This document shows, one piece after another, positions 1-64,000 of a DNA stretch of 64,000 nucleotides. The translations under genes were made by a program, and so were the position numbers. The stretch is from Candidatus Omnitrophota bacterium (GTDB lineage: Bacteria; Omnitrophota; Gorgyraeia; JABMRN01; RBG-13-46-9), in NCBI GenBank assembly GCA_016782425.1, contig JADHYN010000003.1, forward strand, positions 36,821 to 100,820, read 5' to 3'. Every line of letters starts with the position of its first letter. Positions within the stretch are counted from its first letter, which is position 1. Below the pieces are notes generated by a model. That model was not told where the DNA came from and did no database searches. It saw nothing but the letters and a program-made list of their open reading frames with translations.

Positions 1-155
1 GCGCCGTAGAGGGTGTTTACTTTTTTGTTTGTTACTACGAATAACGGCGTATCAGGTTTGTCTAGCTTTATAAGCGAAGGTAGTTTTTTAAGGATGTTGT
101 TTCCGATATGGATTTTGTAGCTTCTTTTGTTTAGATTGACTTTAACGGTTTTCAC
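1..155 (-). CDS. aroB: 3-dehydroquinate synthase, N-terminal fragment (gene runs off the window start)
   Basis: Absent from the ORF track because it is under 60 aa in the window. The minus-strand frame from GTG 155..153 reads MKTVKVNLNKRSYKIHIGNNILKKLPSLIKLDKPDTPLFVVTNKKVNTLYG. This fits the AroB N-terminal pattern (RSY.I.IG, then vTn..v..LY). It overlaps the pckG stop by 14 nt. The start codon choice is uncertain. Confidence 0.5.
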   Translation of the reverse strand, partial: MKTVKVNLNKRSYKIHIGNNILKKLPSLIKLDKPDTPLFVVTNKKVNTLYG

Positions 156-1944
156 GGTATTTTTTGAGCCGTTTGTCGAACGCCTTATATTCCTCGATTA
201 CTTCTTTCGGTAGTATTTTTCCGAATTTATTCAAAAACTTTTTGAGATCCTTCAGTTCATTTTGCCAGGCTTTTTTACTGATATAAAATAGTTCATCCCA
301 CCTCTTTCTGGAGAAGTTTAAGCCCGTCATGTCGATATCTTCGTATCTAGGGATGTAACCGAGGGGCGTTTTAATAGCGCCGACCCTTCCTTCCGAGCGC
401 TCGAGAATCCAATTAAGTATACGCAGATTTTCACTGAATCCAGGCCAGATGAATTTTCCGTGTTTGTCTTTCCTGAACCAGTTTACGAAGAAAATTCTCG
501 GAGGCTTAACCATTTTCTTACCCATGGAAAGCCAGTGCCTGAAATAATTAGCCATATTGTAACCACAGAAAGGTAGCATTGCTATAGGGTCGCGCCTTAC
601 CTCGCCCTGCTTCCCATATTGAGCGGCAGTGCGTTCAGAGGCCATAGTCGCGCCTAAATAGACACCGTGTTGCCAATTAAACGATTCATAAACAAGGGGT
701 GCGAGGCTTGCCCTTCTCCCGCCCAATATGATTGCCGATATGGGTACACCGTGATGGTGTTCCGAACGAAACGATGCTGATGGACATTGAGCTATCGGCG
801 CTGTAAAGCGGCTATTTGGCTGCGCCCCTTTTATAGGCTTACCTTCTTCGTCTACCCTGCCGGGTTGCCACGGCTTTCCTGTCCAGTCAGTTCCCCGTGC
901 CGGAGGGGGCCCATCTCCATCCTCCCACCACACCGTTAAATCGGGTTTTAAAAGTACGTTTGTGTATATAGTATTTTTCTTTATTGCTTCCATGGCATTC
1001 GGGTTTGTATGGGGGTTTGTTCCGGGTAGAACGCCAAAGAATCCTGTTTCAGGATTGATTGCCCAAAGCGCCCCGTCAGAGTCTACCCGCATCCATGCAA
1101 TGTCATCCCCTACCGTCCATATTTTGTAGCCCTTTTTCTTTAAGGCTTTGGGAGGTACCAGCATCGCTAGATTTGTTTTTCCACAAGCACTGGGAAAAGC
1201 CCCAGTCAGATATTTAATGCGGCCGTCTGGTAGTTCCACGCCTAAAATAAGCATGTGTTCTGCCAGCCAGCCCTCTTTTTTTGCAAGGAAACTCGCGATG
1301 CGAAGGGAAAGACACTTTTTGCCCAAGAGGACATTGCCGCCATAGCCCGAACCGACGCTCCATATCGCATTATCCTCGGGAAAGTGTAGAATAAGCCTTC
1401 TATTTATGTCGCGATCAGCTTTGCCATGCAGGCATTTTGTAAATTTACCATCTCTGCCAAGATACGCCAGGACTTCGCTTCCGACCCTTGTCATAATGAG
1501 CATATTTAAAACCACATAAATGCTGTCGGTTAATTCTACTCCAACCTTGCTAAAGGGAGAACCAACAGGCCCCATCGAAAATGGGATTATATACATTATG
1601 CGACCTTTCATGGAATTTTTGAATATTTTGGCAGCCTTTTTATAGGTAGACTTGGGCGACATCCAGTTATTTGTGGGGCCGACGTCTTTTTTCTTCCTCG
1701 CGCAAATAAAGGTAAGACCCTCGGTGCGGGCAACGTCGTTTACGGCCGTTCTGTGATAAACGCAACCGGGCAATTTCGACTGATTTAATTTTATAAGCTC
1801 GCCCGTAGAAAAAGCCTCCTTCTCGAGCTCTTTTTTCTGCTGCTGGTCGCCGCTTACTACGACGATTTTTTCGGGCCGGCACATTTCGGTCATCTCGTTT
1901 ATCCAGTTTTGCAGTTTTTTGTGTTTTAATTTAATTTTTGGCAT
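142..1944 (-). CDS. pckG: phosphoenolpyruvate carboxykinase (GTP)
   Basis: The 600-aa ORF looks like a full-length GTP-PEPCK. It carries the kinase P-loop FPSACGKTNLAM and the conserved stretch WMSP...GPVGSP. Confidence 0.9.
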   Translation of the reverse strand: MPKIKLKHKKLQNWINEMTEMCRPEKIVVVSGDQQQKKELEKEAFSTGELIKLNQSKLPGCVYHRTAVNDVARTEGLTFICARKKKDVGPTNNWMSPKSTYKKAAKIFKNSMKGRIMYIIPFSMGPVGSPFSKVGVELTDSIYVVLNMLIMTRVGSEVLAYLGRDGKFTKCLHGKADRDINRRLILHFPEDNAIWSVGSGYGGNVLLGKKCLSLRIASFLAKKEGWLAEHMLILGVELPDGRIKYLTGAFPSACGKTNLAMLVPPKALKKKGYKIWTVGDDIAWMRVDSDGALWAINPETGFFGVLPGTNPHTNPNAMEAIKKNTIYTNVLLKPDLTVWWEDGDGPPPARGTDWTGKPWQPGRVDEEGKPIKGAQPNSRFTAPIAQCPSASFRSEHHHGVPISAIILGGRRASLAPLVYESFNWQHGVYLGATMASERTAAQYGKQGEVRRDPIAMLPFCGYNMANYFRHWLSMGKKMVKPPRIFFVNWFRKDKHGKFIWPGFSENLRILNWILERSEGRVGAIKTPLGYIPRYEDIDMTGLNFSRKRWDELFYISKKAWQNELKDLKKFLNKFGKILPKEVIEEYKAFDKRLKKYRENR

Positions 1945-1954
1945 TATGAATTTT

Positions 1955-2329
1955 TTATTGTTTTTGCACCCCGTCTTTATAACCCTGGGCGTACCCCTGT
2001 TTATATCCGTTATTGTAACCGTCTTTATAACCCTGGCTATAGGCGTCCTTCGGTTCCATAGTCGCTACTCTATTAGTCTGTTCCACATGCTCGCCGCTTA
2101 TAGAATCGAGAAGAGCTCCTCCGATTATATTAACGCCCGCTCCTGCAAGAGCCCCTTTCCATATATCTCTTCCCTTTGCCCCGGAAGCAAGGCCGCCTAC
2201 CGCACCCGAGCCGGCACCTAAAAGGCCCTCTTTCAATATGTCTCTGGAATCTTTCTTACCGGCGGCATAGGAAAAAGAGCTTACCGCTATGAAAATCGCT
2301 AAGATTCCCAATATCAATATTTTTTTCAT
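1955..2329 (-). CDS. secreted glycine-zipper protein with C-terminal GY-repeat tail
   Basis: I place the start at the internal ATG 2329 (MKKILILGILAIFIAVSSFSYA signal peptide), preceded by SD AAGGGGGAG. The protein has a Gly/Ala zipper (GLLGAGSGAVGGLASGAKG..GALAGAGVNIIGGALL) and a tail GYKDGYNNGYKQGYAQGYKDG. The track ORF extends to 2368. Confidence 0.5.
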   Translation of the reverse strand: MKKILILGILAIFIAVSSFSYAAGKKDSRDILKEGLLGAGSGAVGGLASGAKGRDIWKGALAGAGVNIIGGALLDSISGEHVEQTNRVATMEPKDAYSQGYKDGYNNGYKQGYAQGYKDGVQKQ

Positions 2330-2373
2330 GCGCTCCCCCTTTCTTTTTAAAACCGAGTTAAACCGCATTACAC

Positions 2374-2402
2374 AATATACTCAATATAATGCCAAATGTC
2401 AA
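2374..2402 (-). promoter_or_regulatory. sigma70-like promoter for the glycine-zipper gene
   Basis: On the minus strand: TTGACA (2402..2397), a 17-nt spacer, then TATATT (2379..2374). Confidence 0.4.
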
Positions 2403-2445
2403 TTCTAATCTACACAGTATATTACGTATATAATCCGTAAATAAA

Positions 2446-2479
2446 CAGGCAGCTCCATTTTAATAAATAGAGCCGCCTG
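2446..2479 (-). terminator. putative intrinsic terminator after the 92-aa secreted protein gene
   Basis: A 10-bp stem with one mismatch (CAGGCGGCTC / GAGCTGCCTG on the minus strand) is followed by TTTATTTA. Confidence 0.4.
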
Positions 2480-2517
2480 CTCGAAGTTATTCTACGTATT
2501 TATTGTGTTCTACGTAT

Positions 2518-2796
2518 TTATTTTAATTCCGTGCCTTTTTGCCCTGCAAGCTTTCCCCTATCTCCGCGTAGTGACTTGCTTTTAGCCGCTTGGCTGGTGT
2601 CATCCCATGTTTCGATCATTTTGCTTAAATTACGAAACCACTCTACCTTTTGAGGTTGGCCCGATCCTGTTTTAATCTCGGTAATGCTGTCGCCGGCGAT
2701 TTGAAACAAGGTTTCTTCCTTTCCGCCTTGAGCCAGTGCTGGCATGCAAGCTACAACAAGCGATAGTATCATGATAAGTGCGATTATCTTCGTCAT
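2518..2796 (-). CDS. small secreted protein, unknown function
   Basis: 92 aa with signal peptide MTKIIALIMILSLVVACMPALA and a strong SD (AAGGAGGTG, 4 nt upstream of the ATG). I recognise no family. Confidence 0.5.
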   Translation of the reverse strand: MTKIIALIMILSLVVACMPALAQGGKEETLFQIAGDSITEIKTGSGQPQKVEWFRNLSKMIETWDDTSQAAKSKSLRGDRGKLAGQKGTELK

Positions 2797-2809
2797 ACTT
2801 CACCTCCTT

Positions 2810-2853
2810 ATCTATAAACAATTTTATATCAATCTATAAACAATTTTATATCA
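2810..2853. repeat. perfect tandem duplication, 22 bp x 2
   Basis: ATCTATAAACAATTTTATATCA occurs at 2810-2831 and again at 2832-2853, immediately upstream of the SD of the 92-aa gene. On the minus strand each copy carries TGATATAAAAT, an extended -10-like element. Confidence 0.9.
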
Positions 2854-2881
2854 TTTTGCCGTAAAGTCAAAGATTTTTTTA

Positions 2882-3541
2882 TTATTTTAAGAGCTGTGCC
2901 GGAAAACCGATATTTTTTACCACGACCTTGCCGGTGCATGATCTGGCACCCTTTTCGAAAAAACCCTTTTTAGGCAGGCCGAAGGTGATCGTCTTGTATG
3001 CCCTTATGCACGCGCCTTGGACCTTGCCGCTTGTTGCATTCATGCCGCTCGGGGTATCCAGGGCGTATATTGGTTTTTTAGTGCCGTTCAAAAAATTTAC
3101 TATGTTTGCGATTTTTTCAGGCAACAATCCCTTGAATCCGATGCCAAAGATGGCATCCACGATAAAAACGTAGCGAAAATTTCTTTTAATTTTTTCTATA
3201 TCTTTTTCCGAGGAAACCTCTTTAATCTTCACTCCCATTTTTCTGAGGATAGCAAGATTAACAAAAGGGTTTTTGTTTTTTATTTCAGAGCACCGCGTAA
3301 AGAGAAAGACGTCCGTTTTTATGCCTTTTCGCCTTAAATGTCGGGCGCAGACAAATCCGTCACCGCCATTATTCCCTCTTCCGCAGAATACGGCCGCTTT
3401 TCCCTTTTTGTGTTCTTTTATTATCTCTTCCGCACTGGCGCGGCCAGCATTTTCCATGAGGATGATAGACGGAATGGCGTATTTTGTTTGCGCCACTCTG
3501 TCTATTTTCTTCATCTGGGCGGCGGTTACCGATTTTCGCAT
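2882..3541 (-). CDS. nnrE: NAD(P)H-hydrate epimerase (YjeF N-terminal domain)
   Basis: 219 aa with YjeF_N hallmarks: MENAGRA and CGRGNNGGDGFVCARHL. Confidence 0.8.
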   Translation of the reverse strand: MRKSVTAAQMKKIDRVAQTKYAIPSIILMENAGRASAEEIIKEHKKGKAAVFCGRGNNGGDGFVCARHLRRKGIKTDVFLFTRCSEIKNKNPFVNLAILRKMGVKIKEVSSEKDIEKIKRNFRYVFIVDAIFGIGFKGLLPEKIANIVNFLNGTKKPIYALDTPSGMNATSGKVQGACIRAYKTITFGLPKKGFFEKGARSCTGKVVVKNIGFPAQLLK

Positions 3542-3542
3542 G

Positions 3543-3863
3543 TTACGATACAGGGCTGCCCGTCTTTACCTCTTTTTCAGGTACAAGTACCGCGAGTTTT
3601 TCGCCGTCTTTGGTAGCCAGGATCATGCCTTCGGACTCGACACCCCTTATGGTAGCCGGCTCAAGGTTGGTGATTACCACTACCTGTTTGTTAAGCAACT
3701 CCTCTTTAGAGTAATGCTGTTTTATTCCCGCTACGAGTTTCTTCGTTTCCTTGCCTGTTTCGACCGTTACGACATAGAGCTTATCTGCGTTAGGATGATC
3801 TTCGCAGGCTGTGATTTTCGCTATCCGGATATCCATCTGTTTAAACTGGTCAAAGGTTATCAT
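3543..3863 (-). CDS. tRNA-binding domain protein (CsaA/Trbp111-like)
   Basis: 106 aa with the OB-fold tRNA-binding pattern: DIRIAKI...HPNADKLYV..V..G......VAGI...Y..EEL..K.VVVI.NL.P..IRGV.S.GMILA. Confidence 0.75.
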   Translation of the reverse strand: MITFDQFKQMDIRIAKITACEDHPNADKLYVVTVETGKETKKLVAGIKQHYSKEELLNKQVVVITNLEPATIRGVESEGMILATKDGEKLAVLVPEKEVKTGSPVS

Positions 3864-3875
3864 GGCTACTCTCCG

Positions 3876-4202
3876 TTATTTCTTTTTGTCTTCTTTTTTT
3901 TCGGTTTTCTTCTCAGGTGTAGCTTTTGCACCGGCGACGCCTTTTGCTCCTTCTTGCGCCTGGGTTTGGGCTTCTTGCGGAGCACCTTCGGCGGCGGCCA
4001 GAGCGCCCTCATCGGCAGCAGGCGCTGCCTTTTCTTTTTTGAGCTTGAACTTAAGGATCTTAAGCTTTAGTAAACCAAAGACAGAATCGCCATCTTGCCA
4101 CTTTTCTTTTTCCTTGAGCTCTTTTACTCTTTCATAGCGTTTAAGAACAGACCTGTGCTGCTTTCCCTTTTCTTTCGAGCGCAAACTTGGATGTTGCGAC
4201 AT
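3876..4202 (-). CDS. small basic protein family member with Ala/Gln-rich insert and Lys-rich tail
   Basis: The N-terminus MSQHPSLRSKEKGKQHRSVLKRYERVKELKEKEKWQDGDSVFGL resembles, from my memory, the small basic protein family of PVC-group bacteria. The C-terminus is low-complexity. Confidence 0.5.
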   Translation of the reverse strand: MSQHPSLRSKEKGKQHRSVLKRYERVKELKEKEKWQDGDSVFGLLKLKILKFKLKKEKAAPAADEGALAAAEGAPQEAQTQAQEGAKGVAGAKATPEKKTEKKEDKKK

Positions 4203-4214
4203 TTTTACACCTCC

Positions 4215-4784
4215 CTATTTATTTCTGATAAAACAACTTTTGTATTTCTTTCGAAATCCCTCCAAATCTTTTTTAGCCTCCTTCGTGCTCACATAATTCC
4301 CGGCGCAGACCTGAAGCCAACTTCCCGATGAAATTATGAATGCGTCTACTTTTTTATTTAATAGCCTATTCTTTTCCTTTTCCGCGAGAGCTTTTTGCTT
4401 ATACGAAATAAGCTGTATAGTATATGGCTTATACGATTCCTCACTTTTTGGTTCAAGCGGCTTCGGCGCCGCTCGATCCTCGGCATCCGGGGTTTTCCTT
4501 TCGGTGGCGCTTATCTCTATCTCGGGCAAGATTATTTTCTCTTCAAGAGATTCTTTTTCTTCCAATGTTGCACTTGGGCCGAATCGCCTCCCGCGTTCCA
4601 CGCCTAAGGCGAATGCCACGACGATACACATTATAATGACAATACCGGCAAATACAATGTTCTCGAGCGGCACATGCATGTATAGCTTTTGCTGCCTCTT
4701 GGTTAATTTGTCGGTAATCTTCTTGAACTTGCCTTTTTCTTTTTTGAATTCACCGAATAGCTCTTTTTGATACTCGCCGGACAT
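4215..4784 (-). CDS. SPOR domain membrane protein
   Basis: 189 aa with one TM helix (IVFAGIVIIMCIVVAFALGV) and a C-terminal SPOR-like domain (YTIQLISYKQKALAEKEKNRLL...WLQVCAGNYVSTKEAKKDLE). Confidence 0.7.
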   Translation of the reverse strand: MSGEYQKELFGEFKKEKGKFKKITDKLTKRQQKLYMHVPLENIVFAGIVIIMCIVVAFALGVERGRRFGPSATLEEKESLEEKIILPEIEISATERKTPDAEDRAAPKPLEPKSEESYKPYTIQLISYKQKALAEKEKNRLLNKKVDAFIISSGSWLQVCAGNYVSTKEAKKDLEGFRKKYKSCFIRNK

Positions 4785-4790
4785 GAAACG

Positions 4791-7700
4791 TTACTCCCAG
4801 CATATGGAATTAAAAGAGCAGTTATTACATTTTTCCGGGTCCCTTTCAGGAAGTTTGTCAAATCTCAGTTTGTTAATCTCTTTCCAAGCCCCGCATATGA
4901 CCTCTTCTAATTCATCGACCATCTCGTTAGTAATAGGTACCTTTTTATCGATATAATCGCCTTTTGTCAAGCTGTATTTAAGAGACGTCTTTTTTATCGG
5001 TTCCAGAAACACGAGTACACCGTGGCTTGCTTTGTATTTCGCCGGTTCATAGGTATCCCTTTCGTAGAGCATTTTGTAGGCAACCAACTGCCTCAGGTAA
5101 TTGTCGCACTTCTCGCTTTTTAGATCGCTTTCATTTTCGAGTTTCTTGAGGTGGTCGTCGGGCTTGCCTGTTTTATAGTCAATTATCCGTATGAGTTTCT
5201 TTTTTTCGTTTTCAAACTCAACCTTATCGAATTTGCCCGAAAAGATTATACCACCCTTTAATGTAACTATCTTCTTTTTTTCCAGATCAATAGGTGGCAC
5301 GGGATTGGCCCTGGTTTTTTTGAACCACACCTTGAGTTCGCCCAGTTTGGCCAGGCACCAATTCGCTATCGTTTTATTTACTCCTTGGAACCTAAGTTCC
5401 CTTTCGAAAGAAGCCTTGAAAAATCCGAAATCCGGAAATTTGTTTTCATTTTTATATTTTCTGTAGGTGTCCTCCAGTGCCTTGTGCGTGCAATTTCCGA
5501 ATACAAGGCTTTGCTTTTTTTTACCCGGCAGGAGAAGCAGGTTGTCATACAGAAACTTTCGCTTACACCTTAGGAAATTGTTAAGTTTTGTCGGCGTTAG
5601 AACAAGATTTTTGACCAGATCCCGTAGGGCATCTTCCGTATTTTTGAGGGGGTCTTCCCCCCCTCCCTTTTTAAAAAACTCCTTGAGTATATTTTCTTCG
5701 GTGTCCTCGTTATCTTTAAGTCCGATGCTCATATTGTTGAAGAAAGAACTCGCGACGGTATCCTCGGAGGGACTCGACGTGAAAATGAGGTTTGATTTTG
5801 TACGGCTTGCGGCCACGTAAAAAAGCCTTGTTTCGTCGAAAAACGAAAGCCTCGCAAATTCCGACTTGGTACCGACTTTTTCCTTGGCCTTTAGAATGCT
5901 TGGAGGTATGGGGATCCTGTCGGGTAGCGGTTTTAACGGCCAGCTTTTATCCTGCACGCAAAACGGTATGATGCAGGTATGAAATTCAAGCCCTTTTGAG
6001 GCATGGGCTGTGATTATGCGGACTCCGTCTTGCGTAGCTGTCACAAGCTGACCGGCTATCGGCATGTTATGTGTTTTCATTGTTTCCAGCTCGTCTAAGA
6101 ATTCGGTCAGCACAAGATCCGGCCTCGCCAAAGATGAATTTTTAACCATATTTATGAATGAAGTAAGAGCCCGTAGTTCCCTTGTTATTAGGATCTTGTT
6201 TTTCTCGTACTCGGTTATGATAAACTTGTAGAGGTTTACATCTTCTACAAAGCCCATTAAAAGATCATGTACCGGACGGGTATCGGCATCCCCAAGAAGC
6301 CGCTGTATCGCCCACGAGGCGAGGTGCATTTTATTCGCTTCGCCCAAGGTCAGTTTTTTAAGAAAAGGTAATTTTTTCGTATCTGAAAGCGATGGCTTTT
6401 TATCCAGCCTGTCCACGTGGAACGACCCGATAAATTCCGTTAATATGCTCGAAGGTGTTTTTTTATCTCTTTTATTCGCAAAGTTGATAAATTTCAAAAT
6501 GTCCCCTTGTGCTATCTCGAAGAAATCGCACGAAAGAACCCCGTAAAGGACAAGGTCTTTTTCCTCTAAATCGTATGTAGCGGTTCTGGCCAACTTCAGG
6601 ACATCTATCATTTGTCTTGCCCTTCTCTGGCAGCTTATGTCTTCTTTTCCGTCCGTTGCATACGGAATACCTGTCTTCAGGAAATTGTCTATCAGTTTCA
6701 AAATAAACGATCTTTTTCTCACGAGGATGGCAATCTGGTTATAAGGCCTTTTTCTTTCTTCCGCCTCGAGTTCCTTTGATGTCTTGATGGAATTGGCGAT
6801 CTCCCTTATCTTTCTGGTTATGCACATGATTTCCTCGTCCTCGGTCGTGAATTGCAGAAATTCGACGTTTCGCTTTTTATACCGCTTCTGCGGAATGAGC
6901 TCTTTTTGTTCGTCCAGGCGCTCTTTTGACGGTATTTGTTTGATTATGGACGAGGAGAGATCGATTATCTCTTTTGTCGACCTGTAGTTATTTTTTAATT
7001 TTATAACCTTAATCCGGGGAAATCTTTCCTTCAGCAGCCTGAAATTCGCTATGCTGGCGCCCTGGAACCTGTATATTGACTGGTCGTCGTCGCCGACGCA
7101 ACAAAGATTAGGATTTTTCCCCTCGCAGAGCGAAAAAAGAAGTTTAAGTTGCGCTCCATTTGTATCTTGGAATTCATCGACCATGATGTACCTGTATCGT
7201 TTTTGGTACGCCTTTTTAAGTTCCTGCTCCTCGGCCAGTATTTTTATGGCAATTATTATCATGTCGTCGTAGTCATAGCGGCCCCTTTCGTCGAATACGT
7301 TTTTGTTCCTGCCGCCCTTAAGCTCTTCGTATTTTTTATATATGAAAGAAAACTCCGCGAGTCTGGGCATGTGCTTCTTTTCGACGTAGATTCCGTCGGG
7401 TTTTACGTTTTGCAGCATCTTTTCAAAATCCGAAGGCGTGATGCCCTCGTTTTTAAGCTCGCTTATTCGCCTTGCGATTTCAAATATGTATAAGTATGGA
7501 TAGCCGAAAGGTCTCAATTCCTTGACGGAATCCGTGCAATTATCGACGATATATTCCAGGCTCTTTATTTTTTCGAGATCCGTCATCTGGATGCGCTCTT
7601 TTATATACGCGGAAGCCTCTTCGGAATCCAGTATCACGGAATTGGCAAAGCCGTGGAAGGTTTCAGCGGTAACCTTATACCCCTCAAAGCCCACGATCTT

Positions 7701-7922
7701 TGCAAGCCGTTCCTTGACGGATTTTGCCGCGGCATTGGTGTATGTCAGTATGAGTATATTTTCGCCCGGTATATTTTTCTCACGCATTATGCTTGCGGCC
7801 CTCGCAGAGAGAAGGTGGGTCTTACCGGTTCCGGGTCCGGCGGTGATAAGTAGCGGCCCATCCAGCGCCTCTACCGCTTCTTTTTGCTCTTTGTTGAGAT
7901 TTATTAATAAAGCTGTTTTCAT
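4791..7922 (-). CDS. UvrD/PcrA-type helicase fused to a Cas4/AddB-type PD-(D/E)XK nuclease with Fe-S cysteines
   Basis: 1043 aa. Helicase motifs: Walker A GPGTGKT, DEFQD, and the VGDDDQSIYRFQGA motif. C-terminal nuclease motifs: FLRCKRKF, GKFDKVE, IIDYKTG, QLVAYK, and terminal CNNCSFNSIC (CX2CX5C). Confidence 0.8.
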   Translation of the reverse strand: MKTALLINLNKEQKEAVEALDGPLLITAGPGTGKTHLLSARAASIMREKNIPGENILILTYTNAAAKSVKERLAKIVGFEGYKVTAETFHGFANSVILDSEEASAYIKERIQMTDLEKIKSLEYIVDNCTDSVKELRPFGYPYLYIFEIARRISELKNEGITPSDFEKMLQNVKPDGIYVEKKHMPRLAEFSFIYKKYEELKGGRNKNVFDERGRYDYDDMIIIAIKILAEEQELKKAYQKRYRYIMVDEFQDTNGAQLKLLFSLCEGKNPNLCCVGDDDQSIYRFQGASIANFRLLKERFPRIKVIKLKNNYRSTKEIIDLSSSIIKQIPSKERLDEQKELIPQKRYKKRNVEFLQFTTEDEEIMCITRKIREIANSIKTSKELEAEERKRPYNQIAILVRKRSFILKLIDNFLKTGIPYATDGKEDISCQRRARQMIDVLKLARTATYDLEEKDLVLYGVLSCDFFEIAQGDILKFINFANKRDKKTPSSILTEFIGSFHVDRLDKKPSLSDTKKLPFLKKLTLGEANKMHLASWAIQRLLGDADTRPVHDLLMGFVEDVNLYKFIITEYEKNKILITRELRALTSFINMVKNSSLARPDLVLTEFLDELETMKTHNMPIAGQLVTATQDGVRIITAHASKGLEFHTCIIPFCVQDKSWPLKPLPDRIPIPPSILKAKEKVGTKSEFARLSFFDETRLFYVAASRTKSNLIFTSSPSEDTVASSFFNNMSIGLKDNEDTEENILKEFFKKGGGEDPLKNTEDALRDLVKNLVLTPTKLNNFLRCKRKFLYDNLLLLPGKKKQSLVFGNCTHKALEDTYRKYKNENKFPDFGFFKASFERELRFQGVNKTIANWCLAKLGELKVWFKKTRANPVPPIDLEKKKIVTLKGGIIFSGKFDKVEFENEKKKLIRIIDYKTGKPDDHLKKLENESDLKSEKCDNYLRQLVAYKMLYERDTYEPAKYKASHGVLVFLEPIKKTSLKYSLTKGDYIDKKVPITNEMVDELEEVICGAWKEINKLRFDKLPERDPEKCNNCSFNSICWE

Positions 7923-8596
7923 TTCAATTCTACCTCTTCAAAGTTCAACCGGAACCTGTCGGTTTCCAACTTAAAAAAAGATTTATCCTCTCCGGTATTG
8001 ATATGTAAATAATAGCTTAGCCAGCCCCTCGATTTTTCCGTTAAAAATTCGCTTAGTTCCTCGGGAAGCTCTCTTGCTACTTCGGGAGAGAAGAATATTT
8101 TTGTAGCTATGTCAAAGTCTCCCGCTTCCGTTATGGTACCGGAGGCGTATAACCTAATATCTTTGCTGTGCGCTTCGAAAGACAGGATCTCAACCGTGTC
8201 CTCATATACGCGCAGATTCGCGTCGACAACGTCGAAAGTGATGTTCTGTAATCTGTCAAGCAATAATGAAATATCTCCCGTAGGAAAACCGGAGAGATCG
8301 TCGTTACCCTTAATTTTTTCTTCGATGTTCGCAAAAGACACCTTTTTAAGCGTGCACGTCAGGATAATCGCTCTTTTTTGTATGACTTCGCGGAAATCGG
8401 GCGCAATAAAGGCCTTTTGACATCTGAGGACAAGGTCAGCATCCTTGATCAGGAAAACGGGTCTCTCAAGCTCGATAAAACGTAGCACAAAACAAGATAT
8501 AAAGCCCGAGTGGTTTTTATAGGTAAATTCGATATGTAATTCCTTCCCTATGAAGGAGAGAAAAAGATCGCCGGCCCTCGTAAGCGACAGACCCAC
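7919..8596 (-). CDS. hypothetical protein, probably membrane-anchored; translationally coupled to the helicase-nuclease
   Basis: 225 aa from GTG 8596. Its stop overlaps the helicase ATG by 4 nt. The frame stays open to 8650 and encodes KIKTRTIIKHILIVLVLL upstream of the GTG, so the true start is unresolved. I recognise no family. Confidence 0.4.
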   Translation of the reverse strand: MGLSLTRAGDLFLSFIGKELHIEFTYKNHSGFISCFVLRFIELERPVFLIKDADLVLRCQKAFIAPDFREVIQKRAIILTCTLKKVSFANIEEKIKGNDDLSGFPTGDISLLLDRLQNITFDVVDANLRVYEDTVEILSFEAHSKDIRLYASGTITEAGDFDIATKIFFSPEVARELPEELSEFLTEKSRGWLSYYLHINTGEDKSFFKLETDRFRLNFEEVELK

Positions 8597-8674
8597 AAGA
8601 AGGACAAGAACAATGAGTATGTGCTTAATTATAGTTCGCGTTTTAATTTTTTAGCTATTTCGCTTATGGGTATT

Positions 8675-10189
8675 TTATTTATACCCGTAGATTTCTTTTT
8701 TCAGCAGTCTGGCAACGTCTTTGCGCTTCACAATTTTTAAAAATACCTTGACTACTGTAGGATCAAACTGCATTCCTGAATTTTTTTCGATTTCTTGGAT
8801 GGCCCTGTTTATGGGAAGCGTGATCCTGTAGGACCTTTTTGTAATCATGGCTTCAAAGGCGGCGACAATAGCCATGATACGTGCTCCCATCGGAATGTTC
8901 CCTCCCTTTAATCCCTTTGGATACCCCGTTCCGTCAAAATTTTCATGATGGTACATTATTATGGGCGCGATCGATTTAAGCGATTTCAGGGATTTTATTA
9001 TTCTTGCGCCTTTTAGAGGATGTTCTTTTATTAATCTGTATTCTTTATCGGTGAGCTTTCCTTTTTTTCGTAAGACCTCATCGGGAACCATGAGTTCGCC
9101 CGCATCGTGTAGCAGGGTGGCGTATTGCAGCGTCTTGAGCTCGTGCTGTCTCATGTCGAACTCCTGACCGATCAAATGGACGATTCGCAAGAAGCTGGTT
9201 TTTGGCTTGCCTATTCCGGTACCCTTACTTTCAATAATCTGGGCTAGCGCTTTGATGCTTCCCATGGTCAGCTTTTCCTGTTCCCTGTAGAGCTGGGCGT
9301 TCTTTATGGCAATAGCGGATTGTTCGGCAAGGGTTTTCATTATTTCAACGTCAAAATTATCAAATGGCTGGTTGTCTACCTTATCGTATAGAGTAATGAC
9401 GCCTATGGTCTCCTCGTCGATAAGAGGTGTTGCCAGGTACTGGTTGCTCCATATCGATTTTTCGTATTTAACTGCTTTACCAGGCGCCCACCTTCCTATT
9501 TTTACCTTTTTTAATTTGGCTTTCTTTGTCCTGAGGTCTACGGTGGCTTTTGGGAGGAGTGTTTTTTTCTTGCTGTCCAGCAATTTTATCGAACATCGGT
9601 TCGCCTTTATGATTTGCATCGAAAGCCTGGCTATCCGCGATAGAAGCTCGTCCAGGTATAAGGATGAGCTTATCAGCCGGTGGACGGTATGTACGGTTGA
9701 AAGGGCTATGGCGCGTGGCTGTATCGTCTTATAAAGCTGATTTAAATCTAATTCTTTTTTTGTCCCGCGCAAGGTAGTTTCGACAAAATAGGCAAAGAAA
9801 GCGATCATGGGCGGCGGGGGCTCCTTTTGGAGTCTCCAGGCTATTATGTAGCCGAAAGCCTCGTTGTTATCGACAAGGGGAAAGCAGAAACCGTAATTAG
9901 TTACGGAGCACTTAAACGACTCGTTCTTTTTGGACTTCTCGGCTTTTTTTATGGTGCTATTAACCATTCGAATACAGCTTTTTCTGGCGTGCTCGCCTTT
10001 TTTAAGAGATTTACATAACACGCGCGCTAATTTCTTTTCGCTCATTGCGCTTTCTCTACTTATGAGGCACATTACAAAGGGGCCGAGGAGCTTGGATGAA
10101 ATAGTCGTTACTCTTTTTAAGTCGACATTTTTCTCCAGGTAGTTTAAAAATTCTTTTTGCCTTTCGGTTTTTTCAAAACTATTCTTCAT
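8675..10189 (-). CDS. GAF domain / HD-GYP domain phosphodiesterase
   Basis: 504 aa. The central region is GAF-like. The C-terminal HD-GYP domain shows LLHDAGE and HHENFDGTGYPKGL. Confidence 0.8.
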   Translation of the reverse strand: MKNSFEKTERQKEFLNYLEKNVDLKRVTTISSKLLGPFVMCLISRESAMSEKKLARVLCKSLKKGEHARKSCIRMVNSTIKKAEKSKKNESFKCSVTNYGFCFPLVDNNEAFGYIIAWRLQKEPPPPMIAFFAYFVETTLRGTKKELDLNQLYKTIQPRAIALSTVHTVHRLISSSLYLDELLSRIARLSMQIIKANRCSIKLLDSKKKTLLPKATVDLRTKKAKLKKVKIGRWAPGKAVKYEKSIWSNQYLATPLIDEETIGVITLYDKVDNQPFDNFDVEIMKTLAEQSAIAIKNAQLYREQEKLTMGSIKALAQIIESKGTGIGKPKTSFLRIVHLIGQEFDMRQHELKTLQYATLLHDAGELMVPDEVLRKKGKLTDKEYRLIKEHPLKGARIIKSLKSLKSIAPIIMYHHENFDGTGYPKGLKGGNIPMGARIMAIVAAFEAMITKRSYRITLPINRAIQEIEKNSGMQFDPTVVKVFLKIVKRKDVARLLKKEIYGYK

Positions 10190-10194
10190 GATAT

Positions 10195-11349
10195 TTACAC
10201 CTTCTTGTAGGGGTCAAAAAACTTTTTATATTCGTCAAGTGCATAGCGATCGGTCATCCCCGCTATGTAATCACGCACGACTATGTATTTTGTTTCCTTC
10301 TTGAGCCTTGCTGCTTGCGAAGACGGAAGCTGCTCGGGATTTTGGGTATAGGCTTCGAAGAGATCCCTTATTATCCTCGAGGCCTTTTGGGACATTCTTA
10401 TGACTCTATAGTGCTGGTAAAGATTTTTTGCAAGGAACTTTTTAAAGGGCCTTCGTAAAACATCCATTTCGCCCGAGAAAAGCACTATTCTTTCCGGAAG
10501 TTTTCTTACACTGCTGGGCGATTTAATTTTGTACTTTTTTATCCTTTTTTCGGTGTTCTTTATGAGGTCGGTTACCTGCATGTCGATAAGGGTTCTTACT
10601 ATCTGTGATTTTTTTATTTTCTTATTTATCTTCGGATAATCTTGTTTTATGGTACGGGAGGTATTTTCCCACAATTTTATATCGCTTAAGCTTTCTTCCT
10701 TTATGAGGTCGCTGGTTAATCCGTCGTCTAAATCGTGATTATCATATGCAATCTCGTCAGCGATATCCACGGCCTGTATTTCCAACGACGGCAAGCCCTT
10801 GCTTTCAAAAGGGATATAAGGTCGTGGCGTATCGAAAGGCGTCGAGTGTTTTATGATCCCCTCCCTTACCTCGTGAGTTAAATTGAGGCCCGGGAATTGT
10901 GGATATATTTCTTCCAAGAGATCAACAACCCTTAACCCCTGGGAGTTGTGGTCAAAACCGCCGTGGTCTGCCATTAACTCCCGCAGGGTCTCTTCACCGG
11001 AATGTCCGAATGGAGTATGCCCAAGGTCGTGCGCCAGCGCAATGGCTTCTACGAGCTCGATGTTTAGCCTGAGTGCCCTGGCTATGGTCTTGGCAAGCTG
11101 GGCCACTTCAAGGGTGTGCGTAAGTCGCGTTCTATAGTGATCACCTTCGTGATTGACAAAAACTTGCGTTTTATATTCTAATCTTCGGAAGGCGGTTGAA
11201 TAAATAATCCTGTCTTTATCTCTTTGATACGCGGATCTGTAAGGGTGCTCTTTTTCTTTATAAACGCGGCCTTGTGTTTCCTTAGATTTTGTGGCATAAG
11301 GCGCCAGTATCAAATACTCCTCTTTTTCGATTTCTTTTCTGGTCAGCAT
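10195..11349 (-). CDS. dgt: dGTP triphosphohydrolase-like HD protein
   Basis: 384 aa with FRRLEYKTQVF, RTRLTHTLEVAQ and AHDLGHTPFGH, typical of the Dgt subfamily. Confidence 0.85.
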   Translation of the reverse strand: MLTRKEIEKEEYLILAPYATKSKETQGRVYKEKEHPYRSAYQRDKDRIIYSTAFRRLEYKTQVFVNHEGDHYRTRLTHTLEVAQLAKTIARALRLNIELVEAIALAHDLGHTPFGHSGEETLRELMADHGGFDHNSQGLRVVDLLEEIYPQFPGLNLTHEVREGIIKHSTPFDTPRPYIPFESKGLPSLEIQAVDIADEIAYDNHDLDDGLTSDLIKEESLSDIKLWENTSRTIKQDYPKINKKIKKSQIVRTLIDMQVTDLIKNTEKRIKKYKIKSPSSVRKLPERIVLFSGEMDVLRRPFKKFLAKNLYQHYRVIRMSQKASRIIRDLFEAYTQNPEQLPSSQAARLKKETKYIVVRDYIAGMTDRYALDEYKKFFDPYKKV

Positions 11350-11359
11350 CTCGTAGTTT

Positions 11360-11842
11360 TTAGCCCTTCAACAAATTGTATATCTCATCAAGCGAATATG
11401 AAACGATTTTTACATCCGATACGACCGGCATAAAGTTTGTGTCGCCCACCCATCTGGGTACAATATGTATATGGACGTGGCCCGGGAACCCGGCCCCGGC
11501 AATTTTCCCTATATTTAAGCCGATATTATAACCAGAGGGTTTAAGCCGTTTATCTATTTTTTTCTTTGTATGATTTAAAAGGTCCATGAGGTCCAGGAGT
11601 TCATCTTTTTTTAACAGTTCCAGGCTCTTGATATGCCGGTACGGTGCGATCATTACATGCGCATTATTGTATGGATAACGGTTTAAGATCGAAAAAGCAC
11701 TTTTATTTCTTTTTAAGATGTAATTCCTTCGGTCGGAGGCCAGTTTTTCTTTACCGATGCAAAATATGCAACGCTTACTTTTTTTTAAAGTTATATATTT
11801 TTTCCGCCAAGGTGCCCATATTTTATCCATGGATTCCCCCAA
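11360..11842 (-). CDS. HIT family nucleotide hydrolase/phosphorylase (Ap4A-phosphorylase-like branch)
   Basis: 160 aa with the N-terminal APWRKKYI...CIFC pattern and the histidine triad GHVHIHIVPR. Confidence 0.8.
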   Translation of the reverse strand: MGESMDKIWAPWRKKYITLKKSKRCIFCIGKEKLASDRRNYILKRNKSAFSILNRYPYNNAHVMIAPYRHIKSLELLKKDELLDLMDLLNHTKKKIDKRLKPSGYNIGLNIGKIAGAGFPGHVHIHIVPRWVGDTNFMPVVSDVKIVSYSLDEIYNLLKG

Positions 11843-11848
11843 TCCTAT

Positions 11849-12340
11849 TTACGACAATTTCACTATTCTTCCCGTTATCTCTTTTCCTACTTCCAGGATT
11901 CCGAAGCTGTTATAGGCAGCGAAAACCTTGTCTGTTGGGCTGCCCGGGTTAAAGAAAAGAGTCTTTTTAATCTTCTCATTAAACGGCGAATGAGAATGAC
12001 CGAATACTATAACGTCAACCCTCGTAAACTCTTTTGCTACCGCATCCGCAACCCTGGCTCGAGGCCCGTATCCGTGTATCAAACCTATTTTAAATCCCTC
12101 CACCTCAATTATTTCTTTTTGCAGAAGCGCTGCTTTTACCTCGGGCATATCCATATTGCCGTAGACGGCATGTGTGGGTGCTATCTTTTGCAGCCTTTCC
12201 AAGAGAGCCATCTCGTCAATGTCTCCTGCGTGAAGTATCATGTCAACGTTTTGTAATTCCCTGTATACGCTTTCGGGTAGGTCGGGCGCCGTCTTCGGAA
12301 TATGCGTGTCAGAAATAACGCCTATTTTTTTTATCTGCAT
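11849..12340 (-). CDS. YfcE/MJ0936-family metallophosphoesterase
   Basis: 163 aa with metallophosphoesterase motifs: ISDTH, HAGD, GNMD and VFGHSH. Confidence 0.8.
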   Translation of the reverse strand: MQIKKIGVISDTHIPKTAPDLPESVYRELQNVDMILHAGDIDEMALLERLQKIAPTHAVYGNMDMPEVKAALLQKEIIEVEGFKIGLIHGYGPRARVADAVAKEFTRVDVIVFGHSHSPFNEKIKKTLFFNPGSPTDKVFAAYNSFGILEVGKEITGRIVKLS

Positions 12341-13965
12341 ATCAGGTCGTGTTTTTTATAGAGTCTTAAGATGGCATTGATATTTTCGAGATTCCACACC
12401 CATATGTTTCTCTCCTTGGCCAGCAAGAGGGCGTTCGAATCGATCCCGCCGAGTGCCACGCATATCTTTTTCGCCACCTTATCGCGCATCGGATAGTAGC
12501 GTTCGATAAAATTCAGGATAGCCAATTCGTCGGTCTTGTCCCGCCCTACCTGGAACACCCAGTATTTATGCGACAGTTGACATGCGACGAGATCGACACA
12601 TTTTTCGCGCTTTTCGCTTTCAACATTGACAAACCGCGGAAGCTTTCTGTGTCTTTTTTCGATTTCTACCACCTCCCCGTTGAAAAGCAAAAGGAGTTCT
12701 TTTATATGTTCGGTTATATCTTTCTGGCGTTCTGTCAAATATTCATCTATATCGTCCTTGACATCTTCTTTAAAATCGTTTGTCCGGCTTACGATATCAT
12801 CGACAAGGGATGTTTTCTTTTTATGATATACGGTTTTCAGCCAGAATTTAAACACCTTGTCGAATACCTCATAGAATACCCCGTTTTTATAAACTATATC
12901 CAGTTCTGCAAGATGCGAGGTCTTACGGGTAAAGCCACCGGGATTCTTTTTGTCAAACCACCTTGCTATGTCTTTTAATGTATTAAAACCACAGGCCACG
13001 GCTATGAGCACGTCTAAATAATCCTCTCTTAAGCCTTTTTCAAAGAGGTTCATTATGTTGTTTGTAAAATACTGGTTAATGGTTCCGTTAGTGTTGTACA
13101 TGAGCGAGGTAAACGCCTCGATTATGACATCTTCGCCTATGGAGATGAGTCTGCGGGAATTCGCGATTTCCGCTATTTTCTTCGATATGGCGTCGAGATA
13201 AAACGGGTTTCTATCCGTGAAATCGATGAGATATTCAAGATGGCCTTGCCCGATGGTGCAGCTTTGGAGCTTTTCCTCCAGAAATGCCCGCGCTGTTTTG
13301 TTATCAAATCCGGAAACCTCTATGATTTCGAAATTGCCGTATAAAAGCGCCAGTTTCTCCGAGAGTATCTTTTTTATGGTGTTTTTCTGTGAACTCGAGA
13401 CTATATACATGGTATCCTTCTGGATCATCATGATTTTTCCGAAATGGAGATAGGGCTTTTTTATCTTTAAAAACTCCAGATTGTGAAATTCATCCAGAAT
13501 AACGACACAGGACTTACCCGTTTCTTCCTTGAGGGTCGAGGTGAGGTTTAAGAGCTTCCTGTAAGCGTCGTTGTAATTTTTTCTGGATAGCTCGCTTTTT
13601 ACCTTTTTTATGGCAAGCGTGGTGTGCGGGATAAGGGGTTCTGCCTTTTCCATGAGATTCGAAAGATCCTTCTCGGCCTCAAGCTCCAAGGAGATAAGAT
13701 AGTTATAAAGAAGAGTTGCTATGAATTTGTCGACAAACGATGAAAAAGGCTCTTCGACGACTTCTATATAGATGGGAATAAGCGAGCGGTCTTTGAGCGT
13801 GTGTAGGAATTGATGCAAGATAGATGACTTCCCGGCGAGCATCTGTCCTGTCAGGGCGACGTTCTGCCTATAGCCGCCTTTGAGGGCGTTTACCCTTTTT
13901 TCCAAGATGCCGAGAATTTTTTCCCTGCCGAAGAAAGCTTTGTCTACAGCCGGTTCACTTAACAT
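12331..13965 (-). CDS. Arch_ATPase-type P-loop ATPase with DUF234-like (endonuclease-fold-like) C-terminus
   Basis: 544 aa with FFGREKIL, Walker A GQMLAGKSS and Walker B VVILDEFH. The C-terminal VDLVAC...WVFQVG segment resembles the DUF234 pattern; that domain assignment is from memory. Confidence 0.55.
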   Translation of the reverse strand: MLSEPAVDKAFFGREKILGILEKRVNALKGGYRQNVALTGQMLAGKSSILHQFLHTLKDRSLIPIYIEVVEEPFSSFVDKFIATLLYNYLISLELEAEKDLSNLMEKAEPLIPHTTLAIKKVKSELSRKNYNDAYRKLLNLTSTLKEETGKSCVVILDEFHNLEFLKIKKPYLHFGKIMMIQKDTMYIVSSSQKNTIKKILSEKLALLYGNFEIIEVSGFDNKTARAFLEEKLQSCTIGQGHLEYLIDFTDRNPFYLDAISKKIAEIANSRRLISIGEDVIIEAFTSLMYNTNGTINQYFTNNIMNLFEKGLREDYLDVLIAVACGFNTLKDIARWFDKKNPGGFTRKTSHLAELDIVYKNGVFYEVFDKVFKFWLKTVYHKKKTSLVDDIVSRTNDFKEDVKDDIDEYLTERQKDITEHIKELLLLFNGEVVEIEKRHRKLPRFVNVESEKREKCVDLVACQLSHKYWVFQVGRDKTDELAILNFIERYYPMRDKVAKKICVALGGIDSNALLLAKERNIWVWNLENINAILRLYKKHDLICR

Positions 13966-13989
13966 AGTACGTTCCTATCTGACGGTGCG

Positions 13990-14652
13990 TCATGGCAAAT
14001 AATAAAACGGATTTTGTGGTTTGTGATTTTTTCTTATTTCAAAATGAAGAGTCGGCTTTTGTGCCCTTCCGGTCTTGCCGACCTTCGCTATTACTTCACC
14101 CTGCTTTACCCGTTGGTCTGGATTAACAAGATTTTGTTTGTTATACGCATACACGGTTTGGAGTCCGCCAGGATGGTCTATTATAATAGTTTTGCCGTAA
14201 CCCTTCATGTGATCACTGGCGAATGTTACCCTCCCACTCAGGGAGGCGACAACATTAGAACCATCACGAGCCTGTATGTTTAGGCCCTTATTTTTTACCA
14301 TATTATTCATCGAGCCGAAATACGAGACAATAATCCCTTTTACGGGCCATATAAAATTTTCCGACTTGGAACTTTTAACATAAACTTTTTTTCGGCCAGG
14401 GTCGCGGATTTCCGGGACAAAAACAAGCTGGCCGACTTCTATTTTACTCGCATCAGGCAGGCGATTCGCCCTGATGATTTTTTCAAGATCAACATTGTAT
14501 ATCCTGGATATGTTCCACAGGGTTTGGCCTCTTTCAACTTCGTGGTAAATTCCAGGAGTTGAGGTTCTTCCGATATCGGTTGGGTGGTACGCCACCGTAG
14601 CACAACCGCTTAAAAATATTACCAACAATAAACTTAAATATAACCGTTTCAT
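13990..14652 (-). CDS. LysM domain / M23 peptidase lipoprotein (NlpD-like)
   Basis: 220 aa with lipobox LSGC, a LysM domain (YHEVERGQTLWNISRIYNVDLEKIIRAN) and an M23 core (IIDHPGGLQTVYAY...PTLHFEIR). Confidence 0.85.
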   Translation of the reverse strand: MKRLYLSLLLVIFLSGCATVAYHPTDIGRTSTPGIYHEVERGQTLWNISRIYNVDLEKIIRANRLPDASKIEVGQLVFVPEIRDPGRKKVYVKSSKSENFIWPVKGIIVSYFGSMNNMVKNKGLNIQARDGSNVVASLSGRVTFASDHMKGYGKTIIIDHPGGLQTVYAYNKQNLVNPDQRVKQGEVIAKVGKTGRAQKPTLHFEIRKNHKPQNPFYYLP

Positions 14653-14770
14653 CTTATGGGAAAAAGATTGTTAAGAAAAAACCGTTAGGTTTTGTCTTAA
14701 ATCCAGTTAACGTTATCAACTTTCCTTCCAGTTAGGAAGGGGTACAGCCATCTTTTTTGAAAGAGGAACA

Positions 14771-14820
14771 TTAAGGAGAAAACTTTTTTAAAGAAACCTA
14801 GAAAAAAGTTGTCTCCTTAA
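14771..14820. repeat. 19-bp inverted repeat (one mismatch) with 12-nt spacer
   Basis: TTAAGGAGAAAACTTTTTT (14771-14789) pairs with AAAAAAGTTGTCTCCTTAA (14802-14820). The arms carry AAGGAG and CTCCTT. Confidence 0.85.
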
Positions 14821-14823
14821 ACA

Positions 14824-14910
14824 GGTGCGGGCGCAAGCCCCGCCTTATTTCTCGTTAGCGGGCTGAAGCGAAAAAAGAGAAATCCGCACTTTTTTCGCTG
14901 AAGCCGCACC
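14824..14910 (-). other. candidate structured RNA element with mutually exclusive pairings, directly 3' of tRNA-Gly
   Basis: There is an imperfect hairpin at 14858-14876 / 14890-14907. Its loop, GAGAAATCCGCAC, is complementary to GTGCGG (14825-14830) and ATTTCTC (14847-14853). A GC hairpin lies at 14827-14843. GGTGCGG (14824-30) can also pair with CCGCACC (14904-10). Confidence 0.35.
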
Positions 14911-14918
14911 TTGTAGAG

Positions 14919-14989
14919 AGCGGCTAGCGGGGATCGAACCCGCGTAACCAGCTTGGGAAGCTGGCACACTACCATTGTGTTATAGCCGC
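14919..14989 (-). tRNA. tRNA-Gly (anticodon CCC)
   Basis: A manual cloverleaf fits: acceptor GCGGCTA/TAGCCGC, D stem ACAC/GTGT, anticodon stem CCAGC/GCTGG with loop TTCCCAA, and T arm GCGGG-TTCGATC-CCCGC. CCA is not encoded. The 5' end overlaps the thiC stop region by 10 nt. Confidence 0.85.
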
Positions 14990-16275
14990 CTTCTTCCCTT
15001 CAAACATTTCTCGCTTATTTTAAGAGAACAATATTCGCTACACATCGTACAAACGTCTTTTATCGCAGGGGTTGAACTTTTTCTATACCTTTTGCACTTT
15101 TCCGGGTCGATCGCGAGTTTGAATTGCCGCTTCCAGTTCCGTGAAACCCGGGCACCTGATATCGCAATGTCTTTTTCGACTGCACCGGGCACATTTTTTG
15201 CGACATCCGCAGCGTGAGCCGCAAGCTTTGCTGCTACAACCCCGTCTTTAACATCCTCTATGGTCGGAAGCCTTAAGTGTTCCGCCGGCGTTACGTAGCA
15301 CAGAAAATCAGCTCCGTATCCCGCTGCTATAGCTCCGCCGATAGCACTTGTTATATGGTCATATCCGGGTGCTATATCGGTAACAATCGGACCCAATACG
15401 TAGAAGGGTGCGCCGTTACATATAGATTTTTCCAATTCCACGTTGGCTTTTATCTGGTTTAGAGGGACATGTCCGGGACCCTCGATGATGACCTGTACGC
15501 CTTTTTTAAAGGCCCTCTTTTGTAAATGGCCGAGCGTTAATAATTCGTCGATTTGCGGATCGTCGGTTGCGTCTACGATAGCGCCGGGTCTCATTCCGTC
15601 TCCGAGACTCAAAGTTATGTCGAATTCTTTCGCGATATCGACTATCTCGTCAAACATACTGTATAACGGGTTTTCTTTGGAGTTTTCGAGCATCCAATTC
15701 ACGAGAATAGCCCCGCCCCTTGAGACGATGCCCATAAGGCGGCTACTTCTCTTTAAGGAATTCAGTGTTTTTTGCGTTACCCCGGCATGTATCGTGAAAA
15801 AATCCACGCCTTCTTTTGCCTGTGCCTCTATGGCTTTAATAAAAAAACTCTCCGGGATTTTGCCGAGGCTGCCGTACTTTTTGCGACCGAGAATTGCAAT
15901 TTCGTAAACGGGCACGGTTCCTAAGGGTATATTCGACTTCTCAAGAATCCTCGCCCTTACCCTTTTTAAGTCCTTGCTTGTAGAAAGATCCATGACGGTG
16001 TCTGCGCCCAAACCCTCGGCAGCCTTTAGTTTCTTCAGTTCAAAATTTATGCTTGAGTAGTCTTTGGAGGTCCCGATATTTGCGTTGATCTTTGTTCGCA
16101 AACCCCTACCTATGGCGCAGGGTTTTTTGAAAGACCTCGCCTTATTTTTTGGAATAACGGCTGTTCCGTTGGCGAGGTTTTTGAGTAGTTCTCTTGTCTC
16201 TACACCTTCGGCTCTGGATATTTTTTTAACAAAGGGCGATTGTATGCCCTTTATTGATTTTTCAATTAGAGTCAC
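14980..16275 (-). CDS. thiC: phosphomethylpyrimidine synthase
   Basis: 431 aa, short-form ThiC, with a conserved core (GTVPVYE, FFTIHAG, GPGHVPL) and the C-terminal Cys triad CTMCSEYC. Confidence 0.9.
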   Translation of the reverse strand: MTLIEKSIKGIQSPFVKKISRAEGVETRELLKNLANGTAVIPKNKARSFKKPCAIGRGLRTKINANIGTSKDYSSINFELKKLKAAEGLGADTVMDLSTSKDLKRVRARILEKSNIPLGTVPVYEIAILGRKKYGSLGKIPESFFIKAIEAQAKEGVDFFTIHAGVTQKTLNSLKRSSRLMGIVSRGGAILVNWMLENSKENPLYSMFDEIVDIAKEFDITLSLGDGMRPGAIVDATDDPQIDELLTLGHLQKRAFKKGVQVIIEGPGHVPLNQIKANVELEKSICNGAPFYVLGPIVTDIAPGYDHITSAIGGAIAAGYGADFLCYVTPAEHLRLPTIEDVKDGVVAAKLAAHAADVAKNVPGAVEKDIAISGARVSRNWKRQFKLAIDPEKCKRYRKSSTPAIKDVCTMCSEYCSLKISEKCLKGRRRL

Positions 16276-16897
16276 GTTTATACCTTTCCACTTCTCGAAT
16301 TAAACTTTTTGCACGAGGTGTGGCTCTCGCAACACAAACGCCATCCGCCCCCGCTTCCAGTGCCTCTTTCAGGTTCTTTTCGTTAATTCCGCCGATAGCA
16401 AAAAGAGGTATCGAAGCGTGTCTTTTTATCTTTTTAATAAAGTGTACCCCTTGTTTCCTTAAAGTCTTTTTAAGAGGCGTGGCAAATATGGGCCCTACGC
16501 TTATATAATTTATTTTTTCGAATTTAATTTTTTTTATTTCTCCAACCCTGTGCACTGTTTTTCCGATTATGCCCCGAGGCGTTAAAAGGAGGCGTGCGGT
16601 TCGAAGAGGCATATCGGCCTCTCCCATATGTATCCCGCCTGCTTTGCTTGCCAGCGCAACATCCGGCCTGTCGTTTATAATCAAAACCCCTCGAGCTTTA
16701 TTCGCTAACTGCTGGATATTCTTTGCGATGCCGACAAGTTTATACGAAGGGCAGTTTTTGTATCTCAACTGGACAACATTCACTCCAGATTTGAACAGGG
16801 AAAGCGCTATTTTTTCGGGGTCCTTACGCTTTATTACCTTGCTGTCAATTATGCCGTAGACTTTCCAGTTTGATGCGGGATTTTTTCTCAAGCTCAT
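16262..16897 (-). CDS. thiE: thiamine-phosphate synthase
   Basis: 211 aa with a TMP-TENI fold pattern (VQLRYKN, INDRPDVA, GGIHMG, GPIFATP.K, AIGGI). Its 5' end overlaps the upstream ORF by 53 nt. Confidence 0.85.
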   Translation of the reverse strand: MSLRKNPASNWKVYGIIDSKVIKRKDPEKIALSLFKSGVNVVQLRYKNCPSYKLVGIAKNIQQLANKARGVLIINDRPDVALASKAGGIHMGEADMPLRTARLLLTPRGIIGKTVHRVGEIKKIKFEKINYISVGPIFATPLKKTLRKQGVHFIKKIKRHASIPLFAIGGINEKNLKEALEAGADGVCVARATPRAKSLIREVERYKRDSN

Positions 16898-17270
16898 ATA
16901 CCCTGAAACGTATTTTCTTGAAACTTTCCGATGTCCGTTTGTTTAAAAGTTTTGCGATTTCCTCAAGGACCCTCAAGGATTCCTTTGCGCGCTCGGCATT
17001 TGCACAAAAAATATCCGGGATGTTTTTCCTTTTTCCTTCCCGGAAACCAGTTTTTCGGCCGATGTCCTTTTTTACGTTTCTAGACTTTAAAAGGATGGCA
17101 TTTTCCTTATTCAATCTCTTCGTAAGCGCACCGATTCTGTGCCGCAAAATTTTAAAAGAACGGGTTAACTTTTTATCGTTTAATATAAACCGCGCTATGT
17201 CCTCGCAAACCCTCAAGCCCTCGCGTGATCTGTTCAGGTTCGCGTCAACGAGCCTTAATGTTTTATTCAT
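16845..17270 (-). CDS. ThiE-associated ThiD2-like domain protein (tentative)
   Basis: 141 aa beginning LRLVDANLNRSREGLRVCEDIARF, with a second SLRVLEEIAKL repeat. From memory, this resembles the N-terminal extension or companion of ThiE in some deep-branching bacteria. Confidence 0.45.
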   Translation of the reverse strand: MNKTLRLVDANLNRSREGLRVCEDIARFILNDKKLTRSFKILRHRIGALTKRLNKENAILLKSRNVKKDIGRKTGFREGKRKNIPDIFCANAERAKESLRVLEEIAKLLNKRTSESFKKIRFRVYELEKKSRIKLESLRHN

Positions 17271-17275
17271 GAGAA

Positions 17276-17746
17276 CTACGTCTTTTTAATCCGCTTTATG
17301 ATCTTCGTTGTCGAGTAGCCTTTTATAAACGGTATTGAGACTGCCCTGCCCCCGTGATTTTTTACGTGTCTTCCACCCACAATATCTTTTGTTTTCCAAT
17401 CGCCGCCCTTGGCAAGAACATCAGGCGTAAGCGCTTTTATAAGCTTCGCGGGGGTCGCATCGTTGAAAGTGATTACGTAATCGACAAATTCAAGCGAAGA
17501 CAAAACGGCCGCCCGCTCCTTCTCGCCGGTTATAGGGCGCTTTTTTCCTTTGATTTTTTTTACGGAGGCGTCACTATTCAGGCCGATTACGAGGACATCA
17601 CCGAGACGCTTGCATTTTTCAAGGTACTTAAGATGCCCGTAATGCAGTATGTCAAAACAGCCGTTTGTAAAAACTACCTTTTTCTTTTTCCGCTTTAAGT
17701 CCGTGACTATCTTTTTAATTTCCGTAAGATTTTTCAACTTACCCAT
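17276..17746 (-). CDS. hldC: D-glycero-beta-D-manno-heptose 1-phosphate adenylyltransferase (RfaE domain II type)
   Basis: 156 aa cytidylyltransferase fold with VFTNGCFDILHYGHLKYL. Confidence 0.8.
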   Translation of the reverse strand: MGKLKNLTEIKKIVTDLKRKKKKVVFTNGCFDILHYGHLKYLEKCKRLGDVLVIGLNSDASVKKIKGKKRPITGEKERAAVLSSLEFVDYVITFNDATPAKLIKALTPDVLAKGGDWKTKDIVGGRHVKNHGGRAVSIPFIKGYSTTKIIKRIKKT

Positions 17747-18306
17747 TTGTCTTCTACTAGTTCACATAAAATATGTATTACGAGAATGTGTGCCTCTTGT
17801 ATCCTGGGTGTGTCATCCGACTTGACAACAATCGAGAGATCAGCTATCGCTTTAATTTTGCCACCGCCTTTTCCTGTGAGCCCTATGGTCAAAAGACCCA
17901 TTTCCTTGGACCTCTCGACGGCCGCGATGACATTTTTTGCAGTGCCGCTAGTTGATATGCCGATTGCGACATCCCCTTTTTTCGCGAGGGCTTCAATTTG
18001 GCGTGCAAAAGTTACCTCGTAACCGTAATCATTCGAAAGTGCCGTAATGGTTGAGGTATTCGCAGTAAGCGCGATTGCGGGTATCCCCTTTCGCTCCTTC
18101 TTAAACCGACCGACAAGTTCGGCAACCATATGCTGGCTGTCGGCGGCGCTTCCGCCGTTTCCGAAGACGAGAACCTTCCCGCCTTTTTTCAAAGCAGAGA
18201 TTATCCCCTCAGCCGCGGTCGTGATCGCATCGAGATTCTCTTCGGATAGAAGTTTTCCCACGACCTCTTGATTTGCTTTTATCATTTTTTTTATTTTGTT
18301 AGCCAT
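17734..18306 (-). CDS. gmhA: phosphoheptose isomerase (SIS domain)
   Basis: 190 aa with FGNGGSAADSQH, ALTANTS and GISTSG. Confidence 0.85.
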   Translation of the reverse strand: MANKIKKMIKANQEVVGKLLSEENLDAITTAAEGIISALKKGGKVLVFGNGGSAADSQHMVAELVGRFKKERKGIPAIALTANTSTITALSNDYGYEVTFARQIEALAKKGDVAIGISTSGTAKNVIAAVERSKEMGLLTIGLTGKGGGKIKAIADLSIVVKSDDTPRIQEAHILVIHILCELVEDKWVS

Positions 18307-18324
18307 GCTTTCCTTCTTCTCTCT

Positions 18325-19359
18325 TCAACCGAAGAATATTTTGGCTATTTTGTAAAGCTTCATATCCACACTCTTAATCTCTCCGATGACATCTTCCAGG
18401 GGCACCCCTACGATTTCATTACCCTTAAGCGCCACCATCTTTCCGAATTCCCCGTTTAACAAAAGCTCGACTGCTTTTACGCCGAATCTGGTTGCAAGCA
18501 CTCTGTCGAACGCGCTTGGGGTACCGCCGCGCTGGATATGTCCCAATACCGTCACGCGTGTTTCAAATCCCGTTTGCCTTTCCAGTTCTTTTCCGACCAC
18601 GTGGCCAATGCCGCCGAGTAGCACATTACCGAAGGAGTCTTTCTCCTTGGTTTTCAAAATTAAATCATAATCTTCGAGCTTCGCCCCTTCTGCGACTACC
18701 ACAATGCTGAAGTTTTTTCCCCTTTCATGCCTCTTTTTTATCATACGACATACGTCATTCATCTTGACAGGGACCTCAGGGATGAGTATTACGTCTGCCC
18801 CGCCTGCGATACCGGCATATGTCGCTATCCAACCGGCGTGTCTACCCATTATCTCCACTACCATAATGCGGTGGTGGCTTTCGGCTGTCGTATGCAACCT
18901 GTCTATGGCTTCGGTGGCAATATTAACAGCGGTATCAAAACCAAACGTGAAATCCGTGCACGATAGATCGTTGTCAATCGTTTTTGGTACGCCTACTATT
19001 TTAATCCCTTCTTTATAGAATTTAAACGCGACTCCCAGTGTATCGTCTCCGCCTACGGCAATAAAAGCCTCTAATTTCAGCGCTCTTATGTTCTTTTTAA
19101 CCTTTTCAGCATTGCCTTCTTTTTTATATGGGTTAGTCCGGCTTGTTCCCAGGATCGTTCCACCCTTCGGCAGGATGCCGGAAACAGACTTAAGATCAAG
19201 ATCAACGATATTTCTTTCAATCAGCCCCTTCCAGCCGTTCTTAACCCCCACTACGGAGATGTTTTCGCTGAGTGCTTTTCTTACGATTGCCCGTATAGCG
19301 GGGTTCAAACCCGGACAATCGCCGCCGCCAGTTAATATCCCGATTCGTTTTATACTCAT
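18325..19359 (-). CDS. pfp: 6-phosphofructokinase, predicted pyrophosphate-dependent
   Basis: 344 aa with GILTGGGDCPGLN. The residues GGDD (not GGDG) and PKTIDND (Lys, not Gly) sit at the two positions reported to switch ATP versus PPi specificity. Confidence 0.8.
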   Translation of the reverse strand: MSIKRIGILTGGGDCPGLNPAIRAIVRKALSENISVVGVKNGWKGLIERNIVDLDLKSVSGILPKGGTILGTSRTNPYKKEGNAEKVKKNIRALKLEAFIAVGGDDTLGVAFKFYKEGIKIVGVPKTIDNDLSCTDFTFGFDTAVNIATEAIDRLHTTAESHHRIMVVEIMGRHAGWIATYAGIAGGADVILIPEVPVKMNDVCRMIKKRHERGKNFSIVVVAEGAKLEDYDLILKTKEKDSFGNVLLGGIGHVVGKELERQTGFETRVTVLGHIQRGGTPSAFDRVLATRFGVKAVELLLNGEFGKMVALKGNEIVGVPLEDVIGEIKSVDMKLYKIAKIFFG

Positions 19360-19368
19360 ATTACCCCC

Positions 19369-19977
19369 TTACTCAAGTCCGCCCAAAGGCAAGCGCCTGG
19401 ACGTTTCCGCATTTTCTTTTGGTGTTTGTTGCACTTCGCCCTTACCCCTCGTTGAGGATATTTTTGTTACATGGATTTTTATGTTAATTGTTTCTTCTAC
19501 GCCAAGCATGTCCCGAACCTTTGACTTCACGATATTCTGAAGCCTTTCCGTTGTTTCGGGTATGTTGGAATCGGCAAATATCGTTGCCCTGCACACGATA
19601 TTGATTCCTTTTTTGCTAGCTGTAACATCTGCGCGGAGTTCCTTTACTTCCGACAGATGCCGCACGCTCTTTTTTATAAAATCTTCTATGGCAGACAACG
19701 AGACCGTTACCTGCCCTTCCGGATTTTCAAATGCAATCGTTTTCTCTCCCTGCAACCTGCCCAGATTTATATAGGCCAGTAAAAGCCCTATTAAAATGAA
19801 CATGCCTCCGGCTACGCCGAGAGCCAGTTGCACATTTGGATCGGTGTAGATGTAATTTATCGCATTTGCCAGTTCGTCCGATGATAATAAATTCAGGGAC
19901 AAGAGCAAACACACCCCCCCTATAATCACAAAGAGAAGTGTATGCATAATAATGACCAAACTTCTTATAAGCCGCAT
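19369..19977 (-). CDS. Asp23/Gls24-like (alkaline shock protein family) protein with N-terminal TM helices
   Basis: 202 aa with two hydrophobic helices followed by an Asp23-like core (GQVTVSLSAIEDFIKKSV...VKELRADV...GINIV...). Confidence 0.55.
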   Translation of the reverse strand: MRLIRSLVIIMHTLLFVIIGGVCLLLSLNLLSSDELANAINYIYTDPNVQLALGVAGGMFILIGLLLAYINLGRLQGEKTIAFENPEGQVTVSLSAIEDFIKKSVRHLSEVKELRADVTASKKGINIVCRATIFADSNIPETTERLQNIVKSKVRDMLGVEETINIKIHVTKISSTRGKGEVQQTPKENAETSRRLPLGGLE

Positions 19978-19997
19978 TTTGTACCCCCTTTTTATTT

Positions 19998-21344
19998 TTA
20001 TTTCTTTTCCAACATCTTATCCGCAAATGCCGTAGAATATTTTCCTCTCAGGAACGAGGGATCCGCTAATACTTTACTATGAAACGGAACCGTTGTTTTA
20101 ATCGGTTCTATAATGAATTCTTCCAGGGCGCGCTGCATGACGGAAATTGCAAGCCTCCTTGTATCCGCGTAAGAAATAAGCTTAGCAATCATGGAATCAT
20201 AATAAGGCGATATCTCGTATCCGGGATATATATGCGTGTCTACCCTTACGCCGAGTCCGCCCGGCAGATTTAACGCCGTAATTTTACCCGGGCACGGCCT
20301 GAAGTCGTGTTCAGGATCCTCTGCGTAAACACGACATTCGATCGAGCTTCCCCTGAACTCGACATCGTCCTGTTTCTTTCCGAGCTTCTCGCCGCCGGCG
20401 ATTCTTATCTGTTCTTTAACGATGTCGATACCCGTTAACATTTCCGTAACGGGGTGCTCAACCTGGATCCGTGTATTCATCTCCATGAAATAGAAATTAT
20501 TGTTTTTATCGAGCAGAAATTCAATCGTGCCGGCGTTAACATAGCCTATGGATTTGGCGCATTTCACCGCAAGCTCGCCCATCTTCTTTCTCATTTTCCT
20601 GTTAAGGATAGGAGACGGCGATTCTTCGATGAGTTTCTGATGCCGCCTTTGAACCGTGCAGTCCCGTTCGCCGAGATGTATAACGTGGCCGTGGGAATCT
20701 CCTAATAACTGAAATTCAATGTGTCGCGGATTATCTACATACTTTTCGATATAGACGCTTGGATTACCGAAAGCAGCTTCTGCTTCTCTCTGCGCCGTGA
20801 GGAAAGCGCCTACTAGCCTTACGTCGTTATGGCAGATGCGCATTCCCTTGCCGCCACCGCCCATGGCAGCTTTTATTATAACAGGATATTTTATCTTTTT
20901 CGCTACTTTTAATGCCTCTTCCTTTGCGTTAACAACATTAAGGCTTCCCGGTATAGTGGGAAGCCCGGCCTTTTTTGCAGTCTGCTTGGCCGCCATTTTA
21001 TCTCCCATGAGGCGTATATTTTCGGGCGTAGGGCCGATGAATTTTATCTGGCAGGACTCGCAGATTTCTGCAAAATGAGCATCTTCGGCGAGGAACCCGT
21101 ATCCGGGATGTATGGCCTCGACGTCTGTTATTTCAGCGGCGCTTATTATGCTCGGTATATTTAAATAACTGTCGCTTGCAGGAGCCTTTCCTATGCATAC
21201 GGCTTCGTCGGCCAGCCGCACGTGCAGGGATTCACTGTCAATTTCGGAAAAAACAGCGACAGTTTTAATACCAAGCTCTTTGCAGGCCCTGATAATTCTT
21301 ATCGCAACTTCACCGCGATTTGCTATTAGTATTTTCGAAAACAT
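19998..21344 (-). CDS. accC: acetyl-CoA carboxylase biotin carboxylase subunit
   Basis: 448 aa beginning [26 protein letters not shown], with an ATP-grasp core. Confidence 0.95.
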
Positions 21345-21349
21345 ACATT

Positions 21350-21796
21350 TTACGCCGGTTCTACCAAAAACAACACCTGTCCGAATTCAATGGGGTCTCC
21401 GTTTTCAACAAGTATGTCCACGATTTTACCCTTGACCTCGGACTTTATCTCATTCATCAGTTTCATCGCTTCAATGATGCACACGACCTCGCCTTTGTTT
21501 ATCTTGAGCCCAATATCCACAAAAGGTTTGGCATCCGGAGCGGGCGATCTGTAAAAAGTTCCTACCATAGGCGCTTTGATCTCTACGACATTCCCGGTTT
21601 CTTCTTTTGTTGGTGCCGATGGCACTCGGCCTTCTCTGGGAGTAGCTACGGGCGAAGGCATTTGAATTGTCTTTTCGATATGGCCCGCAGCACCCTTACA
21701 GAGATGAAGTTTTGCCCCCTCTTCCTCAATACTTATTTCCGTGAGATCGTGCTTCTCCATTAAGCGGATAACTTCTTCGATCTTTTTTATGTTCAT
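21350..21796 (-). CDS. accB: biotin carboxyl carrier protein
   Basis: 148 aa with the biotinyl motif EAMKLMNEI. Confidence 0.9.
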
Positions 21797-21811
21797 TTTT
21801 CGCTCCTTTTT

Positions 21812-22369
21812 CTACGCGCGGCCCGAATATTCGCCGGTACGTGTATCTATTTTTATCGTATCACCCGTATTTATAAATAGCGGTACTTTTATAACTGCGT
21901 CCGTTTCCAGGGTAGCAGGCTTTGAGCCCCCCTTGGCGGTATCCCCCTTTATTCCGGGTTCCGTATATTTGACCTTTAGGTTTACGAAGGCCGGAAGCGA
22001 TATGCTGATTATTGAATCTTTGTGTATAGAGGCCGCAATCTCCATACCGTCCTTCAGGAATTTTAAGCTGTCTTCTATCTTTTCCTCATCAATCGCGATT
22101 TGCTCGTATGTTGCCTGATCCATGAAGTGATAACCGGACTGGTCTTTATAAAGATACTGGATTTTTTTCTCTTCGATAAAGGCCTGCGTGAAGCTGTCTT
22201 CCGGCCTGAATGTCCTTTCTGCGATAGAGCCGTTTTGTAGATTTTTTAGCTTTACCCTGACAAAAGCGTTGCCCTTACCCGGCTTTATGTGCTGCGAATG
22301 CAGAACAAGGTGAAGTGCTTTATTTATTTCGATGACGAATCCGTTTTTAAATTGACGCGCGGTAATCAT
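21812..22369 (-). CDS. efp: elongation factor P
   Basis: 185 aa with HIKPGKGNAFVRVKLKNL. Confidence 0.95.
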   Translation of the reverse strand: MITARQFKNGFVIEINKALHLVLHSQHIKPGKGNAFVRVKLKNLQNGSIAERTFRPEDSFTQAFIEEKKIQYLYKDQSGYHFMDQATYEQIAIDEEKIEDSLKFLKDGMEIAASIHKDSIISISLPAFVNLKVKYTEPGIKGDTAKGGSKPATLETDAVIKVPLFINTGDTIKIDTRTGEYSGRA

Positions 22370-23013
22370 TTCGTCAACACCCTTCTTTTCTTCTTACCGA
22401 TAAAAACCATATCTTCTATCCTTACTCCGCATTTCCCTTTTATATAGAGGCCCGGCTCTATGGTTACGACGATATTCTTCTTCAACATGCGCCTGTTTTT
22501 TTCCGATAGCTTTGGCGCTTCATGAACCTTTTTTCCTATTCCATGCCCCAGAGAATGCAGGATGTACTTTCCGAAGCCTTTTTTTCTGATGTAACCGTAA
22601 ATGCCTCCTACGAAATCCGATATTGCAAGTCCTGGCCTTACGCTCTTTATAGCCATTCTCTGGGCCATTTTTGCAGTGTTATAAAGCCTACGCATCCGGG
22701 GGCTTATCCTGCCGACAATTACGGTTCTTGTAAAATCGGAATGACGCCCCTTATAGATAACCCCAAAATCAACTACGACCAAATCGGATTTTTTTATCTT
22801 CCGCCCTGTTACTTTTGCATGCGGCTTTGCCGCATTCGGGCCACTTGCAACTATGGTTCTGAAAGAACGCTTGAAGCCCCTTTTTTTTATAATACTTTCG
22901 ATTCTACGGGCAATTTCGCACTCCCGGGCACCGGGTTTTATTTCGTTTGACACGGCATTGAAAATACTAACGGTGATTTTGGCCGCTTTGGTTAAGTAGC
23001 TGATTTTCTCCAT
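22366..23013 (-). CDS. M24 family peptidase, catalytic (pita-bread) domain only
   Basis: 215 aa. The metal ligands are present (DFG..YKGRHSD, HSLGHGIG, TIEPG, RIED). There is no creatinase-like N-terminal domain. It sits in the conserved aroQ-pepP-efp position. Confidence 0.75.
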   Translation of the reverse strand: MEKISYLTKAAKITVSIFNAVSNEIKPGARECEIARRIESIIKKRGFKRSFRTIVASGPNAAKPHAKVTGRKIKKSDLVVVDFGVIYKGRHSDFTRTVIVGRISPRMRRLYNTAKMAQRMAIKSVRPGLAISDFVGGIYGYIRKKGFGKYILHSLGHGIGKKVHEAPKLSEKNRRMLKKNIVVTIEPGLYIKGKCGVRIEDMVFIGKKKRRVLTK

Positions 23014-23454
23014 CTATTTACTTGCCAGCTCAATGGCGGCCTCTAAGCCCAATAAGTAGCTGGTTTTTCCAAAGCCCGCCACCTGCCCCTTTGCGACAGG
23101 CGCGATTAGCGAAGTATGCCTGAACTCTTCCCTGGCATATATGTTAGAAAGATGAACCTCAACTGTCGGTACGCCGCATGCGCTTACGGCGTCGCGTATG
23201 GCAACGCTCGTATGCGTATAAGCCGCGGGGTTTATTAAAACAGCATTTACTTTATTTTTCTTTGCTTTTCCGATAACGTCTACAATCTCTCCTTCGTGGT
23301 TGGACTGCATTATCTCGATATCGACTTTCCTTTTTTCGGCTACACTTTTTAGTTCATTATTGATCTGGTCTATCGTAACTTTTCCATATATATCGACTTC
23401 CCGCGCACCTAAGAGATTTAAATTCGGACCGTGTATAACAAGTATTTTTGGCAT
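23014..23454 (-). CDS. aroQ: type II 3-dehydroquinate dehydratase
   Basis: 146 aa with [24 protein letters not shown] and NPAAYTHTS. Confidence 0.9.
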
Positions 23455-23470
23455 TTTGCCTCCTTTTTAT

Positions 23471-24454
23471 CTACCCTACCCGATAAGCGTCTAACGCAGA
23501 TATCTCCGACTGTTTTATTTTAAACTGGGAAGCAGAGATGTAAATTACAGCACCCACAAGACTCGTGATAAGTAGCGTTGCCAAAAGCAGTATGCTTAGT
23601 GAAAACGCGTTGTCGCTGCCGATAAAAGGGCCAAAAAGTGCGACTATCGCACCCTCACGAATCCCAAGTCCGCCGAGCGACGGCAACATGCTGATGACGC
23701 TCACTATGGGCATGATCAGAAAAACAGTCGTTGGTCTGAGGTCAGTGCCGAGTGCCCTTGCCAGTAAATATATCATCGAGAAATAAAAACTTTGACATAT
23801 TATCGAGATGCCGATTACCGCAAAGATAAGGGCTTTCCTGTTTCTGTATTCGTGCACTGCCATGTAGACCTTTGAAAGCCGCTGGCCTATATTCCAGAGT
23901 TTTAGTTTTGAAAAGGCTTTGAGTATGAATTTTGCGATAGCCTGATTCAGGATGATTATGAATGAGGCTATGCCGCACAGGGTAGATATAAGGATGAGCG
24001 CCTTAAGCTCATTATTTAGATTCTTCCACGAAATAAAGAGCGCGAATGCCGCAATGCATATAAATGAAAATAAGCCTATAAAACGGTCCATGAAGACCGC
24101 TATGAACGACTTTGCCGTTTCTTTTGTCTGCTTCGATGCGTAATAAGCTTTTACGATATCTCCGCCGACAGCCGTAGGCATGAAATTATTGAAAAAATAA
24201 CCTATGAAGGAAAGCTGGATTACCCTCCCGAGCGGAATATGAATCCCTTCACCTACAAAGAGAAGCTTGAGCCTCGATGATACAATGGTTACGATAAAAA
24301 TGAACATGAGAACGGCCAGAGAAAATATGAAGATGTTGGTTCTTGAAAGCGTGTTTGCTATGCCTGGGAAGTGCGATCTCATGCTCCACAAAAGAATCGC
24401 AACCAGCCCGCCGCTTATAAACACCCGCAAAATCGTGGAAATTTTCGCCTTCAT
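23471..24454 (-). CDS. UPF0104 / lysylphosphatidylglycerol-synthase-TM-region family membrane protein
   Basis: 327 aa, polytopic, with the motif FFNNFMPTAVGGDIVKAYY. Confidence 0.65.
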   Translation of the reverse strand: MKAKISTILRVFISGGLVAILLWSMRSHFPGIANTLSRTNIFIFSLAVLMFIFIVTIVSSRLKLLFVGEGIHIPLGRVIQLSFIGYFFNNFMPTAVGGDIVKAYYASKQTKETAKSFIAVFMDRFIGLFSFICIAAFALFISWKNLNNELKALILISTLCGIASFIIILNQAIAKFILKAFSKLKLWNIGQRLSKVYMAVHEYRNRKALIFAVIGISIICQSFYFSMIYLLARALGTDLRPTTVFLIMPIVSVISMLPSLGGLGIREGAIVALFGPFIGSDNAFSLSILLLATLLITSLVGAVIYISASQFKIKQSEISALDAYRVG

Positions 24455-24464
24455 TTAAGGAGTT

Positions 24465-24493
24465 AATATAGCATAATTAGTTCAAATAGTAAA
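24465..24493 (-). promoter_or_regulatory. putative promoter giving a near-leaderless transcript
   Basis: On the minus strand: TTTACT (24493..24488), 17 nt, then TATATT (24470..24465). Only 10 nt separate the -10 from the ATG at 24454, and there is no SD. Confidence 0.3.
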
Positions 24494-24525
24494 GTGAAAA
24501 TGCGGTTTGGAATTCCGTTTTTTCT

Positions 24526-25560
24526 TTATTCTTTGGTGTTGGAGTTTTCGATTTGCGGTGGATTTGGAAGGTCTAGCTTTAGCGTGGATTCGATATTATC
24601 CTTGAAACGCGATATATGTGTGTCGCCGACTTTGTAGGCATTCCGGGCCTTGTCAAGACAGGCGCCTATCTCTTCATATTTACTGTAGAAGCGCTTGAAA
24701 TTCCTCTCTATTTTTATCAATGCCTCCCGGAGCTTTTTGGCACTTTTAATTATGTCGATATTTCGTATGCCCAGGATTATGATCTGCAAGAATGCGTAGA
24801 ACGTGTTCGGGCTTACCGGGACCACGTTTTGGCTGCGCGCGAATTCGTAAATGCTAGAGGGGTCTCCAAGGAAGTTTTTCTCCGCGATCGTTTCGTAATA
24901 TATCGATTCGGAAGGGATAAACATTAGCGCAAAATCGGAAGTCCCCTTATGCGGCTTTATGTATTTATTCTTTATTGAGCTTATCTGTACCTTCAGGCCC
25001 TCTTCGTATAATTTCCAGTTTTTCTTTTTCTCCTCACCCTCTGGGACGTTTAGGTACCTTTCGTAGATTTCTCGCGGGAATTTTGCGTCAATCGGTATGA
25101 CGATATCTTTGTATTTTACGACGGCGTCAACCGTCTCTCTACCCTCTATTGCATATTGTTTTTCCCAGACCCCTTTCGGCAATACCCTGTCCAACATCTC
25201 CTCCAGCACCTCCTCGCCGTAGCTACCTCTTAATTTGGGCGTTTGAAGAAGGTACTTGAGCGAATTGCCAAGATCACTTGCTTCTTTTTGCTGTTCGAGC
25301 ATTCTCTCTAAGGTAACACCCATGTTTTTTATCGTATCGAGGGTCTTTATGGCGTGGTCCGATATTATGTTTTTTGACATTTCCACCTCGCGGCGGGCAG
25401 TTTCCATTGTCCTGTGGAGGGCATCCTGAAAACCCACGAATTTTTCGTTGATCGTGGATTGTATCTTTTCATCCATGCGGCCTTCTTTCGCAGTCTTGAA
25501 TATTATAAATAGAACCAGGCCGACAATGATTAAAAGGAGTATAACGGTTATCGTTTCCAT
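24526..25560 (-). CDS. rmuC: DNA recombination protein RmuC
   Basis: 344 aa with an N-terminal TM helix, a coiled coil and an RmuC core (VDAVV...IPIDAKFP, MFIPSE). Confidence 0.8.
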   Translation of the reverse strand: METITVILLLIIVGLVLFIIFKTAKEGRMDEKIQSTINEKFVGFQDALHRTMETARREVEMSKNIISDHAIKTLDTIKNMGVTLERMLEQQKEASDLGNSLKYLLQTPKLRGSYGEEVLEEMLDRVLPKGVWEKQYAIEGRETVDAVVKYKDIVIPIDAKFPREIYERYLNVPEGEEKKKNWKLYEEGLKVQISSIKNKYIKPHKGTSDFALMFIPSESIYYETIAEKNFLGDPSSIYEFARSQNVVPVSPNTFYAFLQIIILGIRNIDIIKSAKKLREALIKIERNFKRFYSKYEEIGACLDKARNAYKVGDTHISRFKDNIESTLKLDLPNPPQIENSNTKE

Positions 25561-26348
25561 AGCCCTGGATCAAGCCTTAATTTTTTCTTTATTACCGGAA
25601 TAGCCTTTCTTGCTGCTTCTTCACCGTCCAACAACGCCCTTTTGGCGCGATGAAAGGCGAATTGGTCTATGTTGTGCAATTTCGGCTTTATAATAATATC
25701 TGCCTGCATTGACTGGTACCTGTCCAGTTCTTCGCCGAGGATCTGTATGGATTGTATGAACATCTGGAACAAATTGTCCAACTTTCCTTTTTTGACCGAG
25801 AACCCGATATCGACGGCGATAACCGTTGTGGCGCCGAGGCGTTTTGCCATTTTTACAGGTATGCTGTTACGTATGCCGCCGTCGGTGAGCTTCCTGCCAT
25901 CGATCGTAACCGGTGCAAAGATTCCGGGCCAGGAACAACTTGCCTGGATAACTTTTTGCAGATTTCCTTTTGTGTGCATAAGCTCCTCGCCGGTTTCGAT
26001 ATCGGTTGTGGTGATAGCAAAAGGTATTTGCGCGTCTTCAAACCTTTTCTTATCCGTGAATTCTTCTATTAGTTTTGCCAGTTTCTTGCCCTTGATTATC
26101 GATATTTTTGATATCGAGAAATCGGCCAGTTTAGCCCACGAAAATTTTAATGCGGCCTTCTCCATTCTATAAGTGGGCACCCCCAGGCCATATGCTGCGC
26201 CTACCAAACCACCTATGCTTGAGCCTACAATCAAGTCAATGGGTATACGCTCTTTCTCGAGGACCTTTAATACCCCGATATTTGCTATTCCGCGGGCTGC
26301 TCCGCCTCCAAGGGCTAGTGCGACTTTCGGTTTTTTAAATAAAGGCAT
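25548..26348 (-). CDS. patatin-like phospholipase
   Basis: 266 aa with the GGGAARG oxyanion motif, GSSIG (GxSxG) and the DGG catalytic Asp. Confidence 0.8.
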   Translation of the reverse strand: MPLFKKPKVALALGGGAARGIANIGVLKVLEKERIPIDLIVGSSIGGLVGAAYGLGVPTYRMEKAALKFSWAKLADFSISKISIIKGKKLAKLIEEFTDKKRFEDAQIPFAITTTDIETGEELMHTKGNLQKVIQASCSWPGIFAPVTIDGRKLTDGGIRNSIPVKMAKRLGATTVIAVDIGFSVKKGKLDNLFQMFIQSIQILGEELDRYQSMQADIIIKPKLHNIDQFAFHRAKRALLDGEEAARKAIPVIKKKLRLDPGLWKR

Positions 26349-26349
26349 T

Positions 26350-27153
26350 TTAATAAACTACAATTCCGGCGTACCCTACGACGCTCGAGTAATCGCCGGA
26401 GGCCTCGCCGCTCGTATTATATTTTGTAAGTTTTGCTTTTTTCGCTCCGAGCTCGATACAGGCCTGGAGCATGATGGCTGTTGGCGCAAAGCCGCACATA
26501 CTGATATCGAATTTCTGTATCGTATCCAGAAAGCCACCCACATCAAGCGCCAGAATTTTGTCTATTGCTTTCTTGTCTTTGGCTTTTGCCGACTCGTGCG
26601 GTTCGTAATGGGTCATATCGCTCGAGGCTATGATGGTAACTTTCTTTTTAAGATCTTTTATGGCGCCGGCAAGTCCTGTCCCGATGTCTTTGTATACCTT
26701 GCTCTTGGCACCGGTTACCACTATGGGCACAAAGGTAAAACCTTTCTCTAGATACTGGAGAAAGGGAAGCTGAACTTCTATGGAGTGTTCATAATTGTGG
26801 CATAGAGAATCCTTTTCTACATATTTTGAATGCCCGAGAATGGCTTCTCCCAGTTCCTTGTCGGCCTCAACGGTTCCCAGGGGTGTTTTCCAGCTTCTTT
26901 CCAGATCCAATCCGAAGGGTTTGCCGAAACCGGTGTGGTTAGGTCCGAGAATTATATAGGTAGGTTTTGGTTCTATCGAAGATAGGACATCCCCTGCGAC
27001 GGGGCCGGAATATATGTATCCGGCATGCGGGGACACGACGCCCAACGCGTTAATTTTCTCTTTTTTTTGAGTTACAAAGCCTGCCAGTTCTTTTTTTAAG
27101 AGCGCCTCGCTGGCAGTATAGAATTGCCCGGCTACGACAGGGCTTCTTATCAT
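26350..27153 (-). CDS. amrB: Memo-like protein (AmmeMemoRadiSam system protein B)
   Basis: 267 aa with PVVAGQFY, SPHAGYIYSG and SSDMTHY. Confidence 0.8.
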   Translation of the reverse strand: MIRSPVVAGQFYTASEALLKKELAGFVTQKKEKINALGVVSPHAGYIYSGPVAGDVLSSIEPKPTYIILGPNHTGFGKPFGLDLERSWKTPLGTVEADKELGEAILGHSKYVEKDSLCHNYEHSIEVQLPFLQYLEKGFTFVPIVVTGAKSKVYKDIGTGLAGAIKDLKKKVTIIASSDMTHYEPHESAKAKDKKAIDKILALDVGGFLDTIQKFDISMCGFAPTAIMLQACIELGAKKAKLTKYNTSGEASGDYSSVVGYAGIVVY

Positions 27154-28067
27154 GATTCCAGCACCTTTTTTAAAAAGAATCGAGACCTCTTTAACTCTTC
27201 CGGGGTGGATTTTCCCTTATGTGCTTCGAGCACTTTTATCGTATCGTTTTTTATATACGGCTTTAGCCGCTTGAAATCGAAGTTTCCACATCCCGGCGCG
27301 AGGTGATCGTTGTATAAAATTATATCATGGAGATGAACGCCAATCAAGTGATTAGACAGCTCTTTCAGATAATCGTTGCATTTCAGAATCGACAGGTTTT
27401 CGTAGATCTGGGCGTGGCCCGTATCGTGCCAGTAAAAAAGATGCCTGTCGCTCATGGCCTTGAAGATTATTTTGAACTCTTCCAGGGATGGGATTTCCTT
27501 TATGTAGTACCGGTTCTCCAGCGCAATATTCAGGTCTATTTTTCCCGCATGTTTTAAAAGCGCCTCCAGGCTTTTCATCGCCTTATCTAAAAAAGGCTTT
27601 GCCTTCGACCCCCTCTCAAAAAGAGCGTTTTTCTTTATTTCCTCAAACTTCGCCTTATCCATAATGGAAAAAAGCTGTTTGGTTTTGTCTTTTATGTCCA
27701 CTCTTCCGAGATGGAGGACGAGAGTAGTTGCGCCCAGCCTTTTTGCGAAGTCCATGCTTTTTTTTGTGAACTTGACAGCAGTAAGCCTCTCGTCGTCATC
27801 GAGGCTGGATAAGGAATAAAACTCCGGTGAGGCATCTTTAGGATCTACGCCGTCCGGCAATGGGCAGTAATTGTGGGTGCTGGTAATGTTTATATATCCG
27901 GAATCCTTAAGTTTTACAAAGCCTTCTACCTCTTTTTTGGTGAGGGCGAAGTTAAGCTCCACGGAGTTGAACCCAAGCGATTTAATCTCGTCGGCGATGC
28001 CTTTGGCGTCTTTGTGGCCGCGGTAATTCCATGCTGTTGAAAGCGCGTAGGGCGAGAGTTTATTCAT
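27150..28067 (-). CDS. sugar phosphate isomerase/epimerase (xylose isomerase-like TIM barrel)
   Basis: 305 aa with the family pattern (FNSVELNF, LVLHLG, ALEN, HDTGHA, HLHD). Confidence 0.7.
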   Translation of the reverse strand: MNKLSPYALSTAWNYRGHKDAKGIADEIKSLGFNSVELNFALTKKEVEGFVKLKDSGYINITSTHNYCPLPDGVDPKDASPEFYSLSSLDDDERLTAVKFTKKSMDFAKRLGATTLVLHLGRVDIKDKTKQLFSIMDKAKFEEIKKNALFERGSKAKPFLDKAMKSLEALLKHAGKIDLNIALENRYYIKEIPSLEEFKIIFKAMSDRHLFYWHDTGHAQIYENLSILKCNDYLKELSNHLIGVHLHDIILYNDHLAPGCGNFDFKRLKPYIKNDTIKVLEAHKGKSTPEELKRSRFFLKKVLES

Positions 28068-30615
28068 CTTCCTTGCCTATGACACTGACGGTTGCGAAAT
28101 TTTTTAAATCAATGTACTTTTCTGCGGCTTTAACTATATCGTTCCTGGTTATGCCGGATATGTATTCCGGGAAATTTGCATAATCGTCGAAGCCCGTGCC
28201 GTAGAGTTCGCCTAGAACCATTGTGTATGCCAGCGCATTGTAGGTTTGTAACGATATTTTATGTCTGCCAATAAGGGATTTTTTGGCAAGTTCGACTTCT
28301 TCTTCTGAAATTTCACCCCTTCTTATTTTTCCCAATTCTTTCAGCAAAACTTCCGTCGCTTTCTTAAGGTTTTTCCTGTCTGTTGCGACATACGAGGCGA
28401 CGTAACCGGTGTCAATTCCCGGGGCCGAAAAAGCCCCTTGCGTATACGAAAGCCCCAGCGTGTTTCTTATCGACTGGTAAAGCCGTCCGTTTTCGCCGGA
28501 AAGAACGGAACCGAGGACCTGGAGGCAATATTTTTCGCGGCTCGCAAGAGTCGTACCCCTAAAACCAATCACTACCAGTGACTGTTCGCGTGGCATCTTG
28601 TAGGTTATTTCTTTTAAGCCGGAGAGGGGTATCGGTTTTTCCGCTTTTATCTTAAGGGGGGTATTGCGCATGTCAGAAAAGCGGTTTTCAATCGACTCTC
28701 GCATCTTTTTAACTTCAAAATCGCCGACTACGGAAATTACCATGTTATTTGAAACGCAAAACTTTTCATAAAAGTCCTGAATATCCCTTCGCGTGATATT
28801 TTTTACGGAATCACGTTCGCCGATAGCTCTTAACCCGTACGCATAATCTTCGAAGATCGCCTTCCTTAGTTTTAAAAAACCCATGCTGTATATGTCATCG
28901 TCCTGCCTTTTTATAGCGGCGTATATTTTCTCTTTTTGTTTTTTTATCTCTAGCTCTGGAAAGGTAGCATTTTCTGTGACGTCTTCAAGTACCCCGAGCG
29001 CCCTCTCGGCGTCTTCGGCCAGGAAGCCTATTGACAGGCCGAACGAATTTTTTCCGCTAAAATGCGAGATATAACCTCCCATGCTCTCGAGAGCGGATTT
29101 AATTCTGTCTTCCTTTCGTTTTTTCGTTCCCTTAAGGAGCATTGCGCTTGTTAAATTAGAAATACCGTTATTGTCCCTTGTTTCCACCCTTACGCCCCCA
29201 AGGAAAGCCGCGAAAAGGGCAACCTTCGGAATCCGATGGTCTTCCTTTAAGATCAAGCTTATCCCGTTTGGAAGGACAACCCTTTGAGGCAGACTCGTAG
29301 ATTTGGTTTCTTTTTCGGCAGCGTCGGATTCCGAAACGCCATAATCCGGAAATAGATAAGAGACACTCAGGTTGTTCTCGTTCAAGTATTTTCGGGCTAC
29401 ACGTTTTATACTTTCTTTGGTCACTTTTTTTGTGTTATCGACGTATTTTTCAAAAAATGCAGGGTCGCCCGCCAAAAATTCGCTTTGCGATAGCGATTTC
29501 GCCAGGCCGTTTGCAGTCTCCAGCGAATCGATATAGCTTGCAATAACCATATTTTTGGCAGCTTCCAATTCGGCCTTTTCTACCCCTTCTTTGGTTATTT
29601 TTTTAATTTCTTCGAGAATTTTCTTCTTGGAGTCTTCCAGCTTTGCGGGATCGCCGACGCCGTATATGATAAAAAGGCCGGGGTATTTTGGGGTATAATT
29701 AAAAGAGCTTACTGTGTACAGGAGTTCCCTCTCTTTAATCAGTCTTTTTTTGAGCCGGGAATTGTCCCAGTCGCCGAGTATTATTCCTAAAATATCTAAC
29801 GCATAGAGATCATTGTTGGTTAGTTCCACCGTGTGGTAACCCATCGCAAGATACCCTAAATTTATCTGGGTGTACCCCGTAAGCTCGCGCGAGGAATTCT
29901 GCTGGGGCTCCAAAGAAACCGCGATCGCCGGACTGCGTTTTCGCGCATATTTTGCAAACGTGGATTTTATCTCGGAAAGTATTTTGTCCTTGTCGATATC
30001 GCCTATGACGGTCAAAATAGCGTTGTTGGGGGTGTAATGCGTAGAATGATATTTTACGAGGTCGCTTCTTTTTAATTCCATGAAGAGGTTTTTATGCCCT
30101 ATTACAGGCAATTTATAAGGATGTTCCAGATAAGCCGTTTGCCAGAGTTGCCGCATAACGCGCCTTGCGGGATCGTCCCGGTTTAACCTTATCTCCTTCA
30201 GTATAACATCCCGTTCTTTTTCGATTTCGTCGTTATCGAATGCTGGATGAAAAATCATATCGTTCATGAGATCAAGCGCCTCCAGGGTGTATTCGCTGGG
30301 CACCGTTATGTAGTAGGTCGTGTTATCGAGCCCCGTTGAGGCATTTGTTACACCGCCGTAAGATTTAACCTCTTCTTCGATCTGGCCGGGTTTTCGTTTT
30401 GGGGTACCTTTAAAAATCATGTGTTCGATAAAATGGGATATCCCGGTTCCGCCGTATGCGCCTTCGGAAGATAAGCCTGCATCCACGGTTAGCATAATAC
30501 AGACAATAGGGTGGGCATGCTCCTCTTTTATTATTACCGTCAGGCCGTTATTAAGGATTTCTTTTTTTTCATCTCGGGCGAAAGCGGGTTCGTGGTAGGA
30601 ATAGTGCGCTCCCAC
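28060..30615 (-). CDS. tandem M16 (pitrilysin) family peptidase; true start probably upstream of 30615
   Basis: 851 aa from GTG 30615, with the HFIEHMIFKGT zinc motif and two M16 units. The frame is open to 30717 and encodes a signal-peptide-like KILNKNPILISIFAIIFF upstream of the GTG. Confidence 0.8.
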   Translation of the reverse strand: MGAHYSYHEPAFARDEKKEILNNGLTVIIKEEHAHPIVCIMLTVDAGLSSEGAYGGTGISHFIEHMIFKGTPKRKPGQIEEEVKSYGGVTNASTGLDNTTYYITVPSEYTLEALDLMNDMIFHPAFDNDEIEKERDVILKEIRLNRDDPARRVMRQLWQTAYLEHPYKLPVIGHKNLFMELKRSDLVKYHSTHYTPNNAILTVIGDIDKDKILSEIKSTFAKYARKRSPAIAVSLEPQQNSSRELTGYTQINLGYLAMGYHTVELTNNDLYALDILGIILGDWDNSRLKKRLIKERELLYTVSSFNYTPKYPGLFIIYGVGDPAKLEDSKKKILEEIKKITKEGVEKAELEAAKNMVIASYIDSLETANGLAKSLSQSEFLAGDPAFFEKYVDNTKKVTKESIKRVARKYLNENNLSVSYLFPDYGVSESDAAEKETKSTSLPQRVVLPNGISLILKEDHRIPKVALFAAFLGGVRVETRDNNGISNLTSAMLLKGTKKRKEDRIKSALESMGGYISHFSGKNSFGLSIGFLAEDAERALGVLEDVTENATFPELEIKKQKEKIYAAIKRQDDDIYSMGFLKLRKAIFEDYAYGLRAIGERDSVKNITRRDIQDFYEKFCVSNNMVISVVGDFEVKKMRESIENRFSDMRNTPLKIKAEKPIPLSGLKEITYKMPREQSLVVIGFRGTTLASREKYCLQVLGSVLSGENGRLYQSIRNTLGLSYTQGAFSAPGIDTGYVASYVATDRKNLKKATEVLLKELGKIRRGEISEEEVELAKKSLIGRHKISLQTYNALAYTMVLGELYGTGFDDYANFPEYISGITRNDIVKAAEKYIDLKNFATVSVIGKEDE

Positions 30616-30754
30616 AAAGAAGATGATTGCAAATATTGATATAAGGATAGGATTTTTGTTCAGGATTTTCGTCGTTTTTTCCTCTTGCGTTCTTTTAGGA
30701 CTTAAGTATGCCCTCTCTCAATTTTTTTCACCCCTTTTATGATTGCTTCCTATA

Positions 30755-30782
30755 ATTATAGCGAAAATATATGCCAAGTCAA
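30755..30782 (-). promoter_or_regulatory. sigma70-like promoter for the M16 peptidase gene
   Basis: On the minus strand: TTGACT (30782..30777), 16 nt, then TATAAT (30760..30755). Confidence 0.45.
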
Positions 30783-30790
30783 GGAAACAT

Positions 30791-33700
30791 TCAACGCTTG
30801 TTAAAGCGTTTTTTGGAATTTTCCGAACCCCGCTCCTTCCTTACCGTAGCATGATGGGCGATGCGTAATGTAATGTCGTCCACCACGGCATATACGCACG
30901 GTATGAATATAAGCGTAAGCGGCGTTCCGAAAAGAAGGCCCCAGCTTAACGTAAGCGCTGCCGGCTGCAAAAACGGATCAAGCCCGCCAATACCATAAGC
31001 AACCGCTGCTAGACCGAATACCGTTGTGATAGTAGTAAGTATTACAGGTCTTAATCTGATTCTACCGCCCTCTATTATTGAATCCCTTCGATCCTTTCCC
31101 TCTATGCGTAATCTATTAATGAAGTCAACCAGTACGATCGAATCGTTTACAACGACACCCACAAGCCCGACCATACCCAAAAATGCCATGAAGCTGAAAG
31201 GGGTGTTATGAACAAGCAATGCGAATAAAGCCCCAAAAAAGCCAAATATAATTGCAAGCATAATTATAAAAGGCTGAACAAGAGAATTAAATTTTGTGGC
31301 GAGTATCAAAAATATCACGAGAAAGGCGATTCCGAAGGCCTTGAAGAGGTTCCCGAAAGATTCTTGCGTGTCTTTTTCCTCGCCGCCGTATATTACTGTA
31401 TATCCAAGGTATTCATTTTCGATGTCAGCAAACTTCTTTCGAATGAGGGCGTTTGCTTTTACGGACGTCATGTTCTTTTCATCGACTAAAGCGGTTACGC
31501 GAAGGGCGCGGTTGCCATCCAGGTGCTTATAAGATTCCAACTTCTTCTGTTTTTTGAACGTTGCTACCTCTTTTAGGCTAATGAGTTTTCCGAATTTGTT
31601 GGGTATTACGATATTTTTAAATAGAGATGGATCTTCCCTAAATGCTTTTGGGAAACGTACCAGAACGTCTATTTCCTCTTCCGCTTTCGTTTGCTTTATC
31701 GAAGTGGCTACGCCACCACCTACCGCATTTCTTACGGCCTCTGCAATATCCCGCACAGTGAGATATGCTTTCGTTGCTTTTTCTTCCTTTATTTCAACCG
31801 TGATTTCCTCTTTCCCGAATTTATAATCCGTGTCGATATCCGTGACCCCCGTTAATGTTTCCAGATACGATATGTACCTTTCGGCAAGTTCATTTAAAAC
31901 TTTGTAGTCAGTCCCTTTTATTTTGATATCAATTGCTTTTCCTGTGGGCGGACCGGATGCGACCTGCTCAAAAGAAATTTTTTCAAACCCCTCGATCCCT
32001 TTTATTTTATCCCGTAGTGCGTCAATTATCTGGAAGGCATCGCGCTTACGCCGGCTCTCGGGAGTAAGGTATACATTTATTTGGACAAGGTGGCTTCCTC
32101 TTCGCGTATGGGGATCGAGGGTTCTCCCCTCAAAAATGTTTCCGATAGTAGTTACGTAACTGTCTAACTCGTTATCCGGCAAAGATTCGACTAGTTTCTC
32201 TAACCGCACCGATAGTTTTGCGGTTTTATCAAGGCTGGTTCCTACGGACATCTCTGCCCTCACGTAAAATTCTTCCACGCCTTTTTGGGGAAAAGCAACG
32301 ACTTTCAAGAAGAACTTCGCGCATACCATAAGCACTAGGAAGGCGATTATGAATATACCAATTGTTTTATATCGGTGCGCAATTGCTTTTTTGATTACTT
32401 TTGTATAAAAAGTAAGCATATTTTCAAACCATGTCGATTTCTTTTTACCTTGCCCGTCTTTATTTAATTTGCGCCGCGGTTTTGCGAAATCAGCCAGGTG
32501 TGACGGGAGTATTATAAAAGCTTCAAATAGTGAAGCGCATAAGGCGACGATAACAACGATCGGAATCTGTTTTACAAACCTACCTATAATACCGGTCATA
32601 AAAGCCAGGGGTAAGAACGCAACAATAGTGGTAATTATAGTCGTGGTCACTGCGGGAATGACCTCTTCAGCCCCTTTTATCGCCGCTTCGCGGGGCGGTA
32701 TGCCCATTTCGATATAGCGGTAGGTATTTTCGGATATTATTATACCGTCATCCACTATCATTCCGAGAACTATGACAAGCCCGAACATGGTCATCATGTT
32801 TATGGTCATACCGCTTGCAAGCATGAACCCAAGTGTTATCGAAAAGGCTATAGGAATACCCAGTGCGGTGAGGAATGCTACACGTTTTGTCAAAAATACC
32901 TGCAAAGCGAACATAACCAATAGTATGCCTACCATCCCGTTGTTTCTCAGGACGTTAAGCCGTCTTTTAATATAAAAAGACATATCATCAAGCGTATAAA
33001 TGCGAATATTTTCAGGTACAGTTTTCCTGAAATTCGCAATAAGTTTTTTTATCTTATGCACGAGCTCGATAGCGTCGGCGTTTTCCTTTTTCAATATAAT
33101 GAGGTTTATTGCCCGCGTGCCGAATGATTTAATCATTACGCTTTCATCCTCAAATGCATCATGAACTTCTGCTATGTCTTTTACTCTAAGCCAGTTGCCG
33201 ATATCATTCGCGCGTACAACGGTTTCTTCAACATCCTTTTTTGTCAGAAATTCACCGCTTGTTCGTATGATGTATTCGGTTTCCTTCCCCCTCATAGTGC
33301 CTGCCGGAAGGTTGAGATTCCGGGAACGTAACGCCAGAATGACCTCTTCGAGGGAGATATAGTAGTCTTTCAATTTGGCGGGATCAACCTCCACCCAGAT
33401 CTCTTTATCGCGCCAGCCGCTCCTTTCGACTTTTGCGACTTCCGGTAAGTTCAAAGTCAGACGCTCCAAACCCTCGGCGTATTCCTGAAGCTTAAACTCG
33501 TCAGGGTCACCGGATATAGCTATTTCTATAATCGGCATGATTTTCATGTTTATCTCTTCAACCACAGGATCGTCAGAGTCGAGAGGCAGATCTTTTACCT
33601 TATCCACGGCCCTTTGTGTATCATTCACGATTTTATTTTTATCTTTTGCATCCGGATTCATCTTAATATATAGAGTGGAGATATTATTGCTCGAGACCGA

Positions 33701-33943
33701 TCTTATTTCATCAATATCGTCCACCTCTTTTAATTCCTTCTCTAAGGGGGTGGTTATCAGTTTTTCAACGTCTTCCGCGGTGGCTCCGGGGTATGGCACC
33801 GTTATCAGAATGATGTCAAAAGGTACGTTTGGGAAGACTTCTTTATTCAGACTGAAAACCGATATCGCGCCTACTATAATGAAAAATAGGGACAGGAGGT
33901 TTATAAAGAGAGAATTTTTTACCGAGAATTCAGAGATTTTCAT
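30791..33943 (-). CDS. RND efflux transporter permease (AcrB/AcrD/AcrF family)
   Basis: 1050 aa with 12-TM RND architecture and two large periplasmic loops. Confidence 0.9.
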   Translation of the reverse strand: MKISEFSVKNSLFINLLSLFFIIVGAISVFSLNKEVFPNVPFDIILITVPYPGATAEDVEKLITTPLEKELKEVDDIDEIRSVSSNNISTLYIKMNPDAKDKNKIVNDTQRAVDKVKDLPLDSDDPVVEEINMKIMPIIEIAISGDPDEFKLQEYAEGLERLTLNLPEVAKVERSGWRDKEIWVEVDPAKLKDYYISLEEVILALRSRNLNLPAGTMRGKETEYIIRTSGEFLTKKDVEETVVRANDIGNWLRVKDIAEVHDAFEDESVMIKSFGTRAINLIILKKENADAIELVHKIKKLIANFRKTVPENIRIYTLDDMSFYIKRRLNVLRNNGMVGILLVMFALQVFLTKRVAFLTALGIPIAFSITLGFMLASGMTINMMTMFGLVIVLGMIVDDGIIISENTYRYIEMGIPPREAAIKGAEEVIPAVTTTIITTIVAFLPLAFMTGIIGRFVKQIPIVVIVALCASLFEAFIILPSHLADFAKPRRKLNKDGQGKKKSTWFENMLTFYTKVIKKAIAHRYKTIGIFIIAFLVLMVCAKFFLKVVAFPQKGVEEFYVRAEMSVGTSLDKTAKLSVRLEKLVESLPDNELDSYVTTIGNIFEGRTLDPHTRRGSHLVQINVYLTPESRRKRDAFQIIDALRDKIKGIEGFEKISFEQVASGPPTGKAIDIKIKGTDYKVLNELAERYISYLETLTGVTDIDTDYKFGKEEITVEIKEEKATKAYLTVRDIAEAVRNAVGGGVATSIKQTKAEEEIDVLVRFPKAFREDPSLFKNIVIPNKFGKLISLKEVATFKKQKKLESYKHLDGNRALRVTALVDEKNMTSVKANALIRKKFADIENEYLGYTVIYGGEEKDTQESFGNLFKAFGIAFLVIFLILATKFNSLVQPFIIMLAIIFGFFGALFALLVHNTPFSFMAFLGMVGLVGVVVNDSIVLVDFINRLRIEGKDRRDSIIEGGRIRLRPVILTTITTVFGLAAVAYGIGGLDPFLQPAALTLSWGLLFGTPLTLIFIPCVYAVVDDITLRIAHHATVRKERGSENSKKRFNKR

Positions 33944-35400
33944 AATTTTAAAACACCCACTTTCTCGAGAAGCGTGTCTTTCTCATTTTCAAGGTCTACC
34001 AGCGCCATATAGTATTGCAGTATGGCCTTGTATTCGCTTAGCGCCGCAAGCGTGAGATCATTCTGATAATCAATGACAAGCTTGCTGCTGGAGCGGCCGT
34101 ACTGCAACTTCTTCTTTTCTTCTTTGAATTTCTGGTATTGTATTTTCCTTATCTTTCCCCAGCGCTTAGCGTTTTCGAGATTAAGATTAACGTCTCTTAC
34201 TTCTTCGTTGACGTTGGTTGCGAGGTCTTTTTCGGCCTGCAAGACTTCCAGAATGGCCTTTTTCTTTTCGAGCGAGGCCTTGTTGTATTCGCCCCGCGCC
34301 TCGTTGTTCTCTAAGGGTATCGTGAATTCCACGCCACCGTAATATTTAGGATGTTTATCAGTGGTAAGGCGGCGATTTGCTTTCTCGAATTTTCTGCCCA
34401 CGCCGTTAATTGCCAACGTACCGACAAGATCCACCTCCGGCCATAGGCTATTTTCTTTTAATTTCAATTTTATTTTTTTGGCATTCAATTCTTTTTTCTT
34501 CATCCGGTAATCGCGATTGGCAATAAAGGCCTCGTTTAATGCCTGCACCATGTCGGCTCTTTCGCCCAAAACATCTAACTTCTGTTTTGGCAGAACTAAA
34601 AAATCTTTATCCTCATTCAGCAGAAGAAGGAGGCTGTTGCTGGCCGTTTTTAAATCGTTTTGAGCTATGAGAAGCTCGGTTTTTCTGATCCGCATGTTTG
34701 CTTCGGTTTCATAGAGCTCGGTTGACTCAACAAGGCCTGTTTTTAAATGCTCTTGGAATGTTTCAAAGAGCTCCGTTGCTTGCTTTAAAAGTTCTTCGCG
34801 AAGCGATACATCCTGATATGCGAATACAAGCTGCCAGTAGGCCTTTTCGATGTCGGCGATTGTATTTTCTATTCTATCGAGCGCTTTTAGGCCGGCCAGG
34901 TCCGCCTCGATCTTTGAAAGTTTCACGGTTTTTTGGTCGATATAACCGAAGAAGTTTTTAAGTAGCGGTTGTTTCAGCGTAAACGATAGTTCTGCTTCAT
35001 GTACGGGGTTTTGGGTGACATAGGCTGAATCAGTCCAAGTTCTTATATTTGAATAGTCTATGTCGATTTCCGTACCCGTTGGGAGGGTTTTTTCAAAACC
35101 CACTTCATAGTCTGCGGTTAGGGTCTTTTCGCCTGCAAATGAGCTTGATGAGGCGCGCTGATCATCGGTATAGGTCGTTTTGCCTTTTAGTAAGGAATCA
35201 AATATTGACCGAGAGATGAGGACATCCTGATCTTTTATCATGGATTCTATTTTTGCGATTTTTATGTCAATGCTGTTTGCAAGACCTGTCTCGAGGCATT
35301 CCGAAAGCGAAAGCGCAATTCTTTCTTCACCGGAGGAATCGGCTTCCGGGAAGACAAAAAGGATCAAAAAAACTAACGGTAAAAGAAATATTTTATTCAT
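33940..35400 (-). CDS. TolC-family outer membrane efflux protein
   Basis: 486 aa with a signal peptide and two OEP repeats. It overlaps the RND start by 4 nt. Confidence 0.85.
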   Translation of the reverse strand: MNKIFLLPLVFLILFVFPEADSSGEERIALSLSECLETGLANSIDIKIAKIESMIKDQDVLISRSIFDSLLKGKTTYTDDQRASSSSFAGEKTLTADYEVGFEKTLPTGTEIDIDYSNIRTWTDSAYVTQNPVHEAELSFTLKQPLLKNFFGYIDQKTVKLSKIEADLAGLKALDRIENTIADIEKAYWQLVFAYQDVSLREELLKQATELFETFQEHLKTGLVESTELYETEANMRIRKTELLIAQNDLKTASNSLLLLLNEDKDFLVLPKQKLDVLGERADMVQALNEAFIANRDYRMKKKELNAKKIKLKLKENSLWPEVDLVGTLAINGVGRKFEKANRRLTTDKHPKYYGGVEFTIPLENNEARGEYNKASLEKKKAILEVLQAEKDLATNVNEEVRDVNLNLENAKRWGKIRKIQYQKFKEEKKKLQYGRSSSKLVIDYQNDLTLAALSEYKAILQYYMALVDLENEKDTLLEKVGVLKL

Positions 35401-35848
35401 AGGGCTTATATTCCATTCTTTCCTTTATATTTTTCTTCAGCTTGCGTAGTATGTTTAAGTACTGTGATTTTTCCTTTTGGCTGATGTTGCGAAACAAGCC
35501 GCTAATCATCGCGAGTTTATAATCGTTTAGCCGGCGGGATAAAACAAGACCTTTTTGCGTAAGATAGATTTTTACGACCCTCCGGTCTGTCTCTGTCCTC
35601 GCCCTCCGGATAAACCCCGCTCTTATCAGCCGATCCGTAAGCCCGGTAACGGCACTTTTGGTTACACCCAGGGCTTTTGAGACATCGCTCATCTTGCATC
35701 CTTTTTTAGCGCGCAGAATATCGAGTATGACCATTTGCGGGAAAGTTATTTTGCCCTTCACGAGTATCTTTGGTTGCCTTCTTATAATTTCAATGTGCAT
35801 GTAAGGGATAGTAGCAAGTACCTCTTTTGCAAAATTCCGGATATTCAT
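35393..35848 (-). CDS. MarR family transcriptional regulator
   Basis: I set the start at ATG 35848 (MNIRNFAKEVL), preceded by GGAG. The winged HTH reads ITFPQMVILDIL...MSDVSKALGVTKSAVTGLTDRLI. The track ORF (to 35902) would read through the promoter and operator. Confidence 0.8.
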   Translation of the reverse strand: MNIRNFAKEVLATIPYMHIEIIRRQPKILVKGKITFPQMVILDILRAKKGCKMSDVSKALGVTKSAVTGLTDRLIRAGFIRRARTETDRRVVKIYLTQKGLVLSRRLNDYKLAMISGLFRNISQKEKSQYLNILRKLKKNIKERMEYKPYE

Positions 35849-35867
35849 ATTAGCTCCATTTGGTTTG

Positions 35868-35904
35868 TATTGTGTATAGTTCACTATATTAACTATACAC
35901 AATA
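35868..35904. promoter_or_regulatory. 14-bp perfect inverted repeat, candidate MarR operator
   Basis: TATTGTGTATAGTT (35868-35881), a 9-nt spacer, then AACTATACACAATA (35891-35904). It sits at or just downstream of the predicted transcription start. Confidence 0.55.
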
Positions 35905-35907
35905 TTA

Positions 35908-35936
35908 AGTATACCGCAAAGATGCCCCTTTGTCAA
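35908..35936 (-). promoter_or_regulatory. sigma70-like promoter of the marR-tolC-RND operon
   Basis: On the minus strand: TTGACA (35936..35931), 17 nt, then TATACT (35913..35908). Confidence 0.5.
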
Positions 35937-35960
35937 GAAATATCCGCGCAGTTTTTAATC

Positions 35961-36581
35961 TTATTCTTTTTTAAAGATGATGGCGATGCTGAAGGTGAGT
36001 TCTCTTTTTTGAAGTTCCTTAGGAAACGGCGGGAACGGCGAGGCATTCTTTACACTTCTTAAGGCTGTTTTTCTTAATTGCGGATTTTTCGAGCTTTTTG
36101 TCTCATCGATACGCATGTTTTTTAGGCTGCCGTGCTGGGTTAGGGTGAAGGCCATGTCTACCCTCCCCTCTTCCCGAAAAATTGTATAGTTTCTTGTAAC
36201 ATGCTTTTTTATCTTCTCGCGTATAAGTTTGTAATACTGGATATATTCTTCAAGCTCTGCCAGCTCCTTTTTCTCGAGATATTGTTCGCCCTCTTCGGAT
36301 ATGTCTTTTGTTAATTTTGCTTCTTGAATTGTTTCTGGTTTTTTTTGCGTGACTTCTTGAATTTCTCTTTCTTCAAGGTCGTATTTTTGAGGTATTTTCT
36401 CCAGCGCTTCTTTTTTTATTTCTTCTTCGGGCATCTCGAGCATGAGGTATGTTACTTCAATTTCGCACTGTTTATCCTCGAGCCCCCTTTTATAAAAAAA
36501 TCCTCCTGCCGATATCCCGAAAAGATGTAGGGACACGGATAATATAAGCGCTATTTTGAAAACATTATCATTGAATAACAT
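35961..36581 (-). CDS. TonB-like energy transducer
   Basis: 206 aa with an N-terminal TM helix, a charged E/K-rich linker and a C-terminal TonB_C-like domain (GRVDMAFTLTQHGSLKNMRI...ALRSVKNASPFPPFP). Confidence 0.65.
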   Translation of the reverse strand: MLFNDNVFKIALILSVSLHLFGISAGGFFYKRGLEDKQCEIEVTYLMLEMPEEEIKKEALEKIPQKYDLEEREIQEVTQKKPETIQEAKLTKDISEEGEQYLEKKELAELEEYIQYYKLIREKIKKHVTRNYTIFREEGRVDMAFTLTQHGSLKNMRIDETKSSKNPQLRKTALRSVKNASPFPPFPKELQKRELTFSIAIIFKKE

Positions 36582-36618
36582 ACACCGCTATTCTACAACA
36601 AGGCCTGAGAAAAGAAAA

Positions 36619-38718
36619 TCAAAATCTGCAGCTTACACCGATCAGAAAATTTCTTCGCGGTGACGGGTAATATCCGGGTTTCGTCAAAGTGCTGTCTAGC
36701 GAGCCGTATTCAGAATATTCTTCGTCGGATATATTGTTTAGCGCGGCAAATATTTCCCAGCCGAAATCCTTATATGACAATTTAATATTATGGGTCAGGT
36801 ATGGTTTTAGCTTGGGTTGATCATTTTTAAGATCATTTATAAACCAACGCTCTCCTATGTAATTAGCGATGTAACCTAGATGTACTTTATCTATGAAATT
36901 ATAATTTATCCCCGCAGAAAATTGATGTTTTGGTGCTAGTGGTATTTCATTGCCTGCAAAATCATCCCCCACAAAAAACGCTTTTTGGTAGGCATAGTTG
37001 GCAAAGCCATGTATCATCTCGAAAAGAAATGTATTCGCCGTTATTTCAAGGCCGTGATGTATTGTGTGGTGATATACGGAGTTTTTGGTTATAGAAGGCA
37101 GTGGGTTGTAATATAGTTCATGTTTTATATCCATAATGTAATAATCGGCCTGGAACCCTATGTATTTAGATGAATTGTCTTTTATACCCACTTCGTAATT
37201 AAAGCCTACCTGGGGCTTAAGATCTGTATTCAGGCCCCCTTCTATCACGCCATCCCAGTAGTATGCGGTTTCAAACCATTCATCTGTTACCGGTAATCTA
37301 AAAAATCTCGAGTGCGTTGCATAAATCGATGATTTTTCGTTATACTTGAATGTCAGGCCGACGTCATAAGCGTATTCAAAAGGGGTTTTTCTCCCCCCCA
37401 GCGCAACCTGCTCTTGTTGGTCAAATTTAAACTTTGTCCATTCTGTCCGGATTCCCCCATTCAATATCAGATTAAGCGGGAGTTCGAGAGTATCGGTTAG
37501 ATAAAGCCCCAGCGAATCTTTGTGTATAACCACAAGATCGGGATTGCCGAATAATAAGCCGCCCTCCGAGCCGCCGTTTATCTCATCTGTATGTGTGTAA
37601 AGATCGAGCCCGGCAAGTACCCTATTTCCTATATTGAAAAAGTTTGTCGTAAAGGCAAGTTTTGGCGTAACGCCGAACGATTTGATGTGGTGGGCATTAA
37701 TCCAGTTCCCGAACGAATAGACATTGACGGAGCGTGTTCGCCTACCTCTTACAGAAATATCGCTCGAAAAGAGAACTTCCCCAAAGCCGAACGTATAGCT
37801 GATTTCAGGAGTGAGCATTAAGTATGCATCTTCGGTTCTGGCACGACTATCAGGTTCTTTGCTTCCCCTTCGACCTATAAGATTTATATCCTCGGGTTTA
37901 ACCGCCGCGGCCAAACCATACCAATCCTTGTGGTAGCTGCCATTTAGATGCAATGTTACATCTTCGGTAGGCTTAAGGCTCAGGTTTACGTCGTAATCCA
38001 CCGTCTCCAAATGGTTATTTATCCTGTAGCCATTAGTATATAATGTCGAAGCCGAACCGAAATAATCCAGAAAGTCGCTCCCGCCTTCAATGCTTCCTGA
38101 GAATGAGCTGTGCCTGTAGGAACCTGTCTCGTATTTAAAACGTATCTCGGGCTTTTTACCCTTTCCGGTTTTCGTAATGATATTGATTACACCGCCAACC
38201 GCGTTGTCACCATATAATGTGCTTTGAGGCCCTCTTACTACTTCGATTCTCTCAATCGCATCTGGATTAATCTGCGCCCAATCCGCGCCGGAGAGATCTA
38301 TCTGGTTTGTCCTCCGCCCATTAACCAAGACAAGCACATTTGAGGTAGCACTGTCTCCGAACCCTCTCATGTCAACCCGTAGGGCTTTGCCGTTACCCAG
38401 AAAATCGCTTACAAGTACACCGGCTTCCTTGCGAAGTATATCCGGAACATAGCGCTCGTGCGAATTCGCGATCTCTTGCGCGTCTATCACTGTTATATTT
38501 GCGTTCACATTAATCGATGGATCTCTATACCGTGTTGGCGTTACAACGATCGGATCTAGCCTTTGAGACGGTTGCAGCAAAATATCTAACGGTGAAAGTG
38601 CCTCGTCAAGAGTTTTCCCCAAGATACTTGCTCCTTTCCCTTCGTTTGCTAAAGTGGTGTTCGCGGCTAAGATGCACATAACTAAAATACATATTATCTT
38701 TTTCACTCTTTCCTCCAT
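36619..38718 (-). CDS. TonB-dependent receptor (BtuB-like by context)
   Basis: 699 aa with a signal peptide, a plug domain (IVVTPTR..., IERIEVVRGPQSTLYG) and a C-terminal beta-barrel ending in F. An alternative start at GTG 38706 has the SD GGAGGA. Confidence 0.85.
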   Translation of the reverse strand: MEERVKKIICILVMCILAANTTLANEGKGASILGKTLDEALSPLDILLQPSQRLDPIVVTPTRYRDPSINVNANITVIDAQEIANSHERYVPDILRKEAGVLVSDFLGNGKALRVDMRGFGDSATSNVLVLVNGRRTNQIDLSGADWAQINPDAIERIEVVRGPQSTLYGDNAVGGVINIITKTGKGKKPEIRFKYETGSYRHSSFSGSIEGGSDFLDYFGSASTLYTNGYRINNHLETVDYDVNLSLKPTEDVTLHLNGSYHKDWYGLAAAVKPEDINLIGRRGSKEPDSRARTEDAYLMLTPEISYTFGFGEVLFSSDISVRGRRTRSVNVYSFGNWINAHHIKSFGVTPKLAFTTNFFNIGNRVLAGLDLYTHTDEINGGSEGGLLFGNPDLVVIHKDSLGLYLTDTLELPLNLILNGGIRTEWTKFKFDQQEQVALGGRKTPFEYAYDVGLTFKYNEKSSIYATHSRFFRLPVTDEWFETAYYWDGVIEGGLNTDLKPQVGFNYEVGIKDNSSKYIGFQADYYIMDIKHELYYNPLPSITKNSVYHHTIHHGLEITANTFLFEMIHGFANYAYQKAFFVGDDFAGNEIPLAPKHQFSAGINYNFIDKVHLGYIANYIGERWFINDLKNDQPKLKPYLTHNIKLSYKDFGWEIFAALNNISDEEYSEYGSLDSTLTKPGYYPSPRRNFLIGVSCRF

Positions 38719-38726
38719 TTTCTTAC

Positions 38727-38762
38727 AAATAAAAAACCCTTGACATCATTTGACGTCAAGGG
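38727..38762 (-). terminator. intrinsic terminator forming the riboswitch expression platform
   Basis: On the minus strand, CCCTTGAC-GTCAAATGAT-GTCAAGGG is followed by TTTTTTATTT. It ends about 9 nt before the receptor ATG. Confidence 0.6.
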
Positions 38763-38842
38763 TTGCACCCTGATTTACTTTACCCTTTATATACTGATAT
38801 TCCTTCGATATCAGCGGTAAAAATTTTATTTTTACCGATTAA

Positions 38843-39030
38843 TATATAGGCAGGTCTTCTGGCTTCTACTTCGTCCTAATCGCCTTGCCTTCCCGGTTTT
38901 CACCAGTGGCTTACTAAGGCTTTCGTCCGTAGATACAGCGGCGGGACCGCGCCTCTTTTTTCCCCTTATCGTTTTTTGCATCGATCGGGATTTTAGGCTT
39001 CCCTTTTATGTCCACTTGGACACCTATATA
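38843..39030 (-). promoter_or_regulatory. cobalamin (B12) riboswitch aptamer
   Basis: On the minus strand: P1 TATATAGG...CCTATATA; GTCCAAGTGGAC hairpin; AAAAGGGAAGCC; GCGCGGTCCCGCCGCTGT; GCCACTGGTGAAAACCGGGAAGGC; and the B12 box AGCCAGAAGACCTGCC (38864..38849). Confidence 0.85.
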
Positions 39031-39057
39031 GAGCACACTTTTTTAAAGAACGGTGTT

Positions 39058-39086
39058 AGTGTAACAAATTCCGCGTTGCCTGTCAA
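39058..39086 (-). promoter_or_regulatory. sigma70-like promoter driving the riboswitch-receptor-tonB transcript
   Basis: On the minus strand: TTGACA (39086..39081), 17 nt, then TACACT (39063..39058), about 25 nt upstream of riboswitch P1. Confidence 0.5.
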
Positions 39087-39109
39087 TGTTAAAATTGCAA
39101 ACAATGTAT

Positions 39110-39631
39110 CTAAAACTCGATTCCAGGACGCGCTTTTATGCCTTTTTGATAAGGGTGCTTTACCTCTCTCATCTCCGTTACAAGATCGGCATACTTGAAA
39201 AGCGCTCGAGGACAATATCGGCCTGTCAGGACAAGTTCGACTGAAGACGGTTTTTGTTTTATGAGGGCGGTGACATCTTTTGTTTCGAGTAATCCGAGAT
39301 TCAGTGCAATATTTACTTCGTCGAGCACAACAAGGTCGTACCTGCCGGAGGCAATGTTGGTTTGCGCTTTCCTTAATCCTTTTCGCGCGCGTTCTCGGTC
39401 TTCTTTGTCGGGTTTTTTCTTTATAAAGCAACCCCTGCCGCACTGTTCGATTTTTATATTTTTTATCTTTTTGAGTATCCTTATTTCACTATATGTTTTT
39501 CCCTTGATAAATTGCAATATGTAAACCTTACCTCCGGCGCCTGCGGCGCGTATTGCCAAACCAAATGCCGCGGTGGTTTTACCTTTGCCGTTACCAGTAT
39601 AAATCTGTACAAGGCCCTTTTTAAGCTTCAT
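39110..39631 (-). CDS. cobO: cob(I)yrinic acid a,c-diamide / cob(I)alamin adenosyltransferase
   Basis: 173 aa with GLVQIYTGNGKGKTTAAFGLA.RA.G.G.KV...QF.KG and LDE...A...... Confidence 0.85.
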   Translation of the reverse strand: MKLKKGLVQIYTGNGKGKTTAAFGLAIRAAGAGGKVYILQFIKGKTYSEIRILKKIKNIKIEQCGRGCFIKKKPDKEDRERARKGLRKAQTNIASGRYDLVVLDEVNIALNLGLLETKDVTALIKQKPSSVELVLTGRYCPRALFKYADLVTEMREVKHPYQKGIKARPGIEF

Positions 39632-40113
39632 GTCAATATTTCTTTTCCCGCCAGGCTTAACCCTAATACGATAAGTCCCGCGATAACGACACCGAGGACG
39701 ATCGAGATAAGCGCATAGCGAAACCGAATTTTAAAGAGGGTAGCCGCCACGCACCCCGTCCAAGCGCCAGTTACCGGTAGCGGTATTGCGACAAACAAAA
39801 TGAGGCCAAGGGCTTCAAACTTCTCCACAAGAGTGGCTTTTCTCTTGGTTCTTTCGAATAACCAGTCGAAAAACTTCTCAAATATTTTTATATGCCGCAG
39901 TTTATTAGTAACAGGTTGCAACAAAAAAAGTAACGGCACAATGGGAATGATGTTTCCTATAAACGCCAGCACATAAGCCTTAAGCGGCGAAAAATCCATG
40001 GCTATAGCAAGCGGTATCGCCCCCCTCAATTCAGAGACAGGTAGCGCTGCAAGGATTACCACGGCTATTTCCCTGTTAAACGCGACAAGTGAATTTGTAA
40101 TCTGGTCTAACAT
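39628..40113 (-). CDS. COG2426-type small membrane protein (putative small multidrug export family)
   Basis: 161 aa with 4 TM helices and the motif LPVSELRGAIPLA. Confidence 0.55.
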   Translation of the reverse strand: MLDQITNSLVAFNREIAVVILAALPVSELRGAIPLAIAMDFSPLKAYVLAFIGNIIPIVPLLFLLQPVTNKLRHIKIFEKFFDWLFERTKRKATLVEKFEALGLILFVAIPLPVTGAWTGCVAATLFKIRFRYALISIVLGVVIAGLIVLGLSLAGKEILT

Positions 40114-40119
40114 AGCCTT

Positions 40120-40761
40120 TTATTTGCTCCAGCCTTCTTTTCCGACGAGAGGCACGAAAACACAGCCACACACCTCAGTAGTAAAAACACCGTCGCGAGT
40201 TTTTTTGATAACGGTTAATACCTGACCAAACATTGATCCTACGGGTATGACGAGCTTGCCGCCAGCATTAAGTTGCTTGATATAGGCATCCGGTATTTTC
40301 GGCGCGGCCGCCGTAATAATGATGCCGTCGTATGGCGCGTATTCATCCCATCCCAATGTCCCGTCACTGACATTTATTTTGATGTTATCATATTCCAATT
40401 TTTTTAGAACAGAAAAAGCATGCTTTGCAAGCGAGGCTACACGCTCTACAGAGTAAACCTCTTTTGCGAGGTTTGCAAGAATTGCTGCTTGATAACCGCT
40501 TCCCGTTCCTATTTCAAGAATTTTTTCATTCCCTTTTAAATCCAGGCATTGAGTCATCAATGCCACCATGTAGGGTTGTGAAATAGTCTGCCCTTCTCCG
40601 ATGGGTAGCGGGTGATCCTCATAGGCATTCTGGTGTAATGATGGCGACACAAATTCGTGACGCTCGACCTTGCGGAAAATATCCAGAACTTTTTTATCCG
40701 ATATTCCCCTCGGAATGAGCTGTTCGTCGACCATCTTGTTACGACGGGCAGTATAATCCAT
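40120..40761 (-). CDS. pcm: protein-L-isoaspartate O-methyltransferase
   Basis: 213 aa with GQTISQPYMVA and the SAM motif LEIGTGSGYQAA. Confidence 0.9.
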   Translation of the reverse strand: MDYTARRNKMVDEQLIPRGISDKKVLDIFRKVERHEFVSPSLHQNAYEDHPLPIGEGQTISQPYMVALMTQCLDLKGNEKILEIGTGSGYQAAILANLAKEVYSVERVASLAKHAFSVLKKLEYDNIKINVSDGTLGWDEYAPYDGIIITAAAPKIPDAYIKQLNAGGKLVIPVGSMFGQVLTVIKKTRDGVFTTEVCGCVFVPLVGKEGWSK

Positions 40762-40765
40762 ATGC

Positions 40766-41458
40766 CTACTTAAAATACGATTTTACAAGAAGAGATACGA
40801 ACCTCAGTGCATCTTTTACAGGGCGTATGCGGCTTAATTCGTCTCTGTAGATAGTTCTTATCGGTATGGAAGCTACCTTAAATTTTTTTTGCGAAGCCTT
40901 TATAAGCATCTCTGATTCGAGATCGTATTTGTCTAACTCGAGTTTTACCTGCTTCAGGACCCGGCGCCTTATAAGGCGAAAACCGCACTGCGTATCCGGG
41001 ATGCGTTGCTTGCACAGTGTCGAAAGCAAAAAAGACATAAATTTGTTTGTCGCAAGCCTCATAATCGGCATATTTTTTGTAGACGCCATCCTGTTGCCTA
41101 CTACGATATCATCACCGTATTTCTCCGCGTGGGATATGAACTTCTGGATATCCCGAGGATCGTGCTGGGCATCTCCGTCCATCACGATGATTACGTCGAA
41201 GCTTGTCATCCGCATTATAAAATCAAATCCTTCCTTGAGAGAGGCGCCCTTGCCCAGATTTTTAATATGCCGCATTGCAAGCGCCCCGTTTTCAGTGGCA
41301 ACCTTTTCTGTGTTGTCCGTGGATCCGTCGTCGATCACGATGACCTCAAACCCCGCCTCCTTTATTTTTCTTACGATGTCGCCTATGGTTTTTTCTTCAT
41401 TGTACGATGGTATTAAAACGCAAACTCTCATTCTAGTCCCACATCCTCCTGAATGCAT
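40766..41458 (-). CDS. family 2 glycosyltransferase (polyprenol-phosphate sugar transferase-like)
   Basis: The motifs are VLIPSYNEE, VIDDGSTD and MDGDAQHDP. The likely start is the internal ATG at 41431 (MRVCVLIP). Confidence 0.8.
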   Translation of the reverse strand: MHSGGCGTRMRVCVLIPSYNEEKTIGDIVRKIKEAGFEVIVIDDGSTDNTEKVATENGALAMRHIKNLGKGASLKEGFDFIMRMTSFDVIIVMDGDAQHDPRDIQKFISHAEKYGDDIVVGNRMASTKNMPIMRLATNKFMSFLLSTLCKQRIPDTQCGFRLIRRRVLKQVKLELDKYDLESEMLIKASQKKFKVASIPIRTIYRDELSRIRPVKDALRFVSLLVKSYFK

Positions 41459-42287
41459 ACCACTGGTCCGGAAAGGATTGTATATAGCGTTCGAGTACAG
41501 ACATATATTCCTCTATCGTGCGTTTTATATCCGCATCCTTATCGCCGGTTGGCCGGCTTATCAGGGGTTCCTCCACTATAAAACGAAAAGTGTCATCCTT
41601 CTTACGTATTAAGAATGTGGGTACAATAGGAGCGCCTGTCTTTAAGCTGAAAGACGCAGGACCCCTTGGCAGGATCGTTGAGCGACCGAAGAAATCCGCT
41701 TTTACGCCGTGATTGGAAAAATCCCTGTCGCCGACAATAGCCAAAAAACTATTCTCTCGTAATACCTTGAAACAATTTTTAAGCTGGGCGCCTACCGGTA
41801 TTATTTTCACGTTGGCAGTTGCGCGCTGTTCCAGAAAAAAATTGTTGACCTTTTTATCCTTGTGATCTAACGTAATGGCATAAAAGGGATACCCGAGACT
41901 TTCTACAAACGCAGCTCCGAGCTCCCAATTCCCGAGGTGTGCGGACAAGAGAATCGCTCCTTTTCCACCCGAGCGCATCTTGTCCAGATTTTCTTTACCC
42001 TCGATGGTTATGTGTTTCAGAATATAATCCCGGCTTAATTTCGAAAACCTAAAAAAGTCAACCAGGTACTTCGCAAAGTTCCTGAATATGTTTTTTATGT
42101 GGGTTTTTAATAGTTTTCGGTCGTTCGTCTTAAGAACAATGCTTAAATTGTATTCTAGGTTTCTTCTATCATCCCGCGCAAAAAGGCGATAAATATCCGC
42201 CAGTACGATAGCGACTTTATAACACGTACCAAGCGGAAGTTTTAAGACAAGATATCTTCCGGCCTTGAAGAAAAAATACAACATCAC
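41433..42287 (-). CDS. LpxL/HtrB-family lysophospholipid (lipid A biosynthesis-type) acyltransferase
   Basis: 284 aa with an N-terminal TM helix, the SAHLGNWE motif and FPDQWY near the C-terminus. Confidence 0.75.
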   Translation of the reverse strand: MMLYFFFKAGRYLVLKLPLGTCYKVAIVLADIYRLFARDDRRNLEYNLSIVLKTNDRKLLKTHIKNIFRNFAKYLVDFFRFSKLSRDYILKHITIEGKENLDKMRSGGKGAILLSAHLGNWELGAAFVESLGYPFYAITLDHKDKKVNNFFLEQRATANVKIIPVGAQLKNCFKVLRENSFLAIVGDRDFSNHGVKADFFGRSTILPRGPASFSLKTGAPIVPTFLIRKKDDTFRFIVEEPLISRPTGDKDADIKRTIEEYMSVLERYIQSFPDQWYAFRRMWD

Positions 42288-43402
42288 ATTACCTTCTCTA
42301 GCACGGTCTGGGCTATATCGTGGGCGCTATTCGGTCTTGAAAACGCCTTCGCGCGCTCTTGCATGTTCTTGAGTGCAGAGGGATTTGACAATAACTCCTT
42401 TACAAAAACCCCAACATCCTGCAGATTGTCGATTTTGATCGCAATTTTATTTTCTACAAGATGGTCTGTATTCATCTGTTCGTGCCCCGGTATGGGTTTT
42501 ATAATCAATACGGCCAGCCCCTTAGCCGCAGCTTCGCTTATGGTTATGCCGCCCGGCTTACTGATAATCAAAGAGGATATTCCCATGAGTTCGTCTATAT
42601 TTTCCGTATATCCGTAGACAATGGTTTTCTTGCTAAAGCGCAGTGTGTGTTTTTTCAGATAACGATAGAGTTTTTTATTGCCGCCTGCGACAACGACAAT
42701 TTGAAATTTTATCGCGAGATTATTGAGAATATTCATGATTTCGCGAATAGGACCGAACCCCTGGCTGCCACCCATCACGAGAACTACGGGTTCTCTCGGC
42801 GATAGATTTAACGAATCGATGATTTTGTCCTTAGCAATAATTTTTTTGAATTTTGATTCAATCGGAATTCCCGTAAGCTTAAACTTGTCCGGCGAGACAC
42901 CGTTCGATATGAGTTTTTCCCGCGTTTCTTCGGATGGGACAAAATACACATCAACACTGTCGTATACCCAGTAAGAATGCGGGGCGTAATCGGTAAGGAC
43001 GCCTGCAAGCAAGAGACTTGACCCGTGCGTTTTTTTGTAGTCTGCTATGATCCCACACGGAAACGCCTGCGTGCAGATAACGGCATGCGGCTTAAACCTG
43101 TCAAGGAGATTCTTGGTTTTGTGCGAGTTGTATTTGTGGATTGAGTCTCTTAATCTCTGGGTCTTTTCAACGACTCTTGGGTTGTCATAAAGGTATCCCC
43201 ACACTTCGGGTTTCTTCTTTATGATTTCCATGTAAGCCTTGTTTACGATCTTCTCGAGGATAGGATTCGTGTAGCAGAAGGAATCTACGTTTAGCGTTTC
43301 GACATCATCCGATAGTTCGTGAAAGGCTTTTTCGATTGCATGACTTGCATGGTAGTGCCCCGAGTTCTTAGAAATGTACATCAATAAAATATGTTTCTTC
43401 AT
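42284..43402 (-). CDS. MGDG-synthase-family (GT28) diacylglycerol glycosyltransferase
   Basis: 372 aa beginning ILLMYISKNSGHYHASHAI, with a C-terminal GT-B domain (GGSQG, SKPGGITISEA). Confidence 0.75.
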   Translation of the reverse strand: MKKHILLMYISKNSGHYHASHAIEKAFHELSDDVETLNVDSFCYTNPILEKIVNKAYMEIIKKKPEVWGYLYDNPRVVEKTQRLRDSIHKYNSHKTKNLLDRFKPHAVICTQAFPCGIIADYKKTHGSSLLLAGVLTDYAPHSYWVYDSVDVYFVPSEETREKLISNGVSPDKFKLTGIPIESKFKKIIAKDKIIDSLNLSPREPVVLVMGGSQGFGPIREIMNILNNLAIKFQIVVVAGGNKKLYRYLKKHTLRFSKKTIVYGYTENIDELMGISSLIISKPGGITISEAAAKGLAVLIIKPIPGHEQMNTDHLVENKIAIKIDNLQDVGVFVKELLSNPSALKNMQERAKAFSRPNSAHDIAQTVLEKVM

Positions 43403-44583
43403 GTCTCCATTTCTAAAACGCGCTTTATTCTTTTAACGGCTTTGTTGATTCGATCGATATTCTCGACCAGCGCAAATCTCACATACCCCTCGCCGTATTC
43501 CCCGAAGCCAGTTCCGGGTGCTATGACAACCCCGGTTTCTTTTATTAAAAGCGCGACAAACTCCATTGAAGTCAAAGCACTATATTTATCGGGTATGCGA
43601 GCCCACACATAGAAGGTTGCCTTGGGTAGCGGCGCCACCCAGCCTATTTCTTTTAGCCCTGCTACGAGGGCATCGCGTCTTTTCTTATATGTTGCGACAG
43701 TCTTTTTTACACAGGACTGAGATCCGGTGAGTGCCTTAATAGCTGCGTATTGTATCGGCTTGAATGTGCCGAAGTCGATATAGCTTTTCGTTTTTGCTAG
43801 CGTCTTTAAAATGTCTCTATTGCCAACAGCAAAACCCATTCTCCAGCCGGCCATGTTGTACGACTTCGAACAGGTATGGAATTCTATCGACATTTCCCTG
43901 GCGCCTTTTACCTGCAATATGCTGGGAGCCTTATAATCATCGAAAACAATATCGGAATAAGCTAGATCGTGCCCGATTATGATATTTTTCCCTTTCGCCC
44001 AGCCTACGACCCCCTGCAGGAACCCGGGACTTGCAATGGCTGCTGTGGGGTTGTGGGGATAGCTCAAAAAAAGGAGTTTGGACTTGTCCGCAATATTTTT
44101 GGGGACGGTTTTCAGATCCGGCAAATACCCGTCCTTTTCGTATATGGGAATATTGTGCAACACCCCCCCGGCTATCAGCACGCCGTTAAAATGAACCGGA
44201 TAAGCCGGATTTGGCACAAGCGCTACATCGTCATTGTTCAAAAAGGCTAATGAAAGATGGGCGATGCCCTCTTTCGAGCCTATGAGTGGCAAGACCTCAT
44301 TTTCCGGATCCAGTTCGACACCGAATTTAGCATAATACCATTTTGCTATCGCTTCTCTTAATTTTACTTCGGATTCATCTATCGAACGCGAGTATCTGTA
44401 GTTTGCCTTCAGGTGGGCCTGGCTGCAGAGTTCGTTTACGATATGTTGCGGTGTCGGTTGGTCCGGATTTCCCATGCCGAGATCGATTATATCAACGCCT
44501 TTTTTTATCGCTTCTTCTTTTAACCTGTCTATTATTGTAAAAAGATATAGCGGTAACCTCTTCAGTCTATTTGCTTCTTGCAT
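43399..44583 (-). CDS. class I/II PLP-dependent aminotransferase
   Basis: 394 aa with LPLYLF...IDLGMGNPD, the NPTA motif, and the PLP-lysine region TCSKSYNMAGWR. Confidence 0.8.
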   Translation of the reverse strand: MQEANRLKRLPLYLFTIIDRLKEEAIKKGVDIIDLGMGNPDQPTPQHIVNELCSQAHLKANYRYSRSIDESEVKLREAIAKWYYAKFGVELDPENEVLPLIGSKEGIAHLSLAFLNNDDVALVPNPAYPVHFNGVLIAGGVLHNIPIYEKDGYLPDLKTVPKNIADKSKLLFLSYPHNPTAAIASPGFLQGVVGWAKGKNIIIGHDLAYSDIVFDDYKAPSILQVKGAREMSIEFHTCSKSYNMAGWRMGFAVGNRDILKTLAKTKSYIDFGTFKPIQYAAIKALTGSQSCVKKTVATYKKRRDALVAGLKEIGWVAPLPKATFYVWARIPDKYSALTSMEFVALLIKETGVVIAPGTGFGEYGEGYVRFALVENIDRINKAVKRIKRVLEMET

Positions 44584-45508
44584 TTTTTCTTTCTCCTAGT
44601 TTGCCTAAAGCATCTTTTACGAGTTTCGCAGATTTTCTTAATGCCCCGAGCTCATCCGGAGGCAATTTCCACTCCAGGATTTTTTCAACCCCTGACTTTC
44701 CTAGTTTTGCCGGAACGCCTATTGCGCAATCGCGCATTCCGTACTCGCCCTCCAAAATGCAGGAGCAGGGAATCGTTTTTTTCTCGTCATTTATAATCGC
44801 CCTCAGAATCTCGAAGCAGGCCGCGCTTGGTGAATAATATGCGCTGCCGGATTTTAAAAGGGCGATGACTTCGCCACCCCTCTTCTTTGTGCGTGCAAGA
44901 AGGCTTGTAATGTTTTCTTTGTCGAGCACGTTCTCCAGGGGTTTGCCGTCAATAAGGGTTTTTGAAACAAGGGGCACCATTGTATCGCCGTGGCTACCCA
45001 GTACGAACGTCTCAATTTTGTCCGGCGGTACACCGGTCTGGCGGAATAATAGGGCTTTAAATCTCGCGGTATCCAGGTTTCCGGCCATGCCGATGATTTT
45101 CCGACGATCGCACCCACTTTCCTTATATGCGAGATACGTCATAATGTCCAGCGGATTGGTGACAATTACGAGAATCGCCTCCGGGGAATTTTTTTTTATG
45201 TTTTTCAAAACTTCCTTGATTATCTCCGAGTTTTTATGTATCAGGTTATCTCTTGTCATGCCAGGTTTGCGCGGAAACCCGGCCGTTATAACGACAATTT
45301 GCGAATTGCGTATTTCATTGTAGTCGCCTGTGCCAATTACACTTTTTTTGTAGTCCATAAGTGGACGCGTATCGGCGAGGTCAAAGGCCTTGGCTTTTGC
45401 GAGGTCTTCTCTTATGTCGAGGAGAACAACGTCCGCCAAACCATGATTTAAGATCCGCTCTGCAAGAGTCGAACCGACATTTCCCGCTCCGACAATCGAT
45501 ATTTTCAT
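44567..45508 (-). CDS. mdh: malate dehydrogenase (LDH-like family)
   Basis: 313 aa with IVGAGNVGS. The segment GFPRKPGMTRDNL has Arg at the substrate-discriminating position, as in MDHs. Confidence 0.85.
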   Translation of the reverse strand: MKISIVGAGNVGSTLAERILNHGLADVVLLDIREDLAKAKAFDLADTRPLMDYKKSVIGTGDYNEIRNSQIVVITAGFPRKPGMTRDNLIHKNSEIIKEVLKNIKKNSPEAILVIVTNPLDIMTYLAYKESGCDRRKIIGMAGNLDTARFKALLFRQTGVPPDKIETFVLGSHGDTMVPLVSKTLIDGKPLENVLDKENITSLLARTKKRGGEVIALLKSGSAYYSPSAACFEILRAIINDEKKTIPCSCILEGEYGMRDCAIGVPAKLGKSGVEKILEWKLPPDELGALRKSAKLVKDALGKLGERKNARSK

Positions 45509-45520
45509 AAGCTTTTCGCT

Positions 45521-46603
45521 TTACCTTTTCAGTTTTTCGATAATCGCGTCCGCCATCTCTTGCGTTCCGACGGCACTTGGATCGTTTCTGTCTTTTTTTA
45601 AATCGTATGTTACGGATTTCCCCTCTTTTATTACCTCCGCAACCGCATTTTCAAGCCTTTCGGCCGGCTCTTTTTCTCCTAAATGTTTCAACATCAAAAC
45701 GGCTGAGAGTATTATCGCCACGGGGTTTACCTTGTTTTTTCCCTTATATTTCGGTGCGCTTCCGTGCGTCGGCTCGAATAACGCGATGTCTTTTCCGATA
45801 TTCGCGCCCGGTGCGACACCCAATCCGCCCACGAGACCGGCGCATAAATCGGATATTATGTCACCATACAGGTTTGGTAATACCAACACGTCATACAGGG
45901 TCGGTTTCTGGACAAGCTGCATACACATGTTATCGACGATCCTGTCCTCGAACTCTATATCGGGAAATTTTTTCGAAACCGCCCTTGCGACTTCGAGAAA
46001 AAGCCCGTCCGTGTGCTTCATGATATTGGCTTTGTGAATCGCAGTAACTTTTTTTCGATTATTCTCCTTGGCATACGTGAATGCAAATTCCACTATCCGT
46101 CTCGATGCGCTTTCTGATATCGGCTTGATACTCAATGCGGAACCCTTTTGGATTTTCACGCCGGAATTTTTCTCGACCAAAGAAATAACCTCCTGGACGG
46201 CTTGCGTTCCCTTTTCGAACTCTATCCCTGCGTAAAGGTCTTCGGTGTTCTCCCTGACTATTACAAGATCTACGTTATCGTAGTTGGATCTTACACCCTT
46301 ATACAGCTTGCACGGCCTGACGCACGCAAAAAGATCGAGCGTCTGCCTCATTTTAACGTTTACACTGCGAAAACCCGTGCCGAGGGGGGTGACGATCGGT
46401 CCCTTTATCGCGATCTTGTTTTTCTTTATAGAGTTAAGTACGGAATTAGGAAGAGGTGTTTTATATTTTTCGATCACATCAGTGCCGGCCTCCGCAACTT
46501 CCCAGTTGATTTCTGCGCCGCTTGCATCGACACAGCGCTTCATCGCGGAACTTATTTCCGGACCGATTCCGTCTCCAGGAATTAAAGTAACGTTATGCTT
46601 CAA
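45521..46603 (-). CDS. icd: isocitrate dehydrogenase (NAD-type, IDH/IPMDH superfamily)
   Basis: 360 aa with IPGDGIGPE. The segment [26 protein letters not shown] carries the isocitrate-type S-x-N...R signature rather than the LeuB GGPKW region. Confidence 0.75.
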
Positions 46604-47099
46604 CCTTGAGCCCTCCGTGTTTTTTGAAATACTCTACCATGCCGCCCTCTTCCAGAATTTTCTTAGCAAGAGACGGTATTGGCTTAAAAGCGATGTTCAG
46701 CCCTTTGGATTTATTTTTCAGGACATTTTTGTCCAAATCCAGTTCGAGCTCATTGCCGTCATCGATATAGTTTGTGTTGCACTCCAAAAGATATAAACCT
46801 AAATTCAAGGCGTTTCTATAAAAGATTCTCGCAAAGCCTTTTGCTACGACTGCCCGGATGCCGGTCGCTTTTAACGCCAAGGGGGCCTGTTCCCTCGATG
46901 AACCACAGCCGAAGTTTTCGCCGCTGACTAAAAAATCTCCCTTCTTGATACGCTCATAGAAGTTCTCTTCAATATCCTCGAAGGCATGCCTCGCCAGCTC
47001 GTGCGGGTCCTGTACCCTGAATTTATAACGACCGGAAATAATATAGTCGGTATTTATGTTGTCCTGTGCTTTTAAAAGGCGGTGTGCTATGTTTTTCAT
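46593..47099 (-). CDS. aconitase-family hydro-lyase small subunit (LeuD/HacB archaeal type)
   Basis: 168 aa with the swivel-domain motif [13 protein letters not shown]. Confidence 0.8.
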
Positions 47100-48364
47100 C
47101 GCTTTAGCCTCCTGGAAAAAGCGCGCGGATCCGAAATTTTTCCGCTTATCGCCGAAGCCGCAACGGTAGCCGGGCTTGCCAGGAATATATTTGCATTCGG
47201 ATTTCCCATCCTGCCCTTGAAATTTCTGTTTGCCGTCGAAACGGCATTTTCTCCGTCAGCCAGAACGCCGTTGTGGGTACCGACGCAGGGTCCGCATCCG
47301 GGTGATAATACCACACCCCCAGCCTCTACGAACGTGTCGATATACCCTTTTTTGACGGCGGAGAGAAAGACCCCTCTCGATGCCGGTCCTATAATAAGTT
47401 TTACGCCGGGATGGACCTTGTTATTCTTTAATATTTTTGCTGCTACCTCAAGATCCTCGAGTCTCCCATTAGTGCAGGTACCTATGAAGGCCTGGTCGAT
47501 ATGCTGCGCTTCCACCTCTTCTACGGAAACGACATTGTCCACCTCGTGCGGTATGGAAACCTGTGGAACGAGAGTCCCCACGTCGTATTCTTTTACGTCC
47601 TTGTATGTAGCATCCTCATCTGCCGTAACAGGATTAGGTTTTCTTTTTGAACGCTCCTTTACCCAGTTTAAGACCTTTTTGTCCGCTTCGAAGATTCCGC
47701 ATTTCGCACCCATCTCAACCGACATATTCGCCATTGTAAACCGGCTGCTGAGGCTCAAATGCGCAATGGTACCCCCATAAAATTCAAGCGCCATGTAATT
47801 TGCGCCCTTCGATGTTACGTCCTTTATTATGTGCAGGATGATATCTTTGGAATACACGCACGGTGGCAGCTTCCCATTTACAATTATCTTTATTGTCTCG
47901 GGCACCTTGAACCAGTTCTTACCACTGGCAATGGTTATGGCAAGATCGGTTGATCCGACACCGGTTGAGAATACGTTAAGCGCCCCGTAAGTCGAGGTGT
48001 GAGAATCAGCGCCCAGAATAAGGTCGCCGGATGTCATTACGCCATCCTCAACCATCAGCTGGTGGCATATCCCGCATCCTATATCGTGCAATCTGACTGA
48101 ATATTTTTTAGTAAAATCCCGCATTAATTTGTGAATGGTCGAAACACCGATGTTTGGGCTGGGAGCACTGTGATCTATGAACATAGAGAATTTCGTGCTG
48201 TCAAAGAGGCGGTCTACCCCGAGCTTCTTAAAGTTTTCGATTATCAAAGAACTCGTTCCGTCCTGACCGAAACAGAAATCGACCTGACAGATGGCAATTT
48301 CACCAGCCCTTAAGTGTTTATTGGCGTGGTTGCTTAATATCTTTTCAGCGATTGTCTGCTTCAT
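47096..48364 (-). CDS. aconitase-family hydro-lyase large subunit (LeuC/HacA archaeal type)
   Basis: 422 aa with DGTS and the Fe-S ligand regions IGTCTNGR and GCGPCVG. Confidence 0.8.
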   Translation of the reverse strand: MKQTIAEKILSNHANKHLRAGEIAICQVDFCFGQDGTSSLIIENFKKLGVDRLFDSTKFSMFIDHSAPSPNIGVSTIHKLMRDFTKKYSVRLHDIGCGICHQLMVEDGVMTSGDLILGADSHTSTYGALNVFSTGVGSTDLAITIASGKNWFKVPETIKIIVNGKLPPCVYSKDIILHIIKDVTSKGANYMALEFYGGTIAHLSLSSRFTMANMSVEMGAKCGIFEADKKVLNWVKERSKRKPNPVTADEDATYKDVKEYDVGTLVPQVSIPHEVDNVVSVEEVEAQHIDQAFIGTCTNGRLEDLEVAAKILKNNKVHPGVKLIIGPASRGVFLSAVKKGYIDTFVEAGGVVLSPGCGPCVGTHNGVLADGENAVSTANRNFKGRMGNPNANIFLASPATVAASAISGKISDPRAFSRRLKR

Positions 48365-49532
48365 TTTTCACAAGCCACTTTTCTATTCTGTCAAGCCCCA
48401 CTTTAATATTTTCCATGCTGGTCGCAAAGCTCAACCTTATGTGTGTGTCTGACCCGAACGCAATACCGGGTATACACGCAACATGCGCTTCTTCAAGCAG
48501 TCGCTCGGAAATGCTGATCGAATCGAGCTTGGTTCCCGATATGTTGCAGAAAAGGTAAAACGCACCTTTCGGCTTTACGCACGAGACACTTTTAAAAGAA
48601 TTTATTCTTCTGACCATGTAATCCCTGCGCGCGGCGAATTCCTTTTTTATGGTCGATACCATTTCCTGTTTGCCCCTTAAAGCTTCCAGCGCCGCGACCT
48701 GGCTTATGGAAGACGGATTTGATGTTGAGTGGCTCTGAAGCGCTGCAATGTTCTTCATGATTTCCGGGGGCCCCGCTGCGTAACCGATGCGCCAGCCGGT
48801 CATGGAATAGGTTTTGGAGACCCCGTTTACGGTCAAGGTCTGTCTTTCAATATCTTTATTTAATGAACCGATAGAAATGTGCTCCTCGCCGCCATATATG
48901 AGTTTTTCATATATTTCGTCACTTATGACAAAAATATTTTTCGACACCGCGATTTTTGCGATTTTTTCCAAAACCTCTCGTCCAAAAACGGCACCTGTCG
49001 GGTTTGCGGGGCTGTTTATTATCATGGCTTTTGTGCGTCGGGTAAGGCCCTCCTCGATCAATTTCGGGTCTACGACAAAACCGTCTTTTTCACTTGCCCC
49101 CACAACCCTAAACTGCGCTCCGCTGGTCCGCACCATTTCGGGATAGCTTACCCAGTAAGGCGAAACAATGAGAACCTCATCGGGCTTGTCGCACAAAACC
49201 TGGAAAATGTTATACAGGGCGTGTTTTGCGCCACAGGATATCACAATCTGTTCAGGCGAATATCGTAACGAATTATCCTTTTTCAACTTCTCCCGCACCG
49301 CATTTTTGAGCTCGATTGTTCCAGAAGATGGGGTATACTTTGTAAACCCCATCTTGATGGCCTCGATTGCCGCGTTTTTGATATTAACGGGCGTATCAAA
49401 ATCCGGCTCGCCTGCTGCGAAACTTATGACATCCAGGCCCTGTTTTTTCATGTTTTTGGCTTTGGATGTTATCGCAAGTGTCAGCGATGGTTTAAGTTGT
49501 GAAATCCTCTCCGAAAATTTTATAGGTTTCAT
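48345..49532 (-). CDS. aspC: aspartate/aromatic-type class I aminotransferase
   Basis: 395 aa with GEPDFDTP, NPTG, and the PLP-lysine region GVSKTYSMTGWR. Confidence 0.8.
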   Translation of the reverse strand: MKPIKFSERISQLKPSLTLAITSKAKNMKKQGLDVISFAAGEPDFDTPVNIKNAAIEAIKMGFTKYTPSSGTIELKNAVREKLKKDNSLRYSPEQIVISCGAKHALYNIFQVLCDKPDEVLIVSPYWVSYPEMVRTSGAQFRVVGASEKDGFVVDPKLIEEGLTRRTKAMIINSPANPTGAVFGREVLEKIAKIAVSKNIFVISDEIYEKLIYGGEEHISIGSLNKDIERQTLTVNGVSKTYSMTGWRIGYAAGPPEIMKNIAALQSHSTSNPSSISQVAALEALRGKQEMVSTIKKEFAARRDYMVRRINSFKSVSCVKPKGAFYLFCNISGTKLDSISISERLLEEAHVACIPGIAFGSDTHIRLSFATSMENIKVGLDRIEKWLVKNEADNR

Positions 49533-49541
49533 AATACGCTA

Positions 49542-49570
49542 ACTATAACATAATCTTAGTAGTAAAACAA
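49542..49570 (-). promoter_or_regulatory. putative promoter giving a near-leaderless aspC transcript
   Basis: On the minus strand: TTGTTT (49570..49565), 17 nt, then TATAGT (49547..49542). Only 9 nt separate it from the ATG at 49532, and there is no SD. Confidence 0.3.
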
Positions 49571-49589
49571 GGGAAAATTTTCGCTATAT

Positions 49590-49626
49590 AAAGAAAAACA
49601 ACCCCTGTCGTATTAACAGGGGTTGT
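49590..49626 (-). terminator. intrinsic terminator ending the ribosomal protein/rpoA operon
   Basis: On the minus strand, CAACCCCTGT-TAATACG-ACAGGGGTTG is followed by TTTTTCTTT, 39 nt after the rplQ stop. Confidence 0.7.
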
Positions 49627-49664
49627 TGGCGATATCGTCTTAGTGTTGTTTTAGAGGGGGTCTT

Positions 49665-50282
49665 TTACATGTTTGTTTTTCTGCGGAAAAAGCCCTTCAC
49701 TTTTTTCAAGAAGCCTTTCTGCTTTTCGATTTTCCTTACCTCGCGTTTGGCTTTTTCCTTTTTTACTTCCTCGCGCGTCTTTTCTTCCTTGGTTTTTGGT
49801 TCGATTTGCGGTGCTACGCTCGGGTGTTCCGCCTTTTCCTTTTTCGCCTCTTTTTTTACAGCTTTGGCCTTTTCGTCCCGCTCTTCCTTTTTTGCCCCCT
49901 TTACGGGTTTTGGTTTCTCCTCGGGTTTCTTCTCTGTAAGTTCGAGAAAAACAATGCTTGCGCCGTCACCTTTGCGGAAATTATACGGTATTATCCGCGT
50001 ATAGCCGCTTTTTCGATTTTTGAAGAGGGGCACGATATCTTTGAACAAGCTAGAAACAAGTGTCCTGTCGCCGAGAATGGCAAAGGCCTTTCGTCGCGCT
50101 TGAAGGGAGCCTTCCTTTGCGGTCGTAATAAGGCCTTCGATGACTTTTCTCGCCTCTTTCGCCTTCGTGTGAGTTGTTTTTATCCTTTGATGCAAAATAA
50201 CGCTTCGTGTTAATCCTTTGAGGGTCGCGGCATGGTGGCCTGGTTGTCGGCCGAACCTGGTTCGCTTTTTTCTGTGCCTCAT
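49665..50282 (-). CDS. rplQ: 50S ribosomal protein L17 with about 85-aa Lys/Glu-rich C-terminal extension
   Basis: 205 aa. The L17 core begins MRHRKKRTRFGRQPGHHAATLKGL. The tail is KKPEEKPKPVKGAKKEERDEKAKAVKKEAKKEK... Confidence 0.9.
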   Translation of the reverse strand: MRHRKKRTRFGRQPGHHAATLKGLTRSVILHQRIKTTHTKAKEARKVIEGLITTAKEGSLQARRKAFAILGDRTLVSSLFKDIVPLFKNRKSGYTRIIPYNFRKGDGASIVFLELTEKKPEEKPKPVKGAKKEERDEKAKAVKKEAKKEKAEHPSVAPQIEPKTKEEKTREEVKKEKAKREVRKIEKQKGFLKKVKGFFRRKTNM

Positions 50283-51262
50283 TTCTTTTTCTCTTTCTTC
50301 TCTACCTGCATGCCGAGGTGCAGACCCATTTCGCCTAAAATCTTATTGATTTCCGTCAGGGATTTTTTGCCGAAGTTTCGGTATTTCAACATTTCCATCT
50401 CAGTCTTCTTGACGAGTTCCCCTATCATTTTAATCTTGGCTTCCCTGAGGCAGTTTGAACTTCTTACGGAGAGCTCCAGTTCCGTTATAGGCATATTGAG
50501 CTTTTCCTCGAATTCTTTTACTTCTTTCGATTCTTCCTCTTCAGTTATTTCTTCAGGCAACTGCCCGAATTCAACGAAAATATCAAGGTGTCTTTGCAAT
50601 ATATTGGAGGCGTAAAGCATCGCCTCTTTGGGGTCGACGCTGCTGTTTGTTCGTATCTCCAAAATCAATTTGTCGAAATCGGTAATCTGCCCGACCCTGG
50701 TATTTTCTACGGTAAAGTTAACGCATTTAACGGGCGAAAAGATGGCGTCTACCGGTATTACCCCGATAGGCTGGTTTTCTTTTTTATTTCTTTCTGCCGG
50801 GACATAGCCCCTGCCGCGAGAGACTTCCAATTCCATTTCGAGCTTCGTCTTCTTTGTAAGTGTTGCTATGTGCTGCTTGGGGTTCAGGATTTCAACCGTT
50901 TCGTCAGTCTTAAAATCCTTGGCAGTGACATCACCCTTTCTGTCGACCTTGAGAAACATAGATTTGGGCGTTTTGAAATGGGATTTTAATATCAATTTTT
51001 TAATGTTCAGTATTATCTGTGGTACATCTTCGGCGATATTCTTGATCGCCGAAAACTCGTGCTGTACGCCGACGATTTTAACAGATGTTACGGCAGTTCC
51101 TTCGATCGACGAGATAAGCACCCTTCTCAGAGAATTTCCTATGGTTATACCATAACCGCGCTCGAAAGGCTCCGCTATAAACTTGCCGTATGTCGCGGTA
51201 AGCCTCGACTCGTCGCATACAAGCTTTTTCGGCATTTCAAAATTCCTGAGCTTAACCCCCAT
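50279..51262 (-). CDS. rpoA: DNA-directed RNA polymerase alpha subunit
   Basis: 327 aa with GNSLRRVLISSIEG and a C-terminal domain (ELELSVRSSNCL). Confidence 0.95.
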   Translation of the reverse strand: MGVKLRNFEMPKKLVCDESRLTATYGKFIAEPFERGYGITIGNSLRRVLISSIEGTAVTSVKIVGVQHEFSAIKNIAEDVPQIILNIKKLILKSHFKTPKSMFLKVDRKGDVTAKDFKTDETVEILNPKQHIATLTKKTKLEMELEVSRGRGYVPAERNKKENQPIGVIPVDAIFSPVKCVNFTVENTRVGQITDFDKLILEIRTNSSVDPKEAMLYASNILQRHLDIFVEFGQLPEEITEEEESKEVKEFEEKLNMPITELELSVRSSNCLREAKIKMIGELVKKTEMEMLKYRNFGKKSLTEINKILGEMGLHLGMQVEKKEKKK

Positions 51263-51290
51263 TTATTGTGCCTCCTTTAATGAGATCCAC

Positions 51291-51315
51291 CCCTTGACAT
51301 CTTCAATGTCAAGGG
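51291..51315 (-). other. 10-bp perfect hairpin in the rpsD-rpoA spacer
   Basis: CCCTTGACAT-cttca-ATGTCAAGGG. No U-tract follows it. It is closely similar to the terminator stem at 38737-38762. Confidence 0.6.
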
Positions 51316-51349
51316 TATCATCTTTGAATCTCTTTTTGAATGATCGAAT

Positions 51350-51976
51350 TTATTTCGAATACAATTCCACGATTAATTGTTCCTGAATCGAAAAATCCAG
51401 ATCCTCTTTTTTGGGTAGCGCCTTTACCGTACCCTTTATCGCAACTTTGTCCTCTTGCAGCCATTTTGCAACGGCCCTCTCTTTTAAATCCTTGCGGACT
51501 TCAATTATTCTTTTAAGCATGTCTTCCTTGCCACGTATTTCTATGGTGTCACCCTCTTTTACGGTGTACGATGGGACATTAACTTTTTTATTATTGACAT
51601 AAACATGGTTATGCAGGACGATTTGCCTTGCCTGTGGACGCGAATATGCGAAGCAAAACCTGAAAACAACGTTGTCGAGTCTTCTTTCCAGTATCTGAAG
51701 AAGTATTTCGCCCGTTACGCCTTTTGCCCTTTCGGCAGATATAAAATATTTTCTAAACTGGCGTTCGAGCACGCCGTAGATTCTTTTGGCCTTTTGTTTT
51801 TCGCGTAATTGCAAGCCGTAGTTTGATTCTTTCCTCCTGCGCTTTCCGTGCTGCCCGGGCGGAAAAGGCCTTTTCGCAACCGAGCACTTATCAGTGTTGC
51901 ATTTGGCGCCCTTCAGAAATAATTTTTCTCCGTATGCCCTGCACAGTTTACATTTCGCATCTGTCAGACGTGCCAT
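51350..51976 (-). CDS. rpsD: 30S ribosomal protein S4 (Cys-containing N-terminus)
   Basis: 208 aa beginning [31 protein letters not shown]. Confidence 0.95.
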
Positions 51977-51991
51977 TTTTATATTCTCCTT

Positions 51992-52381
51992 TTAAACCCG
52001 TCTTCGCTTAGGTGGCCTGCACCCATTGTGCGGAATCGGTGTAACGTCTTTTATCGCCCTTATCGAGAGCCCCGCTGCCTGTAGGCTCCTGATCGCGCTT
52101 TCGCGGCCCGATCCAGGTCCCTTTACAAAAACTTCAAGTTCTTTTACCCCGCATTCCTTGGCCTTCTTGGCTGCGCTTTCTGCTGCTATTCCGGCGGCAA
52201 ACGGCGTCGATTTTTTGGAACCCTTGAAACCCACCGTGCCCGTCGACGACCAGCAAATCGTATCGCCTTTAGTATCCGTAATCGTGATAATCGTGTTGTT
52301 AAACGTTGCCAAGACATGGGCGATACCTTTTGGGATGTTCTTGGTAACCTTTTTTCTTGTTTTAATTTTTTTCTTTTGCAT
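51992..52381 (-). CDS. rpsK: 30S ribosomal protein S11
   Basis: 129 aa with [18 protein letters not shown]. Confidence 0.95.
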
Positions 52382-52384
52382 TTT

Positions 52385-52789
52385 TTACTCTGTTGTTTCT
52401 TTTATTGTTGGTCTTACGGCTTTAGCCCTTACCACACCTACAGTTTTTCTCGGGCCCTTGCGAGTCCGAGCGTTTGTACGAGACCTCTGCCCTCGGACCG
52501 GCAGGCTTCGTCGGTGCCTGAGTCCTCGATAAGTTCCTGCATCCATTAGTCGTTTTATGTTAGCTGTTCGCGCACGCCTCAAATCGCCCTCGACACTGCA
52601 GTCCTTCTGTATAACAGAAGTTATGCGCGAGACTTCTTCCTCGGACAGATTCTTTGCGCGTGTATCGGTATTAACGCTTGCTGATTTCAAGATTTTATTC
52701 GACATGGAACGACCGATACCGTGAATGTAAGTTAGGGCTATCTCTATGCGTTTTTCCTTCGGTATATCGACACCTATAATTCTCGGCAT
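52385..52789 (-). CDS. rpsM: 30S ribosomal protein S13
   Basis: 134 aa beginning [26 protein letters not shown]. Confidence 0.95.
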
Positions 52790-52802
52790 ATAATCCTTCT
52801 CC

Positions 52803-52916
52803 CTATCCCTGTCTCTGCTTGTGCTTCGGATCCCTGCATATAACCCTCAAAACACCTTTTCTGCGGATAATCTTGCATTTGGAACAAATTTTTTTTACAC
52901 TTGAACGTACTTTCAT
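52803..52916 (-). CDS. rpmJ: 50S ribosomal protein L36 (zinc-binding type)
   Basis: Absent from the ORF track. Manual translation gives [37 protein letters not shown] (37 aa), in the expected infA-rpsM position. Confidence 0.9.
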
Positions 52917-52927
52917 CCTGTTACATC

Positions 52928-53149
52928 CTACTTTCCCCTGCGAATAATTCTGCCCCTGGTAAGGTCATACGGGGAAAGTTCAACCGTTACCGAGTCCCCA
53001 GGCAGAATCCTGATAAAATGCATGCGCATTTTTCCTGAAACATGAGCCAGCACCTTATGCCCGTTTTCCAACTCAATTCTGAACATAGCATTTGGCAGCG
53101 TTTCCAAGACCTTGCCCTCTACAACAATTCCTTCTTCTTTGGGACTCAT
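52928..53149 (-). CDS. infA: translation initiation factor IF-1
   Basis: 73 aa with the S1-like fold ([20 protein letters not shown]). Confidence 0.95.
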
Positions 53150-53889
53150 GTTACTATCTCTACCCTTCCGCCAGCTATTACAACCGTATGTTCAAAATGT
53201 GCCGAAAGCTCGCCGTCGGTTGTTACTGCGGTCCAGCCGTCGTCTAATATTTTAACGGCGCTTGTGCCCGCGTTAACCATCGGTTCGATGGCTAAAGCCA
53301 TTCCAGCCTCAAGAACTTTTCCCTTGTGGGGTTCTCCGAAATTCGGCACTTCCGGCTCTTCGTGAATTTTCCTGCCTATTCCATGGCCAACGAACGCGCG
53401 CACAACGTTAAAACCATTAGATTCTACAAATGATTGCACTGCCCAGGATATATCCTGAACATGATTGCCCGCTCTTGCCATCTCAATTCCTTTAGAAAGA
53501 GCCCCCTCTGCTACAGAAACCAATCGCCTGGCCTCGCCGGAGATTTCTCCCACCGCGAAGGTTTTAGCCGCATCGGCAAAATAGCCTTTGTATTCCACGC
53601 CTATGTCAATGCTTATAATATCCCCGTTTTTCAGGATTTCTTTTTCACTTGGTATGCCGTGCACCACGACATTGTTTCGTGATGTGCATATACTGGCGGG
53701 AAATCCTTTATATCCGTGGAAGGCTAGACATGCATCCCGTGATGTAATAAAATCATCCGCTGCAACTTCCAGTTCTTTTGTGCTCGTACCTTCGGTTGTG
53801 CGCTTGGATAAAATTTCCATACATTCCCTTAGTACGGCGCCGGCTTTCCTGATATTATCGAGCTCGTTCTTATTTAAAAGAGGGATCAC
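53146..53889 (-). CDS. map: type I methionine aminopeptidase
   Basis: 247 aa with VVHGIP, DIGV..GY..D, GHGIG and EP. Confidence 0.95.
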
Positions 53890-54542
53890 TTCAATCCTTC
53901 TTTCTGCAAAAGTACCTTGATTACTTCAAACAAATTATCCACGTCCAGATCGCCGGAAACCTCTTGCAGGATGTCCTTTTCTTTATAATAACCGATCAGG
54001 GACTCGGTCTCTTTTTCGTAAACAACTAGTCGGTTTTTAACGGTTTTTTCCTTATCGTCGTTACGCTGTATGAGCTTGCCGCCACAGTAATCGCAAATCC
54101 CGCTTTTTTTTGGCGGCATATTCTTAACATGGAAATTAGCCCGGCATGCTTGACAAACGCGCCTTCCGGAAAGCCGCGCGATCGAAACTTCAGAAGACGT
54201 CTTAAAATACAAAACCATTTCAACTTTTTTGCCGACCCTCGCTAGGGATTCATCAAGCTGGTTGGCCTGCCTTTCGTTTCTCGGAAACCCGTCCAGCAAA
54301 AAACCTTTTTTTGCGTCTTCTTGCGAGATTCGTTCGATTACGATATCAATTACAATATCATCCGGCACAAGCTCTCCCTTGTCCATGTAGGTTTTTGCAC
54401 GCCTGCCTACTTCTTTGCCTTCTTTGAGGGCTTCTCTTAGCATGTCACCCGTTGAAACGTGTAGGAACTTGAATTCCCGTGAAAGAACTTTTGCCTGCGT
54501 TCCCTTGCCGGCTCCGGGTGGTCCGAGTAAAACTAAGTTCAA
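53886..54542 (-). CDS. adk: adenylate kinase (zinc-lid type)
   Basis: 218 aa with GPPGAGKGTQ and lid cysteines CQAC...CDYCGG. Confidence 0.95.
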   Translation of the reverse strand: MNLVLLGPPGAGKGTQAKVLSREFKFLHVSTGDMLREALKEGKEVGRRAKTYMDKGELVPDDIVIDIVIERISQEDAKKGFLLDGFPRNERQANQLDESLARVGKKVEMVLYFKTSSEVSIARLSGRRVCQACRANFHVKNMPPKKSGICDYCGGKLIQRNDDKEKTVKNRLVVYEKETESLIGYYKEKDILQEVSGDLDVDNLFEVIKVLLQKEGLK

Positions 54543-54546
54543 ATCC

Positions 54547-55893
54547 TCATCTCCTGCCCTTGACGCGACCCTTTTTCATGAATCCTTCATAGTGTCGTAC
54601 GAGAAGATGGGATTCGATCTGTCTCATTGTATCCAGCATAACTCCAACTATAATGAGAAGCCCCGTGCCGCCGAAAAAGCTTGCAACCAGATACGGTATT
54701 TTTAAAGCCCTTGATATAATGCTCGGCAAAACCGCGATGATAGCTAAAAATACCGCGCCCGGTAACGTAATGCGTGTCATAATAAAATCTAAATATTCCG
54801 CTGTCTGCCGTCCTGGCCGTATGCCGGGAACGAACCCGCCGAACCTTTTCATGTTGTTCGAAATGTCGATAGGGTTAAATGTGATCGCAGTATAGAAATA
54901 ACAGAAAAATACAATCAGCAATCCAAAAATAATGTTATATACAAATGTCTGCCTTGTAAGCATTGTAGCGATATTTTGCACGGCCTGGCTCGGTATGAGC
55001 CCGGCAATGGTAGCGGGAAAGAGAATGATACTTTGCGCAAAAATGATCGGAATAACACCCGCTTGATTGACGCGAAGAGGTATATAGGTACTCTGACCGC
55101 CGTAAATTTTTCTGCCGACCACCCTCTTTGCGTATTGAATTGGTATTTTTCGCTGTCCCTGCGTGATGGCTACTACCGCCACGATAACCGCTATAAGCAT
55201 TCCTGCCATGAGGACAAGCGTAAACGGATCGATTTGAGCTTTGCCGGGAGCACCGAAGCTTACAAGCTGCACGAGCTGCCCTATGGCCGCCGGCATGCGG
55301 GATATGATTCCGGCTGTAATTATAAGCGATATGCCGTTACCTATACCGTATTCCTGAATCTGCTCACCCAGCCACATTATAAAAGCAGTGCCACTTGTCA
55401 GCGTAATTACAGTCAGGATTCGGAAATACCACCCCGGGAACTGGACAATCTGCATCCCCTGGAATCTAGCCGGATTTTCCAGCCACAGCGCTATAAAGAA
55501 GGACTGTATTATTGCCAAAACCACGGTGCCGTATCGCGTATATTGGATAATCTTCTTGCGCCCCTCTTCTCCCTCTTTCGATAATCTTTCTAATGCAGGT
55601 ATAACAGCGGTAAGAAGCTGCAGTATGATCGAGGCGGATATATAGGGCATGATCCCGAGCGCAAATATGGTGAGCCTCTTAATCGCACCTCCCGAAAACA
55701 TGTTTATCATGCCGAAGAGCGTTCCGCCCTGCGTTCTGGCAATATTGTCAAAGAACTGAGCGAGCTTCCCACCGTCAATTCCGGGCGTAGGTATAAAAGC
55801 CCCTATCCTGAAAACAGCAATTAAAGCAGCTGTTATCAGTATTTTTCTTTTCAAATCCGGAACTTTAAATAAATTCGCAAATGTCCCTATCAT
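54547..55893 (-). CDS. secY: preprotein translocase subunit SecY
   Basis: 448 aa, 10-TM SecY pattern. Confidence 0.95.
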   Translation of the reverse strand: MIGTFANLFKVPDLKRKILITAALIAVFRIGAFIPTPGIDGGKLAQFFDNIARTQGGTLFGMINMFSGGAIKRLTIFALGIMPYISASIILQLLTAVIPALERLSKEGEEGRKKIIQYTRYGTVVLAIIQSFFIALWLENPARFQGMQIVQFPGWYFRILTVITLTSGTAFIMWLGEQIQEYGIGNGISLIITAGIISRMPAAIGQLVQLVSFGAPGKAQIDPFTLVLMAGMLIAVIVAVVAITQGQRKIPIQYAKRVVGRKIYGGQSTYIPLRVNQAGVIPIIFAQSIILFPATIAGLIPSQAVQNIATMLTRQTFVYNIIFGLLIVFFCYFYTAITFNPIDISNNMKRFGGFVPGIRPGRQTAEYLDFIMTRITLPGAVFLAIIAVLPSIISRALKIPYLVASFFGGTGLLIIVGVMLDTMRQIESHLLVRHYEGFMKKGRVKGRR

Positions 55894-56336
55894 TTTTTTG
55901 CTATGCCGATTTTCCCGCCGGCATCCGTGATTTTCTTCTTTGCGCTCTTAGAAAAAGCATCAGCCATAATGCTTAAAGACTTCGAAAGCTTGCCGTCGCC
56001 GAGAATTTTTACGAGGGCATCCGTCCTTTTTATAAGACGGGCTTCTTTCATGGCTTTTTTGTCGACCGAAGAATCCTTTTTGAAGCAATTCAGATTCTCA
56101 ACATTTATAATCTGATACACTTTCTTTTTTATGTGTGTAAAACCTACTTTGGGCAGGCGCCTTATTAGGGGCATCTGACCGCCTTCAAATCCGAGTCTAC
56201 GCGTTGCACCCGAACGCGCCTTGGCACCTTTGTGGCCGCGACCCGCGGTTTTTCCCCAACCGGAACCGGCGCCCCTGCCTACTCTTTTCGGCGCCTTACT
56301 TGCCCCTTTTGGTTTGCGTATGTTTTCGATTTTCAT
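55890..56336 (-). CDS. rplO: 50S ribosomal protein L15
   Basis: I set the start at ATG 56336 (MKIENIRKPKGASKAPKRVGRGAGSGWGKTAGRGHKG). The track ORF extension to 56471 runs into rpsE and is rejected. Confidence 0.9.
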   Translation of the reverse strand: MKIENIRKPKGASKAPKRVGRGAGSGWGKTAGRGHKGAKARSGATRRLGFEGGQMPLIRRLPKVGFTHIKKKVYQIINVENLNCFKKDSSVDKKAMKEARLIKRTDALVKILGDGKLSKSLSIMADAFSKSAKKKITDAGGKIGIAKK

Positions 56337-56341
56337 GTTTT

Positions 56342-56854
56342 TTATAACGAACTGTGTTTTCTGTAAAGCCGCAACTTCATAAACCCGATAAGCGTTGCCT
56401 TTGTAATATTTATCGGGTTTCTTGATCCGAGGCACTTTGTGAGTATATCTTTTATACCGAAGACTTCGCATAAGGCGCGCACCGCCCCCCCTGCTATTAC
56501 GCCTGTTCCGGGGCCCGCGGGTTTAAGCAATACATTCCCCGCCTTGAATTTCCCGATAACCTCATGCGGTATAGAGGTCCCTTTCATCTGGATAGTTACA
56601 AACGCCTTCTTCGCGTTGGCCATAGCCTTGGCGATTGCCGCGGAAATCTCATTGGCCTTTCCGAACCCTATGCCTGCGGTTCCTTTTCCATTACCGGCCA
56701 CCACAAGGACATTAAAAGAAAACCTTCGACCGCCCTTAACGACTTTGGACACCCTTCGTATGCTGACAACTTTTTCTACGAGGGCCTCCTTTTCTTCCCG
56801 CAGTCCGCCTTGCATCCTTGCTTTTCTTGCTTGTGATTTTGTTTTGTCAATCAT
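56342..56854 (-). CDS. rpsE: 30S ribosomal protein S5
   Basis: 170 aa with [16 protein letters not shown]15 follows 5 nt downstream, so no L30 gene lies between them. Confidence 0.95.
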
Positions 56855-56911
56855 TTTTAATCCTTAACCCCGTTAGATATTTCCCCGTCTAGACTTAAAT
56901 ATCTAACCGGG

Positions 56912-57268
56912 TCAAAATGCCAGTCCGTTCTTTCTTGCCGCTTCGGCAAATGCCTTTACCCGACCGTGATACAGGTAACCTGCCCTATCAAAAATTATTC
57001 TATTAAAACCCTTTTCCTTTGCCCTTTTGGCAAATTCCGCTCCGAGAAATTCGGCTGCTTTTATATTGCCGCCGTACGCAACCTTATTTTTTACCTCGGC
57101 CGTATTTGTTGAAAGAGAAAAGAGGGTCTGTCCTTTTAGGTCGTCGATGAGCTGTGCATACATGTTTTTGCTGCTCCTCCCGACACAGAGTCTTGGCTTG
57201 TCTTTGGTACCGATTAGTTTCTTCCGCAAAAGTTTATGTCTTCTTTTTCTACCCGTTACCTTTTTCAT
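56912..57268 (-). CDS. rplR: 50S ribosomal protein L18
   Basis: 118 aa with PRLCVGRSSKNMYAQLIDD. Confidence 0.95.
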   Translation of the reverse strand: MKKVTGRKRRHKLLRKKLIGTKDKPRLCVGRSSKNMYAQLIDDLKGQTLFSLSTNTAEVKNKVAYGGNIKAAEFLGAEFAKRAKEKGFNRIIFDRAGYLYHGRVKAFAEAARKNGLAF

Positions 57269-57804
57269 TTTGCCACTGTCTTTCCTGCTTTGTGCCTTAC
57301 ATATTCCCCGACATACCTTATGCCTTTTCCGGTGTACGGCTCGGGTTTAAAAAAATCTCTTATCTGGGCGGCTACCGCGCCGACTTTAACCTTATCCGTA
57401 CCCGCTACGACAATTTGGATGGGTTTTGGTGTGCTTACGCTGATACCCTCGGGTATAGCATATTTTACAGGATGGGAAAAGCCGAGCGTTATCTGCAAGG
57501 TGTTTCCCTGGGCCTGCGCTTTAAAACCCACGCCTTTTATTTCCAGTTCTTTTTTATATCCTTCGGTTACGCCTTTAATAAGGTTGAAGACGATGGTTCT
57601 TGTAAGCCCGCAGAGCGACAAATCTTCCTTAGACGATGAAGGCCTTTCAACGGCTATTCTATTGTCCTTTATTGTTATCTTGAACCTTTCGGGAAACCTG
57701 TGTTCCAACTTCCCCTTTGGGCCTTCGATATAAATAATATTACCTTTAACTTCGGCTTTTACGCCACTGGGTATATTAACAGGAATTTTACCAACGCGCG
57801 ACAT
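57265..57804 (-). CDS. rplF: 50S ribosomal protein L6
   Basis: 179 aa beginning MSRVGKIPVNIPSGV. Confidence 0.95.
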   Translation of the reverse strand: MSRVGKIPVNIPSGVKAEVKGNIIYIEGPKGKLEHRFPERFKITIKDNRIAVERPSSSKEDLSLCGLTRTIVFNLIKGVTEGYKKELEIKGVGFKAQAQGNTLQITLGFSHPVKYAIPEGISVSTPKPIQIVVAGTDKVKVGAVAAQIRDFFKPEPYTGKGIRYVGEYVRHKAGKTVAK

Positions 57805-57811
57805 TGTTCAC

Positions 57812-58210
57812 CTACCACACGTGACAGAGAATTTCTCCGCCGAGATTTTTTTCTTTTGCCTCTCTATCGGTCATGACGCCTTCCGGTGTTGAAATAAGGG
57901 CTATGCCGATTCCACCGTAGACACTTTTTATTTCCTTGCTTTTTATGTAAACCTTTCGCCCACTTTTTGAAATTCTTTTAAGGTCTGTCAGTGCCGGGGA
58001 GTTATCCTTTTCGTATTTGAGGTACACCTTTATAAGACCCTGCCGTTTATCATCAATGGTCTTATGGTTTGCGATAAAACCTTCCTTTTTTAAGATTTCA
58101 AGAATGCTTTCACTTAACCTTGACCTCTTGGCGATAACCGTTTGCTTGTGGGCCATAATCCCTGTTTTAAGTATCGCCAGCATGTCTGCAATCGGATCAG
58201 TTACGGACAT
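57812..58210 (-). CDS. rpsH: 30S ribosomal protein S8
   Basis: I set the start at ATG 58210 ([17 protein letters not shown]) with SD GAAGGA. The track extension to 58339 overlaps rpsZ and is rejected. Confidence 0.9.
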
Positions 58211-58223
58211 TTTTTCGTCCTTC

Positions 58224-58409
58224 CTACCAACTCGCTTTGACGACCCCCGGTATCTCGCCTCTGGATGCGAGCTCCCGGAAGCATATACGGCACAATTTGA
58301 ACCTGCGCATATATCCCCGTCGTCGGCCGCAAAGTTCACAGCGGTAATATTTTCTTGCTTTAAATTTTGGTTTTCGTTTTACTTTTTCAACAAGGCACTT
58401 TTTTGCCAC
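58224..58409 (-). CDS. rpsZ: 30S ribosomal protein S14, zinc-binding type Z (61 aa)
   Basis: I set the start at GTG 58409 ([17 protein letters not shown]...) with SD GAGGTG 5 nt upstream. It has [10 protein letters not shown]...CRIC. Confidence 0.9.
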
Positions 58410-58413
58410 AATT

Positions 58414-58956
58414 TCACCTCTTAAACGGCATACCAAAAAACCTGAGGAGTTCAAAACTTTCTTCTTTTTTCGTCGTAGAAGTAACCAGCGTTATGTCCAT
58501 GCCGTGCACCATGGCGATTTTGTCTATCTCTATCTCCGGAAAAATACCCTGTTCGTCTATCCCGAAAGAGTAGTTTCCTTGTTTATCAAAGGAGTCGGCA
58601 GGAACACCCCTAAAATCCCTGATTCGGGGCAAGACAACGTTGATAAGCCTATCCAAGAATTCGTACATTCGCGCCCGCCGCAATGTCACCTTGCACCCCA
58701 CTGGGTAGTTTTTTCTAATCTTAAAACCTGCGATTGCCTTTTTTGCCCTGGTGGCAACAGGCCTTTGGCCTGTAATCTCGGCCATTTCCTTCATTACGCC
58801 ATCCAGGAGCTTTTTGTCCTGCACGGCTTCGCCGAGGCCCACGTTTACCACTACCTTTTTGATATGCGGAACTTCAAGGGTATTTTTAAACCCGAATTTC
58901 TCCATCATCTTCGGAACGATTTCCTTTTTGTATCTTTCAAACAGTCTCGGCGTCAT
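58414..58956 (-). CDS. rplE: 50S ribosomal protein L5
   Basis: 180 aa; L5 family. Confidence 0.95.
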
Positions 58957-58958
58957 AA

Positions 58959-59270
58959 TCAGAATACCTCTTTACATCTTTTGCAAAAACGCGTTTTTGT
59001 TCCGTCTTTTAAAATATCGACACCGGTCTTTGTGGGTCCATTACACCCCTTGCAGAAAATTGCTAGGTTCGACAGATGAATCGAGGCCTCTTTTTGTACG
59101 ATTCCGCCCTTCTGGTCTTCCCTGGTACGCTTGGCGTGTTTCTTCACAAAGTTTATGCCTTCTACGATTGCTCTCTGGCGCCTTGGGATTACAAAGAGCA
59201 CTTTGCCGGTCTTTCCTTTGTCTTTACCGGCCAAGACACTGACCATGTCGTTTTTCGTAATATCCGACAT
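58959..59270 (-). CDS. rplX: 50S ribosomal protein L24 with CxxC...CxxC C-terminus
   Basis: 103 aa with a KOW motif (GKDKGKTGKV). The C-terminus reads FCKGCNGPTKTGVDILKDGTKTRFCKRCKEVF. Confidence 0.95.
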   Translation of the reverse strand: MSDITKNDMVSVLAGKDKGKTGKVLFVIPRRQRAIVEGINFVKKHAKRTREDQKGGIVQKEASIHLSNLAIFCKGCNGPTKTGVDILKDGTKTRFCKRCKEVF

Positions 59271-59272
59271 AA

Positions 59273-59641
59273 TTAAATAACCTCCGGCGCCAGCGAAACG
59301 ATTTTAAGGAAATTTTTTTCTCTTAATTCCCTTGCAACCGGGCCAAAAATCCTGGTTCCCTTGGGATTGTTTTGTGCATCAATTATGACGACCGCGTTTC
59401 GATCAAACTTCAAATACGATCCGTCCGTCCTTCTTATGGGCGCGGCGGTTCTGACGATAACCCCCCTTACCACCTCACCTTTTTTTATAGCTGCGTCGGG
59501 AGTGGCTTCCTTTATGTTACAGGTGATAATATCCCCGATGTCGGCACTCCTTCTTCCGGCGCGACCTAAGACGCCGATACAAGAGGCCCTCTTCGCCCCC
59601 GTGTTATCAGCAACGTCTAATTGTGTTTGCATTATTATCAT
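59273..59641 (-). CDS. rplN: 50S ribosomal protein L14
   Basis: 122 aa beginning [17 protein letters not shown]. Confidence 0.95.
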
Positions 59642-59650
59642 CGTAGATAC

Positions 59651-59917
59651 CTATTTCGCTTTTTCTATAATTTCTACAAGGCCCCAGCGCTTATTTTTTG
59701 AAAGGGGTCTTGATTCTCTTATTTTTACCATGTCCCCTTTTTTGGCTGAGTTTTTTTCGTCATGCGCTGTGAACTTGCTAAATCGTTTCATAATTTTTCT
59801 GAAGACGGGATGTACGGTTGTTCTACTGACACTGACGATGATGGTCTTGTCCATCTTGTCGCTCACCACGGTGCCGATCATCTCTTTCCGTTTGCGTATA
59901 TTCTTATTTTTCGGCAT
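59651..59917 (-). CDS. rpsQ: 30S ribosomal protein S17
   Basis: 88 aa with [16 protein letters not shown]. Confidence 0.95.
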
Positions 59918-60107
59918 TCTCTTTCTCCCTCAAAATCGTATAGCAACGCGCAATTTCTCTTCGTGTCTGACGCATTTGATGCGGCTTTTCGACCCTGCCG
60001 CTTTTTTGTTCAAACCGGAACTTGAACAGTGCCTCCTTGAGCGAAATGAGCTTATTGTTGATTTCCGCGGCGGTCATATTTCGAATGTCGTTCGGTTTTA
60101 ACGCCAT
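59904..60107 (-). CDS. rpmC: 50S ribosomal protein L29
   Basis: 67 aa; L29 family. Confidence 0.9.
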
Positions 60108-60108
60108 A

Positions 60109-60522
60109 TCAATGTCCTCGCGTTATAAATTTTGTCTTTATCGGCAATTTATGCGCGGCAAGCCGCATCGAATCTTTCGCCAGATCGTGGGGTATCCCTT
60201 CCATTTCGAAGAGCACTCTTCCTTTTCTCACAACAGAGACCCAGTGTTCCGGAGCGCCTTTACCCTTACCCATCCTTGTCTCAGCGGGTTTCTTGGTAAC
60301 GGGTTTATCCGGGAATATCCGTATCCACACCTTACCGCCGCGCCGCGTATTTCTCATGAGGGCGACACGCGCAGCCTCGATCTGCTTGTCCTTGATCCAG
60401 CCGTTCCCCAGCGCCTTGAGGCCATATTCACCGAAGCTGAGCTCGGATCCTGCGAAACTTGTGCCTTTTCGTCTACCGCGTTGCGTCTTTCTGTATTTAA
60501 CGCGCTTTGGCATTAAAGCCAT
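60109..60522 (-). CDS. rplP: 50S ribosomal protein L16
   Basis: I set the start at ATG 60522 ([12 protein letters not shown]) with SD GAAGGAG 7 nt upstream. It overlaps the rpsC 3' end by 26 nt. The track extension to 60606 is rejected. Confidence 0.9.
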
Positions 60523-61186
60523 TTTTCGGCTCCTTCTTTTCTTTTTCCTCGTACATCGTAAACTTTTCGCCTTTATAAACCCAGACTTTGATGCCGATAA
60601 GACCATAGGTTGTATGGGCTTCCGTAAAGCCGTAATCTATATCGGCCCGCAACGTCTGAAGTGGGATTTTGCCGTATTTTACCGATTCTTTTCGTGCGAT
60701 TTCTGCGCCTCCGAGCCTTCCTGAAATCTTTATTCTTAGGCCTTCACACCCCGCATCCTTGGCCATCTGGAGGGACTTTTTCAGCACCCGCCTGAACGGA
60801 ATGCGTTTTTCAAGTTGCAAAGCGATGTTCTCGGCGACAAGCTGGGCTTCCATAGCGGGCTTTTTGATTTCTTTTATATCTATGAAAATCTGTTTTTCGC
60901 CGACCATGGATTGCAGTGTCTCTTTTAAGGCCTCGATTTCCACACCCTTGCGGCCGATTACGACGCCTGGTCGGGCGGTGTATATCAATACCCTTATCCT
61001 GTCTCCCGCTCTCTCTATTTCGATATTGGAAACTGCTCCGCTGGACAACTTGTTTTTTATGTACTTCTTTAGCTTTAGATCTTCGATTAGCTGGTGGTGG
61101 AAAATATCTTTTTTTGCAAACCACCTGGATTTCCAGTTCTTTGTTATCCCTACCCTGAACCCGTACGGATGTACTTTTTGCCCCAT
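60497..61186 (-). CDS. rpsC: 30S ribosomal protein S3
   Basis: 229 aa beginning [14 protein letters not shown]. Confidence 0.95.
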
Positions 61187-61188
61187 CG

Positions 61189-61587
61189 TTACTTTCCCAT
61201 CTTAACCGTTTTTTTGATTTTTGTTTTTTTTGTCTCTTGAACCGGTTTCTTCAAAGCCTCCAGCTCGACCAATACATGGCTTGTCCTTTTTCGTATTATG
61301 CCGGCCCGCCCCATCGACATGGCCCTGTACCTTTTGAGCGCCGGGCCAGAATTCACAATGACTTTCGAGATATACACATTCTCTTCCGTAAAATTTTTCT
61401 CCGGCAATCTTTTTGCGTTATTTATAGCCGACTCGATAACCCCTTTTAATACCAGAGCCCCCTTTTTATTGACATTAAATAAAATATACAGAGCCTCATC
61501 AGCCTTTTTCTTGTTAACGAGCCTGGCTATGGGCCTTAATTTTTTAGGCGAAATTTTTAAATATTTTTCTAGCGCTCTTGCTATCAT
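61189..61587 (-). CDS. rplV: 50S ribosomal protein L22
   Basis: 132 aa; L22 family. Confidence 0.9.
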   Translation of the reverse strand: MIARALEKYLKISPKKLRPIARLVNKKKADEALYILFNVNKKGALVLKGVIESAINNAKRLPEKNFTEENVYISKVIVNSGPALKRYRAMSMGRAGIIRKRTSHVLVELEALKKPVQETKKTKIKKTVKMGK

Positions 61588-61616
61588 TTTAATCCTTAAC
61601 GCGTTAAGAAGAACAC

Positions 61617-61901
61617 TTACGTTTTATCCAGCGAAACCTCTGTTGCGGTACCGTGCTTCCTAAAGAATCTTGTATGTGCGAATTCACCGAGCTTGTGACC
61701 AACCATGTTCTCTACTACAAACACGGGGATGAACTTTCTCCCGTTGTGGACCATAAACGTAAAGCCTACAAAATCCGGCGGTATGACCGAACGCCGCGCC
61801 CAGGTTTTTATGGGTTTCTTTTCTCGCTTTTTTTCAAGCTTTTGGACCTTAATCAGCAGCTTTTCGTCAACATATGGTCCTTTTTTTGTGGATCGCGACA
61901 T
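61617..61901 (-). CDS. rpsS: 30S ribosomal protein S19
   Basis: 94 aa beginning [15 protein letters not shown]. Confidence 0.95.
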
Positions 61902-61904
61902 GTA

Positions 61905-62729
61905 TTATTTTCTCCTCTTTAATATGTATTTATCAGAACGCTTCGCCTTTCTTGTTTTTAAACCCTTCGTTACCTTGCCCCACGGCGTAGTCGGATGCCT
62001 GCCACCAGAGGATTTACCCTCTCCTCCGCCCATTGGGTGGTCAACCGGGTTCTTTGCAACGCCCCTCGAGTAAGGTCTTATACCTAAATATCTCGACCTT
62101 CCTGCCTTGCCCAGAATAATCGTGTCATGTTCAATGTTGCCCACCTGGCCTATCGAAGCAAAGCAATCGAGTTTTACAAGTCGAACTTCGCCGCTTGGCA
62201 TCTTTACGTGGGCAAATCCTTTTTCCTTGGCTACCAGGATTGCAAGATTACCCGCGCTCCTGGCGATCTTGGCGCCCGCGCCCCTCTCTAACTCAATGTT
62301 GTAAACGGGTATGCCGAGGGGTATTTTTTCTAAGGGTAGTGCATTTCCCACTTTGATCTCGGTGTTATCCAAAGAGGAAATTACGCCGTCACCGAGTTTT
62401 AACCCGTCCGGGCATATAATATAGCGCTTTTCTCCGTCCTGATATTCCAAAAGGGCTATGCGGGCGGTCCTGTTTGGATCATACTCAATTGCTATCACCT
62501 TTGCCGGAATATCGTATTTATCCCTCTTAAAATCGATGATGCGCCATTTTCTCTTATGGCCACCGCCTCTGTGGCGAGAGGTTATCCTTCCGTAAACATT
62601 CCTACCCCCTGTTTTCCGCAGGGCCACGGTGAGGCTTTTTTCCGGAGAATCCTTCGTGATTTCCTCAAAGCTATAGCCGCTTCCCCATCTTCTCGCCGGC
62701 GTTCTTGGTTTATATTTTTTTATTCCCAT
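61905..62729 (-). CDS. rplB: 50S ribosomal protein L2
   Basis: 274 aa with GGGHKRKWR and HPMGGGEG. Confidence 0.95.
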
Positions 62730-63007
62730 TATACAATCTCTATCTTCTCGCCCTGCTTAAGCGTAACGATCGCCTTCTTCCAGTCGGAGGTTTTACCTTC
62801 CACGTATCGCACGCGTTTTTTTTTACCTTTTACGGCAGTCGTATTTACTTTTTCAACCTTGACCTTGTATATTTCTTGCACGGCGTTTTTAATCTCGATT
62901 TTATTGGCCTTTTTATCAACCCAAAAAAGGTACTTGTTGAGGGGCAATAAATTCGTGCCTTTTTCTGTTCTTACAGGGCTTATGATTACTGAGTGCGCAT
63001 CTTTCAT
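62729..63007 (-). CDS. rplW: 50S ribosomal protein L23
   Basis: 92 aa; L23 family. Confidence 0.9.
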
Positions 63008-63654
63008 TTTTTAACCTGTCTGTTAAGAGATTCCGCTGCGCCTTTGGTTATGACCACGCGCTCGCGGGATAAAACATCGAGCACCGTCGCTTCAGCTATT
63101 CTCTTTAGCGTAAGGTTTTTTATATTTCGACTTGCTAAAAACAAATTCCGGTCGATTTTTTCTACAAGAAAGAGAACACTTGTCTTTATGTTCAAACCCT
63201 TGATTATCCGTGCGATGTTCTTGGTTTTCGGGATTTCGGTAGATATGTCTTCAACGGCCAAAATTTGCCCGCTCCTTAACTTCGCATTTAGGCTGGATAT
63301 AAACGCATTTCTTTTTAATTTTTTCGGCAAACTGTAACTGAAATCGCGCGGATGCGGTCCGAATGCAATACCGCCGCCTCGCCAGAGGGGGTTTCTTATT
63401 GACCCGAACCTTGCCCTTCCGGTTCCTTTTTGCCGCCACGGTTTTTTGCCTCCGCCTCGGACATCGCCTCTGGTTTTTGTGCTTGCCGTGCCCTTTCGCT
63501 GGTTGGCCCTATACATCAGAATCGACTGATATAGAAGCGCCTCGTTTGGCTTGCCGTCAAAAACGCTTTTATCTAACTCCAGGGACTCTACCTTATTACC
63601 CTTTGAGTTAAATAGAGGGATTTTATTTATACCTTGGCTACTTTGTTTTTTCAT
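63004..63654 (-). CDS. rplD: 50S ribosomal protein L4
   Basis: 216 aa with RGGGKKPWRQKGTGRAR. Confidence 0.95.
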   Translation of the reverse strand: MKKQSSQGINKIPLFNSKGNKVESLELDKSVFDGKPNEALLYQSILMYRANQRKGTASTKTRGDVRGGGKKPWRQKGTGRARFGSIRNPLWRGGGIAFGPHPRDFSYSLPKKLKRNAFISSLNAKLRSGQILAVEDISTEIPKTKNIARIIKGLNIKTSVLFLVEKIDRNLFLASRNIKNLTLKRIAEATVLDVLSRERVVITKGAAESLNRQVKK

Positions 63655-64000
63655 CTTTCTTTTCTTCGGTGCCGGGCACTCTTTTTGATTTCTTCTTTTT
63701 CGCGTGTCTTATAAATAAAAACGAGCCTTTATGCCCTGGCACGCTACCCTTTACGGTTAAAAGGCTTTTATCTCGCTCTACGCCCATAACTTCAAGGCTT
63801 TGCATGGTTTTTTTAACCGCGCCCATGTGCCCCGGCATATGTTGGCCTTTAAATACGCGGGAAGGATCAGAGCTTCCTCCAATAGAGCCCGGCGCTCTGT
63901 GGTGCATGGAACCGTGTCCACTTTCCCCACCGCTCCAGTGCCACCTCTTGAGGCCGCCTTGAAAACCTTTTCCGATGGTCGTGCCAGTAACATCTACGTA
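63638..64000 (-). CDS. rplC: 50S ribosomal protein L3, C-terminal part (gene continues beyond the window end)
   Basis: The frame is open to the window edge and reads ...HRAPGSIGGSSDPSRVFKGQHMPGHMG..., with a Lys-rich tail. Confidence 0.9.
   Translation of the reverse strand, partial: YVDVTGTTIGKGFQGGLKRWHWSGGESGHGSMHHRAPGSIGGSSDPSRVFKGQHMPGHMGAVKKTMQSLEVMGVERDKSLLTVKGSVPGHKGSFLFIRHAKKKKSKRVPGTEEKKDEKTK

Follow-up and report, generated by a model that had tools for sequence, protein, structure and literature searches.

A structured, mosaic spacer between tRNA-Gly(CCC) and a LysM/M23 lipoprotein gene of an Omnitrophota genome, with one probably functional hairpin

Results

Gene neighbourhood and transcription signals

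The window, i.e. the whole 64 kb stretch of DNA that was analysed, belongs to an uncultured member of the Omnitrophota and contains a spacer of 265 nt (14653-14917) between a tRNA-Gly(CCC) gene and the gene for a LysM/M23 lipoprotein (Table 1), which is the layout given in the original prediction. All genes around the spacer are read from the - strand, which we call the gene strand. The CCA of the tRNA is not encoded, and the stop codon of thiC lies inside the tRNA gene, with an overlap of 10 nt at the tRNA 5' end. The spacer had been described as the second-longest non-coding gap, which is about right on a crude ORF map of the window: the leader with the cobalamin riboswitch exceeds it in length, and the larger gaps of this map mostly hold small ORFs, chiefly ribosomal-protein-like ones. 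The M23 gene does lack an SD, as had been pointed out, but this is ordinary, since an SD-like motif precedes 29 of the 64 long ORFs of the window and an SD-less start is thus the majority state among them. No obvious SD was seen before any of the M23 orthologues inspected.

Table 1. Positions of the genes, hairpins and sequence blocks at the tRNA-Gly(CCC)/M23 junction (window coordinates).
Feature	Position	Strand	Description
thiC	14980-16275	-	ORF; Pfam ThiC_Rad_SAM, E 6e-184
tRNA-Gly(CCC)	14918-14989	-	ARAGORN; Rfam RF00005, 69.7 bits
tRNA trailer	14906-14917	-	UCUACAAGGUGC; conserved; includes P1 5' strand (AGGUGC)
Hairpin H1	14861-14905	-	GGCU-UC-AGCGAAAAAAG, 11-nt loop UGCGGAUUUCU, then CUUUUUUCGCU-UC-AGCC
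GC hairpin H2	14827-14843	-	core GGGC-UUGC-GCCC
P1 block	14821-14835	-	UGCGCCCGCACCUGU; holds P1 3' strand GCACCU (14823-14828)
Hairpin H3	14771-14820	-	19-bp AAGGAG/CUCCUU inverted repeat; folding z -4.4
Block F	14752-14786	-	AAAGUUUUCUCCUUAAUGUUCCUCUUUCAAAAAAG; 35 nt
Module E	14720-14747	-	CUGUACCCCUUCC-UAACU-GGAAGGAAAG; 6-bp hairpin at 14724-14740
21-codon ORF	14654-14719	-	TTG-initiated; stop 1 nt ahead of M23 ATG
AU-rich hairpin H6	14671-14700	-	13-nt arms, 92% complementary
LysM + Peptidase_M23 lipoprotein	13990-14652	-	Pfam PF01476 + PF01551; lipobox LSGC

A standard scan returned no sigma-70-type promoter in the window spacer. A lenient scan gave two -35/-10 pairs with 7 of 12 matching positions, both of which share a TAAGAT -10 element overlapping the start codon, and additionally the weak candidate TGATAACGT. 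A promoter-like site is also absent in relatives with short spacers, and in 13 relatives the motif TTGnTATAATA is located 22-33 nt ahead of the M23 start codon. An intrinsic terminator of the tRNA, i.e. a GC stem followed by a U-run on the transcribed strand, was considered for the spacer and rejected. The GC hairpin H2 is terminator-like on the + strand only, where the U-tract lies and where there is no gene to terminate, the U-run of H1 sits within the stem, and no terminator-like site was found on the - strand between 14300 and 15300. Classical terminators consisting of a GC stem and a U-run are used elsewhere in the genome, for example after the cobalamin riboswitch at 38832-39042 of the window (Rfam, 93.8 bits). 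Because thiC and the tRNA overlap and the spacer is promoterless, a co-transcript is the simplest reading, and thiC, tRNA, spacer and M23 most likely form one transcript.

Predicted structure of the spacer

Folded on the gene strand, the spacer reaches -87.6 kcal/mol as compared to -59.0 +/- 4.7 kcal/mol for dinucleotide shuffles (z = -6.1), and the + strand gives z = -6.3; folding of both strands, which had been proposed as a check, thus reveals strong structure either way. The three thirds of the spacer each beat their shuffles (z = -3.3, -4.4 and -3.2). The 64 kb window has four close inverted repeats (15 nt or longer, arms no more than 60 nt apart), and two of these four lie in the spacer.

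The complementary segments listed in the original prediction are all present. The arms of the 19-bp inverted repeat (14771-14789 and 14802-14820, 19 nt each, 95% complementary) carry AAGGAG and CTCCTT. The imperfect hairpin has 17-nt arms at 14861-14877 and 14889-14905 (88% complementary), slightly shifted from the 14858-14876 and 14890-14907 given before, and its 13-nt loop GAGAAATCCGCAC (14877-14889) is the exact complement of GTGCGG (14825-14830) plus ATTTCTC (14847-14853), which lie on either side of the GC hairpin (14827-14843). When the 43-nt downstream segment was shuffled 200,000 times, full split coverage of this loop arose in 6 cases; this test was picked after the pattern had been seen. 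GGTGCGG (14824-14830) and CCGCACC (14904-14910) form the closing helix of the minimum-free-energy fold. The predicted gene-strand fold consists of a three-way junction made of P1 (AGGUGC/GCACCU), H1 and H2, in which P1 is the closing helix (14823-14828 paired with 14906-14911), followed by the 19-bp hairpin H3 and by a domain with the small E hairpin, a palindrome and the AU-rich hairpin H6.

A search of the whole window against Rfam 15 at gathering thresholds returned only the tRNA and the distant cobalamin riboswitch, in agreement with the statement that no known riboswitch motif is recognisable. At E-values up to 10, the region 14400-15200 gave only chance hairpin matches on both strands (Plastid-psbA-2, miRNA etc.), the best of them Plastid-psbA-2 on H3, a chance sub-threshold match with 35 bits against a gathering score of 55.8.

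Spacer turnover among relatives

The loci of relatives were collected via the M23 protein from species-representative genomes, JGI metagenomes and public assemblies, and the M23 orthologues in Omnitrophota MAGs are 46-75% identical. An identical copy of the M23 gene, together with 130 nt of the spacer, is present in SRR12042682. The order thiE-thiC-tRNA-Gly(CCC)-spacer-M23-ATPase_2-Metallophos_2 is kept in about 20 Omnitrophota relatives. Across relatives the spacer varies about 75-fold in length, from 25 nt (L014), 47 nt (L026) and 60 nt (L011) through 138 nt (L017), 174 nt (L005), 225-228 nt (L015/L016) and the 265 nt of the window to 379 nt (L003), about 500 nt (L007) and, with inserted ORFs, 0.4-1.9 kb (L024, L021, L032, L002/L028 and L029). 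The 60-nt spacer belongs to the closest relative (75% amino acid identity) and is devoid of any element of the window spacer. The inserted ORFs comprise a 121-aa secreted protein (L024), a GIY-YIG protein (L032), a DUF2204 nucleotidyltransferase (L023), two small basic ORFs and a 114-aa ORF (L021) and TPR proteins (L002/L028 and L029); the small ORFs of the relatives' spacers matched no Pfam family. Direct partial copies of the tRNA 3' half are found in L007 (three of 52 nt) and L017 (two of 24 nt), and long perfect inverted repeats in L003 (36- and 16-nt arms) and L032 (44- and 22-nt arms). Based on these tRNA copies, inverted repeats and inserts we consider the tRNA-Gly flank a recombination-prone site in this clade. 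A partial tRNA copy was not detected in the window spacer, where the best local alignment of the 42 nt at the tRNA 3' end scored 14 as compared to a shuffle mean of 13.8.

Similarity to the window spacer is confined to modules, namely the trailer with H1, the 15-nt P1 block, E and F. In the window F is followed by E, and in L029 the order is E, F, TTGAAC-N17-TATTAT and a TPR gene; here the modules H1 to F precede this gene for a TPR membrane protein and not M23. Conserved modules stand ahead of genes unrelated to M23 in L024 and L029. The background divergence of these genomes is near saturation, with 42-49% identity at third codon positions, and perfect blocks of 15-35 nt therefore imply constraint or recent exchange.

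Searches that allowed mismatches found H1, H3, E, F and the P1 block once each in the 64 kb window and, within 117 kb of the relatives' DNA, at this locus only, and the modules had the same orientation at the same locus in every case found. A repeat family of the REP, BIME, BOX or MITE kind was rejected, as every module is single-copy and locus-specific in the DNA searched. F and the trailer were not found in IMG/VR, phage and plasmid collections gave no blastn match to the spacer, and the pattern of the tRNA 3' end matched only unrelated phage tRNA-Gly(GCC) genes; a mobile or viral origin was likewise rejected on the outcome of these searches. A literature search on tRNA spacers of Omnitrophota returned nothing relevant.

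Hairpin H1 and helix P1

The trailer and H1 are present in four lineages, i.e. the window genome (WIN), L021, L005 and L029. The first 18 nt of the spacer (14900-14917) are identical in L021 (18/18) and nearly so in L005 (17/18), a variant is found in L024 and L025, and H1 starts 13 nt past the tRNA in all four lineages, which confirms its position in the tRNA 3' trailer. A covariance model of H1 built on WIN, L021 and L005 and searched against 181 kb picked up the L029 copy independently (35 bits, E = 4e-7) and had no further significant match in these 181 kb. Pairs were counted on the four sequences in an alignment fitted to the model, as the MAFFT version mis-registers L029. H1 has 15 pairs and 98.3% of the cells are paired over the four copies; 4 of the 15 pairs changed on both sides, compared to none in six slid controls, and 10 of 500 shuffles equalled the observed values. 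With four sequences this covariation is suggestive and not statistically strong. H1 contains three G-U pairs when read from the gene strand and one when read from the other strand, which favours an RNA made from the gene strand. Its loop keeps a G-N-G-Y-G-G(A) motif in three to four of the four lineages, and the internal loop is UC/UC in three copies and UCC/UGC in L029. In L024 only the 5' half of H1 is kept, and GGAGAAAAAAGAT-ATG forms the ribosome-binding site and start of the inserted 121-aa ORF. A coding origin of H1 was rejected, because the frame is broken in L029 by an extra A/U pair and the pairing covaries. At the level of sequence comparison, H1 is the sole element of the spacer with evidence for selection on RNA pairing, and together with P1 it is probably a functional RNA hairpin. 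From the proposal of a structured non-coding RNA we therefore retain that the spacer is noncoding and strongly structured and that three other lineages keep H1 with compensatory changes, and we abandon the switch or attenuator part.

The P1 block is identical over 15/15 positions to L021 (1764-1778), so that the P1 3' strand recurs in one relative. The three-way junction of P1, H1 and H2 is predicted for L021 as well, despite a hairpin at the H2 position (CUUUUUGCC-UUCG-GGCAAAAAG) whose sequence is unrelated to H2. The complementarity between the H1 loop and its flanks is absent in L021 and comprises 5-6 nt in L005 and L029.

Elements between the junction and the M23 start

The 3' arm of H3 coincides with the start of block F, and nothing comparable to its 5' arm and loop was found in the relatives' loci; H3 therefore resembles an inverted duplication of the start of F that is specific to the window genome, and it looks like one without demonstrable role. 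The AAGGAG and CTCCTT of H3 had been taken for sequestration of an SD, which does not hold: H3 lies at least 119 nt upstream of the M23 start codon, no start codon follows AAGGAG, the M23 ATG lies 158 nt downstream of the motif, and AAGGAG is thus the SD of no gene. Block F is identical over 35/35 positions in one distant relative (L029, L030, L031), at a third-codon-position identity of 42% for M23 of the same genomes. A 24-codon ORF beginning with MFLFQKR was discarded, as it lacks an SD and has its first seven codons in common with L029 only through block F.

Module E occurs in five lineages (window, L021, L005, L029 and L004; CUGUWACCCCYUYCC...); the SD of a small basic ORF in L021 is formed by the 3' arm of the module, GGAAGGGGAG. 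The 21-codon TTG-initiated ORF of the window resembles the start of the small basic ORF of L021/L022 over its first 12 nt and the 3 nt preceding them (AAGTTGATAACG vs AAGTTGATAGCG). Past these 12 nt there is no similarity to the L021/L022 ORF, and no homologue was found in the relatives compared; the window ORF is probably a remnant. H6, which is separated from the M23 start codon by 18 nt and followed by U-rich sequence, has no counterpart in the relatives compared, i.e. it is lineage-specific.

Discussion

We favour, with a probability of roughly 0.55, the reading that in one Omnitrophota clade the region 3' of tRNA-Gly(CCC) is a mosaic that evolves fast, and that the spacer represents its version in the window genome. 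The spacer would accordingly not be a ligand- or signal-sensing leader of M23 but a mosaic, structured tRNA-mRNA junction with one probably functional hairpin. Excision of the tRNA from the co-transcript would need RNase P at the tRNA 5' end and an endonuclease such as RNase Z at its 3' end, a cut of the RNase Z type being expected because CCA is not encoded, and would leave the spacer behind as 5' leader of the M23 mRNA. In the window genome and in L021, P1 would enclose H1 together with a second hairpin. H1 would most likely act where tRNA and mRNA meet, as a hairpin for processing, stability or insulation; it could, for example, determine where the tRNA is cut at its 3' side or shield the 5' end that is newly created on the downstream fragment. 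On this reading, E and F are conserved elements whose partners in relatives are different neighbours. The E hairpin of L029, together with the U-run at the start of F, looks terminator-like, and F is followed there by the TTGAAC-N17-TATTAT promoter; in the window genome E and F are probably leftovers of such an arrangement.

Some observations fit less well with this explanation. P1 begins 7 nt from the predicted 5' end, a distance at which a helix in E. coli would shield a transcript weakly from 5'-end-dependent decay. Relatives that lack H1 do without it. Our proposal does not account for F being exactly identical in such divergent genomes, and z-scores of -3.2 to -4.4 in all three sub-domains indicate more structure than would be expected of leftovers.

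The original prediction saw in the mutually exclusive pairings a switch or attenuator. In its most explicit form, the spacer would be a cis-regulatory leader of M23 whose alternative pairings switch read-through or translation in response to a ligand, temperature or a protein, either by exchange between P1 and the pairing of the H1 loop with GAGAAAU and CCGCAC, or by the E hairpin masking GGAAGG ahead of the 21-codon upstream ORF, whose stop lies 1 nt from the M23 ATG. We regard this as improbable. The mutually exclusive pairings are chance-unlikely (6/200,000 shuffles), every third of the spacer out-folds its shuffles, M23 lacks an SD and the short ORF stops at its start codon, the E hairpin of L021 does pair with the SD of the next ORF, and H6 with its U-rich stretch lies 18 nt from the start codon. 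However, the 19-bp hairpin, the sequence of the GC hairpin and the loop-to-flank pseudoknot are all unconserved in relatives, the loop-to-flank complementarity being gone in L021 and shortened to 5-6 nt in L005/L029. Conservation of the paired segments, on which the original prediction had staked its reading, is hence lacking for H3, for the H2 sequence and for the loop-to-flank pairing, and is present for H1. H3, H6 and the 21-codon ORF are without counterpart among the relatives compared. The M23 orthologues of L014, L026 and L011 are served by spacers of 25-60 nt without these elements and others by their own promoter, so a switch in the leader of M23 receives no support from them. In L024 and L029 the conserved modules are followed by genes other than M23, the SD-less start is the majority state in the genome, and Rfam offers nothing but chance hairpins even at E-values up to 10. 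Riboswitches and SD-sequestering leaders resemble the spacer in being long, structured noncoding stretches with alternative pairings upstream of a gene, but they are recognised by the same domain recurring upstream of orthologues across lineages, which was not found here, and by an expression platform, i.e. a terminator or SD-masking helix at the regulated start, of which none was recognised at the M23 start, the E hairpin with the TTG-initiated upstream ORF being a possible exception. The spacer thus differs from them in having no conserved aptamer, no fixed downstream gene, no recognised platform and no Rfam match, unlike the cobalamin riboswitch of the same window with its 93.8 bits and its classical GC-stem/U-run terminator.

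The two other explanations considered place the emphasis on DNA turnover and on the RNA released next to the tRNA, respectively. The 3' ends of tRNA genes are integration hot spots for integrase-borne elements, which leave att sites and partial tRNA duplications, and the hairpins of the spacer could be ends or remnants of integrated or foldback elements that act at the DNA level only. We consider this unlikely, although it is the strongest of the competing explanations. It would account for the partial tRNA duplications of L007 and L017, the long perfect inverted repeats of L003 and L032, the accessory ORFs inserted in L032, L023, L002/L028 and L029, the about 75-fold length variation, the resemblance of H3 to an inverted duplication and the fact that both strands fold equally well. 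While the flank in relatives, with its tRNA duplications, accessory genes and extreme length variation, is reminiscent of att-site elements, and a direct repeat of the tRNA 3' end bounding an insert is indeed found in L007 and L017, the window spacer has no such repeat (its best alignment scores at the shuffle mean), no integrase or transposase, and no second copy of a module in the 64 kb of the window or in the 117 kb of the relatives' DNA. There is no match in viral contigs, phages or plasmids, the modules always keep orientation and locus, and the G-U pairs and compensatory changes of H1 point to selection at the RNA level. REP and BIME elements of E. coli, BOX elements of pneumococcus and MITEs are dispersed in many copies per genome; they share with the spacer short hairpin modules in varied order and number between genomes but differ in that the modules here occur once each, at one locus and in one orientation. 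Alternatively, a small RNA derived from the tRNA trailer, comprising P1-H1-H2 and possibly extending to E and F, could be released from the thiC-tRNA precursor, which we rate somewhat lower still. Its place directly 3' of the tRNA, the H1 covariation, the G-N-G-Y-G-G(A) loop and UC/UC internal loop in three to four of four lineages, the same predicted three-way junction in WIN and L021 despite differing H2 sequences and the terminator-like 3' end of L029, where UUUU follows the E hairpin, are consistent with such an RNA, and 3'ETS-leuZ provides a precedent. The element nevertheless occurs in just 4 of about 20 lineages, the closest relative not being among them, no canonical terminator follows the domain in the window genome, and the permuted module order between genomes is a misfit with one defined RNA.

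The comparison with 3'ETS-leuZ, which is described as pairing with RyhB (PMC6191717, citing Lalaouna et al. 2015), extends to a tRNA co-transcribed with protein genes, here by overlap with thiC, to a structured and partly conserved segment directly 3' of the tRNA, and to tRNA processing that would release this segment or expose a new RNA end. The differences are that the trailer here has no canonical terminator and that its conserved part is a 45-nt hairpin with A6/U6 stem runs found in few Omnitrophota lineages. As a speculative extension, the tRNA-proximal domain could be an undescribed, clade-specific functional RNA of the Omnitrophota, made from the thiC-tRNA-Gly precursor. It would act either in trans, in the manner of a 3'ETS sponge or by binding a protein, or as a dedicated signal that links excision of the tRNA to what becomes of the mRNA downstream. 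Besides the trailer and P1, such a domain would contain the variable H2 and H1, the latter with G-N-G-Y-G-G in its loop and UC/UC as internal loop; E and F may also belong to it.

Returning to the mosaic 3' flank as the preferred reading, the candidacy of the spacer as a riboswitch fails, and saying so spares follow-up effort. What is left over is a covarying small hairpin at a tRNA/mRNA junction of a poorly studied, uncultured phylum, two ultra-conserved short blocks, and a locus where insertions, deletions and rearrangements remodel the sequence 3' of one tRNA gene but leave a few RNA modules in place. To our knowledge, nothing experimental is known about RNA maturation in Omnitrophota. If it is true that H1 directs processing or stability, it would provide a handle on RNA maturation in this phylum.

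Organization of the tRNA-M23 spacer in relatives

Several of the fetched M23 loci (L numbers; mostly from Omnitrophota relatives) contain two conserved small basic ORFs between the tRNA and the gene of the LysM/M23 lipoprotein (M23). The first encodes 42-50 aa (MKLI.N.LCRKRYKV..KLRKWI.GGRWGW.TGKPKKCREKK) and the second 39 aa (MPRE[KR]ITRRQKN..RLLREKK...), the latter overlapping the M23 start (ATGA) in L012, L021, L022 and L038. Neither of them matched a family in Pfam. In the window, a 12-nt remnant is, judged by sequence, probably all that is left of the first ORF. Relatives also carry further locus-specific conserved hairpin modules that are absent from the window and whose order differs from genome to genome. 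One reads GGGGAA(AA)CC-AA-GGTT(TT)CCCCTATGGCG, with a compensatory change in length, and another forms the hairpin TCCCGCGC...GCGCGGGA.

In two loci the 3' half of tRNA-Gly, together with its trailer, is partly duplicated in direct orientation, with three copies of 52 nt in L007 (3454-3907) and two of 24 nt in L017 (838-988), and in both the copies bound short inserts. From their sequences, these copies are an att-like signature, indicating that either site-specific integration or a tandem duplication took place at this tRNA. The spacers of L003 (3678-3850, nested arms of 36 and 16 nt) and L032 (2444-2549 and 2875-2941, arms of 44 nt and 22 nt) contain inverted repeats that are very long and perfect or nearly so; those of L032 flank an 82-aa GIY-YIG ORF. 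A related repeat with a GAATACTTACGTATTC core lies upstream of M23 in L029.

The same organism is represented by an independent assembly, L001 (Logan contig SRR12042682_29326), in which the 130 nt upstream of M23 are identical. Its contig end (position 1) falls exactly within the 3' arm of the 19-bp AAGGAG/CUCCUU hairpin of the spacer; inverted repeats are frequent break points for assemblers.

Other features of the window

Over the whole 64 kb, a count of close inverted repeats (15 nt or longer, arms within 60 nt of each other) gave only two outside the spacer, one at the L18-like ORF and the other a palindrome. In a crude map restricted to ORFs of at least 120 aa, most apparent gaps arise because the ribosomal-protein gene cluster has small ORFs.

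Coordinates of features in the window and, where an L number is given, within the respective M23 locus
Feature	Position	Strand	Remark
Small basic ORFs	L012 218-446; L021 1869-2504; L022 2275-2504; L027 307-426; L038 about 491-719
Hairpin modules absent from window	L021 1784-1810; L029 258-286; L004 94-135; L029 202-243
Hairpin, 19-nt arms, 89%	56864-56915		overlaps 3' end of L18-like ORF, runs on downstream
L18-like ORF	56912-57268	-
Imperfect palindrome, 22 nt	6399-6434		within long ORF
Ribosomal-protein gene cluster	about 52000-63700		S13-, IF1-, L18-, L16-, S19-, L24-, L14-, L23-like small ORFs
Cobalamin riboswitch RF00174	38832-39042	-	93.8 bits; upstream of 699-aa ORF
Classical terminator	about 38745-38790		GC-stem + U-run (CCCTTGAC...GTCAAGGGTTTTTT)

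The cobalamin riboswitch is followed by a classical terminator, and canonical intrinsic terminators are therefore in use in this genome. The tRNA-Gly(CCC) contains the thiC stop codon, with a 10-nt overlap (14980-14989) that is also present in L035. The tRNA is thus embedded in the thiamine-biosynthesis operon, and its excision from the mRNA is required.
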